Shown: positions 1 to 52,273 of the stretch, piece after piece
Numbering within the stretch: the stretch's first letter is position 1
Layout of the letters: the number at the start of each line of letters is the position of its first letter
DNA from: Smithellaceae bacterium
GTDB taxonomy: Bacteria; Desulfobacterota; Syntrophia; Syntrophales; Smithellaceae
Length of the DNA: 52,273 nt
Assembly: GCA_050008655.1 (NCBI GenBank)
Contig: JBEKMF010000002.1
Coordinates: 1 to 52,273 of the forward strand
Reading direction: 5' to 3'
Notes under the pieces: generated by a model
Seen by the model: only the letters and a program-made list of their open reading frames with translations
Told to the model about the DNA's origin: nothing
Databases searched by the model: none
Program-made: the position numbers and the translations under genes

Positions 1-1705
1 CCCTGTTGGTGATTATATCCTCCAGTGGCCATTTGAGACGAGCTCGTTCGAAGCTTGTTTTCCAACAAAGGTCGAAATCGAGCTTGTGAATATGGATCAG
101 CATCAGATCATTATCAAAATACAATTCCGGATTTTGAACTAAATGGAATCCAATATCCCAATTCAATGACTGATTTGATATAAGAGTTTTATTATACCAG
201 GCGGTACGGTACATGAACCTTCTTTGAGATAAAACGGATCTGGATGGATTAAATGGATTTTCCTTGTGCGGCAAATGTATCAATTCATAACCGATGCATC
301 TGACGTAATTTTTGTCTAATTTTTGAATATAATCATCCAAGCCGCTGTATTTGTTAATATCGGGCAGAATGATTTCATCCACATCGGTAAATATTACATA
401 TTCGTAATGATTGAGAAGTATTTTTTGTACGGTCTCGGCGACGAATTTAAACCAGAGATGATCAAAACTGAAGGGATAATCCAGTTGTATTACATTGAAT
501 GTAAAATTTTTCAAACATTTTTGCACACTCCCGTCAATGCTTTGATGGTCGAAAACGTAAATATCATTCCCGTCAATATACCGGGTATAATATTCTAGCC
601 AGATAGGCAAAAAAACATCTTCATTTTTAACCATTACAAAGATAGCGCATTTCTTTTTTCCATTTTTTTCCGGTGGCAGTGGCATGGCTTCCAGCGACTT
701 GATTGTATCCATGTAATGCTCACGTTTGTCCACAGGGACAGTGGCAATGTATTTTATTGCATCTAAGTAATACCCGCGCTTATTCGTGGGAATATCGGCA
801 CTTGTCTTTTTATTTCTCCGGAAAAACCTGACAAACGTTTTTAAAACTACGGCAATAATCTGGGCAAAATGAACCAATGCCTTTCTTCTCAATGTATCTT
901 TGGGCGCGATGAAATCGACTAATTTGCGAAGAATCGAACCGTATTTCCACTCAGGAGAATTAGAAACCATTGCTTTATAGTTGGCATATTCAATCCACAG
1001 TTGATTGATTCGCGCTTCGGAAAAAGCAAGCTGTCCGAGAGAATTGAAAAGCTTGCTGATATATTTGCTGGAATTGGCTTCACGTAAAAATTCTATAAAG
1101 TCCTTATTTACCTCTTTGCCGATGGCCACCACTCCCAGGCCGCAGCTGTGCACGAATTCAAAACTGAGATACTTTTGGGATACTTCTTCCCATAATTTCC
1201 AAACGCCAAAATCCTTGTCTTTAATAAATGTGTCATGAAAAACCATGACCCCGCCCGGGGACATTTTGGGCCGCCAGGATTCAAAGTCATTTTTTGTCTC
1301 CTCATAGGTGTGGGAACCATCAATATGCAGCAGGTCAATGCTTCCGTCTTTAAAATGGGTTAATGCTTCGTTGAAGGTCATTCGGAGAAGTTGGGAAAAT
1401 TCGCTATATTCATTCCGGGTGTAATTGCTCAGTTCCTTGTAGATCTCTTCTTCATATTCGCCGAGATGGATGTCGCCTTTCCATGTGTCAATCCCATAGC
1501 ACCGGGCGTTGAGTTTCAATGTTTTAACGGCCTGGCAAAATGCAGTGTATGACTGGCCTTTATAAACACCCAGCTCTACTACTACCTTCGGTTTCAATAT
1601 GCTGATGAGGAAAAAAGCAAACGGAGTATGCGTTAACCAGGTAGATGAATCTACCAATAATCTTTTGGGTGTGTTGAAAATTATCGGATGCCTGGCAGTA
1701 ATCAT
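1..1705 (-). CDS. Partial CDS (3' end runs off the window): N-terminal class I SAM-dependent methyltransferase domain fused to a C-terminal GT-A/GT2-like glycosyltransferase domain
   Basis: Absent from the supplied ORF track because it has no stop inside the window. Manual translation of the minus strand from ATG at 1705-1703 stays open to base 1 (568 codons); an in-frame TAG lies just upstream at 1745-1747. N-terminal part: KPKVVVELGVYKGQSYTAFCQA and GSIDLLHIDGSHTYEETKNDFESWRPKMSPGGVMVFHD (SAM motif I plus the HIDG.H motif also seen in the methyltransferase at 16153-16920). C-terminal part: KKCAIFVMVKNEDVFLPIWLEYYTRY ... VIFTDVDEIILP (GT-A-like with a DxD-type DVDE). Confidence 0.75.
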   Translation of the reverse strand, partial: MITARHPIIFNTPKRLLVDSSTWLTHTPFAFFLISILKPKVVVELGVYKGQSYTAFCQAVKTLKLNARCYGIDTWKGDIHLGEYEEEIYKELSNYTRNEYSEFSQLLRMTFNEALTHFKDGSIDLLHIDGSHTYEETKNDFESWRPKMSPGGVMVFHDTFIKDKDFGVWKLWEEVSQKYLSFEFVHSCGLGVVAIGKEVNKDFIEFLREANSSKYISKLFNSLGQLAFSEARINQLWIEYANYKAMVSNSPEWKYGSILRKLVDFIAPKDTLRRKALVHFAQIIAVVLKTFVRFFRRNKKTSADIPTNKRGYYLDAIKYIATVPVDKREHYMDTIKSLEAMPLPPEKNGKKKCAIFVMVKNEDVFLPIWLEYYTRYIDGNDIYVFDHQSIDGSVQKCLKNFTFNVIQLDYPFSFDHLWFKFVAETVQKILLNHYEYVIFTDVDEIILPDINKYSGLDDYIQKLDKNYVRCIGYELIHLPHKENPFNPSRSVLSQRRFMYRTAWYNKTLISNQSLNWDIGFHLVQNPELYFDNDLMLIHIHKLDFDLCWKTSFERARLKWPLEDIITNR

Positions 1706-1816
1706 TTTCACAAGACCTTTTTTAGTTGCCGAACTATAAGGAAGCTATTTTTGCTTGTCAAGGGATAGTTTGCATCATGCCTTGCAGTTAAGCGCCTACA
1801 ACATACCTCCAAGGGA

Positions 1817-2893
1817 TTAACCATCAGTGAAGAATCTCAACTTACGCCGTATAATCCGCAACCGCTCCCCTATCCACCGTAACGGCGCAGTCAATTTCCA
1901 CGAGAGCGAAGCCGTAATGGCATTTATCTGCACATCACGCTCAGCCATGGCCTGGTTGAGGCTGGCGATCTGCCCATCGCGTTCCAAAATGGCCTGGTTG
2001 ATGATGGAGATCTTCACGTCACGCTCAAAGATGGTCTGGTTGAGGCTGGCGATCTGCTGCTCCGCATGTTGAATCGCCTCGTCGGGTGGTGTAGTTCTTG
2101 CAGACCACGGATTGTAGGTCTGGTCAAAAATCATAGGAGGTTCGTTTGTCGTGGCTTTCAGTCCCTGACACACCAGTTCCATTGAACCTGCGATTACACG
2201 GCGGCCCAGACTATTGTCGGCAGCCGGCGCCTTGCGAACCACGCACATGGAATTAATAAACTCCACTGAATGCACCTGCGACAACGCCACTTCATCAATC
2301 TCACAGCCGTATTTTGTAAAAATGCCACGCAGAATATCGGCTCGCGCCCTGGGTATGCCCCAGTGCTCGTGGTTGATGATGTCGGCAAGGCGTTTGAAGA
2401 AAGAGATCGAGGAGTAGGGATAAAACAGACCGCCCTGAGAATGTTCCCAGTAGCTGCAATGCAAATCCTCGACGATAAAGATGCCACCCCCCACTATCCG
2501 CGGGAAATACAGCGCAAAGGATTTGATTATGTCGCTCGACAGATGAGAACCGTCATCAATAATTATATCGAACTGCGGCGAGCGCTGGAACACCTGCTTA
2601 CAGACATCGGGATTATTGGCATCTCCGACGATGACACCGATGCGTGGATTGTCGAAGCTGAGGCGCGCGCAGTCCGGATTGATGTCGCAACCGATCAAGG
2701 TTGAGGCATTGCGAAAGTACTTTGACCAGATCTCGAGCGAGCCGCCATTCTGTATGCCGATTTCCAGCAAGCATATTGGCTTATCGCGGTAGTAATCGAA
2801 CAAGCGATCGTATTCGGTCAGATACAAGGACCACTTGTCGGACACTTTGCCAGTATGCTCAGCGTACAGCTGATGAAACGTTTTGTTAATCAT
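1817..2893 (-). CDS. Class I SAM-dependent methyltransferase with C-terminal repeat-built coiled coil (WbdD-like position; candidate glycan chain terminator)
   Basis: Track ORF is 1817-2932. I prefer the ATG at 2893 (MINKTFHQLYAEHTGKVSDKW), which overlaps the wzt stop by 8 nt. Motifs: LLEIGIQNGGSLEIW (SAM motif I) and IIIDDGSH. The last ~90 aa are 14-residue (two-heptad) repeats IASLNQ..ERD.Q followed by SWKLTAPLRW. It lies immediately downstream of wzm-wzt. Confidence 0.8.
   Translation of the reverse strand: MINKTFHQLYAEHTGKVSDKWSLYLTEYDRLFDYYRDKPICLLEIGIQNGGSLEIWSKYFRNASTLIGCDINPDCARLSFDNPRIGVIVGDANNPDVCKQVFQRSPQFDIIIDDGSHLSSDIIKSFALYFPRIVGGGIFIVEDLHCSYWEHSQGGLFYPYSSISFFKRLADIINHEHWGIPRARADILRGIFTKYGCEIDEVALSQVHSVEFINSMCVVRKAPAADNSLGRRVIAGSMELVCQGLKATTNEPPMIFDQTYNPWSARTTPPDEAIQHAEQQIASLNQTIFERDVKISIINQAILERDGQIASLNQAMAERDVQINAITASLSWKLTAPLRWIGERLRIIRRKLRFFTDG
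1928..2053 (-). repeat. Three tandem 42-nt coding repeats (14-aa coiled-coil units) inside the methyltransferase gene
   Basis: Units on the plus strand: 1928-1969 ctgcacatcacgctcagccatggcctggttgaggctggcgat; 1970-2011 ctgcccatcgcgttccaaaatggcctggttgatgatggagat; 2012-2053 cttcacgtcacgctcaaagatggtctggttgaggctggcgat. A more degenerate unit lies at 1886-1927. They encode IASLNQAMAERDVQ / ISIINQAILERDGQ / IASLNQTIFERDVK. Confidence 0.7.
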
Positions 2894-4238
2894 GGATAAC
2901 CTCAAGCGAAACCTTCTCAAAGGGAATGCCAACGAGTCCGTATCGAACCTTGCTGGAGCTAACAGTGATAATCAGCGCGTTGTGCATCCAGTGGTGCTGA
3001 ACGTTTTCATTTGGAATCCCGTCTGCGACTGAAGCCATCAATGCATATTGCCCATTGGGCAGCATAGGCAACCTGAATTCGAAGACGCCCTCGAATGTCA
3101 TGCCCGCCCCAATAGGTGTCGGCACGCGATTGGTAAAGGGCAGCGTATTTTCACCGAACAAAGGCTGTCCCAGACGGTCTCGCAACCAAAAACCAAGTAT
3201 CGGTCTTGGAAGCGGTTCAAGAGCCTTGGCGCGTATTGTCAAGCGCACACGCTCGCCGCCTTCAAATAAGCCTTCTTGTCCGGGGGACAAGTGCGTAAGA
3301 GAAATGGAAACGATCTCGGCCTTGCCAGTTTTCCAGCCCTTGGCCGCATTGATGTTGTCGCGTACTGAAGCGACAGCGGCATAATTGATTACTGGTGGTG
3401 ATGCCGTCTCTGGAATGGGCTCATCACTCATAGTAGTAGGCGATATCGAAGTTAGCTTTGCTTCGCTGCCGTACATCTCCTGCTGTGTGTACTGAAAATA
3501 CGCTTCCGTGATACTCTTTGCCGTGCCGGACTGCTCAATCCTGCCATTCTTGAGCCAGATAGCGGTCTTGCAGAGGTTTTGAACCGCTGCAATGTCGTGG
3601 CTGACAAAGATCAATGTACCATTCTCCTGAAAGATGCGGATAAAGCGCATGCATTTCTGTGTGAACACGGCATCACCGACGGACAGCGCTTCATCGACCA
3701 CCAAAATATCTGCGTTCACATGTGCAATCACCGCAAAAGCCAGCCGCACATACATACCACTGGAGTAGGTCTTGACTGGATGCTCAATGAACTGCCCAAT
3801 ATCGGCAAAAGCGGCAATATCGTCAAAGCGTGCGTCAATCTCCTCTTTGGCAAGTCCCAGGATAGAAGCATTCATATACACATTCTCCCGCCCGGTGAAC
3901 TCGGGGTTGAATCCGGAACCAAGTTCCAGCAGTGCCGCGATGTGTCCATTGGTTTGAATGCTGCCGCTGGTTGGGTTAAGCGTGCCGCAAATCATTTGCA
4001 GCAGCGTGGATTTACCCGAACCGTTGCTTCCGATTATGCCGACCGTTTCGCCTTTCTTCACTTCAAAAGAGACATCATTAAGCGCCCAAAACTCGCGGAA
4101 GTATTGCTGTGGAGACTGTCCGAAAAGCCTTTGCAGGCGTGGATTGACAAATTGTTTGAGCCGGTCACGGGGGGCATTATAAATCTCATAACATTTACCC
4201 AGATTGCTGACTCGTACGGCAACATCATTAGAGGACAT
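2886..4238 (-). CDS. wzt: O-antigen/teichoic-acid-type ABC exporter ATP-binding protein Wzt with C-terminal extension (putative glycan-terminus-binding domain)
   Basis: Walker A GSNGSGKST, signature YSSGMYVRL, Walker B ILVVDEAL. About 200 aa follow the NBD (VSISLTHLSPGQEG ... GVFEFRLPMLPNGQYALMASV), as in Wzt proteins that carry a beta-sandwich carbohydrate-binding domain. Start taken at ATG 4238 (MSSNDVAVRVSNLGKCYEIY); the track ORF extends to 4373, deep inside wzm. Confidence 0.9.
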   Translation of the reverse strand: MSSNDVAVRVSNLGKCYEIYNAPRDRLKQFVNPRLQRLFGQSPQQYFREFWALNDVSFEVKKGETVGIIGSNGSGKSTLLQMICGTLNPTSGSIQTNGHIAALLELGSGFNPEFTGRENVYMNASILGLAKEEIDARFDDIAAFADIGQFIEHPVKTYSSGMYVRLAFAVIAHVNADILVVDEALSVGDAVFTQKCMRFIRIFQENGTLIFVSHDIAAVQNLCKTAIWLKNGRIEQSGTAKSITEAYFQYTQQEMYGSEAKLTSISPTTMSDEPIPETASPPVINYAAVASVRDNINAAKGWKTGKAEIVSISLTHLSPGQEGLFEGGERVRLTIRAKALEPLPRPILGFWLRDRLGQPLFGENTLPFTNRVPTPIGAGMTFEGVFEFRLPMLPNGQYALMASVADGIPNENVQHHWMHNALIITVSSSKVRYGLVGIPFEKVSLEVIHD

Positions 4239-5064
4239 CAGCAAATCCCTTTCTGGTCTTCTGGAACCAAACATAGCCCAGCCAGACCACTCCCCAAGCC
4301 ACAATGCTATAGATGCCCAGTCCCGCCCAATCAGGGAGATGTCCCCAGATAAGTACTTCACGAGCCTGTTCAATAATGAAGGTGAGAGGATTGGCCATAA
4401 TCCAGGGGCGCAATGCTGCCGGCAACGCTGTCACCGGATAAAAGATGGGGGAAGCAAACATCATCACCATAGTGATAATGCCTGTGGTTTGACCTAAATC
4501 ACGAAGGAATACACCCAGCGATGCCAGTATCCAGGCAAAACCAAGAGTAAGGATAATAAGCGGTAACAACGCTAAGGGGATAAATATTATCGTCCAATTC
4601 AGGTAACCGTTAAATAGTGCAAAAGCAATCAGCAGCACACCAAGGCTCACGAGGCTGTGGAATAGAGCTGCGCCTATAGCAACTGCCGGTAAAATATCCA
4701 GCGGGAATACTACTTTTTTAACAAAATTTACGTTGGAGGTAATTAGCGTCGGTGCGCGGTTGATCACCTCGGCAAATAGGCTATGGACGATCATGCCCAC
4801 AAACAACACAATGGCAAACTGTGTTTTAGTCTCATCAGTACTTATACCCCAGCGGGCCTTGAAAACAACTGAGAACACAAATGTATAGATGGTAAGCATG
4901 ATCAAGGGATTGAAAAATGACCAGGCGATACCCAGCACCGAGCCCTTGTAGCGACCGACTACTTCGCGCCTGGTCATTTGCGCGATGAGTTGGCGGTTGC
5001 GCCAGAGACTACGCAACAGGGACATCGGCGACGTTGGTTGCCTGGCATGAGGATTTACTTGCAC
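4228..5064 (-). CDS. wzm: ABC-2 type polysaccharide exporter permease Wzm
   Basis: 278 aa with multiple hydrophobic segments. N-terminus is typical of ABC-2 permeases: LLRSLWRNRQLIAQMTRREVVGRYKGSVLGIAWSFFNPL. GTG start at 5064 is preceded by GAGGTG 5 nt upstream. 11-nt overlap with wzt. Confidence 0.9.
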   Translation of the reverse strand: MQVNPHARQPTSPMSLLRSLWRNRQLIAQMTRREVVGRYKGSVLGIAWSFFNPLIMLTIYTFVFSVVFKARWGISTDETKTQFAIVLFVGMIVHSLFAEVINRAPTLITSNVNFVKKVVFPLDILPAVAIGAALFHSLVSLGVLLIAFALFNGYLNWTIIFIPLALLPLIILTLGFAWILASLGVFLRDLGQTTGIITMVMMFASPIFYPVTALPAALRPWIMANPLTFIIEQAREVLIWGHLPDWAGLGIYSIVAWGVVWLGYVWFQKTRKGFADVL

Positions 5065-5485
5065 TCGAGCACCTCTATATTACCTGTTGGTTTGATCATG
5101 TTAAAAACTAACATTATTTAAGTGCTTTTTACAAGCCGAAGGATTTTGAAATATTTTTAAAGATCATGACTGATCAGAAACAAAGCCCCTCCTCGATTTT
5201 TTCGCGGCATCCCGTACCTTGGGAACGGCCATGTTTTCAAGACATTCACTGCGGCCGCTTCTGTGCATTTCCCATACGATTAAACATTTCTGCATTTGTG
5301 AAACTCCAATTTCCATAACGCAGTGCAGGGAAATTGGTAAGTTGAACAATCCCGCACAGCGGAGGGTATGATAGCAAGAAGCTTGTTGCGAAACTGATTT
5401 TCAAAGTTTGCCTTTGGTTTCATACCCGCGATTTTCTACCTAAAAAAAGCTTTTATTGAATAAAGAATACTTTTAGGGCGTCTGA

Positions 5486-7390
5486 TTAGCGCCTGATAAT
5501 TTCACGCTCCCTCAGCATGTTCATAATACAGGCAACGCTGTCTTCTACGCTCTGTACATCTGTGTTCAACAAAATTTCTGGGTTATCCGGCGCTTCATAC
5601 GGTGATGATACGCCGGTAAAATTTTTAATTTCTCCACGAATGGCCTTCTTATATAGCCCATTGGGATCGCGCCGTTTGCACACATCCAGATCGCAGGATA
5701 CGTAGATTTCAAAAAACCGTCCTTCGGGAATTAGTAAACGGGCAGTGGCTCTGTCTTTGGCAAAAGGAGAAATAAATGTGCAAATGACCAAATGCCCGGA
5801 TTCGAAAAACAGCCTCGCCACCTGAGCAGCCCTGTGGATATTTTCTTCTCGATCTTTTCCGGAGAATCCAAGATTCGCGCTTAGGCCATGGCGAAGCTGA
5901 TCCCCGTCCAAAAGCATGGTTTGGCAACCGGATTGAAAAAGTGTTTCTTCCAGAGCCATGGCGATGGTTGATTTTCCGGCGCCGGATAATCCGGTAAGCC
6001 AGAAAACCGCGGCTTTGTGCTGGTTGCGGGCTTCCCGGGCCTGACGATCAATGTTCCAATCCCGCCAAACCGTGTGTGGAGATTTGTCCTGCTTGGATGA
6101 TATATTCTTATCTCTCGGAACAATATCACCGATTGTTCGAAATAGACCACGGATCATGCCTGCTGCTACGGTGTGATGCGTCAGGGGATCGATGAGAATA
6201 AAACAGCCGGTACCACGGTTAATTTTATAAGGATCACAAAAGATCGGCGCTGTCGCTTGAAGCTCGATCCGGCCGATATCGTTGAGAGAGAGGGATTCTG
6301 TCTGATGGCGATGGAGATTGTTCACATCCACCTGATAAACGACCCTGGAAACAAAAGCTTTAACCATCCTTGTTGTATGCTGCAAAAGATACGGCTTGTT
6401 GAGGGACAGGGGAGCATCGTCCATCCAGCAGATCATGCCCTCAAAGCTCGTTCCAACCTGGGGAAGATTATTTTTCCTGACGATCATATCGCCCCGGCTG
6501 ACGTCAACCTCGTCTTCGAGAGTCAATATAACAGATTGCGGGGCAAACGCTTCTGCTAGTTCTCCATCATAGGTTACTACAGAGCGCACCCGCGTCGTTT
6601 TCCCCGAGGGAAGAACGACAATCTCCTCTCCCGGGCTCAGAGTACCGGAAACAATCTTGCCGGCAAAGCCCCGGAAATCCTGATGCGGCCGAATAACATA
6701 CTGGACAGGAAAACGGAAGTCCACCAGGTTACGGTCGGCGGAAACATGCACATTCTCCAGATAATGAAGCAAAGTGCCGCCTTCATACCAGGGCATGTTA
6801 GAGCTTTTTCCTACTACATTATCGCCTTTAAGAGCGGAAACAGGAATGAAGACAATATCATGAATATCCAGTTTTTCGGAAAAATCCGTATATTGCTTAA
6901 CGATTTGGTTATAAACATTTTCCGAATATTCCACCAGATCCATCTTGTTTATGGCCACAACCAAATGGGGAATCCGCAGCAGCGATACAATGAATCCGTG
7001 ACGCTTGGATTGGGTAAGCACGCCGTTGCGGGCGTCGATGAGAATAATGGCGCAGTCGGCTGTTGAAGCCCCGCTGATCATATTCCTGGTATATTGAACA
7101 TGGCCGGGACTGTCCGTAATAATGAACTTTCTTGAAGATGTCTCGAAATAGCGATGGGCAACATCAATCGTAATTCCCTGTTCCCGCTCCGCCGACAATC
7201 CATCCAAAAGGAGCGCTAAGTCAGCTTCGGCCAGTCCCTTTTTGCGCGAGGTTTTTTCTATAGCGGCATACTGATCTTCGAAAATGGCCTTTGTTTCGTA
7301 CAGCAGCCGCCCGAGCAGCGTTGACTTGCCATCGTCCACACTACCGGTTGTTGCAAAACGCAGCAGGGTTTTTTCCTTGGCTGTTGTCAA
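5486..7390 (-). CDS. cysNC: Bifunctional sulfate adenylyltransferase subunit 1 (GTPase) / adenylylsulfate (APS) kinase
   Basis: GTPase motifs GSVDDGKST, DSPGH and NKMD in the first ~430 aa. C-terminal APS-kinase domain with P-loop GLSGAGKST. ATGA overlap with cysD (7387-7390). Confidence 0.93.
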   Translation of the reverse strand: MTTAKEKTLLRFATTGSVDDGKSTLLGRLLYETKAIFEDQYAAIEKTSRKKGLAEADLALLLDGLSAEREQGITIDVAHRYFETSSRKFIITDSPGHVQYTRNMISGASTADCAIILIDARNGVLTQSKRHGFIVSLLRIPHLVVAINKMDLVEYSENVYNQIVKQYTDFSEKLDIHDIVFIPVSALKGDNVVGKSSNMPWYEGGTLLHYLENVHVSADRNLVDFRFPVQYVIRPHQDFRGFAGKIVSGTLSPGEEIVVLPSGKTTRVRSVVTYDGELAEAFAPQSVILTLEDEVDVSRGDMIVRKNNLPQVGTSFEGMICWMDDAPLSLNKPYLLQHTTRMVKAFVSRVVYQVDVNNLHRHQTESLSLNDIGRIELQATAPIFCDPYKINRGTGCFILIDPLTHHTVAAGMIRGLFRTIGDIVPRDKNISSKQDKSPHTVWRDWNIDRQAREARNQHKAAVFWLTGLSGAGKSTIAMALEETLFQSGCQTMLLDGDQLRHGLSANLGFSGKDREENIHRAAQVARLFFESGHLVICTFISPFAKDRATARLLIPEGRFFEIYVSCDLDVCKRRDPNGLYKKAIRGEIKNFTGVSSPYEAPDNPEILLNTDVQSVEDSVACIMNMLREREIIRR

Positions 7391-8313
7391 AAATATCCCT
7401 CTTTCTTTTTTTGTTCCATGGAGGCATCGCCGGTTAAATCGATTACACGGTTTTCCCGCTCGGACTTTTTGGCCATGATAACTTCCGCAATGATCTCGTC
7501 AATGCTCGTCGCTGTCGAAGCAATAGCTCCGGTGCAAGGAATGCATCCCAGGCTGCGGAAACGGCAGCGCACTGTTTCCACCGGTTCGTTCCCTGTATGA
7601 CCAGCAGAATGTTTGTCCTTCACCAACGATGCCGTAAGCGGAATCAGAATACCGTTACGCCGGACCACCTTTCGCTCCAGGGCAAAATAGATAGGCACAA
7701 CCGGTATATTTTCCAGTTTGATGTACTGCCAGATATCCTTTTCCGTCCAGTTACTGAGTGGAAAGACTCGCACCGTTTCTCCTTCATTAATACAGGTGTT
7801 GTATAGATCCCAGACCTCCGGCCGCTGATTCTTCGGATCCCACTGACCGAAGGCATCCCGCAGGGAAAAAACGCGCTCCTTGGCTCGTGATTTTTCTTCT
7901 TCTCTTCTGGCTCCGCCGATGGCCGCATCGAAGCCGTGCTTTTTTATGGCTGAAAGCAATGCTCCGGTCTTGAGATAGCTGCAGCATTTATCAACGCCCG
8001 TCTTCAGGGGATGACAACCTTTGGCAATCCATTCCTCGTTGCGCTCCACAATCAGCCGGAGATCCGACTTTTTACAGAAAGCATCACGGAAGGCGTACAT
8101 TTCCGGAAACTTGAAGCCTGTATCCACATGCATCAGGGGAAAGGGAATTTTGCCGGGATAAAAAGCCTTCAGCGCCAGGTGCACCAGCACGCTGGAGTCT
8201 TTACCTGCGGAGTAGAGCAAAACAGGATTCTTAAATTCTGCTGCTGATTCCCGCAGAATATAGATTGATTCCGATTCAAGCTGCTTCAGATAAGGCATAC
8301 TGTAAGAAGACAT
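7387..8313 (-). CDS. cysD: Sulfate adenylyltransferase subunit 2
   Basis: 308 aa, PP-loop SAGKDSSV, typical CysD length. Its ATG shares one base with the pstB stop (TGATG at 8315-8311). Confidence 0.93.
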   Translation of the reverse strand: MSSYSMPYLKQLESESIYILRESAAEFKNPVLLYSAGKDSSVLVHLALKAFYPGKIPFPLMHVDTGFKFPEMYAFRDAFCKKSDLRLIVERNEEWIAKGCHPLKTGVDKCCSYLKTGALLSAIKKHGFDAAIGGARREEEKSRAKERVFSLRDAFGQWDPKNQRPEVWDLYNTCINEGETVRVFPLSNWTEKDIWQYIKLENIPVVPIYFALERKVVRRNGILIPLTASLVKDKHSAGHTGNEPVETVRCRFRSLGCIPCTGAIASTATSIDEIIAEVIMAKKSERENRVIDLTGDASMEQKKKEGYF

Positions 8314-9110
8314 CAGCTGATTTCTCCTGATATGTAGGCGCGTGTCCGTTCATCTTTCGGGACATTGAGTATATCTTCGGCGGGTCCGTACTCCACCACT
8401 TCACCCATAAACATAAAAACCACATAATCGGCAAGGCGTCTCGCCTGGCGAAGGATATGGGTCACAACAACAATGCTATAGTCCTGCTTTAAGAGCCTAA
8501 ACCGGGATTCTACAATCTTGGCGGAAATTGGATCTAAGGCCGAGGTAGGTTCATCAGCAAGGATAACCTCCGGTTCTACAGCCAGAGTTCTGGCCAACGC
8601 CAGGCGCTGCAACTGACCAAGGGAAAGTTTCGCTGCAGGACTATGCAAGCGGTCTTTCACCTCGTCCCAGAGACCGGCCAGTTGCAAATAGTGTTCAACA
8701 CAATAATCCATTGTGGATTCTACACTTTGGGAAATTGCCGCTACTGCATTTTCGGGCATTGCCTTGCCCTTTAGTCCGTGAATCTTCGGTCCGAAAGCGA
8801 CATTGTTGTAAATCGACATGGGCAGCGGATAAGGCCGCTGGGAAAGAAATCCGACCTTTTTCCGCAAGGCAAGAATGTCGGCATCCGGATTATAAATATC
8901 TATTCCGTCAATGACGACCGATCCGGTTAGTGTTGCTTCTTCATAGAGATCCAGAAGCCGGTTCATGCTCTTGAGCAATGTCGTTTTTCCACAACCGGAG
9001 GGACCAATAATAGCAACAATCTGACGGTCGGGAATATCGAGGGCGATCTGATTGAGCGCTTGAAAATTGCCGTATTGAACAGATAGATTATGTAATTGTA
9101 TATGGGACAT
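8313..9110 (-). CDS. pstB: PstB-family ABC transporter ATP-binding protein
   Basis: 265 aa. Walker A GPSGCGKTT, signature LSLGQLQRL, Walker B ILADEPTSALD. PstB-like N- and C-termini (NRLLDL; ERTRAYISGEIS). Confidence 0.85.
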   Translation of the reverse strand: MSHIQLHNLSVQYGNFQALNQIALDIPDRQIVAIIGPSGCGKTTLLKSMNRLLDLYEEATLTGSVVIDGIDIYNPDADILALRKKVGFLSQRPYPLPMSIYNNVAFGPKIHGLKGKAMPENAVAAISQSVESTMDYCVEHYLQLAGLWDEVKDRLHSPAAKLSLGQLQRLALARTLAVEPEVILADEPTSALDPISAKIVESRFRLLKQDYSIVVVTHILRQARRLADYVVFMFMGEVVEYGPAEDILNVPKDERTRAYISGEIS

Positions 9111-9121
9111 AATTTAATTCC

Positions 9122-9967
9122 CTAACGAATAACGTGTCTGGAAAAACGTTCACTCAGTATTCTTGCCACAATATTTACCAGAAGGACAATCAAAAGCAAA
9201 ACCAGCGCGGCGGCATAAGCCCGAGCCTGCACTTCCGGGATGGGTGTTCCAATCTGAAAAAAGATGGCCAAGGGTAAAGAAGCAACGGGGTCCAGCAGAG
9301 ATCGCGGCATATTATCGGTGTACCCGGAAGTAAATAGTATTGATGCCGCATCTCCGATAGCCCGACCAAAGGCAAGGATAACAGCCATAACTATACCGGG
9401 AATAACTTGCCTGAAGACGATCCATGCGGTTTCCAACTGCGTCGTGCCCAGGGAGATGGCAATCTCTTTTAATTCTCTGGGAACCATGCGGAGTATCTCT
9501 TCCGTCGAGCGGATCATAATGGGCATCGTTAGGAGGGTCAACACCAAGATTCCTCCCAGGAGAGAGGCACGAAGACCGAAATAGACCATGACCACAAAGC
9601 CCACAGCACCATAAACAATGGATGGGGTTCCCCAAAGTATATCCAGTACGATTCTGCTTATAGCGGCGAGACGGGAACTCGCATATTCTTTCTGCAAGGC
9701 AAAAGCAACCGGCAGACTGAAAAGCAGCGTTAATATAGACGCACCGAAGGCTAGACACAGCGAACCGGCGATAGCATTGGCAATACCTCCTTCACCACCC
9801 AGGTAATATCCTCCTTTCGGTGCATCGATAAGCATGGAGACAGTGAGCGCGGAAGCCCCCCTGAATAATATTACCAGGACAACGTAAGCAAGCAAACCCA
9901 GCAGTAGAATCAAGGAAAGCTGCATCAGCCTCTTAAAAAACATTTCTTGCTGTTTACGATTTAACAT
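9122..9967 (-). CDS. pstA: PstA-family ABC transporter permease
   Basis: 281 aa polytopic membrane protein with an EAA-like loop (SLGTTQLETAWIVFRQVIPG). Directly abuts pstC (stop 9968-9970, ATG 9967). Confidence 0.85.
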   Translation of the reverse strand: MLNRKQQEMFFKRLMQLSLILLLGLLAYVVLVILFRGASALTVSMLIDAPKGGYYLGGEGGIANAIAGSLCLAFGASILTLLFSLPVAFALQKEYASSRLAAISRIVLDILWGTPSIVYGAVGFVVMVYFGLRASLLGGILVLTLLTMPIMIRSTEEILRMVPRELKEIAISLGTTQLETAWIVFRQVIPGIVMAVILAFGRAIGDAASILFTSGYTDNMPRSLLDPVASLPLAIFFQIGTPIPEVQARAYAAALVLLLIVLLVNIVARILSERFSRHVIR

Positions 9968-10867
9968 TTAAAAAGAATACCTCCTGTGCATCCGGGAAAG
10001 GATTACATGAGCAGCAAAGCTGAATCCCGCGACTATAACCATGAGGATTAAAGCAGCAAACATCAGGGCCGAGTCGTATTTCGGAATCGACATCATCTCT
10101 CCATAGTTGTTGGCAATCAGAGCCGGTAAAGGATAGACGGGGTCAAGCAGATGACCGGGAATTTTGGCAACGTTGCCCGCTACCATCATAACGGCCATCG
10201 TTTCGCCAATGGCCCTGGCTAAACCAAGGACAACGGCGGCAATAATGCCGGGCCATGCCGTTTTCAACAGGACGTGTCCAATAACCTCCCATCTGGTAGC
10301 ACCCAAAGAAAGGGCGCTTTCTCTTACCTCCTGAGGAACGTTTGTCAGCACTTCAATAGACAAAGAGATGATAAAAGGGCTCACCATCAAGGCCAGGATA
10401 ACACCTGCAGCCAGAAGGCTATAGCCGGTGCTCGGCCTGCCGGTCACTTCGCCCAATAGCCGGACCGCCGGCACAATCGTCAATACACCAAAGAGTCCGA
10501 AAATCACAGAAGGAATGCCGGCCAGAATATCGATCGACAAACGAAGCCATTTGCGCAGGCGATGGTTCATGTATTCCGTAATATAAACGGCGCTCATCAA
10601 ACAAACCGGTAAAGCAAAGACCATGGCCAGGAACGTGACAGCAAGCGAACCCGCAATGAAAGGTAAGAAACCGAATTGTCCTTGTTGAGGATGCCAGACA
10701 GAGGAGAACAGCAGTTGTCCTAAAGATATTGAGCACAGAAGCGGTGCGGCTTTGACCGCGATAATGACCAGAATCAGAAACGCAATCCCGTAAAGCAGAA
10801 AAAGGGTACAGCGGATGAAAACACCGGCGCCGGCGCTTTTTATCTTTCTGTAAGTAAGCTTTTTCAG
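9968..10867 (-). CDS. pstC: PstC-family ABC transporter permease (start uncertain, probably non-canonical)
   Basis: Track ORF begins at ATG 10624. The same frame is open for 81 more codons up to 10867 and encodes a PstC-like first TM and loop (LKKLTYRKIKSAGAGVFIRCTLFLLYGIAFLILVIIAVKAAPLL...WHPQQGQFGFLPFIAGSLAVTFLA). That stretch contains no ATG/GTG/TTG. A CTG at 10867-10865 overlaps the pstS stop (CTGA). Confidence 0.75.
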   Translation of the reverse strand: MKKLTYRKIKSAGAGVFIRCTLFLLYGIAFLILVIIAVKAAPLLCSISLGQLLFSSVWHPQQGQFGFLPFIAGSLAVTFLAMVFALPVCLMSAVYITEYMNHRLRKWLRLSIDILAGIPSVIFGLFGVLTIVPAVRLLGEVTGRPSTGYSLLAAGVILALMVSPFIISLSIEVLTNVPQEVRESALSLGATRWEVIGHVLLKTAWPGIIAAVVLGLARAIGETMAVMMVAGNVAKIPGHLLDPVYPLPALIANNYGEMMSIPKYDSALMFAALILMVIVAGFSFAAHVILSRMHRRYSF

Positions 10868-11835
10868 TTTTTTACCTTCGTGATGGCTTCCTGAATTTGT
10901 GTATCAGAGAGTTTGATGTAACCTATTTCGTCCACGAACCGCTGTCCATCATTCAATATCCACAGAACAAAATTCCGCACTGGCCCGGAAAATTGTCCCT
11001 TGACAACAATATTCAGGTCTCGCGCCGGAGGTGAAGGGTAGAGCCCTTTGCGGACTGCCTGAATTGCTTTTTCTTTGGTGCTCAAATCTTCTTCGGGATC
11101 AACTCGTCCATTTTCGCTGATATCGATGGGAATAATTCGGATACCTTTCTGCGGCAGTCCCGTTTTTATATCATAAGCATAGTTCAGATTATTATATCCG
11201 ATGCCCAATTTATCATTTTTGACCGCCTCTGTAACGCCGGGATCTCCATAAACTCCTACGCCTTGGAGCTCTTCCTGATGTTTTCCCAGATAAGCCGCCC
11301 ATGTTTCCGCAGCCCCACATGAATCGGAGCGTGTGTAAAGATTAACAGCATCACCATTTGTGCCACTTGTTAATTGTCCCCAGGTGAACGTTTTGCCCTC
11401 GATCCACAGAGCGATGAATTGCTTTTTTGTAAGCCCCTTAAACATTATCTCCCGCAGGATGGGGTTGCTGGCATTCATGACCGGGAAAACAGCGTCTTTG
11501 ACCACCGGAACATATTTTGCCCCTCGCTGTAATTCTTCCGGTTTAATATTCCGCGAGACCATGCCGATATCCACCAGACCTGTAAGGACTTCAGCGACTC
11601 CTTTGCCGGCGCCACCCGCAGCAATATCGATCTTGCAGCCGGGATGAGTCTTTTGATATTCGTCAGCCCAGCGAATCATCATGGGGTAGAGCGCCCAGGC
11701 CCCCGATATGCGAATGGTACATGGAGAACTGGTTTTTTTATTATCTTTATCGCCACTCTGTCCACAAGCACAGAAGGTAAGTAAAATCACCATGAGAACA
11801 GTGCGACTCAATAATGTATTTTTTAAAAGGTGCAA
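10864..11835 (-). CDS. pstS: PstS-family periplasmic substrate-binding (lipo)protein
   Basis: 323 aa. Signal peptide with Cys-containing end (LLTFCACGQSG). PBP type-2 features ISGAWALYP, AAGGAGKGV, VDIGMVSRNIKPEE resemble the PstS family. Confidence 0.8.
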   Translation of the reverse strand: MHLLKNTLLSRTVLMVILLTFCACGQSGDKDNKKTSSPCTIRISGAWALYPMMIRWADEYQKTHPGCKIDIAAGGAGKGVAEVLTGLVDIGMVSRNIKPEELQRGAKYVPVVKDAVFPVMNASNPILREIMFKGLTKKQFIALWIEGKTFTWGQLTSGTNGDAVNLYTRSDSCGAAETWAAYLGKHQEELQGVGVYGDPGVTEAVKNDKLGIGYNNLNYAYDIKTGLPQKGIRIIPIDISENGRVDPEEDLSTKEKAIQAVRKGLYPSPPARDLNIVVKGQFSGPVRNFVLWILNDGQRFVDEIGYIKLSDTQIQEAITKVKN

Positions 11836-11894
11836 TTTTTATTAAATTCTCCTTAATATGCGTTATCATTATCCCTTTCATCTAATCACAAATG

Positions 11895-13439
11895 CTACGA
11901 TGGCAGACGTGTATTTTTAGCCCTGAGATCATACAAATAAACGGCCGCGCCGGGAACATCGAATTCATCAATCTTATTGCCAATCTTGTTTAGATAAACA
12001 AGGTAATACATCTTTTCATCTACCTTACCCCAATTATAATTATGCGAAAAGACAAACCATACCCTGGCATTGCCTCTCAGCGTATCGATATCTTTCAAAT
12101 ATTTTTCTGGTTCACTTCTTGCGCTAACCCCTACGCGGAAATCACTGCCTTTAAATCCGTAGAAAGGAGCGTAATATAGAAAAGCGGGTTTAGCGCCATA
12201 GTAGAGATAAACTATATCGGTTGATCGTTTATTATGGTTTACATACTCCACAATTGGCCGAATATGCTCATGCATATCCGGATTTTTTAACCCGTTTATT
12301 GCACTGACGACAAGCTGAGCTAATAATAGCAAAGTCAATGCAGCGGTGGCAAAAGACGCCACAAACTGGTTGTAATTTGCCAGAGTGCTGCGAATTCTCT
12401 CGATCCCTTCCGCTATTAAGAGAAATATGATGGGTACAAGAAAGAGTATTAATCGTCCAACAAAAGGGTACTTTCTAAGCCCTGAAGCAACCAGCGTTGT
12501 TATAATTGTTAAGATCAAGACAAGTCCGATAGTCCACTTCCGCAGCAAAACAGATATCAACCCGATAAGTAAGAGAACAGCGCTGATAGAAACAAACGGA
12601 AGCTCCAAGTCTTTCTCAAATAAGTTTATCAGGGTATTACTAAACCAGCTCCAATTACACCAGGGAGGCATGGGCATAAAACTTTGGGCCCAATAAGCAG
12701 TTAGCGCATTGTTTGCTGCTGTAAAACGCAGGGAAATAAAATAGAGAAATGTAAAACTTGTCAACCATAGCAGTAAAATAAGCCCCGACCATAAGAGACC
12801 CGGCCAATCTTTCCTGAAAAGCTGTCGCGCCGCCAATGTAATGCCGATACCGGCCATGACGAACACAGAAGGGTGAGACATCCACATCGCAACAAGTCCG
12901 GCTACCGTCAACAATATATAGTTTTTTGGGCTTGGCGCGGTATCCTCCAGGCAGGGATAGGCAGTAAGTAGCAAAACGAGAGTTAGCATTACATCACTAG
13001 CGTACTGCTTGTTTTCCGATGAATAGTAAATCAAGGTTGACGAAAGGCAAAATAACGCCAGAGCAATATAAACCGCTGTTCCCTGAAGATACTTTTTTGC
13101 CGCTTTATACATCAGGAACAAAGACAGGATTCCCACCATCAAAGGGAAAAGCCTCAGCGTAAATTCGCTGTTACCCAGAACAATAATAATAGTTTTCTGA
13201 ATGAAGAGGAATGCCAATGGCGCTGTCTGATTATAGTCCAGCGGTTGCGTTAGACCGGCAAAGGAACGGTGGATGAGATTGAGGGCAAGAGAGCATTCGT
13301 CCAGCCAGAGAGAGCGATTGGCCGCATATTGCCACATTCTCAAAATAATACCGATAACCAAAAGACAGATAGCTAACAGCAACTCCGGTTTTATCCGCTT
13401 AGGTAATCCAGCAGGTGTAATATCAGAAATAATTTTCAA
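11895..13439 (-). CDS. GT-C fold membrane glycosyltransferase, ArnT/PMT (GT39/GT83)-like
   Basis: 514 aa with many TM segments. Early-loop acidic motif SLWLDECSLALN, then SEFTLRLFPLMVGILSLFLMYKAAKKYL, typical of ArnT-like enzymes. C-terminal soluble domain. Confidence 0.72.
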   Translation of the reverse strand: MKIISDITPAGLPKRIKPELLLAICLLVIGIILRMWQYAANRSLWLDECSLALNLIHRSFAGLTQPLDYNQTAPLAFLFIQKTIIIVLGNSEFTLRLFPLMVGILSLFLMYKAAKKYLQGTAVYIALALFCLSSTLIYYSSENKQYASDVMLTLVLLLTAYPCLEDTAPSPKNYILLTVAGLVAMWMSHPSVFVMAGIGITLAARQLFRKDWPGLLWSGLILLLWLTSFTFLYFISLRFTAANNALTAYWAQSFMPMPPWCNWSWFSNTLINLFEKDLELPFVSISAVLLLIGLISVLLRKWTIGLVLILTIITTLVASGLRKYPFVGRLILFLVPIIFLLIAEGIERIRSTLANYNQFVASFATAALTLLLLAQLVVSAINGLKNPDMHEHIRPIVEYVNHNKRSTDIVYLYYGAKPAFLYYAPFYGFKGSDFRVGVSARSEPEKYLKDIDTLRGNARVWFVFSHNYNWGKVDEKMYYLVYLNKIGNKIDEFDVPGAAVYLYDLRAKNTRLPS

Positions 13440-13486
13440 TTTTTAAATGTCTCCGAAAACGCCCTTTTTTTAATCACCACTGGAAT

Positions 13487-14482
13487 TTACTGTTTTGCAA
13501 ATGTATCTTTATGCCATGTTTTTGTCTTCTGCCATGTCCAGGCTGTCTGAATTATCTCCTCCAGGCCGGGATATTGTGACTTCCAACCCAGGATATTTCT
13601 TGCTTTATCCGCATCCCCGATAAGAATGTCGGCATCGCCGGGACGCCGGTCTTTTTCTACAACAACAATGGGCCTGCCGGTCACCAACCGCGCCGTCTCG
13701 ATGACTTCTCTCACTGAATACCCTCGCGTATTGGCAAGATTAAAGACATCCGATACATCGCGCTTTTGAACGTGTTGCAGAGCAAGGATGTGCGCCGCCG
13801 CCAGATCATTCACATGGACGTAATCGCGAATACACGTACCGTCGGGGGTATCATAATCCGTCCCGTAAATATTGATGCAATCCCGCATCCCCGCCGCAGC
13901 CTGCAGGACAAGCGGAACGAGATGCGTTTCAGGATTGTGCCACTCTCCAATGAGACCAAACGGATCGGCTCCCGCCGCATTGAAATAACGGAGGCTAGCA
14001 TAACGGATACCGTATGCTGTATCATAATCTTCCAGGATTTTCTCTACCATAAACTTTGATTTACCATAAGGCGTCAACGGCTGTTGCGGCTGATCCTCCG
14101 CGATCGGCTTACGTGAATGTGGTTGATAAATAGCGCAACTGGAAGAAAAAATGAAATACTTCACTTTGTATTCTGCCATGACATCCAGAAGATTCAGTGT
14201 GTTGAGGACGTTGTTGCGGTAATATTTGGAAGGATGTTGAACAGACTCACCGACTTCAATCAAAGCCCCATAATGCATAACGGCGTCAATGTGGTAGTTG
14301 CTGAAACAATTCCTCAGGCTATCCTTATCCGCCAGATCACCCTGCACAAAATTTCCCCACTGGACTAATTCGCGGTGCCCTCGCGAAAGACTATCATAGA
14401 CAATTGTTTCATAACCCATGCTGTTGAGCATCTTGTTCGCATGGGATCCTATATATCCGGCCCCTCCTGCAAGTAAAATCAT
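13487..14482 (-). CDS. galE: UDP-glucose (or UDP-hexose) 4-epimerase
   Basis: 331 aa. Rossmann motif GGAGYIGSH and catalytic PYGKSK (YxxxK). Strong SD GAGGGGGAG upstream of the ATG. Confidence 0.9.
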   Translation of the reverse strand: MILLAGGAGYIGSHANKMLNSMGYETIVYDSLSRGHRELVQWGNFVQGDLADKDSLRNCFSNYHIDAVMHYGALIEVGESVQHPSKYYRNNVLNTLNLLDVMAEYKVKYFIFSSSCAIYQPHSRKPIAEDQPQQPLTPYGKSKFMVEKILEDYDTAYGIRYASLRYFNAAGADPFGLIGEWHNPETHLVPLVLQAAAGMRDCINIYGTDYDTPDGTCIRDYVHVNDLAAAHILALQHVQKRDVSDVFNLANTRGYSVREVIETARLVTGRPIVVVEKDRRPGDADILIGDADKARNILGWKSQYPGLEEIIQTAWTWQKTKTWHKDTFAKQ

Positions 14483-14635
14483 ATACTCCCCCTCATTAAC
14501 TTAACCCGAATCAAAAGCTTGTTTCTAAATCATTATACCACCGGCAAAAGCTCCTGTGTCGCTGCTGCTTATCTTCCATTACTTGTTTTCTGGCACAACA
14601 AAAAAGTGCACTATTTCGCTATTAAGATGAAAAAA

Positions 14636-16114
14636 TTATTTTATCGAAGATATCTTCTTAGCAACCCATCGGAAAGGTTGTCCCAACCAAACCATATCCT
14701 GTGACGTCAGACAAGCAAACAGATAACAGCCGACGGTCAGAGTGATAAAAGCACCCAATAGTGCTATCAACGGACCAACGGTATGCAGAACGTAAAAAAT
14801 CACTATAGCCGACAGCGCCGTCAGTCCCGGCTTTATCAGGGATGTGCGCAAATCCATTGCCAGGTGACCACGCAAAAAAACGATCAAGAATAACGTTGTT
14901 AGCATCATCCCCGTACCCGCGCTCCAGAGCGCGCCTACGGCACCATACCTCAAAATTGCTTTCGAAATAGTCAAAGAAAAAAACACCGCGCCGGCCAATG
15001 CGCAAAACAATACCTGAAAATCAAGTTTTCTGGCCATCAGAACTCTCACCGCCGCATTAGCGGCCGTCCACGGAATCATGAGCCACAGTACAGGCCCTAT
15101 TAGAGTTCCGGCCTCAGTGTAGCGATTGCCAAAGATTTGAACCGTCAGCCAGGGACCGAGAGCCGTACCCAGCAGAGCCAGGAGGGTTCCGAAAAGCAGA
15201 GAAAACCGAAGAACCGTTTCCGCGAAAACATAATCCTTTCCGTCACCTCTTTCCGCTGCTCGGCTGAGAACCGGGAGGGAAACGCTGCCCAGTGCAAACG
15301 GGATTTGGGAAAGCATGAAAAGAACCTGCATAGCCAGCGCCAGCTGCCCCAGAGAATCGCCGGCAGAAGCCAAGTGCCGAAAGAATATCAAAGGGCCCTG
15401 ATACGGTAAAGCCATCAAAAGCATGGCCGCGCCTAGGGGAAGACCCTGAAGGAAAATCCGGCGCAGATCCGAAAAATTTCTATCCAGCCGTAAAGGAAAC
15501 ACCCGGCGGTGAATGAGCGCCAAGCCATAGAAGGCCTGGAAACACCAGACGAGTCCGTGGATCACGACTATTAAGAGAGCTTTCCGCCAAACAATGACAA
15601 TCAAAAGGCCAAGGACGACTTCCAGCGGTCGAAAGATGGCCTGCTGTCGGAAAGAATACTCGTTGACCTCATATGCCGTATAAACATTTTCCGTCCACAA
15701 AGCCAGTGAGCGCCCGATGAGCGCGAAGGAGAAAACAAACACCATTAAACGGGACGCCGGATCGTCCTCGATAAACCAGGAAAGAATAACATAAGCCGCA
15801 GTTGCCAAAGTGATGGACGCTATCCGCAGCGTGAGGGTAAGCGCCGCCGTCCGGTCGCCCACCTGCCGGTTTTTACCCGCATCTCTACTCAGAACGACTT
15901 CCAGTCCCATTCTGGTCAGAGGCAAAAATAACAGATACCAGGCGATTCCGTAATTGATTATCCCATAGACCTGGGGACCCAAAGCTCTGGCTAGAATGAC
16001 GGCATAGAGGAAGCGCGTCACAAAGTACACGCCGTACCCTCCCAGCAGGTAAGTTAAATTCCTGGCGATGGAGGCAACGCCCCTGCCATCAATAGCGGGT
16101 GCTAGCCCGGACAA
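14636..16114 (-). CDS. MOP-superfamily oligosaccharide/polysaccharide flippase (Wzx-like)
   Basis: 492 aa with about 12-14 hydrophobic segments. N-terminus IARNLTYLLGGYGVYFVTRFLYAVILARALGPQVYG is typical of Polysacc_synt-type flippases. Confidence 0.75.
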   Translation of the reverse strand: MSGLAPAIDGRGVASIARNLTYLLGGYGVYFVTRFLYAVILARALGPQVYGIINYGIAWYLLFLPLTRMGLEVVLSRDAGKNRQVGDRTAALTLTLRIASITLATAAYVILSWFIEDDPASRLMVFVFSFALIGRSLALWTENVYTAYEVNEYSFRQQAIFRPLEVVLGLLIVIVWRKALLIVVIHGLVWCFQAFYGLALIHRRVFPLRLDRNFSDLRRIFLQGLPLGAAMLLMALPYQGPLIFFRHLASAGDSLGQLALAMQVLFMLSQIPFALGSVSLPVLSRAAERGDGKDYVFAETVLRFSLLFGTLLALLGTALGPWLTVQIFGNRYTEAGTLIGPVLWLMIPWTAANAAVRVLMARKLDFQVLFCALAGAVFFSLTISKAILRYGAVGALWSAGTGMMLTTLFLIVFLRGHLAMDLRTSLIKPGLTALSAIVIFYVLHTVGPLIALLGAFITLTVGCYLFACLTSQDMVWLGQPFRWVAKKISSIK

Positions 16115-16152
16115 TCAACAATACCCTCATTTCCTGAAATCATTCCGCATGA

Positions 16153-16920
16153 TCATTTGCATGATATTTTCTGAAATAATAAATGGATTTTCCCGATTAA
16201 GCGTTTTTGGATCGTCGAGAAAAAATTAAAGATGTATTGCTTATGGAACATATTCAAAGCGCTACACCGATAAACGCCGTTATTCAGTTGAATGATAGCG
16301 GTACCACTCCCTAGCCACGGGAAATCAAGCACTTGATAACCACTGTTGCGCACGTCACTGATGGTCTTCCAGAATGTGATATTATAGTATTCATAAGGTT
16401 TGGTATCATGAAAAGTGATAATGCCTCGCGAGGACATCAAGCTCTTATAATTTTTAAAATCTTCCAGGCTGCCGCTATAAGAATGGTCGCCGTCAATATG
16501 CAGATAATCTATTTTCCACGCTTTTGTTGCGCTGTGCTTGAAAACATTCGATGATCCGTCGATGATAATTTCAATGTCGTTATAGTGATTTCGAAAGAAC
16601 GACGCTTGATCGGTCCAGTCCGGGCGGCTCCATTCTCCCGCATCGGCATCAATCAGAACGGTTCTGGCATTTACCAGACCTAAATCCCTTTGAGCTTGCC
16701 GCATCAGGCGTGGCACAAAACCGCCACCAGAACCGATACAAACGCACAATTTCGCGCGCAGCATATAAGCTATTGTATAATAGAGCAGACCCGCGCCTAA
16801 GAATCCGGCATTTGGATCGGCGCCATGCGAATCGGCCCAGGGAGCACCTTTTAAAAGATAAGACGTGATGATGTCGCGGTTGAGCAGGCCACTTTTGTCG
16901 GGATCTATTTTTTGTGTCAT
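16153..16920 (-). CDS. Class I SAM-dependent methyltransferase
   Basis: 255 aa. CVCIGSGGGFVPR (motif I-like) and IDYLHIDGDHSYSGSLEDF, the same HIDG.H motif as in the left-edge fusion protein. ATGA overlap with the upstream gene (16917-16920). Confidence 0.7.
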   Translation of the reverse strand: MTQKIDPDKSGLLNRDIITSYLLKGAPWADSHGADPNAGFLGAGLLYYTIAYMLRAKLCVCIGSGGGFVPRLMRQAQRDLGLVNARTVLIDADAGEWSRPDWTDQASFFRNHYNDIEIIIDGSSNVFKHSATKAWKIDYLHIDGDHSYSGSLEDFKNYKSLMSSRGIITFHDTKPYEYYNITFWKTISDVRNSGYQVLDFPWLGSGTAIIQLNNGVYRCSALNMFHKQYIFNFFSTIQKRLIGKIHLLFQKISCK

Positions 16921-17552
16921 ATCATACGGTCTTTCAATATTTTGATCATAATATTTCTGCTGACCCTGTTGAATAAATTCACATAAACATAATAACGTAG
17001 GGGCTTCGCGTTTATTTTTTCTTTAAATTTCATCGCCGAAGTATTAAATTTTTCCGAAATGCTGTAAATTCTGTTTCGCCACATACTTTCAAGATAAGTA
17101 TACAGAATTGTTCTTAGAAACGGGGCGATATTTCGCCCCCGCATATGTCTTGCGGTACGAAAATTAAATGAGTAAGCTTCATTGTTTTTGAGTTCAAACG
17201 ATAAATACTCATAATTGCATCTCTTCAGATCAAACCAGCCATAAGCCAGAATCGCCCCCTCGCTTTTCAAACCAATGCATGAGCAGCCGGCATTCCACAG
17301 TCTTGAAAAATCTGCCGGCGTTTCAGACAGATTCTCCAATCCTTTAAGCAGTTCGACATCGCTTTGACCCAGCAAAATCGTTTCAAAAGGTTCATCCAGC
17401 AGCGGCTTGATGTCCGTACTCAGAAAATTTTTTGACTCTTCAAAAAGATAATAGGGAACAATTTTTATTCCCAACCGGGATAACCAGCGCAAAATGGTTG
17501 CGATTATCAATCCATGCGACCAAGCATGAAGGACTTTTGTCTTGGTATTCAT
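16917..17552 (-). CDS. Hypothetical protein, possibly GNAT-fold acyltransferase
   Basis: 211 aa. MRGRNIAPFLRTILYTYLE resembles the GNAT R/Q-x-x-G-x-A/G acetyl-CoA loop. Assignment is by eye only. Confidence 0.4.
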   Translation of the reverse strand: MNTKTKVLHAWSHGLIIATILRWLSRLGIKIVPYYLFEESKNFLSTDIKPLLDEPFETILLGQSDVELLKGLENLSETPADFSRLWNAGCSCIGLKSEGAILAYGWFDLKRCNYEYLSFELKNNEAYSFNFRTARHMRGRNIAPFLRTILYTYLESMWRNRIYSISEKFNTSAMKFKEKINAKPLRYYVYVNLFNRVSRNIMIKILKDRMI

Positions 17553-17591
17553 TTCTGTTTTAAACCGACACTGGAATGCCCTAAATGCCGC

Positions 17592-18515
17592 TCAGTAATA
17601 GACTCTTCCGGACAGTGTCTTTAATTTTTTAATTGCTTCTTTGGAAATGCACACTCGGCTCTCCAGTGCTTTCGGAAGACCAATTACAGTATCTTTAAGG
17701 CCTTGCATAAAGTAGATCAGATGACGATTGCGAAGAGCCGAGATGAAATAATATACCCACCACAACAACGTATGTGAAACGGCATATCTCCATGGTAAAT
17801 TTCGTACTGCCACCCAACATCGACTTCTTACGCCGTAATAAATCCCCTTTCCCTTAACTCTGGCTTGAGGCGTTTCATAATGCATAACGGATATGTCGGA
17901 GGAACGCAAAATCTTATATCCTTTATTCACCAGTCGATAACTGAAGTCCAATTCTTCAGCGATAAAAAACAGGGGCTCCCAGAACATTCCCATCTCCAGA
18001 AAAAGGTTACGCCTAACGGCAAAACCCGCGCCGCAGAAATAGCTGCATTCGTAGTCCTCATGAATGATTTTTTTATCCGTCCGGGGAATACTCTTGTATT
18101 CCTCGCAATTGTCGCTTGGCTGCACAATTCTAAAGGCAATACAACCCAAGCCGGCATTGGAGCGAAAGTAAGAAACCACGAGGCTAAGGGTGTTTTCGTC
18201 AGTGAAAACTGCGTCATCATCCAGAAATACACAGAATTCTCCTCTGGACATCCGCACTCCATAATTTCTTCCACCCGGAGCTCCCAAGTTGGCGCTGAGG
18301 TAAAAATACCGCACGCCCGGGAACAGACTTTGAACCATATTCCCTGTTCCGTCACAAGACGCATTATCCACAACAATGATTTCCATATCCGGAAACTTCT
18401 GCTTTTGAACTGACCGCAGACAGTTCTCCAGCATCTCTTTGCGGTTCATGCTTAGGAGAATAAAGCTGATGAGTGGGGAGAACTTTTTATTGTCTTCTTT
18501 TTTCATGTCGTTCAT
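17592..18515 (-). CDS. Family 2 glycosyltransferase (GT-A)
   Basis: 307 aa. ISFILLSMNRKEMLENCLRSVQKQ, IIVVDNASCDGT, DxD region FLDDDA. Confidence 0.85.
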   Translation of the reverse strand: MNDMKKEDNKKFSPLISFILLSMNRKEMLENCLRSVQKQKFPDMEIIVVDNASCDGTGNMVQSLFPGVRYFYLSANLGAPGGRNYGVRMSRGEFCVFLDDDAVFTDENTLSLVVSYFRSNAGLGCIAFRIVQPSDNCEEYKSIPRTDKKIIHEDYECSYFCGAGFAVRRNLFLEMGMFWEPLFFIAEELDFSYRLVNKGYKILRSSDISVMHYETPQARVKGKGIYYGVRSRCWVAVRNLPWRYAVSHTLLWWVYYFISALRNRHLIYFMQGLKDTVIGLPKALESRVCISKEAIKKLKTLSGRVYY

Positions 18516-18520
18516 ATTAT

Positions 18521-19669
18521 TTATTGGGAATACAATACCATGTCCACATAACTATCCCAATTAAATTGCTGACGATAACGCCGTACTTTCTCGGCGGTAA
18601 TAGGCTTTTGCAAAAAGAGTTCTATCTTTTTTGTCAGATCCTGCGCATCTCCCGCCGAAAACAAATATCCGCTTTCTCCATTACTCACGCATTCACGAAA
18701 GGCCGGCAAATCACTGGCGATGACCGGTTTGTCCAGGGCGTAAGCCACTTGAAGAGGCCCGGATTGTGTTGCGGATAGATAAGGCGCCACCAGCACATCG
18801 GCAACGGCAAAATAGCGGCCAACCTCCTCGTTGGCGACATAGCGGTCAATCCAAACGATTTGTGATCGGACGGGATCGTTTGCAGACAAATGATTCAGAA
18901 GCCTATCCTTTGCACGGGCTTTTCCTTTTTTATAAAAATCTTCACCCACAACCAGTAGGGATACATCAGGATTTCTGGATGCTATCTTACAAAATGCCTC
19001 CACCAGGCATTCCAGTCCTTTGTACGGCCGGATGAAACCAAAAAACAGCAGGACTTTTTTCCGCAGATCAAGGCTGCGCCTGATAGATTCCCGCTCTTCG
19101 GCGGGTATCACAAATTGATCATAAACAGGGTGAAAAGCCGTAACCATGTCGCTTGCGGTAAGTCCGATGCGTCTGGCCTGCTCAGCTTCGGCTTCACCAT
19201 GCAAGACCAGCCGGTGAGTCATTTTCAGCACGGACCGGCTCATAAAGACGGCCCCGGGCAGATGCTCATGGGGCAGGCAGTTGTGTACGATCAGACATAT
19301 TTTTGTTTTCGTCAGAAGACGAATGGCCGCAAACAGAACTTTGAAAACTGGAAAATGAACCGGATGCACCCAATGAGTGATAAACATGTCATATCGGCCA
19401 CGGCGCAAGCGAGCAATAAGCGCCGCCCATGTCAAGGGGTTGGTATAGCTCAGGATGCTCAATCCGCAAGGCTGAAAGGTCAGCGAACTTTGCTCATCCA
19501 GATAGGCAGCGGTAGAGCCGGGCAGTAGAAAAGTAGGATAGGGTTTAGACCAGTAGAACAGATCCACGTTCAGTTCGTGCCTTCCTTGGAGAGCCGTAGC
19601 CAGGCGACTGTTGAAGTGTACAATGCCGCCCCGAAAAGGGTGGGCCGGACCCAACAGAGCAATCTTCAT
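18521..19669 (-). CDS. Family 4 (GT-B) glycosyltransferase
   Basis: 382 aa. MKIALLGPAHPFRGG start. C-terminal GT-B half with FGFIRPYKG and VLVAPY...TQSGPLQVAYALDKPVIASD. Confidence 0.8.
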   Translation of the reverse strand: MKIALLGPAHPFRGGIVHFNSRLATALQGRHELNVDLFYWSKPYPTFLLPGSTAAYLDEQSSLTFQPCGLSILSYTNPLTWAALIARLRRGRYDMFITHWVHPVHFPVFKVLFAAIRLLTKTKICLIVHNCLPHEHLPGAVFMSRSVLKMTHRLVLHGEAEAEQARRIGLTASDMVTAFHPVYDQFVIPAEERESIRRSLDLRKKVLLFFGFIRPYKGLECLVEAFCKIASRNPDVSLLVVGEDFYKKGKARAKDRLLNHLSANDPVRSQIVWIDRYVANEEVGRYFAVADVLVAPYLSATQSGPLQVAYALDKPVIASDLPAFRECVSNGESGYLFSAGDAQDLTKKIELFLQKPITAEKVRRYRQQFNWDSYVDMVLYSQ

Positions 19670-19797
19670 GGCTTGAAATCCCTTTCGGTCATAGATGTCA
19701 GTCTAATGGCGATACGACTGTTGGTGCAGGCCAGTGCTTGTGTCAGAAATTTACTTCCGTAACAAATCGGCAGGATAACACTGAACTTTGGTGTCAA
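19666..19797 (-). pseudogene. 43-codon ORF that looks like the retained 5' end of a GT2 glycosyltransferase gene
   Basis: Below the track size cutoff. AAGGAG (19809-19804) lies 6 nt before the TTG at 19797. Translation is MTPKFSVILPICYGSKFLTQALACTNS RIAIRLTSMTERDFKP. The first ~27 aa match the canonical GT2 N-terminus pattern (P.(V/F)SVI(L/I)P.YN....L..AL.S), then similarity is lost. The stop overlaps the next ATG as ATGA (19669-19666). Confidence 0.4.
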
Positions 19798-19821
19798 TTG
19801 AATCTCCTTAAACACGCATCA

Positions 19822-20943
19822 TCATGGTTTTGTTGGTGCTAGAGTAAAACGTTCTATAGTACAGTCGTCGGCAATGCTGTTTTTGTAAGTGCAATTGCGG
19901 CACATGTTAAAATCATTGTGCCCGAGATTAAAGACTCTCCGAAAATTGCAAGCTGCGTTGCCTTTCCAGACATTGAGGGATCCCCGGGGGACAATATTTC
20001 CGAATGAATCTTTATTTTTATAGTCGTATTCGCAGGCAATTACTTCACCGGAAGCTTCCAGAGTAACCCGCTTCCATGGGCGCATGCAGACAAACGGCCT
20101 TTCTTTACGCGTAAATGTTTCCTTATCGTAATCATACCTCCGGTAGCCGGTATTTTCCGGCGCGAAGGTCTTATCCAGTTCAACTCCTTTATCCGGATGC
20201 ATATCCACAGTTTTCAGTGTGAAAAAATCGACACCAAGTTTTCGGGCCAACTCGCGGGCTTCCGGCACCTCGGCCTCGTTGTGCCGCATGACCACAAAGC
20301 GCATGTTAATGCGCGGTGTGGTAACGTTTTTAGCTGCGCGCACACGGAGAATATTTTGAATGTTCAAGATTACCCGATCCAAACGGCCACCCTGCCGATA
20401 CTTTTCATAGGTTTTCTGGCTGGTCCCGTCCACAGCCACCACCAAAGAATCGAGGCCGGAATCAACTAGAGCTTCAACCTGCGCCTCTTCCAGCAGTATA
20501 TTGCTGTTGGTGCTGGTATGCACCACTATTCCCCTGGCCTTGGCATAGGCAATCATTTTGATAAGATCAGGGTTCAAGAAGGGTTCACCCCAGTTCCAAA
20601 GGATGATCAGCAGCAGGTAGTCGCCGCACTCGTCGATAAACCGTTTGAAGGTTTCCAGCGGCAAAAGGGCTTTGGGCCTGGATTTGGTGATTGTTGTGGT
20701 CAAACAAAGCGGGCAAGTAAGATTACAGTAATTAGCCGGCTCCACCTGGGCAATAACCGGATAACCCAGCGGTTTGGCCAGCAGCAAAAACTGATTCAGA
20801 CCGGCTACAAAAAAATTTGCCGCTTTACGGAAGCTAATATTCTCCGCTCTGTAAGGTAATAATTCGAATTTAAAATCGAATTTACCTTTCAAAAGCAAAG
20901 AGGGTATTTGCGGCAACACGTCAACAGGGTTAAATATTTTCAT
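19822..20943 (-). CDS. Radical SAM / SPASM-domain protein
   Basis: 373 aa. CNLTCPLC (CX3CX2C) at about residue 73. Cys-rich C-terminal part (CMRPW, ACEYDY, CNFRR, CRNC) is consistent with auxiliary-cluster SPASM/twitch domains. ATGA overlap with the upstream sulfotransferase stop. Confidence 0.85.
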   Translation of the reverse strand: MKIFNPVDVLPQIPSLLLKGKFDFKFELLPYRAENISFRKAANFFVAGLNQFLLLAKPLGYPVIAQVEPANYCNLTCPLCLTTTITKSRPKALLPLETFKRFIDECGDYLLLIILWNWGEPFLNPDLIKMIAYAKARGIVVHTSTNSNILLEEAQVEALVDSGLDSLVVAVDGTSQKTYEKYRQGGRLDRVILNIQNILRVRAAKNVTTPRINMRFVVMRHNEAEVPEARELARKLGVDFFTLKTVDMHPDKGVELDKTFAPENTGYRRYDYDKETFTRKERPFVCMRPWKRVTLEASGEVIACEYDYKNKDSFGNIVPRGSLNVWKGNAACNFRRVFNLGHNDFNMCRNCTYKNSIADDCTIERFTLAPTKP

Positions 20944-21884
20944 TTATTCTCCAGCCATTTACTCAAGTCGCGATGAATGCAATCCTGCAACTTCAGTATG
21001 TCTTTGCGATAATAGCGATTGAGCTGCTGTTTAATTTCAGGATCTATTGGCGGTGGTTCTCGCAAATTAGCCGAACGAAGATTATCACGCAGGCGAACCC
21101 ATCGATCTGCTCCCAATATTGCTCCTCCGATGATGCGTGCTGCTTTGTGCAACCGTTTCGGTTTGACAAAAAGTGCATTTAAGAAAGGCGAGCGAGGAAT
21201 GCCGGAGACATTGTAATTGTATATAATATCCGGAATAAAATATGGGTTCACGTCAAGGAACGTATATACGGACCGGATAAGTTTGTTGGCATTGATTTCC
21301 AAATCATCGTAAAGAAAAACATGCACACGGCTGAAATGTTCCCGAAATGCCCTCACCTGATTGGCATACAAGCCAACTTCCCGGTAGCGCCAATGCCAGC
21401 AATATCCTTCACGCTTGCGCTTCTCTTCCTGTTTTAAGGCGTCCTTAAAAGATAGTTCTTCCCAACCATCACGGACCAGAAAATTATAGGCGGAATAGGC
21501 GCGTTCCACCGGGTTCCTAAGGATAATGATAATCCGCGGATCGCCCAGGTGGTGTTGAATAGCCGGTATGGTCTCTTGATATAAAAAAATAGTTTCCACA
21601 CTGGCCTCACCCACTGCCTTCTTGCCGACGCTTTTTTCAAACAAGCGGTAATAAGCATCAAATGTTTTGACGGCTTGAGATGCAAGTAGCCCATCACCAG
21701 GACCAATAAATTTTTTTGATGCAAAGCCGCTCAAAAATTTAGGCTCCTTGACCGGGCTCATATACACATCAGGATGCTGCAGGAGATAGTAATACAATGA
21801 TGTCGTGCCGCATTTTGCGGCTCCAACAATAAGAAAATTAGGCAAGTGTCTGGAATTTTTGTTTTTATTAGATAAAATATTCAT
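20940..21884 (-). CDS. PAPS-dependent sulfotransferase (paralog 1)
   Basis: 5'-PSB loop GAAKCGTTSLYYYL and 3'-PB motif ILRNPVERAYSAYN. Track ORF reaches 21902, but the ATG at 21884 has AGGA 6 nt upstream. Confidence 0.85.
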   Translation of the reverse strand: MNILSNKNKNSRHLPNFLIVGAAKCGTTSLYYYLLQHPDVYMSPVKEPKFLSGFASKKFIGPGDGLLASQAVKTFDAYYRLFEKSVGKKAVGEASVETIFLYQETIPAIQHHLGDPRIIIILRNPVERAYSAYNFLVRDGWEELSFKDALKQEEKRKREGYCWHWRYREVGLYANQVRAFREHFSRVHVFLYDDLEINANKLIRSVYTFLDVNPYFIPDIIYNYNVSGIPRSPFLNALFVKPKRLHKAARIIGGAILGADRWVRLRDNLRSANLREPPPIDPEIKQQLNRYYRKDILKLQDCIHRDLSKWLENK

Positions 21885-21917
21885 CCGACATCCTAAATAC
21901 ATAGGAATAATATATTC

Positions 21918-22886
21918 TCATAGATGCTTTCCCTCGAGCCAGCAACTCAAGTCTTTGCCTATATAGTCTTGCAGCTTCAGAATGTCGTCACGATAGAACT
22001 GTCTGAGTTGTTGTTCAATTTCATAGTCCATTAGCGGAGGCTCTTGCAGATTAACGGAACGAAGATGTTCGCGCAGGCGAATCCAGCGATCCGCACCCAA
22101 TATTGCTCCGCCGATGGTTCGGGCAATTTTGTGCAATCGCTTGGGCTTGACAAAAAGTTTATTCAGAGAAGCTGATCGGGGAATGCCGGAAATATTGTGC
22201 CTGTGGCGTATATTCGGAACAAAATCTGGGTTCACACCAAGAAACGCATAAAGGGTTCGTAGCAGAGAGGCTGCATCCCGCTCCAAGTCATCATAAAATA
22301 ATACCTTTACTCGGCTGAAATGTTCTTGAAAGGCGCGCACCCGACGAGCATACAATCCGCCTTCCTCATATTGCCATATACACAAGTATCCATCCTGTTT
22401 GCGTTGTTCCTCCGCGATCAAGGCATTCTTAAAGGACATTTTTTCGCGGCCCTCCCGTACCAGATAATTATAGGCGGAATAGGCGCGCTTTACCGGATCC
22501 CTCAGAATAATGACGATACACGGGTCACCAAGATAGTGTTGAATGGCCGGTATGGTCCGTTCGAACTGGAAGAATGTGTCGGTGCTGGCCTCACCCACTG
22601 CCTTCTTGCTGGCACTTCTTTCGAACAGTATGCAGTAATCATCAAATGACCGCATTGCTTTTGAAACGTCCAGCGCATCGCCGGGGCCAATGCCTTCCCT
22701 CAACGCGCTGCCGCTTAGAAATCCCGGCTCTTTTTTCGGACTCATATAGACTTCAGGATGTTGCTTCAGATAGTAATAAAGCGAGGTCGTTCCGCATTTG
22801 GCCGCACCTACGACCAGGAAATTCGGAAGCGCAGGCGCGGCATCGGCTCTTTCGTATAACAGGGGCATCATGTTTTTCTTACTCAA
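21918..22886 (-). CDS. PAPS-dependent sulfotransferase (paralog 2)
   Basis: GAAKCGTTSLYYYL and ILRDPVKRAYSAYN. Collinear with paralog 1 along the whole length, roughly two thirds of residues identical by eye. Confidence 0.85.
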   Translation of the reverse strand: MSKKNMMPLLYERADAAPALPNFLVVGAAKCGTTSLYYYLKQHPEVYMSPKKEPGFLSGSALREGIGPGDALDVSKAMRSFDDYCILFERSASKKAVGEASTDTFFQFERTIPAIQHYLGDPCIVIILRDPVKRAYSAYNYLVREGREKMSFKNALIAEEQRKQDGYLCIWQYEEGGLYARRVRAFQEHFSRVKVLFYDDLERDAASLLRTLYAFLGVNPDFVPNIRHRHNISGIPRSASLNKLFVKPKRLHKIARTIGGAILGADRWIRLREHLRSVNLQEPPLMDYEIEQQLRQFYRDDILKLQDYIGKDLSCWLEGKHL

Positions 22887-23982
22887 TCCAGCATACCTCG
22901 TTGTTCCTTATCGGCCTAAACTGCCGTATCGTTTCTTGATATGTTTCTTTATAATTCCGCATCATTTCTTTATAACTATATTTTTTTTTAATGAAGTTGC
23001 TGGCAGCACAGCCCATTGATTGAATTTTTTCGGGATTGTCCAGCAGATAATTTAATTTTTTTTCAAAATCGTCTGCATTTCCTGGTTCAAATAAAAGACC
23101 TGTTTCATAAGGCTTAATTAATTCCGGAGTGCCTCCGGTATTAGAGCCTATAACGCATAATCCACAAGACATAGCTTCAGCAGTAGATCTTCCAAAAGAT
23201 TCCTCGCAAATAGACGGCATTATAAGAATACTGCTCTTTTGATAATATTTCATAGGATCTTGATAGCCGAGAAATGTAATATTTCGATAAGCTTCTTGAA
23301 GGTTTTTTTTCATTGGGCCTTCACCTAAAACAAGAGTCCTGTAATTATGGATTTTGTCTAAAATTCCTATAATCGTATGGAGTCCTTTTTCCGGACTTAT
23401 TCCTCCGCAATAGAGTATCGTTTTTTCATACGACGTTCTTTCAGAAAGCATATCCACACAATCATATATTAACTTTACTTTTTTAGAGCCTGCGCTTACT
23501 AATTTGTTATAAATAAATTTGCTCGGGGCAATGAGAAGTGTATTATTAATTTTATTTAACACTATTCTAGCATGTAGAGCATTTACTACTTTTGGTAATT
23601 TATCAGAATATTTTATTATCCACGTGTCTCTTATAGTTATAACTACTGGGCAGATTTTTGTTATTTTATTTATTGTATGAATAGGGAATCCGATAAGACT
23701 ATTAAAATGAATTAAATCCGGTTTATAATCATTTAATATCCTGAACATTTCTTTTTCCACTATAGGATTAAGATAGTCCAATAGCAACTTTCTGGTGATT
23801 TTGGATTTGGGTAATTTCAGCCTATACTCTCCCTTTCTCATTGGCTTTTCGTGAAAATGCGCTGCCAATCCTGACTCAAATGAATTATTGTTGAATTCTT
23901 TTATTAATTCCAGAGTAGCTAATTGCGCACCACGCCTCTCATTTGAATAAGGATCTTTGCTTGTGAAATAAAGAATTTTCAT
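22879..23982 (-). CDS. Family 4 (GT-B) glycosyltransferase
   Basis: 367 aa. MKILYFTSKDPY start. C-terminal SICEESFGRSTAEAMSCGLCVIGSNTGGTPELI (E-x7-E region). Markedly AT-rich gene. Confidence 0.8.
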   Translation of the reverse strand: MKILYFTSKDPYSNERRGAQLATLELIKEFNNNSFESGLAAHFHEKPMRKGEYRLKLPKSKITRKLLLDYLNPIVEKEMFRILNDYKPDLIHFNSLIGFPIHTINKITKICPVVITIRDTWIIKYSDKLPKVVNALHARIVLNKINNTLLIAPSKFIYNKLVSAGSKKVKLIYDCVDMLSERTSYEKTILYCGGISPEKGLHTIIGILDKIHNYRTLVLGEGPMKKNLQEAYRNITFLGYQDPMKYYQKSSILIMPSICEESFGRSTAEAMSCGLCVIGSNTGGTPELIKPYETGLLFEPGNADDFEKKLNYLLDNPEKIQSMGCAASNFIKKKYSYKEMMRNYKETYQETIRQFRPIRNNEVCWIE

Positions 23983-24253
23983 CTTATATTTTTAAGTAAA
24001 GTATAATATTTATTACTTGTTTCAAATTTAAAATAAACCGATCTATTTAAAATGCTTTTTGATACCAGCCTGACTTTCACCGAAATATCTCTGATGCGCT
24101 ACATGGAACATGGCGGCTACCCATTTTTTAGTCACCGCCGGAATACCCGATTTTGCAAACGTCTCAATTGATAAATCAATAATTACAAATCTTTTGAGTG
24201 AGTTTCCGCAAATTCTTCCTTCTGCATTATCGTCAGCGATTATTCCGATACTC

Positions 24254-25207
24254 TCAATCAATATTATCATTATTGCGCGAAAAGATTTTTGAGCTTAAGC
24301 GAACATCCTCAATCAATTTACGGTTTACCGAGAGTAAATCAGCAATGACAGCAATAAGAAGCGTCTGAAAACCCATGCCAAGAAGAACACTGGCAAGAAT
24401 AAGCGATTGTACGTGACCGGCACCTCGCCCGTTGAGATAAAACCACATAAAGCGCATTCCGATCAAGGTGCCTGATCCGAACAAGACCACGCCAATCGAA
24501 CAAAAAAAACGAAATGGCCGGTAAACGATAAAAATTCGAACAATAGTAATTATACTGTGAATGATGTAAGATGGAATACCTTTAACCAGCTTCGATGGAC
24601 GCAGGTCGGCATTAATCCGCACAGGGACGGACGTGATCGCCATATTTTTTTGTCCGGCCTGGATGATGGTTTCCAGCGTATATGTGTAATTATTAAATAC
24701 GACCAGTTGCTGGGCGGCATCACGGCTCATGGCTCTAAAGCCGCTGGCTGCATCAGGGATGTTTGTCTTACTTGCCATCCGGACAACCCAGCTTCCCATT
24801 TTCTGGAGAATTTTTTTAACCGGGGAGAAGTGATTGATACTATCTATCGGTCTGGCACCCACAACTATATCAGCCTGCCCGTTGACAATCGGCTGAGTTA
24901 AAGATGGAATATCATCCGCGTTATATTGATTATCGGCGTCCGTATTCAGAATCACATCCGCACCAAGACGAACAGCTTCCCGGATACCGGTCATGAAGGC
25001 GCGGGCAAGCCCCCGATTGAGTGCATGCTTCACGATATGATCCACGCCATTTTCCTCGGCAACTTTTATAGTTTTATCCGTACTGCCGTCATCAATAATC
25101 AGCCACTCAACTTTATCAAAACCCGGCACTTTGCGCGGCAGCGCGGAAAGCGTAATAGACAGGGTTTCAGCCTCGTTGTAACAAGGGATTTGTATTATTA
25201 GTTTCAT
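24254..25207 (-). CDS. Polyprenyl-phosphate sugar synthase-type GT2 (ArnC/GtrB/DPM1-like)
   Basis: 317 aa. MKLIIQIPCYNEAETL, IIDDGSTDKT, DADNQY. Two C-terminal TM helices (FRFFCSIGVVLFGSG; ILASVLLGMGFQTLLIAVIADLL) are typical of this subfamily. Confidence 0.85.
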   Translation of the reverse strand: MKLIIQIPCYNEAETLSITLSALPRKVPGFDKVEWLIIDDGSTDKTIKVAEENGVDHIVKHALNRGLARAFMTGIREAVRLGADVILNTDADNQYNADDIPSLTQPIVNGQADIVVGARPIDSINHFSPVKKILQKMGSWVVRMASKTNIPDAASGFRAMSRDAAQQLVVFNNYTYTLETIIQAGQKNMAITSVPVRINADLRPSKLVKGIPSYIIHSIITIVRIFIVYRPFRFFCSIGVVLFGSGTLIGMRFMWFYLNGRGAGHVQSLILASVLLGMGFQTLLIAVIADLLSVNRKLIEDVRLSSKIFSRNNDNID

Positions 25208-25508
25208 TTTCCATCCTTTCCCGAAGCATATCAGTTAGAACACCTGACGATTTCTACCAGGCAGCGTAATTTGAAAGTCAACATAGTCACTGTTTGAATT
25301 TGTAAACGAATCAAATAAGCACAACTTCTCAATCAGCGGTTTGTTAGTAAATTCTGGAGGAATCAAAGCAGATGCGGCACCATCATGTCCCAATGCGGTT
25401 TTCAACGGCTAGCCATCCAAGCTGATAAGCGCGATAGATGAAGGGGATATGTATTTGAACCAAATTGTACCAGTACCTGACGGCTGTCTATTAAATGATA
25501 AACCCGAT

Positions 25509-27284
25509 TCAATGGTGTACGAACAACACTGAGTTCGGGTCGAGATCCAGAATCCCTAGTCGGAGCATCTTGGGGTCAAGGCCATCGATACGATAGATAT
25601 AATATGGCTTATCATTTACGATGTATTCCCGCAGCGGTTTAATATCAAAAAGTTTATTGGAAAGAAGCATCAGAGATTTAGATGAAGTGAGTCTAGAATT
25701 CCTATAGGTTGAAACATCTTGTATAGAAATCTGCTTTTGTTTGACTCCCCAAAACAACAACCTGGTCTCAATCCATTGCATTGACAAATTTTTACTGTCA
25801 AAAAAGACATTCACTGTATCGCCTTCCTGATCAGTAAGGCTTGCCGCAGCATAGGCCAGTTCCCGAAAGTGAAGGCCATCCTGGCGGTCATGCATTCTTC
25901 CGGCATCCACCATTAGAGATACCAGCATGAGTGTAATAATAGGCAACACCAGAAAGCGGATGTCATTTTTTCGCAACCACATCATTGCCAGCAGCAATAA
26001 TACCATAACAATCGCTAACAGAAACACCGGCAGAGAAACAAGTGCGATCACATCTACCGTGCCAGGTTCCCGATAGGTAAACCATTCGCTAAATGCCCAA
26101 ATACCCTTATTAAAAAGAATGCACCAGGATATTGAGGCTAACCCTACCAACACACCTGCACCGATCAGTGCCTTCATCTTGCGAAATGGCGCCGGATTTT
26201 CAGCAATCCTTTCCAGAACCCATACGCCGACAACTAACATGATCGGCGATAATTGCATAAGGTAGCGCCCAATCAGACGCAGCGGTACCGGGTAGTTATA
26301 GCCTGCACGGAAAGAGTGCTGGACAGCGAGGAGCCAATAACAACCAAAAAGCAGCAGGACAAGAACAAGGAAACGCCAATGTTGTGTTTCAGGTTGAATC
26401 CGCCAGGCTTTATTGCTGAGCTGAGATGTCCAGATCACGATAATTCCCCAGACCGAAAGCCAAACCAAAATGATATAAGAAGTATAAGCCACTGCCCACA
26501 TCAAAAATGAATCAACATTTGCAGCTTTTGTGATACTCCCGTAAAGGTTAAACCCCAACAGTTGTCTCCAGCCGAAACCGCTGGCGCGGCCGTAGTACAG
26601 CCAAATCCCGATAACTAAACTATAAGCAAGTAATACAAAAAGGGCCGGATAGTATCGTTTGGGAAAACTCTTGAGCGGGACTTCCTTATTGCTCTTGCTC
26701 CGAGAGTACAACCATGCCCCGAAGAATATTGGCAAGGATGGAAGAAAGAGGTATTTGGTGAGATGGGCAACTCCTAAAACAAAACCGAATGCCAACGCTT
26801 CAACGTGGCCGCGCTTACCTCCCCGTAGCGCCAATGCCGCTGCCAGAACAAAAAAAGGCACGAATAGATTTTCGCTATATAGCATGTTCGGGTAGATAGC
26901 GTGCATCGGCAATAAACCCGCAAGCAAAGCCGCAATCAATGGTTGCCGTATACCGGCTGAACGCGCGAGGAACCACGTAGCAGGAACAACAAGGCTAGAC
27001 CAAAAGGCATTAATAACCAGCATCCCTTCGTACCAATGTTTTAAAAAGAGAGCGGGAGCAAGTGCTAAGGAGTATACTGGTGGAAAATGCACATTGACGT
27101 ATTTTTGAAGGGCAAAAATTGCACTGGCATTGAATTTGTAAACTATTTCATCAATAATCGTCGGTCCGGAAGAAATCAAGACAGCCCATATTGCTTTAAT
27201 CACAAAAAGGATGAATGTCATCAAAGCCAAAATGGGTATATCTTTATATTGTGAATTCTTTACGTTTAGTGTTTGGTTATTCAT
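25509..27284 (-). CDS. GT-C fold membrane glycosyltransferase, ArnT/PMT-like
   Basis: 591 aa with more than 10 TM segments. Early-loop IIDEIVYKF acidic motif. C-terminal soluble domain. Located next to a polyprenyl-P GT2. Confidence 0.68.
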   Translation of the reverse strand: MNNQTLNVKNSQYKDIPILALMTFILFVIKAIWAVLISSGPTIIDEIVYKFNASAIFALQKYVNVHFPPVYSLALAPALFLKHWYEGMLVINAFWSSLVVPATWFLARSAGIRQPLIAALLAGLLPMHAIYPNMLYSENLFVPFFVLAAALALRGGKRGHVEALAFGFVLGVAHLTKYLFLPSLPIFFGAWLYSRSKSNKEVPLKSFPKRYYPALFVLLAYSLVIGIWLYYGRASGFGWRQLLGFNLYGSITKAANVDSFLMWAVAYTSYIILVWLSVWGIIVIWTSQLSNKAWRIQPETQHWRFLVLVLLLFGCYWLLAVQHSFRAGYNYPVPLRLIGRYLMQLSPIMLVVGVWVLERIAENPAPFRKMKALIGAGVLVGLASISWCILFNKGIWAFSEWFTYREPGTVDVIALVSLPVFLLAIVMVLLLLAMMWLRKNDIRFLVLPIITLMLVSLMVDAGRMHDRQDGLHFRELAYAAASLTDQEGDTVNVFFDSKNLSMQWIETRLLFWGVKQKQISIQDVSTYRNSRLTSSKSLMLLSNKLFDIKPLREYIVNDKPYYIYRIDGLDPKMLRLGILDLDPNSVLFVHH

Positions 27285-27301
27285 GTTCCTTTAAGGGTAG
27301 C

Positions 27302-28396
27302 TCAGATAGGCACAAATTTTTTTATAGCATCCCTGAGTGCTGTGGCAGTAATGGATTTCATGCAGGAGTTCGTCTGACACCGGCTCTCAAAGCCCAAGTT
27401 GAGGCAAGGAGAACATTGCAGGCCACTTTGCAAAGAAATTGCATTTGCGTCGAGAGGACCCCATCGTTTGGCCGACGTAGGGCCATGTAAGACAATGAGG
27501 TTGCACCCTAGGGCGGAAGCTAAATGCATGATACCGGTATCTACACTGATTACCAGCATTGATGATTTCAGGAGTTCGGCGGTTTGTTTTAAATCAAGTG
27601 TTCCGGCAACAATATTAACGCCATTCCTGTTCGCTATTTGTTCTTTGATTTGCTCCGCTTTTTCACGATCAATTTTCGCGCCCGTAAGAAATACTTCATA
27701 ATGATGCACTGTTAATTGATCTATAATTTCTATCCAATTTGCATCAGGCCATTCTTTTAAATATGATCGAGACCCGCCGGGAAACATGTGAATGGTGATT
27801 CTGTTATCACTACTTTCCGGAATCTGCATGTTGATAGAAGGGAGATTATGGCAATCTAAACCTAGCTGTTTTAGCAGATTTTTGTAATTGTCTAATTCAT
27901 GCAGATGGGCGGAATGCTCTGTAGTTAAATCATATATGTAATGTCGGTACTGGCCTTTTGTCTTGAAGCCGACCTTAAAACGTGCATTAGAAAAACACGA
28001 CAACAGTGCATTGATCCTGGGCCAAGGGCCGAAATCAATCCAGAGATCATATTCACCCGATTCTTTTATGATATGAATACACTCCCAAGGTTTAGCCACC
28101 GGGAGTTTAATGATTCTATCGATTCCGGATGTCAGATGTGCTATTTCATAATTGTTGGAAGCGACAAAAAAAGTTAGCTGAACACATGGATAGACATTTT
28201 TGAAGTCTCTTACAACAGCGGACAGGAGGACAGTATCCCCTATTCCTGCGGTTTTCAAGAAAGCCACCTTTTTTATGCTCCCGGGAAGAGTTTTTCTTCT
28301 TTTTTTAAGCAAACCTAAAATAAAGATAATCGGAATGCCGACATACCTGTCCAAAAAGCGAAACCTGCTATTTCCTCTTTCACGATTATATTTCAT
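27302..28396 (-). CDS. Family 9 glycosyltransferase (heptosyltransferase-like)
   Basis: 364 aa. LKTAGIGDTVLLSAVVRDFK, DTGIMHLASALG, CSPCLNLGFESRCQTNSCMKSI (WaaF/WaaC-type pattern). Confidence 0.8.
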   Translation of the reverse strand: MKYNRERGNSRFRFLDRYVGIPIIFILGLLKKRRKTLPGSIKKVAFLKTAGIGDTVLLSAVVRDFKNVYPCVQLTFFVASNNYEIAHLTSGIDRIIKLPVAKPWECIHIIKESGEYDLWIDFGPWPRINALLSCFSNARFKVGFKTKGQYRHYIYDLTTEHSAHLHELDNYKNLLKQLGLDCHNLPSINMQIPESSDNRITIHMFPGGSRSYLKEWPDANWIEIIDQLTVHHYEVFLTGAKIDREKAEQIKEQIANRNGVNIVAGTLDLKQTAELLKSSMLVISVDTGIMHLASALGCNLIVLHGPTSAKRWGPLDANAISLQSGLQCSPCLNLGFESRCQTNSCMKSITATALRDAIKKFVPI

Positions 28397-28708
28397 GCTA
28401 GTGTTTCTTTACTCAATATAAAATATTTGCAAAATTCCTGCAGGAGCTACGTTCGAAATAAAGTGAACTAATTCCAATATTAGAACCAATAACGAAAACT
28501 TGAGGATTAGACTTTTCAAACAACATTCTTTTTTCCTTTCACGCCTCTTTTTCACGATGCGTTAAGACTGCTCGTGCCCTTCAGGGTAGCTGTGAGCATC
28601 CCATAGGTATTCGGTGCTCTGGTAGAGGGGATAGCCTATTTATGGATAGTTAACCATCTACATGGGAAATAAAGTCGAAGCAAAATAATTGTCGGTAAAT
28701 TATTCAGC

Positions 28709-30919
28709 CTAAATTAAAACAATATAGTAACCTGTTAAAACTACATAAACAGTAGATAATAAAGAAATAGCAGAAAAACAGACGATTAGTAAACAGAAGA
28801 AATTGTGTAGGATTATTTGCCTATTATTCTGTGCCAAAGAACCCGGCTGTGCCGTGCTTTTTCGGGTGATTTTAGCCGTTTTCTTTTTTTGTGGCGTAAA
28901 GATAATATTTAAATATGTCCAAACAGAAGTGTTATAGAAAAAAAGGAAAAACAGCGGCGCGTAAGGAATGAAGTATCGTCCTTGAACATCCAGTATGTCA
29001 TTTTGTCCGACCGGTGTCCAGGTCAAATAAAGACCAGTTTCGATGAATATAACTCCTGCAATAAATATGGATGTAGTAATTAGTTTATTAGTCCATCTAA
29101 TTTTAATATCGTTATTGGAGAGCAGAAACGCTGTGATAATTAATATCAATAAATAGAAATTGATCAGCCACTTTGGCAAGGGCTTATTCAACCAACCCAG
29201 GATACCGATAAAACTATCCAGATGAAAAGTCCTCTGGGAAATAAAAACTGAATTAAACAGAATTCCCATATATTGAATAGGATTATTCAGGATAAAGCGT
29301 TTCTGTTCAATGGAATTTATGCCTTCAGGGATCGTGTTTCGATCAGATCGATGGAAATTCTCAATAGGAGCTGGTGCTGGAGTTGAAAGTGCATCTCGAG
29401 ATAACGTAAAATTCATAGTTGGCTTTGTCGAGTTAGCAGTTTTTGGTTGAAAAAGCGGCTTGAGGGCTTCGATTTGAGTTGCCATAATAACAGTAATTAC
29501 TAAACTCATAAAGATAACGGTGTATTTTTTTAAAGACCCTATTCTGTATACGGGAATTAAAAGAAACATTCCTATTAATATGGCATAAATAGATCTGGTG
29601 GTTGCCACCAAAAAAGAGGCAGCAAATAAAATGACCAAATCCTTTGTGCTGATTTTCTTGGTTTGATCATAGGCAAATTGAAGGAACAGGGCGATCAGCA
29701 AAAAGGAGAGGCTGATAATCATTGCATCTTTGGACAAAGAAGCGCATAAATATAAAGTCATGGGCATGAGCCCCAGCAAAAAGAAAATCCATTTGAAAAA
29801 AGGCGTGCTCCGGATCGCGAAAAAAATAATCACAATGGAAAATAACAGATTAAAAATCCTTCCCATATATAAAAGTATTACCGGTGAACAGTTAAACGTT
29901 TTTCCAATTAACATTCCTAATGCCTGGGGGAAGTAAGGGAAAATAAAACCACGAGCAAGTATTGCTGATCTGGCTTGGGGATTTAATTCTACCTCTCTCT
30001 GAGAAAGGATTTCATTAATATTTGTTTTTTCCAAGGGATTGAAATTCAATCTTCCAAAGGTATCAAACAATTTTATAAGCGAAGCAGGAACGGTAGAATC
30101 AAATTGAAAAATGTTGAATTCCGCAAGCTGATATGCCCTGCTCAGATGGTCGTGTTCATCAGGGATCTGAAGAGGTGGTGTGATAAATACCAATGACAAT
30201 CCGAAAACCAATGCCAAAACAACATAAATTCTCTCGGGAACAAAGATCAATCGAGCGACGAATGACTGGAATTTTTCTGCAAACACTATGAGCAAAGTCA
30301 GAATTGAGGCCAAAAAGAAGAGAAAAATTTTAAACCAATTTACAGAACTAAAATTAGATTCATATGTCCGCATACACAAACTGCCTTCTAAAAGGAAAGC
30401 TCGCCCAGAACTTTTTAAGGTTCCGATCACATCTTCATTGACAACTTGCCTCACCAAAAGTTTTCCTAATTTCCCTGTCGGTATCCTCGGTACCGCCAGA
30501 TGGTTATCTTTGTTGCCGGTTTCGGTGGATAAACAGAGGATTACTTTCTTTCCCTTTCCCACATGGATCTTTTCAGGAAATTTAAAGAGCTTATATTGGA
30601 GTCTATCCAAATTTTCGTTGGTGAAGCGCTGGACATAGAGGGTCTTATAATTGTCATCTAGTAACATAAGTGTATTTTCATTCCGGTATTGTACATCAGA
30701 AGAAACCACGGCCAACTCCACGGCTGTCAGATATCTCTTTGTCATCGTAAATTCATGAATAACCAAAAACTCTTTTGTCAAAGCTCCTAATTCAAAGTCT
30801 TCTTTTAATTCATCCTCCTGGGTCGGAAAAAATAAAACGGTCAGATTTGAAGAATAAATAATTACTCCGGAAAGAATCAAAAATATAAATCCGATGATTA
30901 GGTATTTACTTTTCTTCAC
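28709..30919 (-). CDS. Large polytopic membrane protein, DUF2142-like (putative GT-C-type glycosyltransferase)
   Basis: 736 aa. TM1 plus a ~190-aa extracytoplasmic domain, then PPLQIPDEHDHLSRAYQLAE (PDE..H..RA motif as recalled for DUF2142), followed by many TM segments. AT-rich. Confidence 0.6.
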   Translation of the reverse strand: MKKSKYLIIGFIFLILSGVIIYSSNLTVLFFPTQEDELKEDFELGALTKEFLVIHEFTMTKRYLTAVELAVVSSDVQYRNENTLMLLDDNYKTLYVQRFTNENLDRLQYKLFKFPEKIHVGKGKKVILCLSTETGNKDNHLAVPRIPTGKLGKLLVRQVVNEDVIGTLKSSGRAFLLEGSLCMRTYESNFSSVNWFKIFLFFLASILTLLIVFAEKFQSFVARLIFVPERIYVVLALVFGLSLVFITPPLQIPDEHDHLSRAYQLAEFNIFQFDSTVPASLIKLFDTFGRLNFNPLEKTNINEILSQREVELNPQARSAILARGFIFPYFPQALGMLIGKTFNCSPVILLYMGRIFNLLFSIVIIFFAIRSTPFFKWIFFLLGLMPMTLYLCASLSKDAMIISLSFLLIALFLQFAYDQTKKISTKDLVILFAASFLVATTRSIYAILIGMFLLIPVYRIGSLKKYTVIFMSLVITVIMATQIEALKPLFQPKTANSTKPTMNFTLSRDALSTPAPAPIENFHRSDRNTIPEGINSIEQKRFILNNPIQYMGILFNSVFISQRTFHLDSFIGILGWLNKPLPKWLINFYLLILIITAFLLSNNDIKIRWTNKLITTSIFIAGVIFIETGLYLTWTPVGQNDILDVQGRYFIPYAPLFFLFFYNTSVWTYLNIIFTPQKKKTAKITRKSTAQPGSLAQNNRQIILHNFFCLLIVCFSAISLLSTVYVVLTGYYIVLI

Positions 30920-30983
30920 GGTATGCTATTACTCTTTTCCATGTTATCTTTTAAAATTTAAAAACTTAAATGCTATAAAGAAA

Positions 30984-32060
30984 TCAAAGTTTATCAAATA
31001 CAAAATTATTTAACATTATTTCTACGGCATCTTGAACTTTGGCAACGGATAAATTGTCGAGGCAATCACTTCGGCCACTGCCGCTGCAACCCTTTTTATG
31101 ACAGGGTGAACAATCCATGTCCGGTATAACGACCTTGTTTTTTTCTCCCGGCGGCGCCCATTCACGCCAGTCGGACGGGCCATAAATAGTCAAAGTCGGG
31201 GTACCCACAGCCGCCGCTATTTGCGGGGCCGCGCTGTCAACGCCGATATGCAGGCGGCTCATTTGCAGGAGAGCCGCGAGCTCCCTGAGGGTGGATTTGC
31301 CGGCCATATTATAAACGGGAAAGTTCATTGCAGATGAAAACGCATCAGCCTTTTTTCTTTCTTCTTCGGAGCCTGTGATTAGAGACGGGATTTTATATTT
31401 TCCCCAAACGAAGGATATAAGATGTTTCCACTTATTAATGTCCCATTCCTTATAAGGCCAGCGCGAAAAAGGGTTGATCGTTATAAATCTTCGGCTGGTG
31501 TCTATTTTTTCTGCGGAAAGTATTTCTAAAACGTTATCTCTAATTGTTTGTGAAACAAATATTTTGGGGATAGCGTTTTTTTCTTTTATTCCGAATCCCC
31601 GGAGAATTTTTAGCGATTGTTCCGCCGCGCCGTAAACCCTTTCCTTTTGCCGCAGCGGATCAACTAGGTGCGTAAACACTCTATTGCGCCATTTCCATCC
31701 CGGATAGTAAAGAGCCGCCCTTATTTTGGATCGGGCCAAAAAAGTTATAATTGTTCCACGGTCATCGGCACGAAAATCAAAAGTCAAATCGAATTTTTCT
31801 CTGCGCAATTTTATTAATAACCAAAGGTTCGTTAACATACCCTCTTTGCCAGTTTGAAACACCTTGTCGATATGATGATCATCCAAAAGAAGATCACCGT
31901 ATGGTTTTCTGGTTAAGACTGTTAGTGCGGCATGCGGATAAATGGTTTTAACTGCTTGGAACGCGGGAATTGCCCATACAACATCACCTATATCGCCTAA
32001 TTGGATAATCAATATCTTTTTTATTGGAATATTTATTTTATGCTGAGCGGAAATTAACAT
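30984..32060 (-). CDS. Family 9 glycosyltransferase (heptosyltransferase-like)
   Basis: 358 aa. ILIIQLGDIGDVVWAIPAFQAVK, GVDSAAPQIAAAVG, CSPCHKKGCSGSGRSDCLDNL. Confidence 0.8.
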   Translation of the reverse strand: MLISAQHKINIPIKKILIIQLGDIGDVVWAIPAFQAVKTIYPHAALTVLTRKPYGDLLLDDHHIDKVFQTGKEGMLTNLWLLIKLRREKFDLTFDFRADDRGTIITFLARSKIRAALYYPGWKWRNRVFTHLVDPLRQKERVYGAAEQSLKILRGFGIKEKNAIPKIFVSQTIRDNVLEILSAEKIDTSRRFITINPFSRWPYKEWDINKWKHLISFVWGKYKIPSLITGSEEERKKADAFSSAMNFPVYNMAGKSTLRELAALLQMSRLHIGVDSAAPQIAAAVGTPTLTIYGPSDWREWAPPGEKNKVVIPDMDCSPCHKKGCSGSGRSDCLDNLSVAKVQDAVEIMLNNFVFDKL

Positions 32061-32113
32061 TTTTGATTAGTTAAAATTAATTTTGGATTGAAAATAAAAC
32101 ATTAAATTGTTTT

Positions 32114-34030
32114 TTATAGAACAGCTTCGTTTTCCTGCGGCGTATATTCGGGAACTATTTCTTTGAGTGTTTTCTTAATGGCACGGGCATCATGGCGGAG
32201 AGCGTCTTCCATCAGTTCATCAATTTTATTTCCCAGTATTTTTCGCGACTCCTGCAAAATATTTCCTTCACCGGGTTGATAATTTGATCGCAGTACCATT
32301 ATCTTTTCGTGCCCGGTAGGAAGAATATCTTCACCTACGGTAATAAGTTCCTCATATAATTTTTCCCCATCTCGTAAACCGGTAAAAATAATTTTTATAT
32401 CCACATCCGGTTCTTTCCCGGAAAGGCGGATTAAGTCGCGTGCCATATCAGCTATCTTGACCGGTGTTCCCATTCTTAAAATGAAGACTTCTCCGCCTTC
32501 ACCCATAGCACCGGCCTGTAAAATCATCTGTGCGGCTTCTGGAATGGTCATGAAATAGCGGTTTATTTCCGGATGAGTAACGGTCACGGGGCCTCCCTGT
32601 TCAATTTGCCGACGGAAAATCGGAATTACCGAACCGGACGAACCGACAACATTGCCAAACCTGACGGCCATTAAGCGCGTATCATTGCCTTGCACGGATT
32701 GCATGATCAATTCGGTAACCCGTTTGCTTGCCCCCATGACATTTGTGGGACGCACTGCTTTGTCGGTGGATACCAGAACAAAGCGCTCGACATGATGTTT
32801 AATTGAAATATCCATGGTAACACGGCTGCCGATGATGTTATTGAAAACCGCTTCCCAGGGATTCTTTTCCTGCATAGGCACATGTTTATAAGCGGCAGCG
32901 TGAAAAACAACCTGAAGTTTATATTTTTTAAAAATATCATTCATTAAATTTTTATCTTGCACATGCCCCAGTATTGCCTCGCATTTATGGAAATCTCTTT
33001 CATTTTGCAGTTCCATTTGAATATTGAAGAGATTCATTTCGCTAGCATCAAGCAAGATAAGGCAGCTGGGCCGATATTTTATCACCTGCCGGCACAACTC
33101 GGAACCAATCGAACCACCGCAACCGGTAATCAAAACACTCTTGCCGTCCAGATAGCCGCGAATACCCGTAGTATCTAATTGTACAGGCGGCCTTCCCAAC
33201 AGGTCTTCATAGCTTATATCGCGAAGTATTTTAATGCTTACCCGGCCGTCAATAAGTTCGCCTATTCCCGGCAATATTTTATAAGAAACATTACAATCCT
33301 TACAGGTTTCCACTATATTCCTGATCTGGTCTCCCTTTGCCGAAGGAATGGCAATAAGTATTTCCGTCACCCCTTCCTTCTCCAGAACAGATGTAATTAT
33401 TCCCAGATTTCCCAGCACGTGTACGCCATGGATCGACCTGCCCTTTTTTTGGGGATCTTCGTCAATGAAACCGATTACTTTATAATGCAATTGATTGTTT
33501 TCAAAAATTTCCCGCAAGATTTTTTCACCGGCAGCGCCAGCTCCGATAATCAGTACTTTCTTATAAGTAACTTTTGGGAAAAGTTCTTCTCTGATTCTTG
33601 GATTGGCATAACGGGCAAAGTAAGAACGAATAGCCATGAGTTTGCCGCCAATCAATAGAAAAGTCAAAGCACCGTCTACAATAAAAATGGCGCGGGAATA
33701 TCCTTTAAAACCACTCATATATAAAATTACAGCGAGGATTAATAAAGTGGATAATAAACATGCCCGCGCTAAAAGCCAGAAATCCCTGATACTGGTATAG
33801 CGCCACATTCCCCGATAAATGCCGGAAGATAAAAAAACAATAATCTTCAAAGGAACAATCCAGAGGAGAACTGTTTTTATTTGCTGAATGTAAATTGGGC
33901 TAAGTGAAAATTCAAAACGAAATAGGTAAGAGATAACAATAGATAACGCAAATATTAATACATCGCTGAAAATCATCAAATATATTTTGGGGTTTTTTAT
34001 TTGGAAATACATACTCATGTTAGTGAACAA
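32114..34030 (-). CDS. Membrane-anchored NDP-sugar (UDP-HexNAc) 4,6-dehydratase, CapD/PglF/WbpM family
   Basis: 638 aa. Four N-terminal TM segments, two Rossmann-like regions (IIGAGAAGEKI; ITGCGGSIGSEL), catalytic AAYKHVP. Confidence 0.9.
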   Translation of the reverse strand: MFTNMSMYFQIKNPKIYLMIFSDVLIFALSIVISYLFRFEFSLSPIYIQQIKTVLLWIVPLKIIVFLSSGIYRGMWRYTSIRDFWLLARACLLSTLLILAVILYMSGFKGYSRAIFIVDGALTFLLIGGKLMAIRSYFARYANPRIREELFPKVTYKKVLIIGAGAAGEKILREIFENNQLHYKVIGFIDEDPQKKGRSIHGVHVLGNLGIITSVLEKEGVTEILIAIPSAKGDQIRNIVETCKDCNVSYKILPGIGELIDGRVSIKILRDISYEDLLGRPPVQLDTTGIRGYLDGKSVLITGCGGSIGSELCRQVIKYRPSCLILLDASEMNLFNIQMELQNERDFHKCEAILGHVQDKNLMNDIFKKYKLQVVFHAAAYKHVPMQEKNPWEAVFNNIIGSRVTMDISIKHHVERFVLVSTDKAVRPTNVMGASKRVTELIMQSVQGNDTRLMAVRFGNVVGSSGSVIPIFRRQIEQGGPVTVTHPEINRYFMTIPEAAQMILQAGAMGEGGEVFILRMGTPVKIADMARDLIRLSGKEPDVDIKIIFTGLRDGEKLYEELITVGEDILPTGHEKIMVLRSNYQPGEGNILQESRKILGNKIDELMEDALRHDARAIKKTLKEIVPEYTPQENEAVL

Positions 34031-34172
34031 CGCCTTCCTTTGCGTTAACCATATCCATCATATTAGTTACGGATAGTGTCTGATAAACAAGAAACATCAT
34101 GACGGTATCACCCAGTTCTTCGGCAACCTGCAGTCTTTTTTCAGGCCGCGTGCCGATAGCGCCAAAAAAGTT

Positions 34173-35210
34173 TCAGATGACAAGTTTGTTCATCGTTGAT
34201 GGATGAACCAGAGTGTCAACTTTCCTCTGTTTCATGCATTGTTTTATTGCCTGCTCAATATTCGCATGTGTTTTATAATATTCTTTTTCTAAAACCGAAC
34301 TGGCAGGCGCAGGACAGTCAGGAAGCGTTACTCTTTGTATAGGTGCTTTCAGATATTCAAAGGCCTGTTCTGAAACGATGGCTGATATTTCCGCCGCCAG
34401 GCCACATGTTTTCCAGCCGACATCAGCAACAGCTAAACGTCCCGTTTTCTTAACTGAAGCCAATATCAGACCGCAATCAATGGGCTTTGCCGTCCGAAGA
34501 TCAATACACTCCACATCAATGCCTTCTTTTGCCAAATTACCAGCCGCTTTTAATGTCTCGCGCACCATTAATGAAATTGCGACAACTGTTACATCGGCAC
34601 CTTTTTTTCGAATAATACCCTTACCGATTTCCACTTCATAAACATCTTCCGGAACAATATCTTCATCATTATATAAAAAGCGATCATCGATATAAACTAC
34701 GGGATTTGGATCGCGAATTGCTGCAATCATTAGCCCCTTGGCATCATAAGGCGTGGCCGGCATCACCACCTTTAATCCCGGAACATGTGCAAACATGGCA
34801 TGTAAAGCTTGGGCGTGCTGCGCCGCCTGCTCGCCACCGCGATTGATAATACCCCAAATAACCACCGGCACAGATAATTTGCCGCCGTTCATATAGTACC
34901 AGTTAGCCGCCTGATTGATGATCGGATCAAAAGCATAAAGCATAAAATCCATGCGTGGATGAACAATAATCGGCTTCATACCCGCAAGAGCTGCTCCGAC
35001 AGCCGCACCAGTCATCGCATTTTCAGAAACGGGCGTATCAATAACTCGTAATTTCCCGAACCTGTCTAACAAGCCCTGCGCGGTATTGCCGACATACCAT
35101 GGGCTTTTCGTCCCTTGCCCCATTAGAAAAACTGAAGCGTCGGCGGCCATCATTTGATGAAACGCCTCGTTAATCGCCAGACTGTAGCGAAGTTTTCTAG
35201 CGGAAGACAT
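34173..35210 (-). CDS. TPP-dependent 2-oxoacid dehydrogenase/transketolase-like E1 component, beta subunit
   Basis: Start taken at ATG 35210 (MSSARKLRYSLAINEAFHQMM), a 14-nt overlap with the alpha subunit; the track ORF begins at 35273. Typical E1-beta features: VIDTPVSENAMTGAAVGAALAGMKPI, and IDLRTAKPID in the C-terminal domain. Confidence 0.85.
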   Translation of the reverse strand: MSSARKLRYSLAINEAFHQMMAADASVFLMGQGTKSPWYVGNTAQGLLDRFGKLRVIDTPVSENAMTGAAVGAALAGMKPIIVHPRMDFMLYAFDPIINQAANWYYMNGGKLSVPVVIWGIINRGGEQAAQHAQALHAMFAHVPGLKVVMPATPYDAKGLMIAAIRDPNPVVYIDDRFLYNDEDIVPEDVYEVEIGKGIIRKKGADVTVVAISLMVRETLKAAGNLAKEGIDVECIDLRTAKPIDCGLILASVKKTGRLAVADVGWKTCGLAAEISAIVSEQAFEYLKAPIQRVTLPDCPAPASSVLEKEYYKTHANIEQAIKQCMKQRKVDTLVHPSTMNKLVI

Positions 35211-36201
35211 TATTGAGCAAATCCTTTCGATCCGGGTATGGACTACTTTTGGCAAAAACATGCGCGGCAGCAACTTCGGTATCCACGTCCATTCTTATTT
35301 TGCGCAAAGTTTCCGCATCAAAATCGTAATGATTGAGCAGGCATTTTTCATAAGTTTTAACCGGATCCTTTTCACGCCATCTCTCAACTTCTTCGGGAGG
35401 ACGAATGTCGGTGCGCAGACCTTGAACGTTATCGTCCGGCCCCACGTGCCCCCGTAATCGATAGGTCAGGCATTCCAGAAAAAAAGGGCCGTCGCCCCGC
35501 CTGCATTTTTCGATAGCCTCTCTACCTGCCTCATAGACCGCCAGAACATCATTGCCATCTACCTCAGCATTCTTGATGCAGAAGGGATCCGCAATCGTAC
35601 GGATATTATTTTGCACACGACAATCACGTATTGGCATATGAGTGGCGTAAAAATTATTTTCGCAAATAAAAATGATGGGAAGTTTCATCAGTGCCGCAAA
35701 ATTTAAGGACTCGTAAAGCACACCTTCACCTGCCGCACCATCGCCGAAAAAGACAACTGTTACACGATCATCTTTTCTGATGGCACTTGCCAATGCGGTG
35801 CCAAGACCCAGCGAAATTGTGCCAGAAACAATTGGCGCTGAGCCCAACATACCATGTTCAGGATCAATGAGATGCATTGACCCACCTCTACCATGGGAGC
35901 ATCCAGATTCGCGGCCATAAATTTCCGCAATCATCGCGCGCATAGAACCGCCTTTGGCTAAAAAATGACCATGTGCGCGATGATTACTGAAGATGTAATC
36001 CCTTACGTTCAGTGAAGCGCCAATGCCCGCAGCTATCGCCTCTTCACCGGAATAAAGATGACATGGACAGAGAATCTCACGATTTAAGATCGGTTCAACC
36101 AAGCTTTCTTCACAAACTCTCATGCGCAGCATGCTTCTGTATAATGCTTCTAATAAATGATTTTGATAATTCACTAGTTTAACCTGGCCACTATTTTTCA
36201 T
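35197..36201 (-). CDS. TPP-dependent E1 component, alpha subunit
   Basis: TPP-binding motif GDGAAGEGVLYESLNFAALMKLPIIFICENNFYA (GDG...NN). The track start at 36225 is a TTG; the ATG at 36201 (MKNSGQVKLV) is an alternative. Overlaps the AKR stop. Confidence 0.85.
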   Translation of the reverse strand: MKNSGQVKLVNYQNHLLEALYRSMLRMRVCEESLVEPILNREILCPCHLYSGEEAIAAGIGASLNVRDYIFSNHRAHGHFLAKGGSMRAMIAEIYGRESGCSHGRGGSMHLIDPEHGMLGSAPIVSGTISLGLGTALASAIRKDDRVTVVFFGDGAAGEGVLYESLNFAALMKLPIIFICENNFYATHMPIRDCRVQNNIRTIADPFCIKNAEVDGNDVLAVYEAGREAIEKCRRGDGPFFLECLTYRLRGHVGPDDNVQGLRTDIRPPEEVERWREKDPVKTYEKCLLNHYDFDAETLRKIRMDVDTEVAAAHVFAKSSPYPDRKDLLNNVFR

Positions 36202-37135
36202 TGATACAAGAATCGATAATTTCAAGTTCTTCGTCTGTCAAACGCCAACCATTTGCACCTAAATTTTCCATTACCTGCATATCTGTTTTCGCGCCAAAAA
36301 GGGTACATGTAATATCAGAATAATCCAGCACCCATCTCAGCGCAAGTTGACTTACTTGATGACCCCTGTTTGCAGCCATCTGCTCAAGAAATTTTACGCG
36401 CTTGATATACTTCAAAAAAATGTCCCCCGTAAATGCTTGCATCCTGCTTCGGTGATCATCATCTGCAAACTTTGTATTTGGGGTAAATTTGCCGGTTAAT
36501 AATCCATCAGCAAGTGCGCCCCAAGCAACTAAGTTAATACTATTATTCCCACAAATCGTCAATAATTCGTTAATTGAATCCCGATCAAAAATGTTTAACC
36601 GCACCTGAATTGCTGCTACCTCTGCGACCTGCATTGCCTGTAACAATTGATCAGCAGAAAAATTTGCAACGCCTATTACCCCTATTTTACCTTCTTCACG
36701 CATACGATCAAGTGCGGCAATGCTATCCTGTATGGGCGTTATATTGTCTGGCTTATGTATATAGTAGAGAGGAATACAATCCAACTTCAAACGCCTTAAA
36801 CTGTTTTCTACAGCCAGCTTGAGATAGGAAGGTGATGTATCTGCCCAAACCTTGCCTACTTCATTCCACCTCACGCCGCCTTTGCTGGCAATGACAACTT
36901 TTTTACGAGACGCATTCAATGTATCAGCAAGCAATGCTTCAGATTTGCCTAGCCCATAAACATCTGCAGTATCATAAAATGTAATGCCATTATCTAGCGC
37001 ACACCTGATAGCGTGAATAGAATCAGCATCGTTAACTTTACCCCAGCCATGACCGCCTATTGCCCAGCAGCCCATACCTAGACGACTGATTTCATATCCA
37101 GTTTGCCCCAGATGTATTGTCTCCAAGGCACTCAT
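36191..37135 (-). CDS. Aldo/keto reductase family oxidoreductase
   Basis: Start at ATG 37135 (MSALETIHLGQTGYEISRLGMGCWAIGG) gives an ATGA overlap with the upstream gene. AKR features: DTADVYG, and Lys in VIASKGG. Confidence 0.85.
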   Translation of the reverse strand: MSALETIHLGQTGYEISRLGMGCWAIGGHGWGKVNDADSIHAIRCALDNGITFYDTADVYGLGKSEALLADTLNASRKKVVIASKGGVRWNEVGKVWADTSPSYLKLAVENSLRRLKLDCIPLYYIHKPDNITPIQDSIAALDRMREEGKIGVIGVANFSADQLLQAMQVAEVAAIQVRLNIFDRDSINELLTICGNNSINLVAWGALADGLLTGKFTPNTKFADDDHRSRMQAFTGDIFLKYIKRVKFLEQMAANRGHQVSQLALRWVLDYSDITCTLFGAKTDMQVMENLGANGWRLTDEELEIIDSCINEK

Positions 37136-37788
37136 CGAATCGCGGTCCTCTTCACAACCCGGCAAAGGGTCATCCAGAGAATGTTGAAATCAGATCCAAG
37201 CGACCATTCCTTCACATATTTGACTCTTAATTCAGTCTTGCGGGGCATGATTTTTTCACGAAAATACCTGTCGGGATCTATGTTGCCTACAAGGTCGTCA
37301 AGATTGGCAAACTCAATAGATGCATAATCAGTTATTCCGGGGCGCATGGAAAGAATAATTTTTTCTTCATTCTTATAAGTAGCTATATATTCCAGTACCT
37401 CCGGACGTGGGCCAACGAGACTCATGTCGCCCACTAATACATTCAAGAGCTGAGGAAGTTCATCGAGTTTGGTCCGACGAAGTAAAACGCCAATACGCGT
37501 CACACGATTGTCGTTAGTGCCGGTAGTTGGCCCACCGAGAGATTCGGCATCCTCAACCATTGTTCTGAATTTGAAGATCCGAAAAGGTTTTCCGAATAAC
37601 CCCGCGCGCACACCGCGGTAGAAAACCTTTCCTGGTGATGTTAATTTTACGACTACTGCAATCAAGATAAGTAAGGGTGCTAGGACGAATAGACCGGTCA
37701 TTGCACCGACTACATCCACCGCTCGCTTCAACAATATATGGATCCACCTGCAGGGGAAAGCGATCGGTGTTTCAGGCGATGTTTCCAT
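37132..37788 (-). CDS. Small monotopic polyprenyl-phosphate phosphoglycosyl transferase (PglC/WbaP C-terminal-domain family; pathway initiator)
   Basis: 218 aa. KRAVDVVGAMTGLFVLAPLLILIAVVVKLTSPG, FRIFKFRTM, DELPQLLNVLVGDMSLVGPRP. TAATG overlap with the upstream methyltransferase. Confidence 0.9.
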   Translation of the reverse strand: METSPETPIAFPCRWIHILLKRAVDVVGAMTGLFVLAPLLILIAVVVKLTSPGKVFYRGVRAGLFGKPFRIFKFRTMVEDAESLGGPTTGTNDNRVTRIGVLLRRTKLDELPQLLNVLVGDMSLVGPRPEVLEYIATYKNEEKIILSMRPGITDYASIEFANLDDLVGNIDPDRYFREKIMPRKTELRVKYVKEWSLGSDFNILWMTLCRVVKRTAIR

Positions 37789-38663
37789 TACGGTGCCTCA
37801 TGCTTCTCGAACCAGACACCTCCACGCCCATCAGGGCAAAGTGGAGCGGTGATATTACGCTCAGCCCGAAATTCGTCCAAGGCCTTACGAGAACCAAAGC
37901 AGGTTGCATAATCATCAATAATTATAAACCCTCCATGGCTAATTTGATCAAAGAAATTCTTCAGTGGTATCTTTGTAGATTCGTACCAATCACCATCTAA
38001 ACGCAACACGGCAATTGGCCCGATCCTCACACGATGAACAGGAACAGTCTCCTGGAACCAGCCCTTTACAAGATGAACCTCACTTTTAGGCAAATGTAAT
38101 TTATCGAACATCAAATCACTGACTTGCTCAATGGTTCCTAGACATGCCCCTTTTTGAAGTGGACGAATAAAATGGCCCGCCTTACCGCCTTCTTCGTAAT
38201 CTTCAGCAGTTGGCTCAGGTAGGCCTTCGTAGGAGTCAAAAAACCACTTCTGCCGTGTATTCGTTCCAAGTTCCCGATTTGTCAGAGCCATCATAGCGGC
38301 AGTACCCCCCTCGGCCACACCGCACTCAACCAAGGCTCCCCCGATTTTCTTTTGTTCGACAAGCGCAGTAACTTCAAATGCATTCTCGAGAGCCTTCCAT
38401 CCGCCCATGCTGTAGGGCAGTAACTGTCGCGTGAGTGATGTCTTTAGTTGCTGCTCCCGATCACCAAAGAGTCTTGCTTCGAGTACCCTCACTACATAAC
38501 TAGCTCTAAGAATCTGTTTGTAGCCCCTATAGAGTCCATCATAGATCACCTGGTATGCCTTTGGGGGAAGCATTGCTTGCAGCAAGGGTATGAGAATGCG
38601 TGCTAAGCGTCCAGCCAGAGAAGGCCGATATTCAATTTCCTGCTGTACTTTCTCGTCAATCAT
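37788..38663 (-). CDS. TylF/MycF-like SAM-dependent O-methyltransferase
   Basis: 291 aa. LVECGVAEGGTAAMMAL (motif I) and AVLRLDGDWYESTKIPLKNFFDQISHGGFIIIDDY (metal-binding D..D pattern of macrocin-O-methyltransferase-like enzymes). Confidence 0.8.
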   Translation of the reverse strand: MIDEKVQQEIEYRPSLAGRLARILIPLLQAMLPPKAYQVIYDGLYRGYKQILRASYVVRVLEARLFGDREQQLKTSLTRQLLPYSMGGWKALENAFEVTALVEQKKIGGALVECGVAEGGTAAMMALTNRELGTNTRQKWFFDSYEGLPEPTAEDYEEGGKAGHFIRPLQKGACLGTIEQVSDLMFDKLHLPKSEVHLVKGWFQETVPVHRVRIGPIAVLRLDGDWYESTKIPLKNFFDQISHGGFIIIDDYATCFGSRKALDEFRAERNITAPLCPDGRGGVWFEKHEAP

Positions 38664-38695
38664 AATGTCATAATGTCGTTCAGTCCGTTCCTAGA

Positions 38696-40024
38696 TTACT
38701 TTTCCGAAAATGTGTCATGCCCTCCCCGGGCCATCTGCTCCAAGAACTTGATCAAGTGCGTGTAAACAACGATCCCATCAAATGATTCCTTGAATGTCGT
38801 CAATGCGTTAGCCTGGAGAATTTCCAAACGACTCGGGCTTCTTGCTAGGGACTCCAGTTCAGCAGCAAGCCTCTCCGACCGATTGTAATAGCTAAAGCCG
38901 CATTCCTGCCGCATCAGCAAGTCATGAAGTGCACCTTTGCTCAGACTGAGGGCAATGGCCAATCCGCCGGAAAGGTACTCCCCGGGTTTATTGGGAATAT
39001 TATTAATGTAGTTTACGGACTCAATATATGGCGCGATACCGATGTCGGCCAATTCCAGCAAGGCCTTTATCTGCTCGGCATTGACCCAGCCCGGGAAAAG
39101 GACGTTACTGAGCCCCCGTGCTTTTCTTTTGATTTCTGCTGCGCTTTCGCCAACGCCGCAAATAATAACTTTTACGGGTATCTGGCTACCCTCCAGGATT
39201 TTAGCTGCCTGAATCACTGGTAAAAGATCATTATTTTTGCCAAGCGCGCCAAAAAAAACCACAATGAGTTCGCTGTTATCGCAGCTTACACCCATTTTCC
39301 GCCAAAATCGTTTTCCTTCTTCTATTCGAACAGCAGGAATGTTATCCGCCAAGTATCCCATTGGGAAAACGCGATCACTATCAGTACGAAATCGTCCAGC
39401 GTGTGTAACGCCCCATTCCACAAAAGCATCAGTTAATCCAATTATTCCATCTGCGCCTGCACAGGCGTTCATAAGTTTTCGTTTCATTGGCGCTGAGAAA
39501 AGACGGACAGCTGGCCAAAAGGCCTTTGGCACTAAATCAAAAAATACATCAGGCCATAAGTCTCGTATATCAAGTAAAACGGGGATATTACGCTTTCGAG
39601 CATAATTAACCGCCTCCAGGCCTAGCTCCGCAGTTGGGATGGAAGCCAATATAACATCAGGACGCTCAGGATCTTTTTCCGCTAAATCCGAAAAGCGTCG
39701 GGCAACCAAGGCATTGTCCCTAATTCGCGACAGTGAAATATTTTTTGAATAGCCACAGCCGTGAAGATACTGGATTTCGTAACCAGCTTCAACGGGAAGA
39801 CGCTTATCTGTTTCGTAGCGGTGACATCGTTTATAGTGATCGAAAGTGGATGTCCACCAAAGCACGCGATGCCCCATTTTGGATAACATCTGTGCCAAGA
39901 TTCCCATGCGCAGGGGTCTTTCAGCACCATAATTATCGTGAGGCGTCGGCTCTGATCGCTGAATTAGCCACACTTTCATAAATGGATTCTTTGCGGGGAT
40001 ATACTGCACTCTACCAACTTTCAT
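38696..40024 (-). CDS. Family 4 (GT-B) glycosyltransferase, WbuB-like
   Basis: 442 aa ORF. The likely functional start may be the ATG at 39979 (MKVWLIQRSEPTPHD). Other features: MGHRVLWWTSTFDHYK, and a C-terminal GT-B half with NKPGEYLSGGLAIA. Confidence 0.8.
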   Translation of the reverse strand: MKVGRVQYIPAKNPFMKVWLIQRSEPTPHDNYGAERPLRMGILAQMLSKMGHRVLWWTSTFDHYKRCHRYETDKRLPVEAGYEIQYLHGCGYSKNISLSRIRDNALVARRFSDLAEKDPERPDVILASIPTAELGLEAVNYARKRNIPVLLDIRDLWPDVFFDLVPKAFWPAVRLFSAPMKRKLMNACAGADGIIGLTDAFVEWGVTHAGRFRTDSDRVFPMGYLADNIPAVRIEEGKRFWRKMGVSCDNSELIVVFFGALGKNNDLLPVIQAAKILEGSQIPVKVIICGVGESAAEIKRKARGLSNVLFPGWVNAEQIKALLELADIGIAPYIESVNYINNIPNKPGEYLSGGLAIALSLSKGALHDLLMRQECGFSYYNRSERLAAELESLARSPSRLEILQANALTTFKESFDGIVVYTHLIKFLEQMARGGHDTFSEK

Positions 40025-40130
40025 CCTTTCAAATTAATATTTCCATCCAACTTCATCAAACACAATCATTATCATTTACCGTGGAGTCGTCCCTAATTCT
40101 CTAAAAGATCAAAGACGGGATAATTCGTGT

Positions 40131-41660
40131 TTAGTTTCTGTCTGCCAGTTTGATTTTCAATAATTGCCCCCAAAGCCAGTCCCGCGTTACCGGTGTGATA
40201 ATGGCTGTTATTCCTAGCGTTAATACAGAAATTATCGACAAATAAATCAGCAACGTAAATTGCGCCATTGAGGAACTGATAAATAATTTCCCGGAAGAGG
40301 CAATAACTAAAGCCACAGCAAGCGGGATCAATACATCCTGCCAATACCAGCGCCATTTTTCTTTATTTAGCAAGCGGCGATGCATTAATGGAACTTCAAA
40401 AAGCACATAACCTACGTTTAAAATTAGCCAGACACTTGCCGCCCCGGTGGCACCATAGTTGGCTGTCATGTAAACTATCGACGTAACAAACAGCACAACG
40501 GCCACCAAATTACTAAAAAAAAATAATCTGGTCCAGCCAAATGACAATTGCAGCGCATGGGGAAGATACATAAGGGCATTAAGGGCAGTCCCGCAAATGA
40601 GAATGCTCACAAGCAAGTGCGATTTCTCAGCTGTTATCGGATTTTGTGTCCAGAGTAAAATGATTTCATAAGAATACAGGGCAACAACAATGGAAGCAGG
40701 TAAAATCAAAACAGCCATAAACTGGCAGCCTTTATGATAAAGCTGTTTTAACCCTTCCTGTGCGTTGAGAGAAACCAATTGGGTGAATCGGGGATAAATA
40801 CTGGCGAACAGCGACACGCTCACACGCAATGGGCTCAAGGCAATTATACTGGCCAGCGCGTAATAACCAAACATCTCCAAAGATAGCATTTTGCTTAATA
40901 TGATTTTATCCACTTGAGTAAGAATTATTCCGAGGATAGTGGTGCCGCCAATCCCGGCGGCAAACCGGCCGATACCTTTCAGCAGCTGCTTTTGAAAAAC
41001 AGGCCTGTTTTCACTTTTCGGCAGCTTACGCCAAAAAAAAGTCACTAAAAGAAATGTATGTGTTGCGCTGATAATAATCTGCCATAAAAAAAATGCCTGA
41101 ATCGTGGGAGAAATCAGCCATAAAACCGCAACAGCGCCAACGCCGCGTAAAGTACTTATACTAATATTAACCGCATTTAATATAATCTGGCGTTGGAGCC
41201 CGGTAAGCCCGCCTGCGTAGAAACTAATTGGCCATTGCAGCATCAATGTAAATCCCATTATTAAAACTGCTTGTTCAATAGTTGAGGATGATAATTGCTC
41301 TGCCCTGACCCAATGATGAGCAATAAAAGGCGATGCTGTTATGACCACAATTCCGATAACCAATGCTATACACCAGTAAATAATTTCCAGCGAACGGACC
41401 AGATTGCGTATTTCCTGTTCCTTTTCCGGCAGCACAGAAAGCCGCGCCATTTCACGGTTCAATGTACCGCTGAACCCCATATCGAGAAGTCCGGTCATCA
41501 CTTGGAGCATGGCAAAAAAACCTATTAGCCCATAGGATTCTATCCCCAGAAATTTTATATAAAGGGGTACGAACACGAGTCCCATGAGGGCCATCCAAGC
41601 ATTTCCTAATAAAGTTGCGCTAATATTTTGCTTGAGCAAGTTCATACGGCCCGTATTCAA
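40131..41660 (-). CDS. MOP-superfamily oligosaccharide/polysaccharide flippase (Wzx-like), second copy
   Basis: 509 aa, about 14 TM segments. LLKQNISATLLGNAWMALMGLVFVPLYIKFLGIESYG is typical of Polysacc_synt flippases. Confidence 0.8.
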   Translation of the reverse strand: MNTGRMNLLKQNISATLLGNAWMALMGLVFVPLYIKFLGIESYGLIGFFAMLQVMTGLLDMGFSGTLNREMARLSVLPEKEQEIRNLVRSLEIIYWCIALVIGIVVITASPFIAHHWVRAEQLSSSTIEQAVLIMGFTLMLQWPISFYAGGLTGLQRQIILNAVNISISTLRGVGAVAVLWLISPTIQAFFLWQIIISATHTFLLVTFFWRKLPKSENRPVFQKQLLKGIGRFAAGIGGTTILGIILTQVDKIILSKMLSLEMFGYYALASIIALSPLRVSVSLFASIYPRFTQLVSLNAQEGLKQLYHKGCQFMAVLILPASIVVALYSYEIILLWTQNPITAEKSHLLVSILICGTALNALMYLPHALQLSFGWTRLFFFSNLVAVVLFVTSIVYMTANYGATGAASVWLILNVGYVLFEVPLMHRRLLNKEKWRWYWQDVLIPLAVALVIASSGKLFISSSMAQFTLLIYLSIISVLTLGITAIITPVTRDWLWGQLLKIKLADRN

Positions 41661-41791
41661 AGCCTACTTTTCCAGAATGACCGACCCGATATCGTGGCCA
41701 CATTGTTGCAGTTATTTAGTTCAGAAGTATCCATTGCAATTCAAAGGTTGTAGTCTGGAGACTGCTGGCCAGTGTTTCTGGTTATACAAGA

Positions 41792-43597
41792 TTACCGAAT
41801 ATAGATCCCAAATGCCTCATTCTCCCATAGAAGCCTATATCGAAGAATCTTTATATATTCGACCTTTAGATATTGAAGGATTTGTATACTGTCGTCGTTC
41901 CCTTCAATTTCACTTACATGCGGCCAGTTTCTGTCCCTGGTGGAAACTTTTTGAAATACAAATAATTTTGGCAAGTTATTGGCGGATTCCAATAATTGCT
42001 GGCGCTCTTTAATCTTATCCAAAGGACAAACTCCTGGCCATGAATATCCGATTGCCGAGCGCGTTTCTGTTAAATAATATATTAAAGGTATGCTTGTCAC
42101 CGCAAAAATTGTGTCGCCCTTATTTGTATGTTTTTGAATCTGATACAGTAGCTCATCAAGAACCTTCACCCGTTCTTTTGTTGAATATATTGCACGAAGC
42201 GAGTGGTTCGAAAACTCTGTATTCAACTCAAATCTGTTAGGATTGTCTCTATAAATATTGGTATAGTGGAAAAACAGAGACATAACCAATGTTACCGTCA
42301 TAAAACAGTTCATTAAAGGTAGTATCGACAGTATCCCGCCCGATTTTTCGCTATCCTGTAATTTGTAAGCGCATAATATGGAAAGAGGCAATATCAGCCA
42401 CATACCGAATGATTCCTTCAGGCCATCAGCAGAGCCTATAGGCGTAATAATCATCGTTATGATACCCGCCAAAAGCAGTAGCGTCAAATTTCTGTCTTGA
42501 CCGCGGTTAACGGTTAGAAATATCCCTGAAAGAAAAATTACGACCCCAAAAGCAATATTAATCGCTATGAGAGCAAAAGAATTTATGGATAATCGTGATA
42601 AGAAAAACAGAGCGATGACGCCTGCTGTCGCAAGAAAAATCAATCCTTCAGCTACTCTATTCCCTAATCTTTGGCCAATCGCAGCGATCACGTAAATGCC
42701 CCCTAGCAGACACGCTGTAGAAACGGTTATCTGTATGAACTGTCGTATGTATTTTGGGATTAATAGCCACACGTTGTGCGTCCCGTGGACACCTCTAGCT
42801 GAATCGCCTAATGTGGCTAAAACAGATGTACTATAATTTGCCGACAAACCTATATGCCGGTAAAATAAAATGAAAAACAGAATCGAACAGCTAAGGCCAG
42901 AGACTGCTAGAAGCGATGTGCGTATATAACCAGATAAATTTCTATTTACAGCAATGTAATAAAAAAGAATTGCAATAGGAATCAGTATAAAAAGGATGAG
43001 GGTGATCCTACTTAATATAATTGGTATTACAATGAAGCCAAGCAAAAAACTATATATATGATATCTTTTAGTGCATGCCGTGCTTATTAGTAATTTATTT
43101 AATATCCATAGTTCGATACTCATTAATAGCGCAGGAAAAGTGAAGTAATCAATGATGCATATACCAAAGCGCATTGTTACGAATAGGGAAGAGATGAAAA
43201 CAACTGCAAAAACTTTCTTGCGGTCAAAATAAGAAACTAAAATGGAAAATATGATTGCGGTATTTAGGGAAAAAACTAAAACACCGCCCAACCTGGCCCA
43301 AATAACACTTGGCGACCCTGCCACGCTTAGCCACATACCACCTATGTAATCCGTTAGAAATATGAGTGACTCTACTTCATTAATATCAATCGGAATGCGG
43401 GAAGAAGAAACCTGATTTGTGAGATGAAACCCCAAATCAGTTACATCAATGCCTTGGAAAATAGTCAGGATATGAAATAAAAAGCTGATTGCAAATATTG
43501 AATATGCATTAAATACTTTTCTGCCGTCTATAGGAAGATTAATTTTCATAGAATCGTAAAACTTATTTACCACATACTGAACATTTTCCGATGTCAT
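41792..43597 (-). CDS. Large polytopic membrane protein with C-terminal soluble domain (possible GT-C glycosyltransferase or polymerase)
   Basis: Track ORF is 41792-43675 (627 aa). I favour the ATG at 43597 (MTSENVQYVVNKFYDSMK), because the first 26 codons overlap, in another frame, the aminotransferase remnant described below, and that remnant ends in ATGA on this ATG. More than 12 TM segments, an early DVTDLGF loop, and a ~150-aa C-terminal non-membrane domain. AT-rich. Confidence 0.55.
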   Translation of the reverse strand: MTSENVQYVVNKFYDSMKINLPIDGRKVFNAYSIFAISFLFHILTIFQGIDVTDLGFHLTNQVSSSRIPIDINEVESLIFLTDYIGGMWLSVAGSPSVIWARLGGVLVFSLNTAIIFSILVSYFDRKKVFAVVFISSLFVTMRFGICIIDYFTFPALLMSIELWILNKLLISTACTKRYHIYSFLLGFIVIPIILSRITLILFILIPIAILFYYIAVNRNLSGYIRTSLLAVSGLSCSILFFILFYRHIGLSANYSTSVLATLGDSARGVHGTHNVWLLIPKYIRQFIQITVSTACLLGGIYVIAAIGQRLGNRVAEGLIFLATAGVIALFFLSRLSINSFALIAINIAFGVVIFLSGIFLTVNRGQDRNLTLLLLAGIITMIITPIGSADGLKESFGMWLILPLSILCAYKLQDSEKSGGILSILPLMNCFMTVTLVMSLFFHYTNIYRDNPNRFELNTEFSNHSLRAIYSTKERVKVLDELLYQIQKHTNKGDTIFAVTSIPLIYYLTETRSAIGYSWPGVCPLDKIKERQQLLESANNLPKLFVFQKVSTRDRNWPHVSEIEGNDDSIQILQYLKVEYIKILRYRLLWENEAFGIYIR

Positions 43598-43755
43598 CTC
43601 ATAATATAACGGTAGTCGCTGACCCTCTGTAGCGCCTTTTTCTCTCCCATTCTCTTTTCTAGCCAAGCGTGACATCGTTTGGTAAACAGGCCATCACCCG
43701 CCTGTATCTGGTTGAAATACGCCTCGGAGATGTTGAAAAGTTCTTTACTGGTCAT
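43594..43755 (-). pseudogene. 53-codon remnant of the 5' end of a DegT/WecE-type sugar aminotransferase gene
   Basis: Below the track cutoff. ATG at 43755. Translation is MTSKELFNISEAYFNQIQAGDGLFTKRCHAWLEKRMGEKKALQRVSDYRYIMR. The GDG.FT(K/R)RC..WLE.R.G..K.L stretch matches the N-terminus of E. coli WecE as I recall it (GDGGFTRRCQQWLEQRFGSAKVLL). Similarity stops where the PLP-fold core should begin. Sits exactly at a GC-normal / AT-rich junction. Confidence 0.5.
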
Positions 43756-43777
43756 ATACGGTTTGTTTTTCAGGAAA

Positions 43778-44428
43778 TCATGTGCGAGTACACACCGTTA
43801 AGCAGTGTGTATACGGAATCCATGATCGATGACGAATTTCGACATGAGGCTCTGGAAATACTTTGGAGAGCAATGCAGTATAGCCTTCGCGTGTGCGGAC
43901 TTTTTGCCCGCGGTCCCATGAGATAAGATGCCGGGCTATCGGATTTTGCTTTGGTGCAAAACACGGATCCACTGTAATCAGTCGGCCACACGGTTTCAGG
44001 GCATTATGTGCAAGCTCAAGTAATGAGGCGGCGTTTGCATCGTCAAGGTGGTGGAGCACGCCAATGGCCAAAGTGATATCAAACTTCGGCAGAGATTCCA
44101 AGTCTTCTGAGGTCAGCTCCTTGCAGAAAAAATGTCCCGCAGTACGATTTTTTTGGGCCCATCTGATATAAGCAGGGTTGATGTCAAAGCCCCAATAACT
44201 CACCCTAGGAAGATATGCTAATATTTCTGCCGGGCCACACCCGATGTCCAAAATTTGGGCACCTGATTGCGGGCGCACAAAGTCCGATACAAAAGCAGTA
44301 TTCCATTTACGATCCTCAAAAATACCGCCCACAAAGAAAATCTGCGAGAAAATATAAATAAAGGGATTGTCTAGCAAAGATCTAATGCCGGTTGTAATTT
44401 GTCCCAAGGATGTCCTCTCTTTGCGCAC
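43778..44428 (-). CDS. Class I SAM-dependent methyltransferase
   Basis: 216 aa, GTG start. ILDIGCGPAEILAYL (motif I), ITLAIGVLHHLDD, LKPCGRLI. Confidence 0.8.
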   Translation of the reverse strand: MRKERTSLGQITTGIRSLLDNPFIYIFSQIFFVGGIFEDRKWNTAFVSDFVRPQSGAQILDIGCGPAEILAYLPRVSYWGFDINPAYIRWAQKNRTAGHFFCKELTSEDLESLPKFDITLAIGVLHHLDDANAASLLELAHNALKPCGRLITVDPCFAPKQNPIARHLISWDRGQKVRTREGYTALLSKVFPEPHVEIRHRSWIPYTHCLTVCTRT

Positions 44429-44712
44429 TTTTCTTATTTAGACGCGCATTACAATGTATTTGCACGACCTTTATAAGAAAATTGCCGCCATCTCCAGGAC
44501 CGCCGCTTCGATAGGAAAACCATATCTTGTAACCTGCTTCTATATTTCCCATAACAGTGGGTCTGGAAAATGCTTGGCCTCTTCCAGGTTTGCAAGTAAC
44601 AGCCAAACCTTCACGATTCCAGTTATGTCCATCTCCGACGAAGCGTAGTTTATAACAGGCATCTCTCCGTTACCGGCATTCCAAGCTGTCGTTGAGCCAT
44701 ACCACATGCTGT

Positions 44713-47034
44713 TTACAGTGCTTTTTTATCACGATACCAAACACTTAATTTACCATCTTTTTCAACGATAGCGGAGTCTGGAAGTTTCCAGAAAGGATTC
44801 CATTTTAAGCGATCTTCCAAGGAGTAGTCAGAACGAATCAACACCCTATCTTTATCCCTCCTGATAATTAAATTTCCATTTAGTGCTATTTTCCCAATAT
44901 CGGTCATTAAAGTAACCTTGGGTTTAATTCTGCCCGATATTATTCCCGAATTTAAAATACTATCAGCGAGTTCAATCGTCTCATCCAACGAAGTACGAAG
45001 CCAATCAATTCCGCCAATAGGCACACAATGAAAAAGATAGTGGTTTTCGATATTCAGCGATCGAAGAGAGTCGTATAAATTTATTAAATCCATAACGGAA
45101 TCATTAATACCTTTTAACAAAACGGTTTGGTTATAAATTGTAGAAACGCAGGAACCTATTCTCTGGTATGCTTCGCGTACCTCGGGAAATAATTCTAAAG
45201 AATGATTTATCTGAGTTGCCATTTCTACACGAAAAGAATATTTCTTTTTTAAAACAGAAAGAATATTATCATTTACCCAATCCGGCTGATGAACAGGCAG
45301 GCGACTGGCTATTCTAACTACTTCTATGAAAGGTGAATGGCTGTTTAATTCATCAAGTAAATGCGATAGCTTTTTGGGCACTAGGAATGGGTCACCACCT
45401 GTAATTAATATTTCTCTAACATCGCTGGCTAATTCCGATTGTCCTAAAAATCTGGCTATTCTGCTTAAATCATCATTTGTCAAAATAAAAGGTTCATAAT
45501 TTCTTCGCAAACAATGTCTACAGTGAGCAACGCACATTAAGGTAATATCAACCAAAATTTGTCTTTTATATAAGCGTTCAACACCAAATAATTTTTTATC
45601 TTCAAAAACAAATTCTGCAGAAGCATCATAGTGTTTCGTTGCTTCATTTTCAGATATTTCTGTTTCATTCTTATTAAATATAAATTGCGTTGTAAGAACT
45701 TTAAGAATGTCTTCTCTGTTTTCGGTTCTGGCTTTATTAATCTGTTTTTGTAAAAAGGGCGATATTCTTTCATTATATCGCTTGTACTTTTCCCTTTTGA
45801 CCGAAGTATTACCGGTATCATTTTTTGGAAGAACATATATATGAATATAATCCTCAACATGATGCCACTTTTCTTGCATTTCTTTGTGACTATCAAACTC
45901 TAAGAACACCACACCTAAGGCATAATCACCTCTGGTAAATGGTTTTACTTCAGTCTCAAATTCAACAAAATTGATACTTTTCATAATATTGTTTACAATT
46001 TCCAGAGAATAATGAATTCCTGTATACTGCCCCTCTTCCGACGCGTTTAAAATATAAGTCATAACCGATTTAGGATTTGCTACATGCAATTGTTGAACAG
46101 GGTATTCGATACCTAAAGCACAATAAACTGCGGCTTCTGTCAAATCTACTCCAGTTGACATTTTAATTAAATCAGGAACGTAATTACCTCCATTGCGTAG
46201 CCCAATATCCAAAATAACAACTTTTCCGTTTACAAACAAAGCATCAAAATTCATACAACCAGTAACTAAATTAAAAGTTGTAATAATCTTTTGTAATTGA
46301 TCATCCAATTGGCCTATAACTTCTTTTCCAAAAAAACCGGGCATAATTTCGCCAATAGGTACTTTCAATTTACTGCCTTTTAAAAAATAATTGTGTCCAT
46401 AATGTCCAAATGCGAGTTTACCGTTTTGTATCAAAATATCCCCATCAAGTTCAAGCATATCGCTCTTTAATAATTCTTCACAAACCACCACACCACACCG
46501 ACTGTATTTTTTTGCATCGACGATTGCTCTTTGTATTTGAAGTGAAGACGAAACAATTGTCTGACCTTTTGAACCACTGGAATCTGAAGCTTTTACCAAA
46601 ATTGGATAATTTAAATCTATTTCTTTAAATTTATCATCAGACTCAATAATAACGAAGTTGGGATAAGGAAGACCAACTTGTTTTTGAAACTTTCGAAACT
46701 CATGCTTTAGTTGGAGAATTTTAGCTGAATTATACGGATTACCGGGCAAATTTAATTTTTCTGCAATATATGAAACGCCCGGCGACGAAACATCTGATCC
46801 ATAGGTCATAACTCCATCTATGTTATATTTCTTTGCAACTTCTATAAGACTGTCTAAGTCGGTTGTAGAAACATTTTCACTAAAGTCCCCAACAAAGTGC
46901 CCAATATTCGAAGGCACATTATCTGTAACAATTACCTGAACATCCAATTGTTGTGCCGTTTTAATAGCGGGTAATTGAAACTGTGTTGCCCCCAAAAACA
47001 ATATTTTTTTGGTATTAAATAAATTATTGCACAT
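44713..47034 (-). CDS. Fusion protein: N-terminal ATP-grasp ligase domain + C-terminal KamA-family (2,3-aminomutase-like) radical SAM domain
   Basis: 773 aa in a single uninterrupted frame. N-terminal half: KKILFLGATQFQLPAIKTAQQL, YPILVKASDSSGSKG, VVCEELL, ILDIGLRNGG (ATP-grasp layout). C-terminal half: LMCVAHCRHCLRRN (CX3CX2C followed by RR, as in lysine 2,3-aminomutase relatives), ILITGGDPF, NQTVLLKGIND, HYLFHC, and a Lys in TDIGKIAL where KamA enzymes have the PLP lysine. Confidence 0.85.
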   Translation of the reverse strand: MCNNLFNTKKILFLGATQFQLPAIKTAQQLDVQVIVTDNVPSNIGHFVGDFSENVSTTDLDSLIEVAKKYNIDGVMTYGSDVSSPGVSYIAEKLNLPGNPYNSAKILQLKHEFRKFQKQVGLPYPNFVIIESDDKFKEIDLNYPILVKASDSSGSKGQTIVSSSLQIQRAIVDAKKYSRCGVVVCEELLKSDMLELDGDILIQNGKLAFGHYGHNYFLKGSKLKVPIGEIMPGFFGKEVIGQLDDQLQKIITTFNLVTGCMNFDALFVNGKVVILDIGLRNGGNYVPDLIKMSTGVDLTEAAVYCALGIEYPVQQLHVANPKSVMTYILNASEEGQYTGIHYSLEIVNNIMKSINFVEFETEVKPFTRGDYALGVVFLEFDSHKEMQEKWHHVEDYIHIYVLPKNDTGNTSVKREKYKRYNERISPFLQKQINKARTENREDILKVLTTQFIFNKNETEISENEATKHYDASAEFVFEDKKLFGVERLYKRQILVDITLMCVAHCRHCLRRNYEPFILTNDDLSRIARFLGQSELASDVREILITGGDPFLVPKKLSHLLDELNSHSPFIEVVRIASRLPVHQPDWVNDNILSVLKKKYSFRVEMATQINHSLELFPEVREAYQRIGSCVSTIYNQTVLLKGINDSVMDLINLYDSLRSLNIENHYLFHCVPIGGIDWLRTSLDETIELADSILNSGIISGRIKPKVTLMTDIGKIALNGNLIIRRDKDRVLIRSDYSLEDRLKWNPFWKLPDSAIVEKDGKLSVWYRDKKAL

Positions 47035-47056
47035 AACCTAGGCTTTAAAAACCATG

Positions 47057-48004
47057 TTATAGAATATTTTTCTTATTTTTAATTATATAATTGGGACGAG
47101 ATTTAGATTCTTCAAAAATCTTCCCTATATATATTCCTGAAATACCTATGGTAATCATTAATAATCCACAAACTAACCAGATTGAAACTACAATACTTGT
47201 CCAACCTTCAATAGTAAAAAGGTTAATAATTCGTGCAATAACAAGAAACAGACCGAACAAAAAAGAAAATAAAGCGATTAAAAAACCAAATTTTATTGAT
47301 AAATGTAGGGGTCTATTTGTGTTGGAAATGATATTATTAAAAGCTAAAGCTAGCAATTTCTTTAAATTGTATGAAGACTCACCAGCAAATCTTTTATCAT
47401 GTTTAACATCAACTGTTGCTTGACTAAATCCAAGCCATTTAATAAAAAAAGTATAATCTCTGTTTTTCTCTTTAAGTAGTCGGTATGCTACAACTACTTT
47501 TTTATTAATAATGCTAAAATTTGCGATTGCATTATCATGATTATGTCCTGTTAGAAAATTGAATATTTTACTGAAAAAATAAGATGTTTTAACTTTAAAA
47601 TATGAATCATGCCGGCTAATCCGTCTGGCTATAACTACATCAAACCCTTCTTTGGCTTTATTATACAACTTAATTATATCCTCGGGTTGATCTTGTAAAT
47701 CGCAATCCATAACTACCGTCCATTCTCCTTGCGCGCAATCTAATCCAGCACCTATAGCATTATGCTGTCCAAAATTGCGTGACAAATCTATTCCTTTAAC
47801 TCTATAGTCTTTCTCTCCAAGCTCATTTATCACATCCCAGGCGCCATCAGGGCTGGCATCGTTTACCAGAATTATTTCGAAATCAGCAGTTATTTTTTCA
47901 AGCGTTTCCTTTAAGCGGAAATATAATTCGTAAAGGCAGGTTCTACAACCATAAACAGGAGAAACTACTGACAGTATTGGGGAAACCTTTGCACAATTAA
48001 TCAT
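47057..48004 (-). CDS. Polyprenyl-phosphate sugar synthase-type GT2 (GtrB/ArnC-like)
   Basis: ILSVVSPVYGCRTCLYELYFRL, IILVNDASPDGAW, DCDLQD. Two C-terminal TM helices. The track start at 48037 is a TTG; the ATG at 48004 (MINCAKVSP) is preferred. Confidence 0.85.
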   Translation of the reverse strand: MINCAKVSPILSVVSPVYGCRTCLYELYFRLKETLEKITADFEIILVNDASPDGAWDVINELGEKDYRVKGIDLSRNFGQHNAIGAGLDCAQGEWTVVMDCDLQDQPEDIIKLYNKAKEGFDVVIARRISRHDSYFKVKTSYFFSKIFNFLTGHNHDNAIANFSIINKKVVVAYRLLKEKNRDYTFFIKWLGFSQATVDVKHDKRFAGESSYNLKKLLALAFNNIISNTNRPLHLSIKFGFLIALFSFLFGLFLVIARIINLFTIEGWTSIVVSIWLVCGLLMITIGISGIYIGKIFEESKSRPNYIIKNKKNIL

Positions 48005-48129
48005 GTTTGCCAATATTTCTAAATGTTCCCATATCAAAAAAAATATAGTTATTCAGGGCTAGCATATTGATATAATAGCATATATACACTGACTTGTGGA
48101 TGTTTTTTGCTAACTTTTCCCTAAGTTCT

Positions 48130-49266
48130 TCAATTTTTTCCGTCACCCAAGATTTTTTTATAAAGAGTTATCAATTTTTCGCCTTCAGATTTCCAATTGT
48201 ATTTTTGCCTGACCATCAGATTTCCATTCTCGCCCATTATTCTTGCCTTTTCCGGATTTTCAATCAACCAGTTAATGGATCCAGTTATTTCATCTACTTT
48301 GTCCGGGGATACGTTGAGTCCAGACTTACATTCCTCAATAAGTTCAACCCATGTAGGGAAATTAGAAGCAATTATAGGTATGCCATAACGCATATAATCA
48401 AATAGTTTGGTTAAGTCTTTCCTTGTATAGTGCTCGGTCTCTGGAAATACAGCTAATCCGGCCAGCCATTTATTGGTTTGAACTATTAAATCCATTTCCT
48501 CTTTTGGAACATATCTATTTTCCCCTATAATGACCAGCCTTTCTCGATTAATCCCAAGTTCATCAATTTTTGCTAAGAGGTAATTGTACGTATGCACGTT
48601 ACACCGTCCAATCATGCAAAGCCCGATTTCGGAATTGTGCTTCAACATTCGGACATGGTTAAAGGCGCCTCGCGCAGATGAAATAACACCTGTATATAAA
48701 CACCAATGATGGTCTTTTTTAAGACAAATCGTGGAGGATGACAAATATGAATTTCTTTCTTTCAAAATAGGATAATTAAGAACAGTAACTCCATCAGGAA
48801 ACCGTTCTGCATAATATTTCTCAGCAATTATTTTCCAACAACAAATCGCAAAAATATGCTCCAGTGCACCCAATAAAGCCGCTAAAGGCAGACGAACATA
48901 AGGCGGTAAATAATCTTTCTGTTTAATCGATGTTATGTAGTTTTCGTGAATATCATAAATGACACGCTTGCCGAAAATTCGCCAAAATGGGGCTAATGGC
49001 AAGAGTTCGAGATCATGAATATGAATTATTTTTGCGCCGGAGCGTAATGATAAAATAAAGGCCTTAGGTACGCCTATCAAAATGCGTCCGATGCGTGATC
49101 TGTGCTTACCAATGATATGATAGCATAATCTGTTATCTGCATGCTTGGGCAGCTGGCTGCAAACAACATGAACTCTGTAATTTTCATTAAGAAGCGTTAT
49201 GCATTCTCTTTCGAAAATTCTCGGATCATCAGAAGAGTGAACAGTTGTCACGTGAGCTATTCTCAT
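48130..49266 (-). CDS. Family 4 (GT-B) glycosyltransferase
   Basis: The track start at 49329 is a TTG. The ATG at 49266 gives MRIAHVTTVHSSDDPRIFERE, a typical GT4 N-terminus. C-terminal half has TEHYTRKDLTKLFDYMRYGIPIIASN. Confidence 0.8.
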   Translation of the reverse strand: MRIAHVTTVHSSDDPRIFERECITLLNENYRVHVVCSQLPKHADNRLCYHIIGKHRSRIGRILIGVPKAFILSLRSGAKIIHIHDLELLPLAPFWRIFGKRVIYDIHENYITSIKQKDYLPPYVRLPLAALLGALEHIFAICCWKIIAEKYYAERFPDGVTVLNYPILKERNSYLSSSTICLKKDHHWCLYTGVISSARGAFNHVRMLKHNSEIGLCMIGRCNVHTYNYLLAKIDELGINRERLVIIGENRYVPKEEMDLIVQTNKWLAGLAVFPETEHYTRKDLTKLFDYMRYGIPIIASNFPTWVELIEECKSGLNVSPDKVDEITGSINWLIENPEKARIMGENGNLMVRQKYNWKSEGEKLITLYKKILGDGKN

Positions 49267-49369
49267 AGAGACAACTCTTTTAATATAACATATTTGTTGT
49301 GGAGAATCATTGACTGACCTATTTGACAAACGGCTTCTTTTATTACACCACCGGATTAAAATTAGTTCA

Positions 49370-50512
49370 TTAATCAGATAAGGTTAGGCTATAGTTATTG
49401 AGTCTCACAGCTTCATAAAGCCTTGCGGATAAGATAGCAGGATCCATAGTGTTTTTAGATAACATGTTTTTTTCGCAATCATAATAGAACTCAAATTGTT
49501 TACTTAAAAATATAGATATATGATTTTCGGCAGATTCTAATTTCAGATATTCTTTAAAAACTTGCAGAGCGTAAGCCATTTCAATTCCTGTAGGGTTATA
49601 GCACCACCTATAACCTGCTTTCTCTCCCCAGCCAAAAGGAAAACCATTGATTATAAAATCAACCGTATTAGAAATGATTTCTTTTAACTTATTGTCACTC
49701 CAGAAAATTTGTTCACTGCTGTACTCGTATGCCAGCGCAAGTCCGTATAAAATAAAACTTAAATATCCCTCGGACAATATCTTTTGTTTATCGTAGTATG
49801 TACTGTTCTTATATGTTCTACCAACTAACCGTTTTGCTATTCTGCGAAAAGACCACGCATTACTATTAAATTCGTGCTTGATTAGGCCTCTTTCTTCAAA
49901 CGAACTGACTAATAAAGGCAAATTAATAAAAAAATCTACCGCCAAATCATTTAATTTTTGATCGCATAAAAATTTACCTATTATTAAATTGAGAGTGGCA
50001 AACCACACTTGTTGATTTAAAGTATGATTTATTCCTAATATTTTCCCGTTTATTTCTGTATTATTCCACACATGTTGTTTATGATCATACCGATGTAACA
50101 AGACAATTTTTTTAGCAACATCCCAATATTCAGGTTTGTTTAAGAGATTACCAATAAATACAAGTGGCTCTATTGCCCATGCCTGACCAATCAGACCATT
50201 ACACATATTTTTCCCTGTTTCATTGGTCCGGCATTTAAAAGTGTATCCGTAAGGGCGCTGCTCTTTTCTTATGATATATTCACATGCTTTAATAGCTGAA
50301 GATAAAAATCTTTCCTCTCCGGTAATTTCATATGCTTTGAAGTTAATTAAAACCCAATGGGCAGTAGTCCTGACATTAGTGTCTACATCGCCCCACGGCC
50401 CGTTATGCCCGCATGGATATTCCCCTGCGGCTTTTTGAATTTTTAAACCTTCACGTGCGCTTCTTGCGATTAAATCATATAACTCAACTTCCAAAATTAC
50501 ACCTCTACACAT
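49370..50512 (-). CDS. Hypothetical protein, probably (alpha/alpha)6-toroid fold (GH88/GH105/epimerase-like); function unknown
   Basis: 380 aa. GHNGPWGDVDTNVRTTAHWVLINF and CNGLIGQAWAIEPL (the GQAWAI motif resembles the RGQAWA motif of six-hairpin glycosidase-like enzymes). Helix-rich by eye. Functional call is weak. Confidence 0.5.
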   Translation of the reverse strand: MCRGVILEVELYDLIARSAREGLKIQKAAGEYPCGHNGPWGDVDTNVRTTAHWVLINFKAYEITGEERFLSSAIKACEYIIRKEQRPYGYTFKCRTNETGKNMCNGLIGQAWAIEPLVFIGNLLNKPEYWDVAKKIVLLHRYDHKQHVWNNTEINGKILGINHTLNQQVWFATLNLIIGKFLCDQKLNDLAVDFFINLPLLVSSFEERGLIKHEFNSNAWSFRRIAKRLVGRTYKNSTYYDKQKILSEGYLSFILYGLALAYEYSSEQIFWSDNKLKEIISNTVDFIINGFPFGWGEKAGYRWCYNPTGIEMAYALQVFKEYLKLESAENHISIFLSKQFEFYYDCEKNMLSKNTMDPAILSARLYEAVRLNNYSLTLSD

Positions 50513-50524
50513 TGAATAGCCGAT

Positions 50525-52174
50525 CTATAAAGCTTCCAATTCTTCATGCATTAGTTTGCTAATGATATAAAAAGCGTTTGCGTAACCGGTCGCGGTTTTT
50601 ATAAAAGGCAACCCCGTGATGCCTGATGCTAAATTTTTAGAAGCTATTCCTCCATATCCTTTGCCATTTTCTGAATTCATGTTTCTTTCACACCAGGCAA
50701 TTGCCTTTTTCGAACAATAAATAAATTTATTATTATTGGTTAATTTGTATAATTCTATAAACAGATAGCTTAATAGAGCAGTAGCTTTTTCACATTTGCC
50801 ACTATATTTTTTTACACTTGTCAGCGGATAAACGTACCCTAACAGATACGGCCATGAACCATCAATTTCTTGCTCCAATATTAGCAACTCACCAAGGCTT
50901 GTTGCGGCATTCAAATAATTATGATTCTTTGTTTCTTTGTAGGAAGCAATCAAACCCTCAAGGACCCATCCATGACCGCGAGTAAACAGTTTATGGGAAA
51001 TACCATTTTTAAAAGAATAATATTGGCCATAAAACCCGTTTTTCAATTGGAATTGTTTTAAAAACCTGCGCATGAAAAAATTTATAGCATTACTATAAAC
51101 TACATTTTTTTTGTCTATAATGATTCTATTATATTCTGCCAAACCTTCTGTAGTAAAACCTGTATCAATGAAACAACCATCTTCTCTCTTACCCTTTTCA
51201 TGGTAAAAATGTGAAGGTACAAACTCATTTTCATAAATTGCCTTTACTACCCAATCAAGTGCAATTTTCGACGCATTTAGATATTCAATAAGGCCGGTAT
51301 GCTTATAAAGAGATAACAATGCCCACTTTACCGCAAACGAAGTGTCATTTACGCCCAGCAGACAATCAAACGAATTATCTGCACTGCCTAAATACCGGTA
51401 TCTGGAAACTAAGGCACCGTAGTTGCTATCCTTCTTATCTAGTATCTGGTTTCTTAGTAATGTATCGCCGATCTTTGATGCCAATGAGATATAAAAATGT
51501 TTGTTGATACTATCTTTCTCCGATAGTTTAAGCAATGCATACACTATTGGGGCATCACTCCATAGCCAATATGACATCCTAAAACATTGATTATCATAAT
51601 CATAAATGGCGTAGCATGAATTCTTGAAAGGTGAGTGTAAGGGATATTCGACTAATGAATTATTGATATATTGCACAGCTGCTTGCAAATAATTATCACC
51701 AATATGAATCAATAAAACATTGTTATTGGAGATATCTGATTCGTTAGAATGCATTAATTTACAAAAGCTTAAATATTTTATTTTTATTTTTCCTTTATAA
51801 GCCAAGACATTTTCGCCTTGTTCCAGTGCAGTAATAGGCACTTCGATTTTATTTTTCCCTTTTTTCAAATAATAATGTTTCCTATTTAAATATTCATTTA
51901 TAATAATGATTGCTTCTTTACTTTGGACAACTATCTCCAGTATAACTTTTGAAGTGCCAGTATATTGTTGATCGGTCAGCCTAAAGTGTTGATATCGATA
52001 ATTCGATAATTGAAGCATATTTTTTTTGTCGAAGCGAGTTTTGATGTTCGAGATATTGAACAAATATTTTTTAACCATCATTTTGGAAATAAGCAAAAAT
52101 GATCCAACATTGAAATATTTTATATTTATTAATTTTACAGCACTATATTTTATCTTAATCAAGTCAGTCTCCAT
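50525..52174 (-). CDS. Hypothetical protein with C-terminal (alpha/alpha)6-toroid-like domain; function unknown
   Basis: 549 aa. N-terminal ~170 aa Lys/Ile-rich domain, then WLWSDAPIVYALLKL, FTRGHGWVLEGLIASY (RG.GW motif), DGSWPYLLGY. Functional call is weak. Confidence 0.5.
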   Translation of the reverse strand: METDLIKIKYSAVKLINIKYFNVGSFLLISKMMVKKYLFNISNIKTRFDKKNMLQLSNYRYQHFRLTDQQYTGTSKVILEIVVQSKEAIIIINEYLNRKHYYLKKGKNKIEVPITALEQGENVLAYKGKIKIKYLSFCKLMHSNESDISNNNVLLIHIGDNYLQAAVQYINNSLVEYPLHSPFKNSCYAIYDYDNQCFRMSYWLWSDAPIVYALLKLSEKDSINKHFYISLASKIGDTLLRNQILDKKDSNYGALVSRYRYLGSADNSFDCLLGVNDTSFAVKWALLSLYKHTGLIEYLNASKIALDWVVKAIYENEFVPSHFYHEKGKREDGCFIDTGFTTEGLAEYNRIIIDKKNVVYSNAINFFMRRFLKQFQLKNGFYGQYYSFKNGISHKLFTRGHGWVLEGLIASYKETKNHNYLNAATSLGELLILEQEIDGSWPYLLGYVYPLTSVKKYSGKCEKATALLSYLFIELYKLTNNNKFIYCSKKAIAWCERNMNSENGKGYGGIASKNLASGITGLPFIKTATGYANAFYIISKLMHEELEAL

Positions 52175-52189
52175 ACGTTTAGAATAAAT

Positions 52190-52273
52190 TCATAACAGAT
52201 GTGATGCATAATTTTTAAAATCAGCGATTAAATTACGGCAGTTTTCTTTGTCTAAACTGTATAATAAAGTGGC
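52190..52273 (-). CDS. 3' end of a further upstream minus-strand gene (only the last 27 codons are in the window)
   Basis: Frame is open from the right edge to the TGA at 52192-52190 (ATLLYSLDKENCRNLIADFKNYASHLL), 15 nt before the next ATG. This is consistent with the operon-like packing, but too short to identify. Confidence 0.3.
   Translation of the reverse strand, partial: ATLLYSLDKENCRNLIADFKNYASHLL

Follow-up and report, generated by a model that had tools for sequence, protein, structure and literature searches.

A Pst-lineage ABC importer encoded with CysD and CysNC as a candidate sulfate transporter

We describe here a four-gene transporter cassette of a Smithellaceae bacterium, located within a 52,273-nucleotide stretch of DNA that was analysed as a whole (hereafter, the window; GCA_050008655.1 JBEKMF010000002.1:1-52273), that most likely represents a type I ABC importer of the Pst lineage whose specificity has been switched from phosphate to sulfate, because its binding protein lacks the residues needed for phosphate binding. 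We consider it fairly probable that this importer feeds the adjacent CysD-CysNC enzymes for the synthesis of PAPS, to be used by the sulfotransferases of a polysaccharide locus nearby. With somewhat less assurance, but still on the favorable side, we propose that the cassette represents a sixth, unrecognised family of prokaryotic sulfate importers beside SulT, SulP, CysP/PiT, DASS and CysZ/TSUP, which would have arisen from S-type Pst systems via loss of the proton-accepting hydroxyls, would be carried by at least 574 species, and would be given by it a high-affinity route for sulfate where peat, wetland and sediment are poor in this anion.

The six-gene block and the polysaccharide locus

Six open reading frames, all on the minus strand, occupy positions 5486-11835 and are contiguous, as originally predicted, in the order binding protein, pstC, pstA, pstB, cysD and cysNC. 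These are a pstS-like gene for a substrate-binding lipoprotein (10864-11835; 323 aa, TTG start; predicted lipobox Cys at residue 24), a pstC-like permease gene (9968-10867; 299 aa, CTG start), a pstA-like permease gene (9122-9967; 281 aa, ATG start), a pstB-like ABC ATPase gene (8313-9110; 265 aa), cysD for the small subunit of sulfate adenylyltransferase (7387-8313; ATG start), and cysNC for the GTPase subunit of the latter fused to APS kinase (5486-7390; 634 aa, TTG start). Four of the five junctions consist of overlapping or abutting stop and start codons. The junction between the binding-protein gene and pstC reads CTGA (10867-10864), with the pstC start overlapping the preceding stop codon, and the CTG at 10867 is the sole start for a full-length PstC since the frame has no ATG, GTG or TTG before 10624; a Shine-Dalgarno sequence, GAAGGT, is found 5 nt upstream of this start, and the corresponding junction reads TTGA in the closest ortholog (L001) and ATGA in three others (L002, L041 and L042). 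Further along the block, the pstA ATG abuts the pstC stop (TAAATG, 9970-9965), pstA and pstB are separated by an 11-nt gap with no overlap, and the cysD ATG overlaps the pstB stop (TGATG, 8315-8311). The CTGA, TAAATG and TGATG junctions had all been called before and stand as called, whereas the fourth, previously given as ATGA at 7390-7387 between cysD and cysNC, actually reads TTGA, still a 4-nt overlap; hence, the cysNC start is TTG.

The gene overlaps are our sole basis for suggesting that the block is co-transcribed, because a search for RNA runs containing the sequence returned none, the sequence being present in DNA metagenomes of peat, wetland and sediment only. A promoter and terminator scan of positions 4900-12100 found terminator-like sites at the level expected from shuffled sequence and no convincing one within the block.

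Both enzymes of sulfate activation score above the cutoffs of their models, CysD with 448 bits against TIGR02039 (cutoff 396.6) and CysNC with 906.9 bits against NF004035, the model for bifunctional CysN/APS kinase (cutoff 715), with the APS-kinase domain (PF01583) at residues 460-608 of the latter protein. The presumed consumers of PAPS are encoded by two sulfotransferase genes in tandem (20940-21902 and 21918-22886, minus strand; PF13469 and PF00685 in both), which lie 9 kb upstream of the block in the same polysaccharide locus, among genes for glycosyltransferases, flippases, Wzm/Wzt and epimerases. The earlier suggestion that a fused APS kinase, and thus PAPS, fits this locus is borne out by these assignments.

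Pst ancestry and the altered anion site

For every subunit, the PstS, PstC, PstA and PstB models of NCBIfam rank far above those for CysP, CysT, CysW and CysA, in agreement with the original prediction of a Pst-like rather than CysPTWA-like transporter. The PstC-like permease scores above the cutoff of TIGR02138 (249.8 vs. 196.45 bits), the PstA-like permease just below that of TIGR00974 (177.8 vs. 193.45 bits), and the PstB-like ATPase below that of TIGR00972 (306.2 vs. 343.2 bits), while the CysT and CysW models give only 37-51 bits on the permeases (vs. 120-250 bits for the Pst models) and the sulfate CysA models only 117-128 bits on the ATPase. Arg237 and Glu241 of E. coli PstC are kept as R218 and E222, Arg220 of E. 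coli PstA is conserved, and Glu224 of the latter is replaced by Asp; that is, a PstCAB module, with two permeases carrying the anion-binding arginines and a PstB ATPase, is present. We had considered the pore residues as a marker of specificity and rejected them, since residues that are conserved do not discriminate the substrate.

The binding protein matches PF12849 and falls below the cutoffs of both phosphate-binding models (105.7 vs. 206.6 bits for the PstS model TIGR02136 and 66.1 vs. 205 bits for TIGR00975), and a profile search returned no match of it to SBP_bac_11 or TIGR00971. Its AF2 model (mean pLDDT 88.8) has the two-lobe PstS fold, and the best 40 Foldseek matches against the PDB are all PstS; ModA-type proteins are the nearest structural neighbours after PstS. 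There is no Sbp structure among the best 50 matches, and we have therefore rejected a structural likeness to Sbp; any similarity between the two would be one of logic, not of fold.

The ligand site was read by aligning the binding protein to PBP-1 of C. perfringens (4Q8R/4GD5), for which a list of phosphate ligands is published (PMC5381212). The ligand positions are occupied by A46, W47, A48, A76, S94, R169, C173, G174 and A175 in the binding protein as opposed to S, T, S, S, S, R, S, G and T in 4Q8R. Accordingly, S11, T12, S13, S41, S129 and T131 of PBP-1 are replaced by A46, W47, A48, A76, C173 and A175, respectively, S59, R125 and G130 are kept as S94, R169 and G174, and five of the six ligand hydroxyls of PBP-1 are lost, those at S11, T12, S41 and S129 giving way to A46, W47, A76 and C173. 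The motifs ISGAWALYP and AAGGAGKG, which had led to the proposal of an altered anion specificity, are both present, and the alignment to a crystallised PstS, in which the phosphate ligands are not conserved, upholds that proposal, with sulfate itself as the probable ligand. The acidic residue that allows PstS to reject sulfate was looked for and is absent: Ser94, through its equivalence to Ser59 of PBP-1, takes the position of E. coli Asp56, the residue by which D-type PstS makes its low-barrier hydrogen bond to phosphate. A serine at this position is characteristic of S-type PstS proteins; however, the proton acceptors of these proteins, T17 and T148 of SphX, equivalent to S13 and T131 of C. 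perfringens PBP-1 (PMC13614923), are replaced by A48 and A175, and SphX no longer binds Pi when changed by T17A and binds it much less when changed by T148A (PMC13614923). The arginine ligand held by an aspartate (R135-D137 in E. coli; R125 in PBP-1) is retained as R169-D171. The binding protein appears to be derived from S-type PstS, and it has not kept the phosphate ligand set.

The ligand-site residues together with R169 and D171 are invariant in an alignment of 37 homologs that reaches down to 56% identity. In near relatives, position 47 carries Phe or Tyr instead of Trp, and these two are about as common as Trp among representatives of 50%-identity clusters. An aromatic residue at this position with flanking alanines is conserved over a broad radiation of PstS-like proteins. 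Because Phe and Tyr can take its place, we have dropped the idea of Trp47 as an essential, Sbp-like indole donor; a hydrogen bond from this residue is probably dispensable, which leaves the parallel to Sbp only partial.

Under the favored model, the binding protein would still have the fold of PstS, together with Ser94, the Arg169-Asp171 pair and the backbone amides where three helices begin at their N-termini, and would have lost every side chain able to accept the proton of HPO4(2-) plus most of the ligand hydroxyls. With the proton acceptors gone, the site would be made of hydrogen-bond donors only and would suit a fully ionised tetrahedral anion. Sbp selects sulfate through a site that offers hydrogen-bond donors exclusively, and the same logic would have been reached here in an unrelated protein. 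The bound sulfate would then be passed to the PstC/PstA-like pore, which retains the two anion-binding arginines of E. coli PstCA, and be imported at the expense of ATP hydrolysis by the PstB-like subunit; the cysD and cysNC products would turn it into APS and then PAPS, from which the two sulfotransferases of the locus could make a sulfated surface glycan.

Family neighbourhoods and competing ligands

The family is found in at least 574 species of bacteria and archaea, most of them anaerobes; Syntrophia, Anaerolineae, Aminicenantes, Bathyarchaeia, ANME-1 and Methanoperedens are among its hosts. Conservation of the cassette was seen at 80 loci, which represent many phyla. It is important to note that these 80 loci were retrieved with the motifs GAWALYPM and CGAAETWA, and motif conservation among them is circular because the same motifs served for retrieval; the 37-homolog alignment and the 50%-identity cluster survey are free of this bias. 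In 24 of the 61 informative loci (i.e., those with at least 2.5 kb of downstream sequence), a gene for CysD/CysN, CysC or Sat is found no more than 4 kb from the cassette, and no sulfate-activation gene is nearby in the remaining 37, while 22 of the 80 loci have no sulfur-linked neighbour of any kind. On the binding-protein tree, the linkage appears as CysDNC in Syntrophia-type bacteria, NC10 and Holophaga and, in separate clades, as CysDN in ANME-1 and as Sat in Planctomycetota and Bathyarchaeia; that is, it is conserved in relatives as far as the archaea and involves ATP sulfurylases of two non-homologous kinds, CysDN and Sat. Genes repeatedly found next to the cassette also encode an Rrf2 regulator with CymR as its best match (at 27 of 70 loci), a protein resembling Sbp, and TauE (about six loci), a family with members shown to take up sulfate (PMC11535334). 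In some lineages a histidine kinase with an OmpR-type regulator, or a Porin_O_P barrel, is found beside the cassette, which could hint at phosphate; the porin also has a weak match to ExtI (selenite/tellurite). Public annotation labels the family proteins as phosphate-binding or generic substrate-binding.

It is unlikely, in our view, that the cassette imports, instead of sulfate, some other inorganic oxyanion that is fully ionised, with thiosulfate, sulfite, selenate, molybdate and tungstate as examples. The Ser/Thr-to-Ala changes would leave a larger, less polar pocket, with the invariant Cys173 at the site, ModA-type proteins come next to PstS in structure, the anaerobic hosts need tungsten and molybdenum, the associated porin resembles ExtI weakly, and ATP sulfurylases accept selenate and molybdate as well. 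However, the company the cassette keeps, i.e., enzymes of sulfate activation, APS kinase, TauE, a regulator like CymR and a protein like Sbp, points to sulfate, genes for molybdenum or tungsten cofactors are not among its recurrent neighbours, CysDN does not use thiosulfate or sulfite, and the product made in the window would feed sulfotransferases.

A divergent, high-affinity S-type Pst phosphate importer, with the cysD-cysNC adjacency devoid of functional meaning, has only a slim chance of being the correct reading. It would account for the Pst models being best for each subunit (PstC even above cutoff), the PstS fold, the retention of Ser94, Arg169, Asp171 and the pore arginines, the two-component systems or Porin_O_P beside some relatives, and the public annotation as phosphate-binding proteins. 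Yet both proton-acceptor positions carry alanine in addition to the loss of five of six hydroxyls, when T17A by itself is sufficient to abolish Pi binding in SphX, and the neighbouring kinases and regulators give only generic, sub-cutoff NCBIfam matches, with PnpS, WalK, MtrA and RpaB ranking above PhoR/PhoB. Further, tblastn with verified PhoU queries detected PhoU in none of the 80 family loci, nor in the window, as opposed to 10 of 78 sister PstS cassettes with canonical ligands that served as controls, and the CysDN/Sat linkage recurs in separate clades of the family when none of these 78 control loci has a sulfate-activation gene (family vs. control loci, Fisher p = 3.6e-6). Seen time and again across lineages but never at the control Pst loci, the linkage between the Pst-type cassette and sulfate activation is more than chance.

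Finally, import of an organic anion (sulfonate, sulfate ester or phosphonate), its carbon part held in the aromatic, Ala-rich pocket, is very improbable: the widely conserved, Ala-flanked W/F/Y at position 47, the adjoining TauE and the binding of beta-glycerophosphate by SphX, which indicates that S-type sites can be promiscuous, are outweighed by the facts that genes for sulfatases, desulfonating enzymes or C-P lyase do not recur beside the cassette, that CysDN and Sat require free sulfate, and that the pore retains a small, two-arginine anion site.

Implications and relation to known systems

Reviews recognise five families of sulfate transporters, none of them Pst-derived (PMC5840216), surveys of how ANME and methanogens metabolise sulfur leave the sulfate transporter "putative" (PMC6286981), and our search of open-access papers and bioRxiv found no earlier description of a Pst-type sulfate transporter. 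If the family does carry sulfate, metagenome proteins annotated as phosphate-binding would be mis-assigned, and this would distort inferences on how phosphorus and sulfur are cycled in wetlands and sediments. The family would then account for the missing uptake of sulfate, be it for assimilation or for sulfation, in syntrophs, Chloroflexi, Bathyarchaeia and ANME-1, and would represent a natural experiment in which a handful of Ser/Thr-to-Ala changes turned a phosphate site into a sulfate site, of use to understand and engineer anion selectivity. The locus itself points to a self-contained module for sulfate uptake, PAPS synthesis and glycan sulfation in an uncultured, Smithellaceae-type bacterium of peat.

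CysP of Bacillus subtilis, the precedent put forward with the original prediction, belongs to a family of phosphate transporters, transports sulfate and has its gene next to those for sulfate activation (PMC5840216, PMC11535334), but it is a PiT secondary carrier, not an ABC system, with no homology to any cassette subunit. The cassette has the architecture and gene order of E. coli PstSCAB (PDB 9K3S/9K3X; PMC12976172), with two different permeases and a PstB-type ATPase in addition to the binding protein, and conserves PstC Arg237/Glu241 and PstA Arg220; unlike in the E. coli system, its binding protein has neither Asp56 nor the hydroxyl ligands, it is not followed by phoU and is linked to sulfate activation instead, and its binding protein, PstA and PstB fall under the NCBIfam phosphate equivalog cutoffs. 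S-type PstS proteins (PBP-1 4Q8R; Synechocystis SphX) are the closest solved relatives (E = 2.7e-16; target-normalised TM-score 0.85-0.86) and likewise have Ser at the Asp56-equivalent position and the conserved Arg, but differ in the S13/T17-to-A48 and T131/T148-to-A175 replacements and in A, W, A and C in place of S11, T12, S41 and S129. SulT (Sbp/CysP-CysTWA) resembles the cassette in the proposed ATP-driven, binding-protein-dependent uptake of sulfate for assimilation and, probably, in the donor-only site known from Sbp, whereas the binding protein here belongs to PF12849 and not to SBP_bac_11 and the Pst models far outscore those for CysT, CysW and CysA. In the rhizobial NodPQ-NodH and mycobacterial CysDNC systems, PAPS synthesis is dedicated to sulfation; the present locus similarly has CysD and a CysN-APS-kinase fusion that would make PAPS for sulfotransferases, not for reduction, but differs from these systems in that the PAPS genes form one overlapping block with a Pst-derived importer of their own.

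Organisation of the transporter and sulfate-activation genes

The most likely reading of the six-gene block on the minus strand (window 5486-11835) is that it probably encodes a sulfate importer of Pst ancestry whose translation is coupled to that of the enzymes making PAPS for sulfation of a glycan. All genes of this 52-kb window, which originates from a peat metagenome, are on the minus strand, and the six ORFs lie where the original prediction had placed them. NCBIfam names them, in order, as PstS-family (weakly), PstC, PstA, PstB, CysD and a bifunctional CysN/APS kinase, with Pfam in agreement, and the sulfate CysT, CysW and CysA models scored far below the Pst models; that is, the transporter is Pst-like and not CysPTWA-like, as had been proposed. 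The junctions were also described correctly in three cases, i.e., the CTGA at 10867-10864, where the stop of the binding-protein gene overlaps the CTG of the pstC-like gene, the TAAATG at pstC/pstA and the TGATG at pstB/cysD, but cysD/cysNC reads TTGA and not ATGA. The spacing from pstA to pstB is 11 nt, and a terminator scan found no convincing terminator inside the block; a search for RNA runs containing the block found none. A 420-nt non-coding gap (5065-5485) separates the stop codon of cysNC from the start of wzm. No other long intergenic stretch occurs in this part of the locus, and no convincing terminator was found in the gap either.

The pstC-like gene lacks a canonical start codon (10865-10867, minus strand). 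Its frame opens at 10870 and contains no ATG, GTG or TTG before 10624, so a full-length PstC can start only at the CTG. The closest ortholog (locus L001) has TTGA at this junction, with the TTG at the same base as the CTG of the window, indicating a TTG-to-CTG change at the start codon, and the source assembly (run X1) is identical to the window at this position. The junction is ATGA in one Smithellaceae genome and two archaeal loci; since orthologs have TTGA or ATGA at the same place, the overlap is a conserved feature.

The ligand site of the binding protein

The binding protein, a lipoprotein whose mature form comprises residues 25-323, has a PstS fold (AF2 model, pLDDT 88.8). Its best 40 PDB fold matches are all phosphate-binding proteins, and it reaches only half the PstS family cutoff of NCBIfam. 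Its closest solved relative, Clostridium perfringens PBP-1, holds phosphate through the backbone NH groups of T12, S13, S41, G130 and T131, the hydroxyls of S11, T12, S41, S59, S129 and T131, and Arg125 (PMC5381212). In an ungapped alignment, the PBP-1 ligand positions correspond to A46, W47, A48, A76, S94, R169, C173, G174 and A175 of the window protein. The suspicion that the ligand residues differ from those of many PstS proteins thus held, with five of the six PBP-1 ligand hydroxyls absent, while Ser94, Arg169 and the partner of the latter, Asp171, are kept.

A 2026 study sorts PstS proteins into a D-type, with a low-barrier hydrogen bond from Asp, and an S-type, in which the phosphate proton is accepted by T17 and T148 of SphX (S13 and T131 of PBP-1); with T17A binding is lost, and with T148A it is much weaker (PMC13614923). 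At the Asp position the window protein has the Ser of the S-type (Ser94), but both of its proton-acceptor positions are Ala. In the model, helices start at residues 47, 78 and 174, so that three helix N-termini converge on the ligand positions. The donors would be five backbone NH groups together with Ser94 and Arg169. A fully ionised anion such as sulfate requires a site that offers donors only, and the distinction between donor-only and acceptor-containing sites is the principle by which Sbp selects sulfate and PstS selects phosphate. Import of another fully ionised oxyanion (e.g., thiosulfate, selenate, molybdate or tungstate) is the strongest alternative, albeit an unlikely one.

At E <= 1e-5 the binding protein has more than 7,700 matches, of which the best 120 each share at least 56% identity with it; the site residues (SGAWALYPMM, AGGAGKG, GMVSR and TRSDxCGAxETWA) are invariant in 37 of these best-matching homologs. 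Among 1.84 billion 50%-identity cluster representatives, 169 clusters match at E <= 1e-30; 44 of the 97 full-length representatives combine A-[W/F/Y]-A at positions 46-48 with A175, and only seven have Ser/Thr at both acceptor positions. Canonical S-type PstS first appears at about 37-39% identity to the window protein. Position 47 is W, F or Y with about equal frequency, so the indole NH is probably not an essential donor. PstS-like proteins with GA[W/F/Y]ALYP form a wide radiation (P0121-P0270) in which the second and third motifs vary, e.g., SSTKG with YSK, and their ligands may not be the same as that of the core family.

Gene neighbourhood across family and control loci

At least 574 species carry the family (scan of one genome per species), and the cassette also occurs in complete genomes (OY821638.1, CP070639.1, OY970296.1, OY969586.1, OY761614.1 and OY970261.1). 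The 80 loci fetched for comparison were retrieved with the ligand-site motifs themselves, making motif conservation in that set circular; they come, among others, from bacteria (Syntrophia, Syntrophorhabdia, Anaerolineae, Aminicenantes, KSB1, NC10, Holophaga and Planctomycetota) and archaea (Bathyarchaeia, ANME-1 and Methanoperedens), and nearly all keep the binding protein-PstC-PstA-PstB cassette. Linkage to sulfate activation is conserved in relatives: CysD/CysN, CysC or Sat, an ATP sulfurylase non-homologous to CysDN, lies within 4 kb in 24 of the 61 loci with at least 2.5 kb of downstream sequence, and these associations fall in separate clades of the binding-protein tree. An Rrf2 regulator is just upstream of the cassette in 27/70 loci; among specific models it best matches CymR, a regulator of cysteine metabolism, though below cutoff. 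TauE is found in about six family loci, and sulfate uptake has been demonstrated for TauE-family proteins in a study that tested TauE and CysP by complementation in E. coli (PMC11535334). Overall, 58 of the 80 loci have some sulfur-linked neighbour, and many have none.

The control consisted of 78 metagenomic loci of the closest relatives with canonical ligands (GSTTVYP, GGGSGKG and SGT; alignment A3). None of them has CysD, CysN, CysC or Sat (Fisher p = 3.6e-6 against the family); their neighbours include OmpR-type regulators, kinases, phosphoesterases and, in 10/78 loci, PhoU, whose identity was verified against solved PhoU structures. PhoU is absent from all 80 family loci and from the window. 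A plain phosphate importer is improbable here, and import of an organic anion we consider marginally less probable still.

Several clades show additional arrangements. Syntrophorhabdus-type loci (L007, L010, L011, L017, L021 and L025) have a PF01663 gene (type I phosphodiesterase/nucleotide pyrophosphatase) inserted after the ATPase gene and ahead of a divergent CysD/CysN pair without APS kinase. In a Chloroflexi clade (L033, L044, L045, L052, L055 and L077), pstB is followed by three more genes, encoding a second binding protein that is Sbp-like (TIGR00971, 110 bits, below cutoff), a membrane protein resembling Na/Pi cotransporters, and a Usp protein; genes for a histidine kinase, a response regulator and an MshEN-domain protein are found upstream. 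In diderm lineages, an outer-membrane barrel, Porin_O_P-type or AlgE-like (Alginate_exp), adjoins the cassette upstream (L039, L046, L059, L067, L068 and L078) or downstream (L003, L012, L028 and L082); it may serve as a dedicated channel for anions across the outer membrane.

The polysaccharide locus and the membrane pore

The block sits within a very large polysaccharide biosynthesis locus with many glycosyltransferases, epimerases, methyltransferases, a priming sugar transferase and two sulfotransferases (20940-22886, minus strand), and no reductive sulfate-assimilation genes were seen within the window. Since the CysN-APS-kinase fusion makes PAPS, the expectation that this product fits the locus holds.

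The locus has further features of its own. A radical SAM/SPASM gene (19822-20943, minus) shares 4 nt with the end of the first sulfotransferase gene and encodes an unassigned SPASM enzyme inside the sulfation module; its best NCBIfam match is a tungsten-cofactor oxidoreductase maturase (118 bits vs. a cutoff of 380). A 773-aa fusion of an N-terminal ATP-grasp and a KamA-like radical SAM domain of the lysine or glutamate 2,3-aminomutase type (44713-47034, minus) suggests that the glycan is decorated with a beta-amino acid. A TPP-dependent E1 alpha/beta pair and an aldo-keto reductase (34173-37788, minus), unusual content for a polysaccharide locus, adjoin the priming sugar transferase (Bac_transf). 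The export routes (2886-5064, 14636-16114 and 40131-41660), i.e., a Wzm/Wzt ABC exporter, with a C-terminal glycan-binding domain on Wzt, and two Wzx-type flippases, suggest two glycans or a composite locus. GC drops from about 0.45-0.51 (2000-20000) to 0.33-0.38 (44000-52273), consistent with mosaic or horizontally acquired parts.

Literature searches (open-access papers and bioRxiv) found no description of a Pst-type sulfate transporter. The likeness to a known phosphate system extends to the membrane: the anion site of E. coli PstCA is formed by PstC Arg237 (held by Glu241), PstA Arg220 and main-chain groups (PMC12976172), and these pore arginines are conserved in the PstC- and PstA-like permeases of the window. 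A pore site with so few contacts should accept any small tetrahedral oxyanion, and specificity would therefore rest with the binding protein.

Follow-up and report, generated by a model that had tools for sequence, protein, structure and literature searches.

The closest described counterparts of the locus considered here are the αKADH2 enzymes (AviB1/B2, AlmDI/DII and KbDH-α/β), two-subunit TPP-dependent E1 proteins without E2 or E3 partners, which take a C2 unit from pyruvate and add it to a keto sugar; the ketone of the resulting branch is subsequently reduced or, as in kibdelomycin, transaminated, and the KbDH-α/β pair has been assayed in vitro (PMC12247030). Similarly, in the paulomycin pathway of Streptomyces paulus an E2-less pair of PDH-like E1α and E1β subunits, Pau11/Pau12, is proposed to attach an acetyl branch to C-4 of a keto sugar, and the ketone of this branch is reduced to a 1-hydroxyethyl group by Pau7, an aldo-keto reductase of the AKR5I type (PMC4753412). 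A related chemistry serves the LPS of Gram-negative O-antigens, where YerE/YerF (yersiniose) and ErwE/ErwF (erwiniose) combine TPP-dependent acyl addition to a 4-keto-6-deoxy NDP-sugar with NAD(P)H-dependent reduction of the branch. However, the YerE-type enzymes are single-chain members of the decarboxylase (acetohydroxyacid-synthase-like) superfamily and use CDP-3,6-dideoxy-4-keto sugars. That C-4 branching also occurs on a 6-deoxy-HexNAc in LPS is illustrated by shewanellose. Finally, the PglF-PglE-PglD-PglC bacillosamine pathway of Campylobacter and Neisseria is bracketed by the same dehydratase and small polyprenyl-phosphate glycosyl-1-phosphate transferase (PGT) families as the present locus, which in contrast lacks the PglD acetyltransferase and has an aldo/keto reductase (AKR) and an E1αβ pair between the two.

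This locus lies in a 52,273-nt stretch of Smithellaceae DNA, analysed as a whole and termed the window below, and is organized as a seven-gene cassette on the minus strand, in the order GT4-methyltransferase-PGT-AKR-E1α-E1β-PglF. It begins with a GT4-family glycosyltransferase (38696-40024; Pfam Glycos_transf_1/Glyco_transf_4) and a TylF-family SAM-dependent O-methyltransferase (37788-38663; Pfam TylF, 2e-45). The five genes that follow had been delineated in a sequence-only reading, and all of them were recovered at the same coordinates with their catalytic motifs intact; an identical contig in JGI 3300038429 is publicly annotated with the same genes at the same lengths. Start and stop codons overlap along the cassette (intergenic distances of -1, -4, -11 and -14 nt), with a single nucleotide shared between the TylF stop and the PGT start, a 4-nt ATGA at the PGT/AKR junction and 14 nt between E1α and E1β, and judged by these overlaps the genes are translationally coupled. 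The absence of E2 and E3 asserted in that reading was borne out by a motif scan of the 52-kb window, which found neither the E2 motif (DHRxxDG) nor the disulfide motif of E3; as a positive control, the same scan recovered both motifs beside distant E1 pairs. Likewise, the aminotransferase and acetyltransferase noted as missing are indeed not present in the window, and neither a ketoisomerase nor a class I aminotransferase was found there. The WecE-like remnant described elsewhere in the window was not recovered: tblastn with three DegT probes gave a best E-value of only 0.33 and comparison with 808 flanking ORFs from relatives yielded no DegT-like fragment.

The two ends of the sugar pathway are readily assigned to families. 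The product of the last gene (32114-34030) is predicted to be a membrane-anchored UDP-GlcNAc 4,6-dehydratase of the PglF/CapD/WbpM type, with a CoA_binding_3 region, a Polysacc_synt_2 domain (6e-116), a glycine-rich NAD(P)-binding motif (GCGGSIG, aa 303-309) and the T-D-K signature within STDKA (aa 421-425), and it scores below the equivalog cutoffs for PseB and FnlA. The PglC-like initiating transferase (37132-37788; 218 aa) consists of a lone Bac_transf domain (9e-58) of about 200 aa with the Asp-Glu dyad (aa 109-110, in DELPQ at aa 109-113), as is typical of small monotopic phosphoglycosyl transferases. The AKR (36191-37135; Aldo_ket_red, 1e-65) retains the complete D55/Y60/K85/H127 tetrad that characterizes its superfamily and falls below all NCBIfam equivalog cutoffs. 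Its closest solved structures are 3n2t (1e-61), YhdN (1e-57), IolS (2e-51) and perakine reductase, which mark it as AKR11/13-like, while the short AKR5-type 2,5-DKG reductases match over only ~200 residues (~1e-30). Judged by these solved relatives, it does not belong to AKR5I, the group of Pau7; in AKR nomenclature family membership implies >40% identity (rule cited in PMC4753412).

Sequence profile analysis of the E1 pair recovered Pfam E1_dh (3e-70) for the α subunit (35197-36201) and Transket_pyr plus Transketolase_C for the β subunit (34173-35210). A regular-expression search of the translated α subunit located the TPP-binding motif, described earlier as intact, as GDG-X27-NN over 31 residues (aa 153-183; 35653-35745), and the catalytic residues His252 of E1α and Glu63 and His132 of E1β are preserved. 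The α subunit may start at a GTG at 36174, giving a protein of 325 aa that matches its homologs, instead of the ATG at 36201. The pair thus has the two-subunit architecture of 2-oxoacid dehydrogenase E1 proteins and not the single-chain TPP_enzyme N/M/C architecture of YerE, a TPP_enzyme_C overlap being marginal (4e-5). In fold, TPP motif and catalytic Glu and His it resembles the E1αβ of PDH as well as AcoA/AcoB, and human PDH E1 provides the nearest solved structure (1.7e-52 for E1α, 4.6e-65 for E1β). These features, together with an E1β score just above the cutoff of the subfamily-level 'PDH E1 β' model NF006667 (331 bits against 321), could suggest that the pair is an ordinary E1 of pyruvate or acetoin dehydrogenase which merely happens to be located in a glycan locus, its E2 and E3 being encoded elsewhere. 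Nevertheless, we regard this as highly improbable, since E1α remains under the PDH equivalog cutoffs (TIGR03182; 312 bits against 394), and the pair is embedded in a run of overlapping reading frames with the AKR and the PGT. Moreover, the E1 pairs found in sugar contexts have derived residues in common that adjoin the catalytic His and Glu, including an altered loop after the His, at positions where E2-linked E1 proteins and human PDH agree.

The same point emerges from the phylogeny. In a neighbor-joining tree of concatenated E1α and E1β from 120 loci, a set without AviB1, Pau11, AlmDI or KbDH sequences, the pairs linked to a small PGT are monophyletic and those linked to E2/E3 form a separate monophyletic clade. 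The window pair, for which clustering with normal PDH or acetoin dehydrogenase E1 had been named as part of a refuting outcome, stands apart from the latter. Members of its clade occur only with a small PGT and sugar genes, no E2 or E3 motif was detected within ±8 kb of any of its loci in the scan described above, and it spans Desulfobacterota, Nitrospirota, Planctomycetota, Omnitrophota, lineages of the candidate phyla radiation (CPR) and an archaeon. As the gene arrangement recurs in many independent lineages, it is far beyond what might be expected by chance.

The gene neighborhoods of relatives further tie the individual enzymes to each other. Homologs of the AKR (55-95% identity) adjoin E1αβ in a window-like arrangement in all seven contexts examined, two of which come from strains in culture, Geomonas paludis and Trichlorobacter ammonificans. 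A methyltransferase, either TylF or class I, is always directly upstream of the PGT in these relatives (TylF-type in L087, L172 and L173), a GT4 gene occupies the same position in L086-L089 and L170-L172 as well as in the variants described below, and the PglF gene directly follows E1β in the window, L001, L006, L086, L088, L170 and L171. A sister variant of the cassette, seen in 18 loci, has a DegT aminotransferase in place of the AKR, and the two variants are interleaved within the PGT-linked E1 clade. Hence, as in the αKADH2 systems, an E2-less E1α/β pair is found beside a predicted NDP-sugar 4,6-dehydratase and a neighboring candidate tailoring enzyme, and the reduction or transamination of the αKADH2 branch ketone is mirrored by the AKR and DegT variants, a likeness seen in description and gene context. 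This makes the αKADH2 class a closer literature precedent than the YerE/YerF pair invoked in the sequence-only reading (PMC12247030).

Comparison of the variants bears on the order of the reactions. Relative to the window, L001 shows 89% identity in E1α, 95% in E1β and 86% in PglF, yet only 43% in the PGT. More generally, PGTs from loci with an AKR share 67-84% identity with the window PGT and those from loci with DegT share 41-57%, so that the two ranges do not overlap (p=3e-5), while E1αβ is 60-90% identical across both. Because E1αβ and PglF stay constant while the PGT switches, E1αβ is likely to act on the shared PglF product; and because the PGT switches with AKR or DegT status, it is the AKR or DegT that is likely to set the final sugar recognized by the PGT. 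Both the AKR and DegT require a carbonyl, which C-branching would supply.

Alternatively, the AKR could be a C-4 ketoreductase, and in a fuller form of this idea the AKR or DegT takes the PglF product itself as its substrate and acts at C-4 to give ordinary UDP-QuiNAc/FucNAc or a 4-amino sugar of the bacillosamine/AAT type, with E1αβ modifying that sugar in another way, for instance by a two-carbon acyl or hydroxyethyl substituent that replaces the action of a PglD-type acetyltransferase. The DegT variants lend this some appeal: like the bacillosamine pathway they possess a DegT aminotransferase, E1αβ takes the place of PglD in the PglF-PglE-PglD-PglC layout, and no Hexapep acetyltransferase was seen near these loci. 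In NCBIfam the DegT proteins score highest, albeit below threshold, against models of C-4 aminotransferases, PseC and WecE among them, a resemblance which would suit a plain 4-amino sugar equally well. Furthermore, one locus (L095) encodes both an AKR and a DegT protein and is not explained by a simple model of one or the other. However, this alternative needs a 4-OH substrate in one variant and a 4-NH2 substrate in the other, whereas the 60-90% identity of E1αβ across variants leads one to expect a single common substrate. Acyl transfer from hydroxyethyl-TPP also requires an oxidant (for example lipoamide, FAD or an Fe-S cluster), for which the locus has no gene; we found no precedent in the literature in which an E1-type enzyme N- or O-acylates a sugar, and the UDP-4-keto-6-deoxy-HexNAc 4-reductases known to us are SDRs and not AKRs. 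On balance we consider it unlikely.

We therefore favor C-branching, and regard it as rather probable that the cassette converts UDP-GlcNAc via a 4-keto-6-deoxy-HexNAc and its 4-C-acetyl derivative to a 4-C-(1-hydroxyethyl) sugar, which the PGT loads onto a lipid carrier, a reconstruction drawn from synteny, phylogeny and motifs. The branched-sugar interpretation advanced previously is thus strengthened, principally by the invariant AKR-E1αβ linkage and the separation of the E1 clade from E2-linked pairs. The five genes would form the sugar-making core of the cassette, making and installing the sugar with which each repeat unit of a surface polysaccharide begins. PglF, going by its family and motifs, would generate UDP-2-acetamido-2,6-dideoxy-hexos-4-ulose. 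An E2-less E1αβ heterotetramer might then decarboxylate pyruvate on TPP and, by analogy with AviB1/B2, Pau11/12, AlmDI/DII and KbDH-α/β, the hydroxyethylidene-TPP carbanion would join the C-4 ketone to yield a 4-C-acetyl sugar in which C-4 carries a tertiary alcohol. The AKR with NAD(P)H could reduce the side-chain ketone to the 4-C-(1-hydroxyethyl) branch in the manner of Pau7, while in the sister variant DegT might turn the same ketone into a 1-aminoethyl group, as in kibdelomycin. The PGT would transfer the sugar-1-phosphate onto undecaprenyl phosphate, GT4 would extend the lipid-linked branched sugar, probably with a second sugar, and the TylF methyltransferase would O-methylate a hydroxyl. 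To our knowledge, no 2-acetamido-4-C-(1-hydroxyethyl) sugar has been reported. The combination of an E2-less E1α/β with an AKR is shared with Pau11/12 and Pau7, but those belong to an actinomycete antibiotic pathway in which Pau7, not an ortholog of the AKR, acts on the glycosylated antibiotic, whereas the proposed scaffold here is a PglF-derived UDP-6-deoxy-HexNAc whose product a PglC-like PGT would take up for surface polysaccharide synthesis. From the YerE-type systems the window differs in having an E1α/β pair with a UDP-HexNAc derivative as the proposed acceptor.

A version of C-branching with other details, involving a 2-oxoacid donor other than pyruvate or a carbon other than C-4 after ketoisomerization, and thus a longer or differently placed branch, appears quite unlikely. 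A class I/II aminotransferase in several DegT-variant loci (L003, L014, L020, L097 and L110) could make such a donor from an amino acid, and the carbon at which αKADH2 enzymes place the branch is C-3 in some pathways and C-4 in others; yet these enzymes appear specialized for C2 branches from pyruvate (PMC12247030), and the window itself has neither the ketoisomerase nor the class I aminotransferase.

If the favored reading is correct, the novelty lies in a branched amino sugar arising from pyruvate-derived two-carbon addition to a keto-sugar and subsequent reduction, by an E1-type branching chemistry until now known mainly from antibiotic-producing actinomycetes. Unlike the present clade, which resides in cell-envelope glycan loci, the αKADH2 enzymes are described in secondary-metabolite clusters only (PMC12247030). 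It is conceivable, though we put this forward tentatively and with slightly more doubt than conviction, that αKADH2-type C-branching is a widespread unrecognized route in cell-envelope glycan synthesis, giving rise to a novel family of 4-C-(1-hydroxyethyl)- and 4-C-(1-aminoethyl)-6-deoxy-HexNAc initiating sugars in Desulfobacterota, Nitrospirota, Planctomycetota, Omnitrophota, CPR bacteria and some archaea, with related E1 pairs branching GDP- or heptose-type sugars in Leptospira, Legionellaceae and Chlamydiae. E1αβ-type branching would then be no speciality of actinomycete antibiotics.

In line with the favored reading, other E2-less E1 clades also have neighbors that include NDP-sugar 4,6-dehydratase-type SDRs, heptose genes and DegT. 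The E1 matches on actinomycete plasmids are either outside a sugar context or E2-linked. Against the favored reading, on pSGRIFU1 of S. griseofuscus an E2-less E1 pair lies beside a condensation domain and an ACP, an instance of the non-sugar roles that such pairs can have.

The window constitutes a single 52-kb glycan locus with all genes on the minus strand. ORF calls combined with Pfam searches recovered each of the five genes singled out in the sequence-only reading, namely, in transcription order, a small PglC-like initiating transferase (PGT; 37132-37788, 218 aa, Bac_transf domain), an aldo/keto reductase (AKR; 36191-37135, Aldo_ket_red), the TPP-dependent pair E1α (35197-36201, E1_dh) and E1β (34173-35210, Transket_pyr and Transketolase_C), and a CapD/PglF-type 4,6-dehydratase (PglF; 32114-34030, CoA_binding_3 and Polysacc_synt_2). 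For a metagenome contig identical to this one, an independent public annotation lists the same genes with equal lengths. The TPP motif that had been described as intact in E1α is indeed complete (GDG-X27-NN), and is accompanied by His252, the residue matching catalytic His263 in an alignment with human E1α; E1β likewise keeps its catalytic Glu63 and His132. The AKR possesses a complete tetrad (D55/Y60/K85/H127), the PGT retains its Asp-Glu dyad and both the GCGGSIG and STDKA motifs of PglF are intact. The genes of the block are tightly coupled, with overlaps at the junctions of TylF methyltransferase and PGT (-1 nt), PGT and AKR (-4 nt, ATGA), AKR and E1α (-11 nt) and E1α and E1β (-14 nt), followed by a gap of +142 nt between E1β and PglF. 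A scan for promoters and terminators returned signals only at the chance level.

A motif scan of the whole window recovered neither the DHRxxDG catalytic motif of E2 nor the redox-disulfide motif of E3, in agreement with the earlier proposal that this is not a regular 2-oxoacid dehydrogenase complex; that the test works is shown by distant E1 pairs, immediately next to which the same scan detects both motifs. In a neighbour-joining tree of concatenated E1α and E1β from 120 non-redundant loci, members with E2/E3 next door form one clade. The window pair lies apart from it, within a monophyletic clade whose informative members all have a small PGT, and hence does not show the clustering with normal E1 enzymes named beforehand as a refutation. 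Moreover, E1α scores under the PDH equivalog cutoffs and E1β barely clears one subfamily-level model, and the pair therefore departs from ordinary PDH and acetoin dehydrogenase E1s. We accordingly regard a conventional PDH E1 with its partners encoded elsewhere as very improbable. At positions where E2-linked bacterial E1s and human PDH E1 agree, the sugar-context pairs display derived residues both in the α subunit (F61→P, Y89→H and S264-M265-S266→V-G-P immediately following the catalytic His) and in the β subunit (F80→H, T82→R, N84→D and E173→R), which suggests that their acceptor site has been remodelled.

The tree further contains several more E2-less clades, whose neighbours include GDP-mannose-dehydratase-type SDRs, the GmhA/HldE/GHMP heptose-activation genes, DegT, methyltransferases and radical-SAM enzymes. 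These clades, exemplified by loci from Leptospira (L038), Legionellaceae (L068/L083), Chlamydiae-like bacteria (L036/L045/L065) and the Solidesulfovibrio magneticus plasmid pDMC1 (L176), belong to GDP-sugar or heptose-type pathways. E1-type enzymes encoded within envelope-glycan loci seem to be widespread. E2-less E1 pairs can also serve non-sugar roles: a tblastn search of plasmids recovered such a pair in Streptomyces griseofuscus pSGRIFU1 (137096-139142; L174), where its neighbours, set among γ-butyrolactone regulators, are a condensation-domain protein, an ACP and a PPTase. Matches from Streptomyces and Embleya in the same search carry an E2 motif downstream.

Close relatives of E1α number in the thousands in metagenomes of Desulfobacterota, Bacteroidales and other groups. 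In the set of species-representative genomes the AKR was present only in L006, a 95%-identical twin from an "uncultured delta proteobacterium" MAG, while most relatives instead show the order PGT–E1α–E1β–DegT(–PglF). L006 on its own had suggested an AKR confined to this lineage; this notion was dropped after a search for AKR homologs and inspection of their contexts. The contigs bearing AKR homologs agree in length with those bearing E1α homologs. All seven contexts inspected, spanning 55-95% AKR identity, display the arrangement GT4–methyltransferase–small PGT–AKR–E1α–E1β(–PglF) with the same overlapping junctions, and two of them are from cultured organisms, Geomonas paludis (GCA_014193585.1) and Trichlorobacter ammonificans (OW150024.1). 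In both of these, as well as in the related locus L171, the cassette is followed by capsule-export or chain-length genes (Wzi; Wzz and Wza), indicating that synthesis of a surface polysaccharide starts with this module. In another relative (L172) the cassette is disrupted by mobile elements, with an HNH endonuclease gene between AKR and E1α (9199-9972) and a DDE transposase after E1β (12183-14012). A trio comprising a GT9, a 736-aa DUF2142 membrane protein and a second GT9 lies directly downstream of PglF in the window (27302-32060, minus strand) and is common to L006 and L001, the closest relative with DegT; it is not conserved in the remaining cassette carriers.

Loci of the AKR and DegT types are interleaved within the PGT clade. 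L001 is 89%, 95% and 86% identical to the window in E1α, E1β and PglF but only 43% in the PGT, and its DNA homology with the window ends precisely at the E1α 5' end. Across 27 loci, identity to the window PGT is 67-84% in AKR-only versus 41-57% in DegT-only loci with no overlap (Mann-Whitney p = 3×10⁻⁵), whereas the E1α identities of the two sets overlap freely. The simplest reading is that PglF and E1αβ provide a common intermediate, and AKR or DegT fixes the final sugar, with a PGT, GT4 and methyltransferase suited to it. A strict alternation of the two tailoring genes fails in the metagenome contig Ga0209211_10014138 (L095, = L094), which has both in the order SDR-SDR-MT-PGT-AKR-E1α-E1β-DegT, along with a PGT of the DegT-variant type (53%) and a divergent AKR (47%). 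No sign was obtained of the WecE-like remnant formerly suspected elsewhere in the window, as tblastn with three DegT probes (E up to 50) or 808 flanking ORFs of relatives yielded no DegT-like match.

As both an AKR and a PLP-dependent aminotransferase require a carbonyl, and carboligation would use up the C-4 ketone, exactly one new carbonyl, that of an acetyl branch, would be on offer to either. We accordingly favour, as rather probable in its entirety, a four-step pathway, each step of which we infer: PglF would convert UDP-GlcNAc to UDP-4-keto-6-deoxy-HexNAc; E1αβ with pyruvate would yield the 4-C-acetyl-6-deoxy-HexNAc and CO2; the AKR with NAD(P)H would reduce this to the 4-C-(1-hydroxyethyl) sugar; and the PGT would load it onto undecaprenyl phosphate, with extension by the GT4 and O-methylation of a hydroxyl by the TylF-type methyltransferase. 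The two-carbon branching chemistry first proposed from the sequence is supported, being in line with all tests run. Given that E1αβ occupies a PglD-like position and that the DegT proteins match PseC/WecE, the AKR or DegT might instead work at C-4, with some other role for E1αβ; however, E1αβ is constant across both variants and no oxidant for acyl transfer is encoded, and we consider this unlikely. A role of DegT as a ColD/E1-type 3-dehydratase, as in a yersiniose-like 3-deoxy route, was ruled out by retention of the catalytic Lys (SFYPAK, SFYPFK). C-branching as proposed, but with another donor or position, strikes us as improbable, though a class I/II (aspartate/methionine-type) aminotransferase following DegT (L003:13279-14457; also in L014, L020, L097 and L110) could provide a 2-oxoacid donor.

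The pathway favoured here is reminiscent of E1α/β-type sugar branching described from antibiotic clusters (PMC4753412, PMC12247030), where the E1-like pair Pau11/Pau12, homologs of AviB1/B2, is credited with the acetyl branch of paulomycin (PMC4753412). These enzymes, termed αKADH2 in a 2025 review, apparently specialise in adding C2 branches that derive from pyruvate; one pair, KbDH-α/β, has been the subject of in vitro assays (PMC12247030). Their branch ketone is either reduced or transaminated (PMC12247030), two outcomes matched by the AKR and DegT variants. Pau7, the aldo-keto reductase acting on the paulomycin branch (PMC4753412), is an AKR5, whereas the window AKR is AKR11/13-like; an identical function would therefore imply independent recruitment of the reductase. 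Branched sugars of LPS are credited to single-chain YerE-like enzymes (PMC4753412, PMC12247030), making an E1-type enzyme on a PglF/PglC scaffold a new setting. C-4 branching of this scaffold exists in nature, shewanellose being a 2-acetamido-2,6-dideoxy-4-C-branched galactose. Literature searches for an E1 pair encoded among O-antigen or capsule genes, and for a branched sugar in the glycan structures of Geobacter/Geomonas, gave no relevant match. If this widespread cassette works as proposed, E1-type C–C bond formation would extend to the UDP-HexNAc/PglF/PglC scaffold of surface glycans, predicting monosaccharides so far undescribed chemically, accounting for hundreds of "pyruvate dehydrogenase E1" annotations in polysaccharide loci of uncultured phyla and offering a new pool of tertiary-alcohol-forming carboligases for biocatalysis. 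As Geomonas paludis and Trichlorobacter ammonificans are cultured and carry the same cassette, the idea is directly testable.

Elsewhere in the window (where genes are on the minus strand throughout) a CysN/CysC fusion, CysD, a sulfate-type ABC transporter (PBP, two permeases and an ATPase) and two tandem sulfotransferases (5486-11835 and 20940-22886) are encoded, and it seems that PAPS is produced by the locus itself, as is a sulfated glycan. A radical-SAM/SPASM protein (19822-20943) is flanked by the sulfotransferases and a GT4; many related loci also have radical-SAM genes of the B12-binding or SPASM kind next to E1αβ. Within the glycan locus, a 773-aa protein (44713-47034) joins an N-terminal ATP-grasp domain to a C-terminal radical-SAM aminomutase of the KamA family (lysine/glutamate 2,3-aminomutase-like), which suggests β-amino-acid decoration of the polysaccharide. 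A low-GC stretch of 1.8 kb (1-1817), with no ORF >91 aa and one weak protein match at 1232-1582, and a 30-aa fragment matching the C-terminus of a GT9 gene between Wzm and CysNC (5170-5259) are probably rearrangement debris. Wzm/Wzt, with a Wzt_C carbohydrate-binding domain, and two separate Wzx-like flippases (1817-5064, 14636-16114 and 40131-41660) are also present; the window encodes more than one route of glycan assembly side by side.

Follow-up and report, generated by a model that had tools for sequence, protein, structure and literature searches.

To our knowledge, the KamA aminomutase family today consists of lysine, glutamate and arginine enzymes only. In EF-P beta-lysylation (EpmB/EpmA) and in the formation of N-epsilon-acetyl-beta-lysine (AblA/AblB), an aminomutase is followed by a dedicated conjugating partner, which is the two-step logic proposed here; in these systems lysine is used, a LysRS paralogue and a GNAT act as the partners, both lysine-binding Asp residues are kept, and the target is a protein or the amino acid itself. 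In blasticidin S, for which BlsG serves as arginine 2,3-aminomutase, beta-Arg is amide-linked to a 4'-amino sugar nucleoside, and streptothricin carries beta-Lys on gulosamine. Both are of the product type proposed below, a beta-amino acid amide on a sugar amine, but belong to actinomycete secondary metabolism and use basic amino acids; no comparable cell-surface glycan or nonulosonic acid has been described. In blasticidin S the free beta-amine is later acylated and a methyltransferase acts (PMC5572114). These two steps parallel a formyltransferase domain (protein P0048) and a methyltransferase gene encountered with the enzyme described here. Literature searches returned no KamA-type enzyme in nonulosonic-acid or polysaccharide loci, no ATP-grasp/aminomutase fusion and no glycan with a beta-aminoacyl nonulosonic acid, nor do we know of a report of such a glycan; the searches agree with the first-pass annotation of this DNA, which knew of no characterised pathway with the architecture of the fusion.

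The stretch analysed (52,273 nucleotides of a Smithellaceae bacterium contig; hereafter the window) encodes one polypeptide in which an ATP-grasp ligase is joined to a KamA-type radical SAM enzyme:

44713..47034, minus strand: fusion ORF, 773 aa, complete, ATG to TAA (full-length homologues)
45826..47034, minus strand: ATP-grasp ligase domain of PurT / L-amino-acid-ligase type, residues 1-403 (profile, PDB and fold matches)
45778..45825, minus strand: linker, residues 404-419 (pLDDT < 50)
44716..45777, minus strand: KamA-type radical SAM / PLP domain, residues 420-773 (NCBIfam, PDB and fold matches)

Translation of the ORF gave 773 codons without interruption, as the first-pass annotation had read them, and all motifs quoted there were present. 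An open frame of 2.3 kb is far longer than chance would give in DNA of 33-38% GC. Approximately 48 full-length fusion homologues (755-835 aa, 43-95% identity, at least 8 phyla) were drawn from independent ENA, NCBI, JGI and Logan assemblies and share the architecture, so the fusion is not an assembly artefact. Together with the invariance of catalytic residues in both halves and a confident structural model, these homologues refute the reading that the fusion arose from misassembly or a frameshift or is a pseudogene in decay, which is left with next to no probability and in favour of which no points were found. In the full-length model (pLDDT 87.4, pTM 0.85), residues 404-419 were the sole internal segment with pLDDT < 50 and form a short disordered linker, at about the position where stand-alone radical SAM homologues start; the pTM of 0.85 suggests a defined interface between the two domains.

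PDB sequence and fold matches agreed on an ATP-grasp identity for the N-terminal half, as had been proposed. Pfam profiles fell on both sides of their cutoffs: Dala_Dala_lig_C matched narrowly over its own (25.9 bits; cutoff 24), PF02222 under its own (23.1 bits; cutoff 27), and further ATP-grasp Pfam models sub-threshold. PDB sequence matches were obtained to 4DIM (E 6.5e-19, residues 3-391) and to the L-amino acid ligase 3VOT (E 2e-9). By fold search, pre-ATP-grasp, central and C-terminal subdomains were present in residues 1-403, and matches were returned to 4DIM, 3VOT, PurT, RizA and BacD (target TM 0.71-0.82), the first four with target TM 0.77-0.82 over ~400 columns. The products of these closest structural relatives are dipeptides or GAR derivatives and not amides of sugars, which counts against the mechanism proposed below. 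K148, E186, E195-D199, N262-F263-D264 and R280-x-G282-G283 were family-invariant among 34 fusion proteins; of these, K148, E186, E195-D199, N262/D264 and R280-x-G282-G283 are predicted nucleotide/Mg-binding residues, their individual roles being assigned by analogy and not by structure-based superposition. Stand-alone relatives of the domain were found in polysaccharide loci beside PglF-type dehydratases and DegT, and other relatives in the grasp clade were fused to Wzx flippases or to GNAT, methyltransferase or sulfotransferase domains.

The C-terminal half was aligned to lysine 2,3-aminomutase (LAM):

45511..45534, minus strand: CVAHCRHC, the CxxxCxxC [4Fe-4S]/SAM cluster motif, C501/C505/C508 (aligned to LAM C125/C129/C132)
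45505-45507, minus strand: R510 (aligned to LAM R134)
45391..45402, minus strand: TGGD, residues 545-548, SAM-binding GGD/E motif, invariant (alignment)
45022..45024, minus strand: Val671 at the position of LAM Asp293, a lysine epsilon-amine ligand (alignment)
44902..44907, minus strand: Met710-Thr711 at or near the position of LAM Asp330 (alignment)
44890..44892, minus strand: Lys715 in TDIGK, equivalent of the LAM PLP lysine K337, invariant (alignment)

All six NCBIfam KamA-family models matched this half (E 1e-33 to 3e-37, residues ~415-735), as did the PDB sequence of 2A5H (E 1.8e-28). For an isolated-domain AF2 model (residues 405-773, pLDDT 87.8), 2A5H was also the best PDB fold match (E 3.7e-20, TMq 0.64, 336 columns), ~14 orders better than the next radical SAM folds (E 4e-6 or worse). 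Retention of the cluster cysteines and the PLP lysine, claimed earlier, was upheld: C501/C505/C508 were invariant in the 34 fusion proteins and all clade loci, and the CxxxCxxC motif, the carboxylate-binding Arg, the GGD motif and K715 were invariant in the clade. Scores nevertheless fell below the curated cutoff for TIGR00238 (113.6 bits; cutoff 199.2), and the equivalog models for AblA, Glu-aminomutase (TIGR04368; 122.7 bits; cutoff 650), Arg-aminomutase and EpmB left the domain far under every cutoff. The domain assignments of the first-pass annotation came through the refuting conditions that it had set itself (profile and structural comparison, residue conservation, independent assemblies).

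Clade-wide, position 671 was Val/Ile and positions 710-711 were Met/Leu and Thr/Ser, with Asp in the EpmB-type outgroup. Since both lysine-binding Asp positions are hydrophobic and the scores lie below the KamA cutoffs, the domain is, judged by sequence, not a lysine aminomutase; it is a distinct clade, a divergent KamA relative outside the curated family boundaries. Because all of those cutoffs are missed, aminomutase chemistry is extrapolated, and 2,3-amino-group migration is given as the predicted activity. Glutamate 2,3-aminomutase, which we take to have Lys/Asn in place of the two Asp of LAM, differs here from the fusion, which has Val and Met. The position of LAM Cys268, presumably a Zn-site residue, is Ser646 in the fusion, and the protein stops ~38 residues past the aligned core in a tail with no Cys, where clostridial LAM has what we take to be a Cys-rich oligomerisation domain. 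Lys704 and Asp712, both clade-specific, lie near the replaced pocket residues. The conserved Arg510 implies a free alpha-carboxylate on the substrate, and the hydrophobic distal pocket (Val671, Met710) makes a neutral or non-basic side chain likely; the substrate is accordingly likely not lysine. Alanine, leucine/methionine, phenylalanine and glutamate were weighed, and the sequence assigns none of them.

The fusion gene lies in a glycan cassette:

47057..48037, minus strand: GT2 with two C-terminal TM helices, polyprenyl-phosphate glycosyltransferase of PgfS/ArnC/GtrB type (family match)
48130-49329, strand not given: GT4 (flanking gene confirmed)
43778..44428, minus strand: class I SAM methyltransferase, 216 aa, next gene downstream of the fusion (kept with it in L001-L003)
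41792..43675, minus strand: polytopic membrane protein, 627 aa, ~11 TM segments and a C-terminal soluble domain (topology)
40131..41660, minus strand: Wzx-type flippase (Polysacc_synt), in the same co-directional cassette (family match)

Both glycosyltransferases, already named as flanking genes by the first-pass annotation, were recovered. A gap of 22 bp separates the end of GT2 from the fusion gene downstream of it, and homologues of GT2 adjoin the radical SAM/grasp pair in L003, L009, L010 and L037. The 627-aa membrane protein had no Pfam, NCBIfam or PDB sequence match; its topology makes it a candidate GT-C-type transferase for an undecaprenyl-phosphate sugar. The window was without a DegT-type aminotransferase, NeuB, CMP-transferase, uronate pathway or UDP-sugar 6-dehydrogenase, and tblastn of the window with representatives of the neighbour families described below returned a PglF-like dehydratase only. 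The nonulosonic-acid context of the homologues is therefore not simply transferable to the window, and as DegT-type aminotransferase, NeuB and CMP-transferase are absent, no locally made sugar amine is evident there. Promoter and terminator scans around the fusion gene gave counts equal to shuffled expectation, and no Rfam matches were obtained in the window.

In a survey of genomes for the two domains, fused or adjacent, as the first-pass annotation had suggested, the radical SAM clade was repeatedly paired, and independently fused, with activating and N-acylating enzymes. A carboxylate-activating enzyme (counted as fused-type ATP-grasp, PGM1-type grasp, PaaK-like CoA ligase or AMP-binding enzyme) lay within two genes in 39 of 67 clade loci and in 0 of 13 outgroup loci; the other 28 clade loci had none recognised nearby, some of the contigs being short and gene calling crude. 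PseB/DegT/NeuB/CMP-transferase genes lay within 6 kb in 29/67 and 0/13 loci, respectively. The activating enzymes were often accompanied by an LpxD-like or AAC(3)-like amino-sugar N-acyltransferase, and the recurrent sugar genes were dehydratase and aminotransferase pairs, which create sugar amines; UDP-sugar 6-dehydrogenase was not found among the recurrent neighbour families. In L007, L008, L011, L083 and L085 the fusion itself is part of a compact Pse-type operon and is followed directly by NeuB, the operon of L083 holding no PseH-type acetyltransferase gene, and ~25 stand-alone cassettes were also in a nonulosonic-acid operon context. Independent fusions joined the clade to ATP-grasp, to an LpxD-like hexapeptide N-acyltransferase (P0073) and to a formyltransferase plus grasp (P0048, a triple fusion). 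The PaaK-like partner matched phenylacetate-CoA ligase (E 7e-51) and the HexAT partner LpxD (E 1e-35). A SAR11-type cassette used an AAC(3)-like N-acyltransferase and an AMP-binding enzyme. These pairings lie inside nonulosonic-acid and 4-amino-6-deoxyhexose pathways, and members of the clade occur in SAR11 and Nitrosopumilus. Streptomyces members had a PGM1-type peptide ligase and an MFS exporter alongside, with no sugar genes detected, and the Hydrogenedentota homologue L084 lay outside any glycan context. EpmB-type genes beside EF-P-sized genes (L070-L076) were recovered as outgroup, both lysine-binding Asp being kept. The reversed radical SAM/grasp order exists as adjacent genes (L009, L010); P0076, P0079, P0163 and P0189, considered as opposite-order fusions, were rejected as Pfam shows them to be tandem double ATP-grasp proteins. 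Very long Streptomyces ORFs without Pfam matches (L012, L043) are probably wrong-frame products of a crude ORF caller on high-GC DNA and were ignored.

Because the relatives sit in sialic-acid-like and amino-sugar pathways, an unusual beta-amino acid is probably made by the fusion and put on a surface sugar. The reading preferred here, held with a little more belief than doubt, is that of a bifunctional glycan-tailoring enzyme, all of whose chemistry we infer, by which a non-basic beta-amino acid would be made and then amide-linked to an amino sugar. The KamA-type domain, with [4Fe-4S], SAM and PLP, would act on a free L-amino acid and shift its amino group from the alpha carbon to C3. The ATP-grasp domain would then phosphorylate the carboxylate of the beta-amino acid and pass the acyl group to the amine of a sugar intermediate, for which a 4-amino- or 2-amino-6-deoxyhexose or a nonulosonic-acid precursor is the likeliest candidate, to give an N-(beta-aminoacyl) sugar. 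The fusion would thus be a one-protein equivalent of the three proteins of its sister loci (stand-alone radical SAM enzyme, PaaK-like acyl-CoA ligase and LpxD-like UDP-amino-sugar N-acyltransferase). In the window, the adjacent ArnC/PgfS-like GT2 would place the modified sugar on undecaprenyl phosphate and, after flipping, the 627-aa membrane protein would add it as a side decoration of a (sulfated) polysaccharide. Capping of the free beta-amine may be the role of the methyltransferase beside the fusion and, in P0048, of the formyltransferase domain. On-site synthesis of a beta-amino acid and its ligation to a sugar had been proposed by the first-pass annotation; gene content across the homologues argues strongly for that proposal, favouring amino-sugar acylation and disfavouring the uronic-acid amidation that had been offered beside it.

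That disfavoured arrangement is one of opposite polarity, in which the carboxylate activated by the ATP-grasp domain is that of the sugar (a uronic acid, or a nonulosonic acid at C1) and the amino group of the beta-amino acid attacks it to form a uronamide-type amide. ATP-grasp enzymes can in principle activate the carboxylate of either partner, the locus is a polysaccharide locus, amino-acid-amidated GalA and GlcA residues occur in O-antigens and capsules, and an ATP-grasp amidoligase of the Campylobacter jejuni capsule (the C-terminal domain of Cj1438) reportedly amidates glucuronate. It is nevertheless considered improbable: UDP-sugar 6-dehydrogenase is missing from both the window and the recurrent neighbours, the CoA ligases and LpxD-like or AAC(3)-like N-acyltransferases of the sister cassettes activate a small acid and acylate a sugar amine, and the recurrent dehydratase and aminotransferase pairs produce such amines. 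A small soluble product is likewise given a low probability. A beta-amino-acid-containing dipeptide, formed in the style of L-amino-acid ligases, would be attached to glycan by another enzyme or would serve as an osmolyte, signal or antibiotic unrelated to glycan; BL00235, RizA and BacD, the top structural relatives of the grasp domain, form dipeptides, the Streptomyces members with their peptide ligase and exporter resemble a small-peptide natural product, and L084 stands apart from glycan genes. Against this, the fused form is in glycan or nonulosonic-acid operons in a large majority of cases, 22 bp from GT2 in the window and operon-internal in L083 and L085, and the grasp-clade fusions to Wzx flippases, sulfotransferases and GNATs are hard to square with free dipeptide synthesis.

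A reversed order of events is an unlikely account as well. The grasp domain would tether an alpha-amino acid to the sugar, by way of a side-chain carboxylate for instance, which would leave the alpha-amine and alpha-carboxylate free, and the radical SAM/PLP domain would then isomerise or otherwise modify the tethered residue, the hydrophobic swap of the two Asp being an opening for a bulky sugar substituent and not a side-chain pocket. The residues that close over the lysine epsilon-amine in LAM are replaced clade-wide, Lys704 and Asp712 lie near the pocket, a methyltransferase adjoins the fusion, and legionaminic acid on Clostridium botulinum flagellin is said to be N-acylated through the side-chain carboxyl of N-methylglutamate; a covalent fusion whose domains pack confidently in the model (pTM 0.85) would be suited to passing the substrate either way. 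Stand-alone clade members, however, accompany CoA ligases, enzymes that naturally act on free acids, or, in Streptomyces, peptide ligases without detected sugar genes, both of which suggest a free amino acid substrate, and every KamA-family enzyme known to us acts on free amino acids.

For the preferred reading, amide linkage of a non-basic beta-amino acid to an amino sugar, a wider proposal is put forward tentatively, at somewhat less than an even chance: the fusion and its stand-alone relatives would form a new 2,3-aminomutase substrate class (neutral/hydrophobic, not Lys/Glu/Arg) feeding undescribed cell-surface N-(beta-aminoacyl) nonulosonic acids and amino sugars, which would be widespread among uncultured bacteria and archaea, Pelagibacteraceae (SAR11) and Nitrosopumilus among them. 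MS-only studies of glycans would have overlooked them, alpha- and beta-aminoacyl groups being isobaric. If true, a small family would gain a new specificity, for which an annotation signature is already at hand (HYFH[CAG][VI]P and [ML][TS]D[IV]GK), and a new route would exist to diversify the N-acyl groups of sialic-acid-like and amino sugars, which govern serotype, phage and immune recognition and flagellar function. The three interchangeable couplings (fused ATP-grasp; CoA ligase with LpxD-like transferase; AMP-binding enzyme with AAC(3)-like transferase) would then amount to a natural experiment on how modular such pathways are, and to a set of tools for making beta-aminoacyl sugars enzymatically. 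Occurrence in abundant marine lineages (SAR11, Nitrosopumilus) hints at ecologically relevant surface chemistry if the function holds, and a few enzymes would be enough to test that function directly.

Compared with KamA of Clostridium subterminale (2A5H), the fusion has the common fold, the CxxxCxxC motif, the alpha-carboxylate Arg, the GGD, NQ and ND motifs and the PLP lysine, at 24% identity; the lysine side-chain ligands are lost (Asp293 to Val, Asp330 to Met), Cys268 is Ser, and the C-terminal Cys-rich domain is absent. Unlike KamA, it is joined to an ATP-grasp ligase and placed in a glycan locus, not in a lysine-fermentation or osmolyte context. It differs from EpmB/EpmA and AblA/AblB in that the partner is a fused ATP-grasp ligase, the pocket is not lysine-binding and the context is sugar biosynthesis. 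The L-amino acid ligases (BL00235, 3VOT; RizA, 4WD3; BacD/YwfE, 3VMM/3WNZ), PurT and the uncharacterised 4DIM align with the grasp half over the full length of that half and share the hallmark Lys, Glu, Asn/Asp and R-x-G-G, at 16-19% structural-alignment identity; the ligases and PurT form dipeptides or formyl-GAR, whereas the grasp clade of the fusion is found in polysaccharide loci and in fusions with Wzx, GNAT, methyltransferase and sulfotransferase partners. N-acyltransferases of PseH, PglD and LpxD type fill the pathway slot proposed here, N-acylation of the 4-amino (or 2-amino) group between aminotransferase and NeuB, and in L083 the fusion gene occupies their operon position. They use preformed acyl-CoA or acyl-ACP, usually acetyl, whereas the fusion would itself produce an unusual acyl donor and use ATP to couple it, without a thioester.

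The fusion gene, its two domains and the adjoining co-directional genes are as follows.

43778-44428, minus strand: methyltransferase gene, downstream of the fusion gene across a 284-bp gap
44713-47034, minus strand: fusion gene, an unbroken frame of 773 codons from ATG to TAA
Fusion residues 1-403: ATP-grasp ligase domain (Pfam, NCBIfam, phmmer against the PDB, structure match)
Fusion residues 420-773: KamA-type radical SAM/PLP domain (NCBIfam, PDB sequence and fold matches)
47057-48037, minus strand: GT2 glycosyltransferase gene, 22 bp upstream of the fusion gene
48130-49329, minus strand: GT4 glycosyltransferase gene, beyond the GT2 gene

The local DNA is only 33-38% G+C, so an open frame of 773 codons is not due to chance. 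Every peptide motif quoted in the first-pass annotation was found in the translation, and its fused frame, uninterrupted and with independent full-length homologues, and its flanking GT2 and GT4 genes were confirmed. The gap at 44429-44712 is apparently non-coding, and neither an Rfam family nor a convincing terminator was found in it. At relative L002 the gene caller placed a 120-aa ORF across the end of the fusion gene.

A search of 5.8 billion proteins returned ~48 full-length homologues (755-835 aa, 43-95% identity, 97-100% coverage) from independent NCBI, ENA, JGI and Logan assemblies. Their source labels are limited to 'hypothetical protein', 'lysine 2,3-aminomutase' (an automatic label), 'ATP-grasp domain-containing protein' and '4Fe-4S cluster-binding domain-containing protein'. 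An assembly or frameshift artefact was excluded as the origin of the fusion by these homologues. Species-representative MAGs carrying the fusion were assigned to Deltaproteobacteria (95% identity, and probably near to the source of the window), Melioribacter, Planctomycetales, Pontiellaceae, Saganbacteria, Spirochaetia, Verrucomicrobia and Nitrospiraceae. Only 2 full-length fusion clusters were left at 50% clustering (1.84 billion representatives), and the family is therefore narrow. Invariant residues were taken from an alignment of 34 fusion proteins and comprise K148, E186, E195-D199, N262-F263-D264 and R280-x-G282-G283 in the ATP-grasp half, and C501, C505, C508, R510, G546-G547-D548, N635-Q636, N644 and K715 in the radical SAM half. 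The alignment shows purifying selection on both halves.

Residues 1-403 matched Pfam Dala_Dala_lig_C barely over threshold, with several ATP-grasp models barely under, and gave PurT, PurK and CPSase-type matches in NCBIfam. By phmmer against the PDB, the uncharacterised 4DIM protein matched the whole domain at E 6.5e-19, and a further match was to BL00235, an L-amino acid ligase (3VOT; E 2e-9). The full fusion was modelled by AlphaFold2 with a mean pLDDT of 87.4 and pTM of 0.85 (pLDDT <50 only at residues 1-3 and 406-419), and the model matched 4DIM, 3VOT, PurT, RizA and BacD in the PDB with target TM-scores of 0.71-0.82. The ATP-grasp half has the fold and conserved residues of the superfamily and fits no characterised subfamily.

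Residues 420-773 were matched by 6/6 NCBIfam KamA-family models (E 1e-33 to 3e-37) and aligned with Clostridium subterminale lysine 2,3-aminomutase (LAM; 2A5H) at E 1.8e-28. The isolated domain (pLDDT 87.8, pTM 0.88) also had 2A5H as its top PDB match (E 3.7e-20, 336 columns), followed by viperin-like and LipA radical SAM folds at E 4e-6 or worse. The domain has the cofactor motifs and fold of the KamA family, and falls outside the lysine, glutamate and arginine aminomutase equivalogs and below the TIGR00238 cutoff. Because its scores lie far under curated cutoffs (e.g., TIGR00238, 113.6 vs 199.2 bits), it is a divergent relative outside every curated equivalog. The KamA-type assignment made at first pass was borne out by HMMs, LAM fold, cluster cysteines and PLP lysine.

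Numbering from the 2A5H alignment reproduced the LAM landmarks C125/C129/C132, R134, D293, D330 and K337. In LAM, C125/C129/C132 bind the cluster, R134 is the alpha-carboxylate ligand, K337 the PLP lysine, D293 and D330 the two ligands of the lysine epsilon-ammonium, and C268 a Zn ligand. In this alignment the fusion retains the cluster cysteines, R510 (R134) and K715 (K337), and carries Val671 at D293 and Met710/Thr711 at D330. Ser646 occupies the position of C268, and the C-terminal Cys-rich domain of LAM is missing. When radical SAM domains from 78 loci were aligned, HYFH[CAGP][VI]P, [LAVM][ML][TS]D[IV]GK and a clade-specific Lys at position 704 were present in every sequence at least 39% identical to that of the window. 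These sequences, the fusion domain and its stand-alone relatives, are called the rSAM clade here. EpmB-type sequences (L070-L076, ~30% identity, beside EF-P-sized genes) have Asp at both positions and the clade has neither, so the substrate is almost certainly not lysine; most economically, it would be a free alpha-amino acid whose side chain is neutral or non-basic. The beta-amino acid chemistry proposed at first pass was supported as far as testable, with lysine removed from the candidate substrates.

Clade members are mostly stand-alone proteins (~360-420 aa) beginning at the end of the fusion's linker; cultured strains with such a protein include Dongia deserti (L033) and Calditrichales MX18-03 (L035). 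Neighbour families were defined by crude ORF calling at all loci followed by clustering. Recurrent families were an LpxD-like hexapeptide N-acyltransferase (Pfam; PDB LpxD, E 1e-35), a PaaK-like adenylating enzyme (PDB phenylacetate-CoA ligase, E 7e-51), DegT aminotransferase, NeuB-family synthase, PseB/LegB-type dehydratase, CMP-sugar cytidylyltransferase, AMP-binding enzyme, PIG-L deacetylase, NeuC-type 2-epimerase, WbqC-like protein, B12-binding radical SAM protein and AAC(3)-like N-acyltransferase. The most frequent cassette ran PaaK-like, LpxD-like, rSAM, in many cases with NeuB next. A carboxylate-activating enzyme lay no more than 2 genes away in 39/67 clade loci vs 0/13 outgroup loci, and DegT, NeuB, PseB or CMP-transferase within 6 kb in 29/67 vs 0/13.

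Pelagibacteraceae and related alphaproteobacterial loci carry rSAM, AAC(3)-like N-acyltransferase, AMP-binding enzyme and DUF4910; the SAR11 order is rSAM, N-acyltransferase, AMP-binding enzyme, DUF4910/DUF2172. At L050 (Pelagibacteraceae AG-343-E17, 9974-15000) and L026 (Nitrosopumilus, ~8.8-11.1 kb) the rSAM clade lies inside nonulosonic-acid clusters of abundant marine lineages. WbqC-like proteins and B12-binding radical SAM proteins (~500 aa) turn up repeatedly in nonulosonic-acid clusters L021, L023, L030, L045, L049, L054 and L067, and also at L010, L011, L019 and L063; PhyH-type dioxygenases occur in clusters L026, L029, L040 and L048. These genes hint at more acyl-group tailoring, e.g., C-methylation or hydroxylation. 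In Streptomyces lushanensis, S. gobitricini and S. dioscori (L013, L014, L036; ~9.3-13.6 kb) the genes directly after a stand-alone rSAM of the clade encode an ATP-grasp peptide ligase of PGM1 type and an MFS transporter. The cassette has the look of an uncharacterised natural-product pathway for a peptide containing a beta-amino acid; the strains are culturable, and would offer a convenient route to the substrate of the rSAM clade.

Fusions of other composition were also recovered. P0073 (651 aa) is an independent fusion of an LpxD-like acyltransferase to an rSAM of the same clade, and P0048 (999 aa; L083, 9001-12000) joins a formyltransferase domain, matching Met-tRNA formyltransferase and the ArnA formyltransferase domain, to ATP-grasp and rSAM. 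P0048 is encoded in a compact Pse-type operon (PseB, DegT, TIM-barrel protein, triple fusion, NeuB, CMP-transferase), within which there is no PseH-type acetyltransferase gene. The L085 operon reads PseB, DegT, ..., CMP-transferase, GNAT, PseG, fusion, NeuB, CMP-transferase, and NeuB lies directly downstream of the fusion gene at L007, L008 and L011. Stand-alone ATP-grasp relatives (30-43% identity, hundreds of clusters) are found in polysaccharide loci adjoining PglF-type dehydratases and DegT; some relatives are joined to Wzx flippases, GNATs, a sulfotransferase or a methyltransferase (P0129). Relatives P0076, P0079, P0163 and P0189 are tandem double ATP-grasp proteins (~770-820 aa) with L-amino-acid-ligase C-terminal domains, which suggest two ligations in succession at some polysaccharide loci.

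The picture consistent with these gene arrangements is a three-function module that would generate an unusual acid, activate it at the carboxylate and attach it to a sugar amine. Sister loci pair a CoA ligase with an LpxD-like or AAC(3)-like transferase; the fusion would substitute direct ATP-grasp (acyl-phosphate) ligation for this thioester route, in physical linkage with the aminomutase. The beta-amine left free in the product could be capped afterwards, consistent with the formyltransferase domain of P0048, the methyltransferase gene adjoining the fusion gene and P0129. The precedent for this is blasticidin S, in which the sugar-linked beta-arginine is acylated at its beta-amine prior to methyltransferase action (PMC5572114).

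Ligation to a sugar, as proposed at first pass, was supported as far as testable, and amino-sugar N-acylation is its favoured form. Its uronic-acid form, in which the amine of the beta-amino acid amidates a sugar carboxylate, is disfavoured and improbable: a uronate pathway is not among the companions of the clade, and polarity in the sister cassettes runs the other way. Synthesis of a free dipeptide or small molecule would agree with the L-amino-acid-ligase-like fold of the ATP-grasp half, the Streptomyces cassette with its peptide ligase and one orphan context (L084), but is unlikely given that the fusion is embedded in operons and that Wzx fusions occur within the ATP-grasp clade. Little weight is likewise given to a reversed order, or to radical chemistry other than that of an aminomutase, acting on a sugar-tethered amino acid.

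The window (SPECIFICALLY) is a large 52-kb surface-glycan region encoded entirely on the minus strand, with the following features.

1817-11835, minus strand: block for PAPS synthesis by CysN/C (CysN/CysC fusion) and CysD, with a sulfate-type ABC importer
19822-20943, minus strand: rSAM-SPASM protein, 373 aa, between a GT4 gene and the sulfotransferase pair
20940-22886, minus strand: two tandem sulfotransferase genes
34173-37165, minus strand: TPP-dependent E1 alpha and beta and aldo-keto reductase, between a PglF-type 4,6-dehydratase and a PglC-type transferase
Within the window, minus strand: Wzm/Wzt exporter (Wzt_C domain) and two Wzx flippases
Within the window, minus strand: GT2, GT4 and GT9 glycosyltransferases
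Within the window, minus strand: PMT_2 and DUF2142 membrane proteins
Within the window, minus strand: PglF-type dehydratase, PglC-type initiating transferase and TylF-type methyltransferase

The complete PAPS supply, the sulfotransferases and Wzm/Wzt together predict a sulfated polysaccharide. NeuB, CMP-transferase, DegT aminotransferase and UDP-sugar dehydrogenase were all absent from the 52-kb window. The 34173-37165 block, which contains no aminotransferase and is kept in the 95% relative L001, may serve two-carbon branching or other keto-sugar chemistry on UDP-4-keto-6-deoxy-HexNAc. The rSAM-SPASM protein is a second radical SAM enzyme of the region, unrelated to the fusion; its top matches in NCBIfam, models of metalloenzyme or peptide maturases, all score far under cutoff, and a role as a glycan- or sulfatase-type modifier is conceivable. 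G+C is 0.33-0.38 over the last 8 kb (44001-52273), which holds the fusion gene, vs 0.40-0.51 elsewhere, and gene content upstream of the GT2 gene differs from the 95%-identical relative L001/L003; together these suggest a variable glycan segment that is prone to recombination. The two soluble proteins encoded at 49370-52174 (minus strand; 380 and 549 aa) are missing from L001 and fall in no family of Pfam or NCBIfam, the longer one giving only a sub-threshold pectate-lyase-like match.

Around the fusion gene, the order GT2, fusion, methyltransferase, 627-aa polytopic membrane protein, Wzx recurs at 92-96% identity in L001-L003. The GT2 protein has two C-terminal TM helices, and its top models were PgfS (197.8 bits) and ArnC (168.8 bits), both under cutoff; ArnC is the Und-P 4-deoxy-4-formamido-L-arabinose transferase. 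Homologous GT2 genes adjoin the rSAM/ATP-grasp pair in L009, L010 and L037, the last with PseB-like, DegT and acetyltransferase genes in addition. By analogy with ArnC/ArnT and GtrB/GtrC, the modified sugar would be loaded onto undecaprenyl phosphate, flipped, and transferred as a side decoration by the 627-aa membrane protein. This putative transfer is the weakest link of the proposal because no family was detectable for the membrane protein (Pfam, NCBIfam, PDB sequence).

Neither a 2,3-aminomutase tied to nonulosonic acids or polysaccharide loci nor an aminomutase/ATP-grasp fusion was found in the searchable literature. What is new lies in the substrate pocket, the covalent partnership with an ATP-grasp ligase and the setting among nonulosonic acids and amino sugars, and the fusion is of interest to specialists in radical SAM enzymology and bacterial glycobiology. 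Both domain families and the logic of mutase followed by conjugation are already known, and the fusion is likened to such pairs of a KamA enzyme and a conjugating enzyme as EpmB/EpmA, AblA/AblB, BlsG with the blasticidin ligase, and the beta-lysine system of streptothricin.
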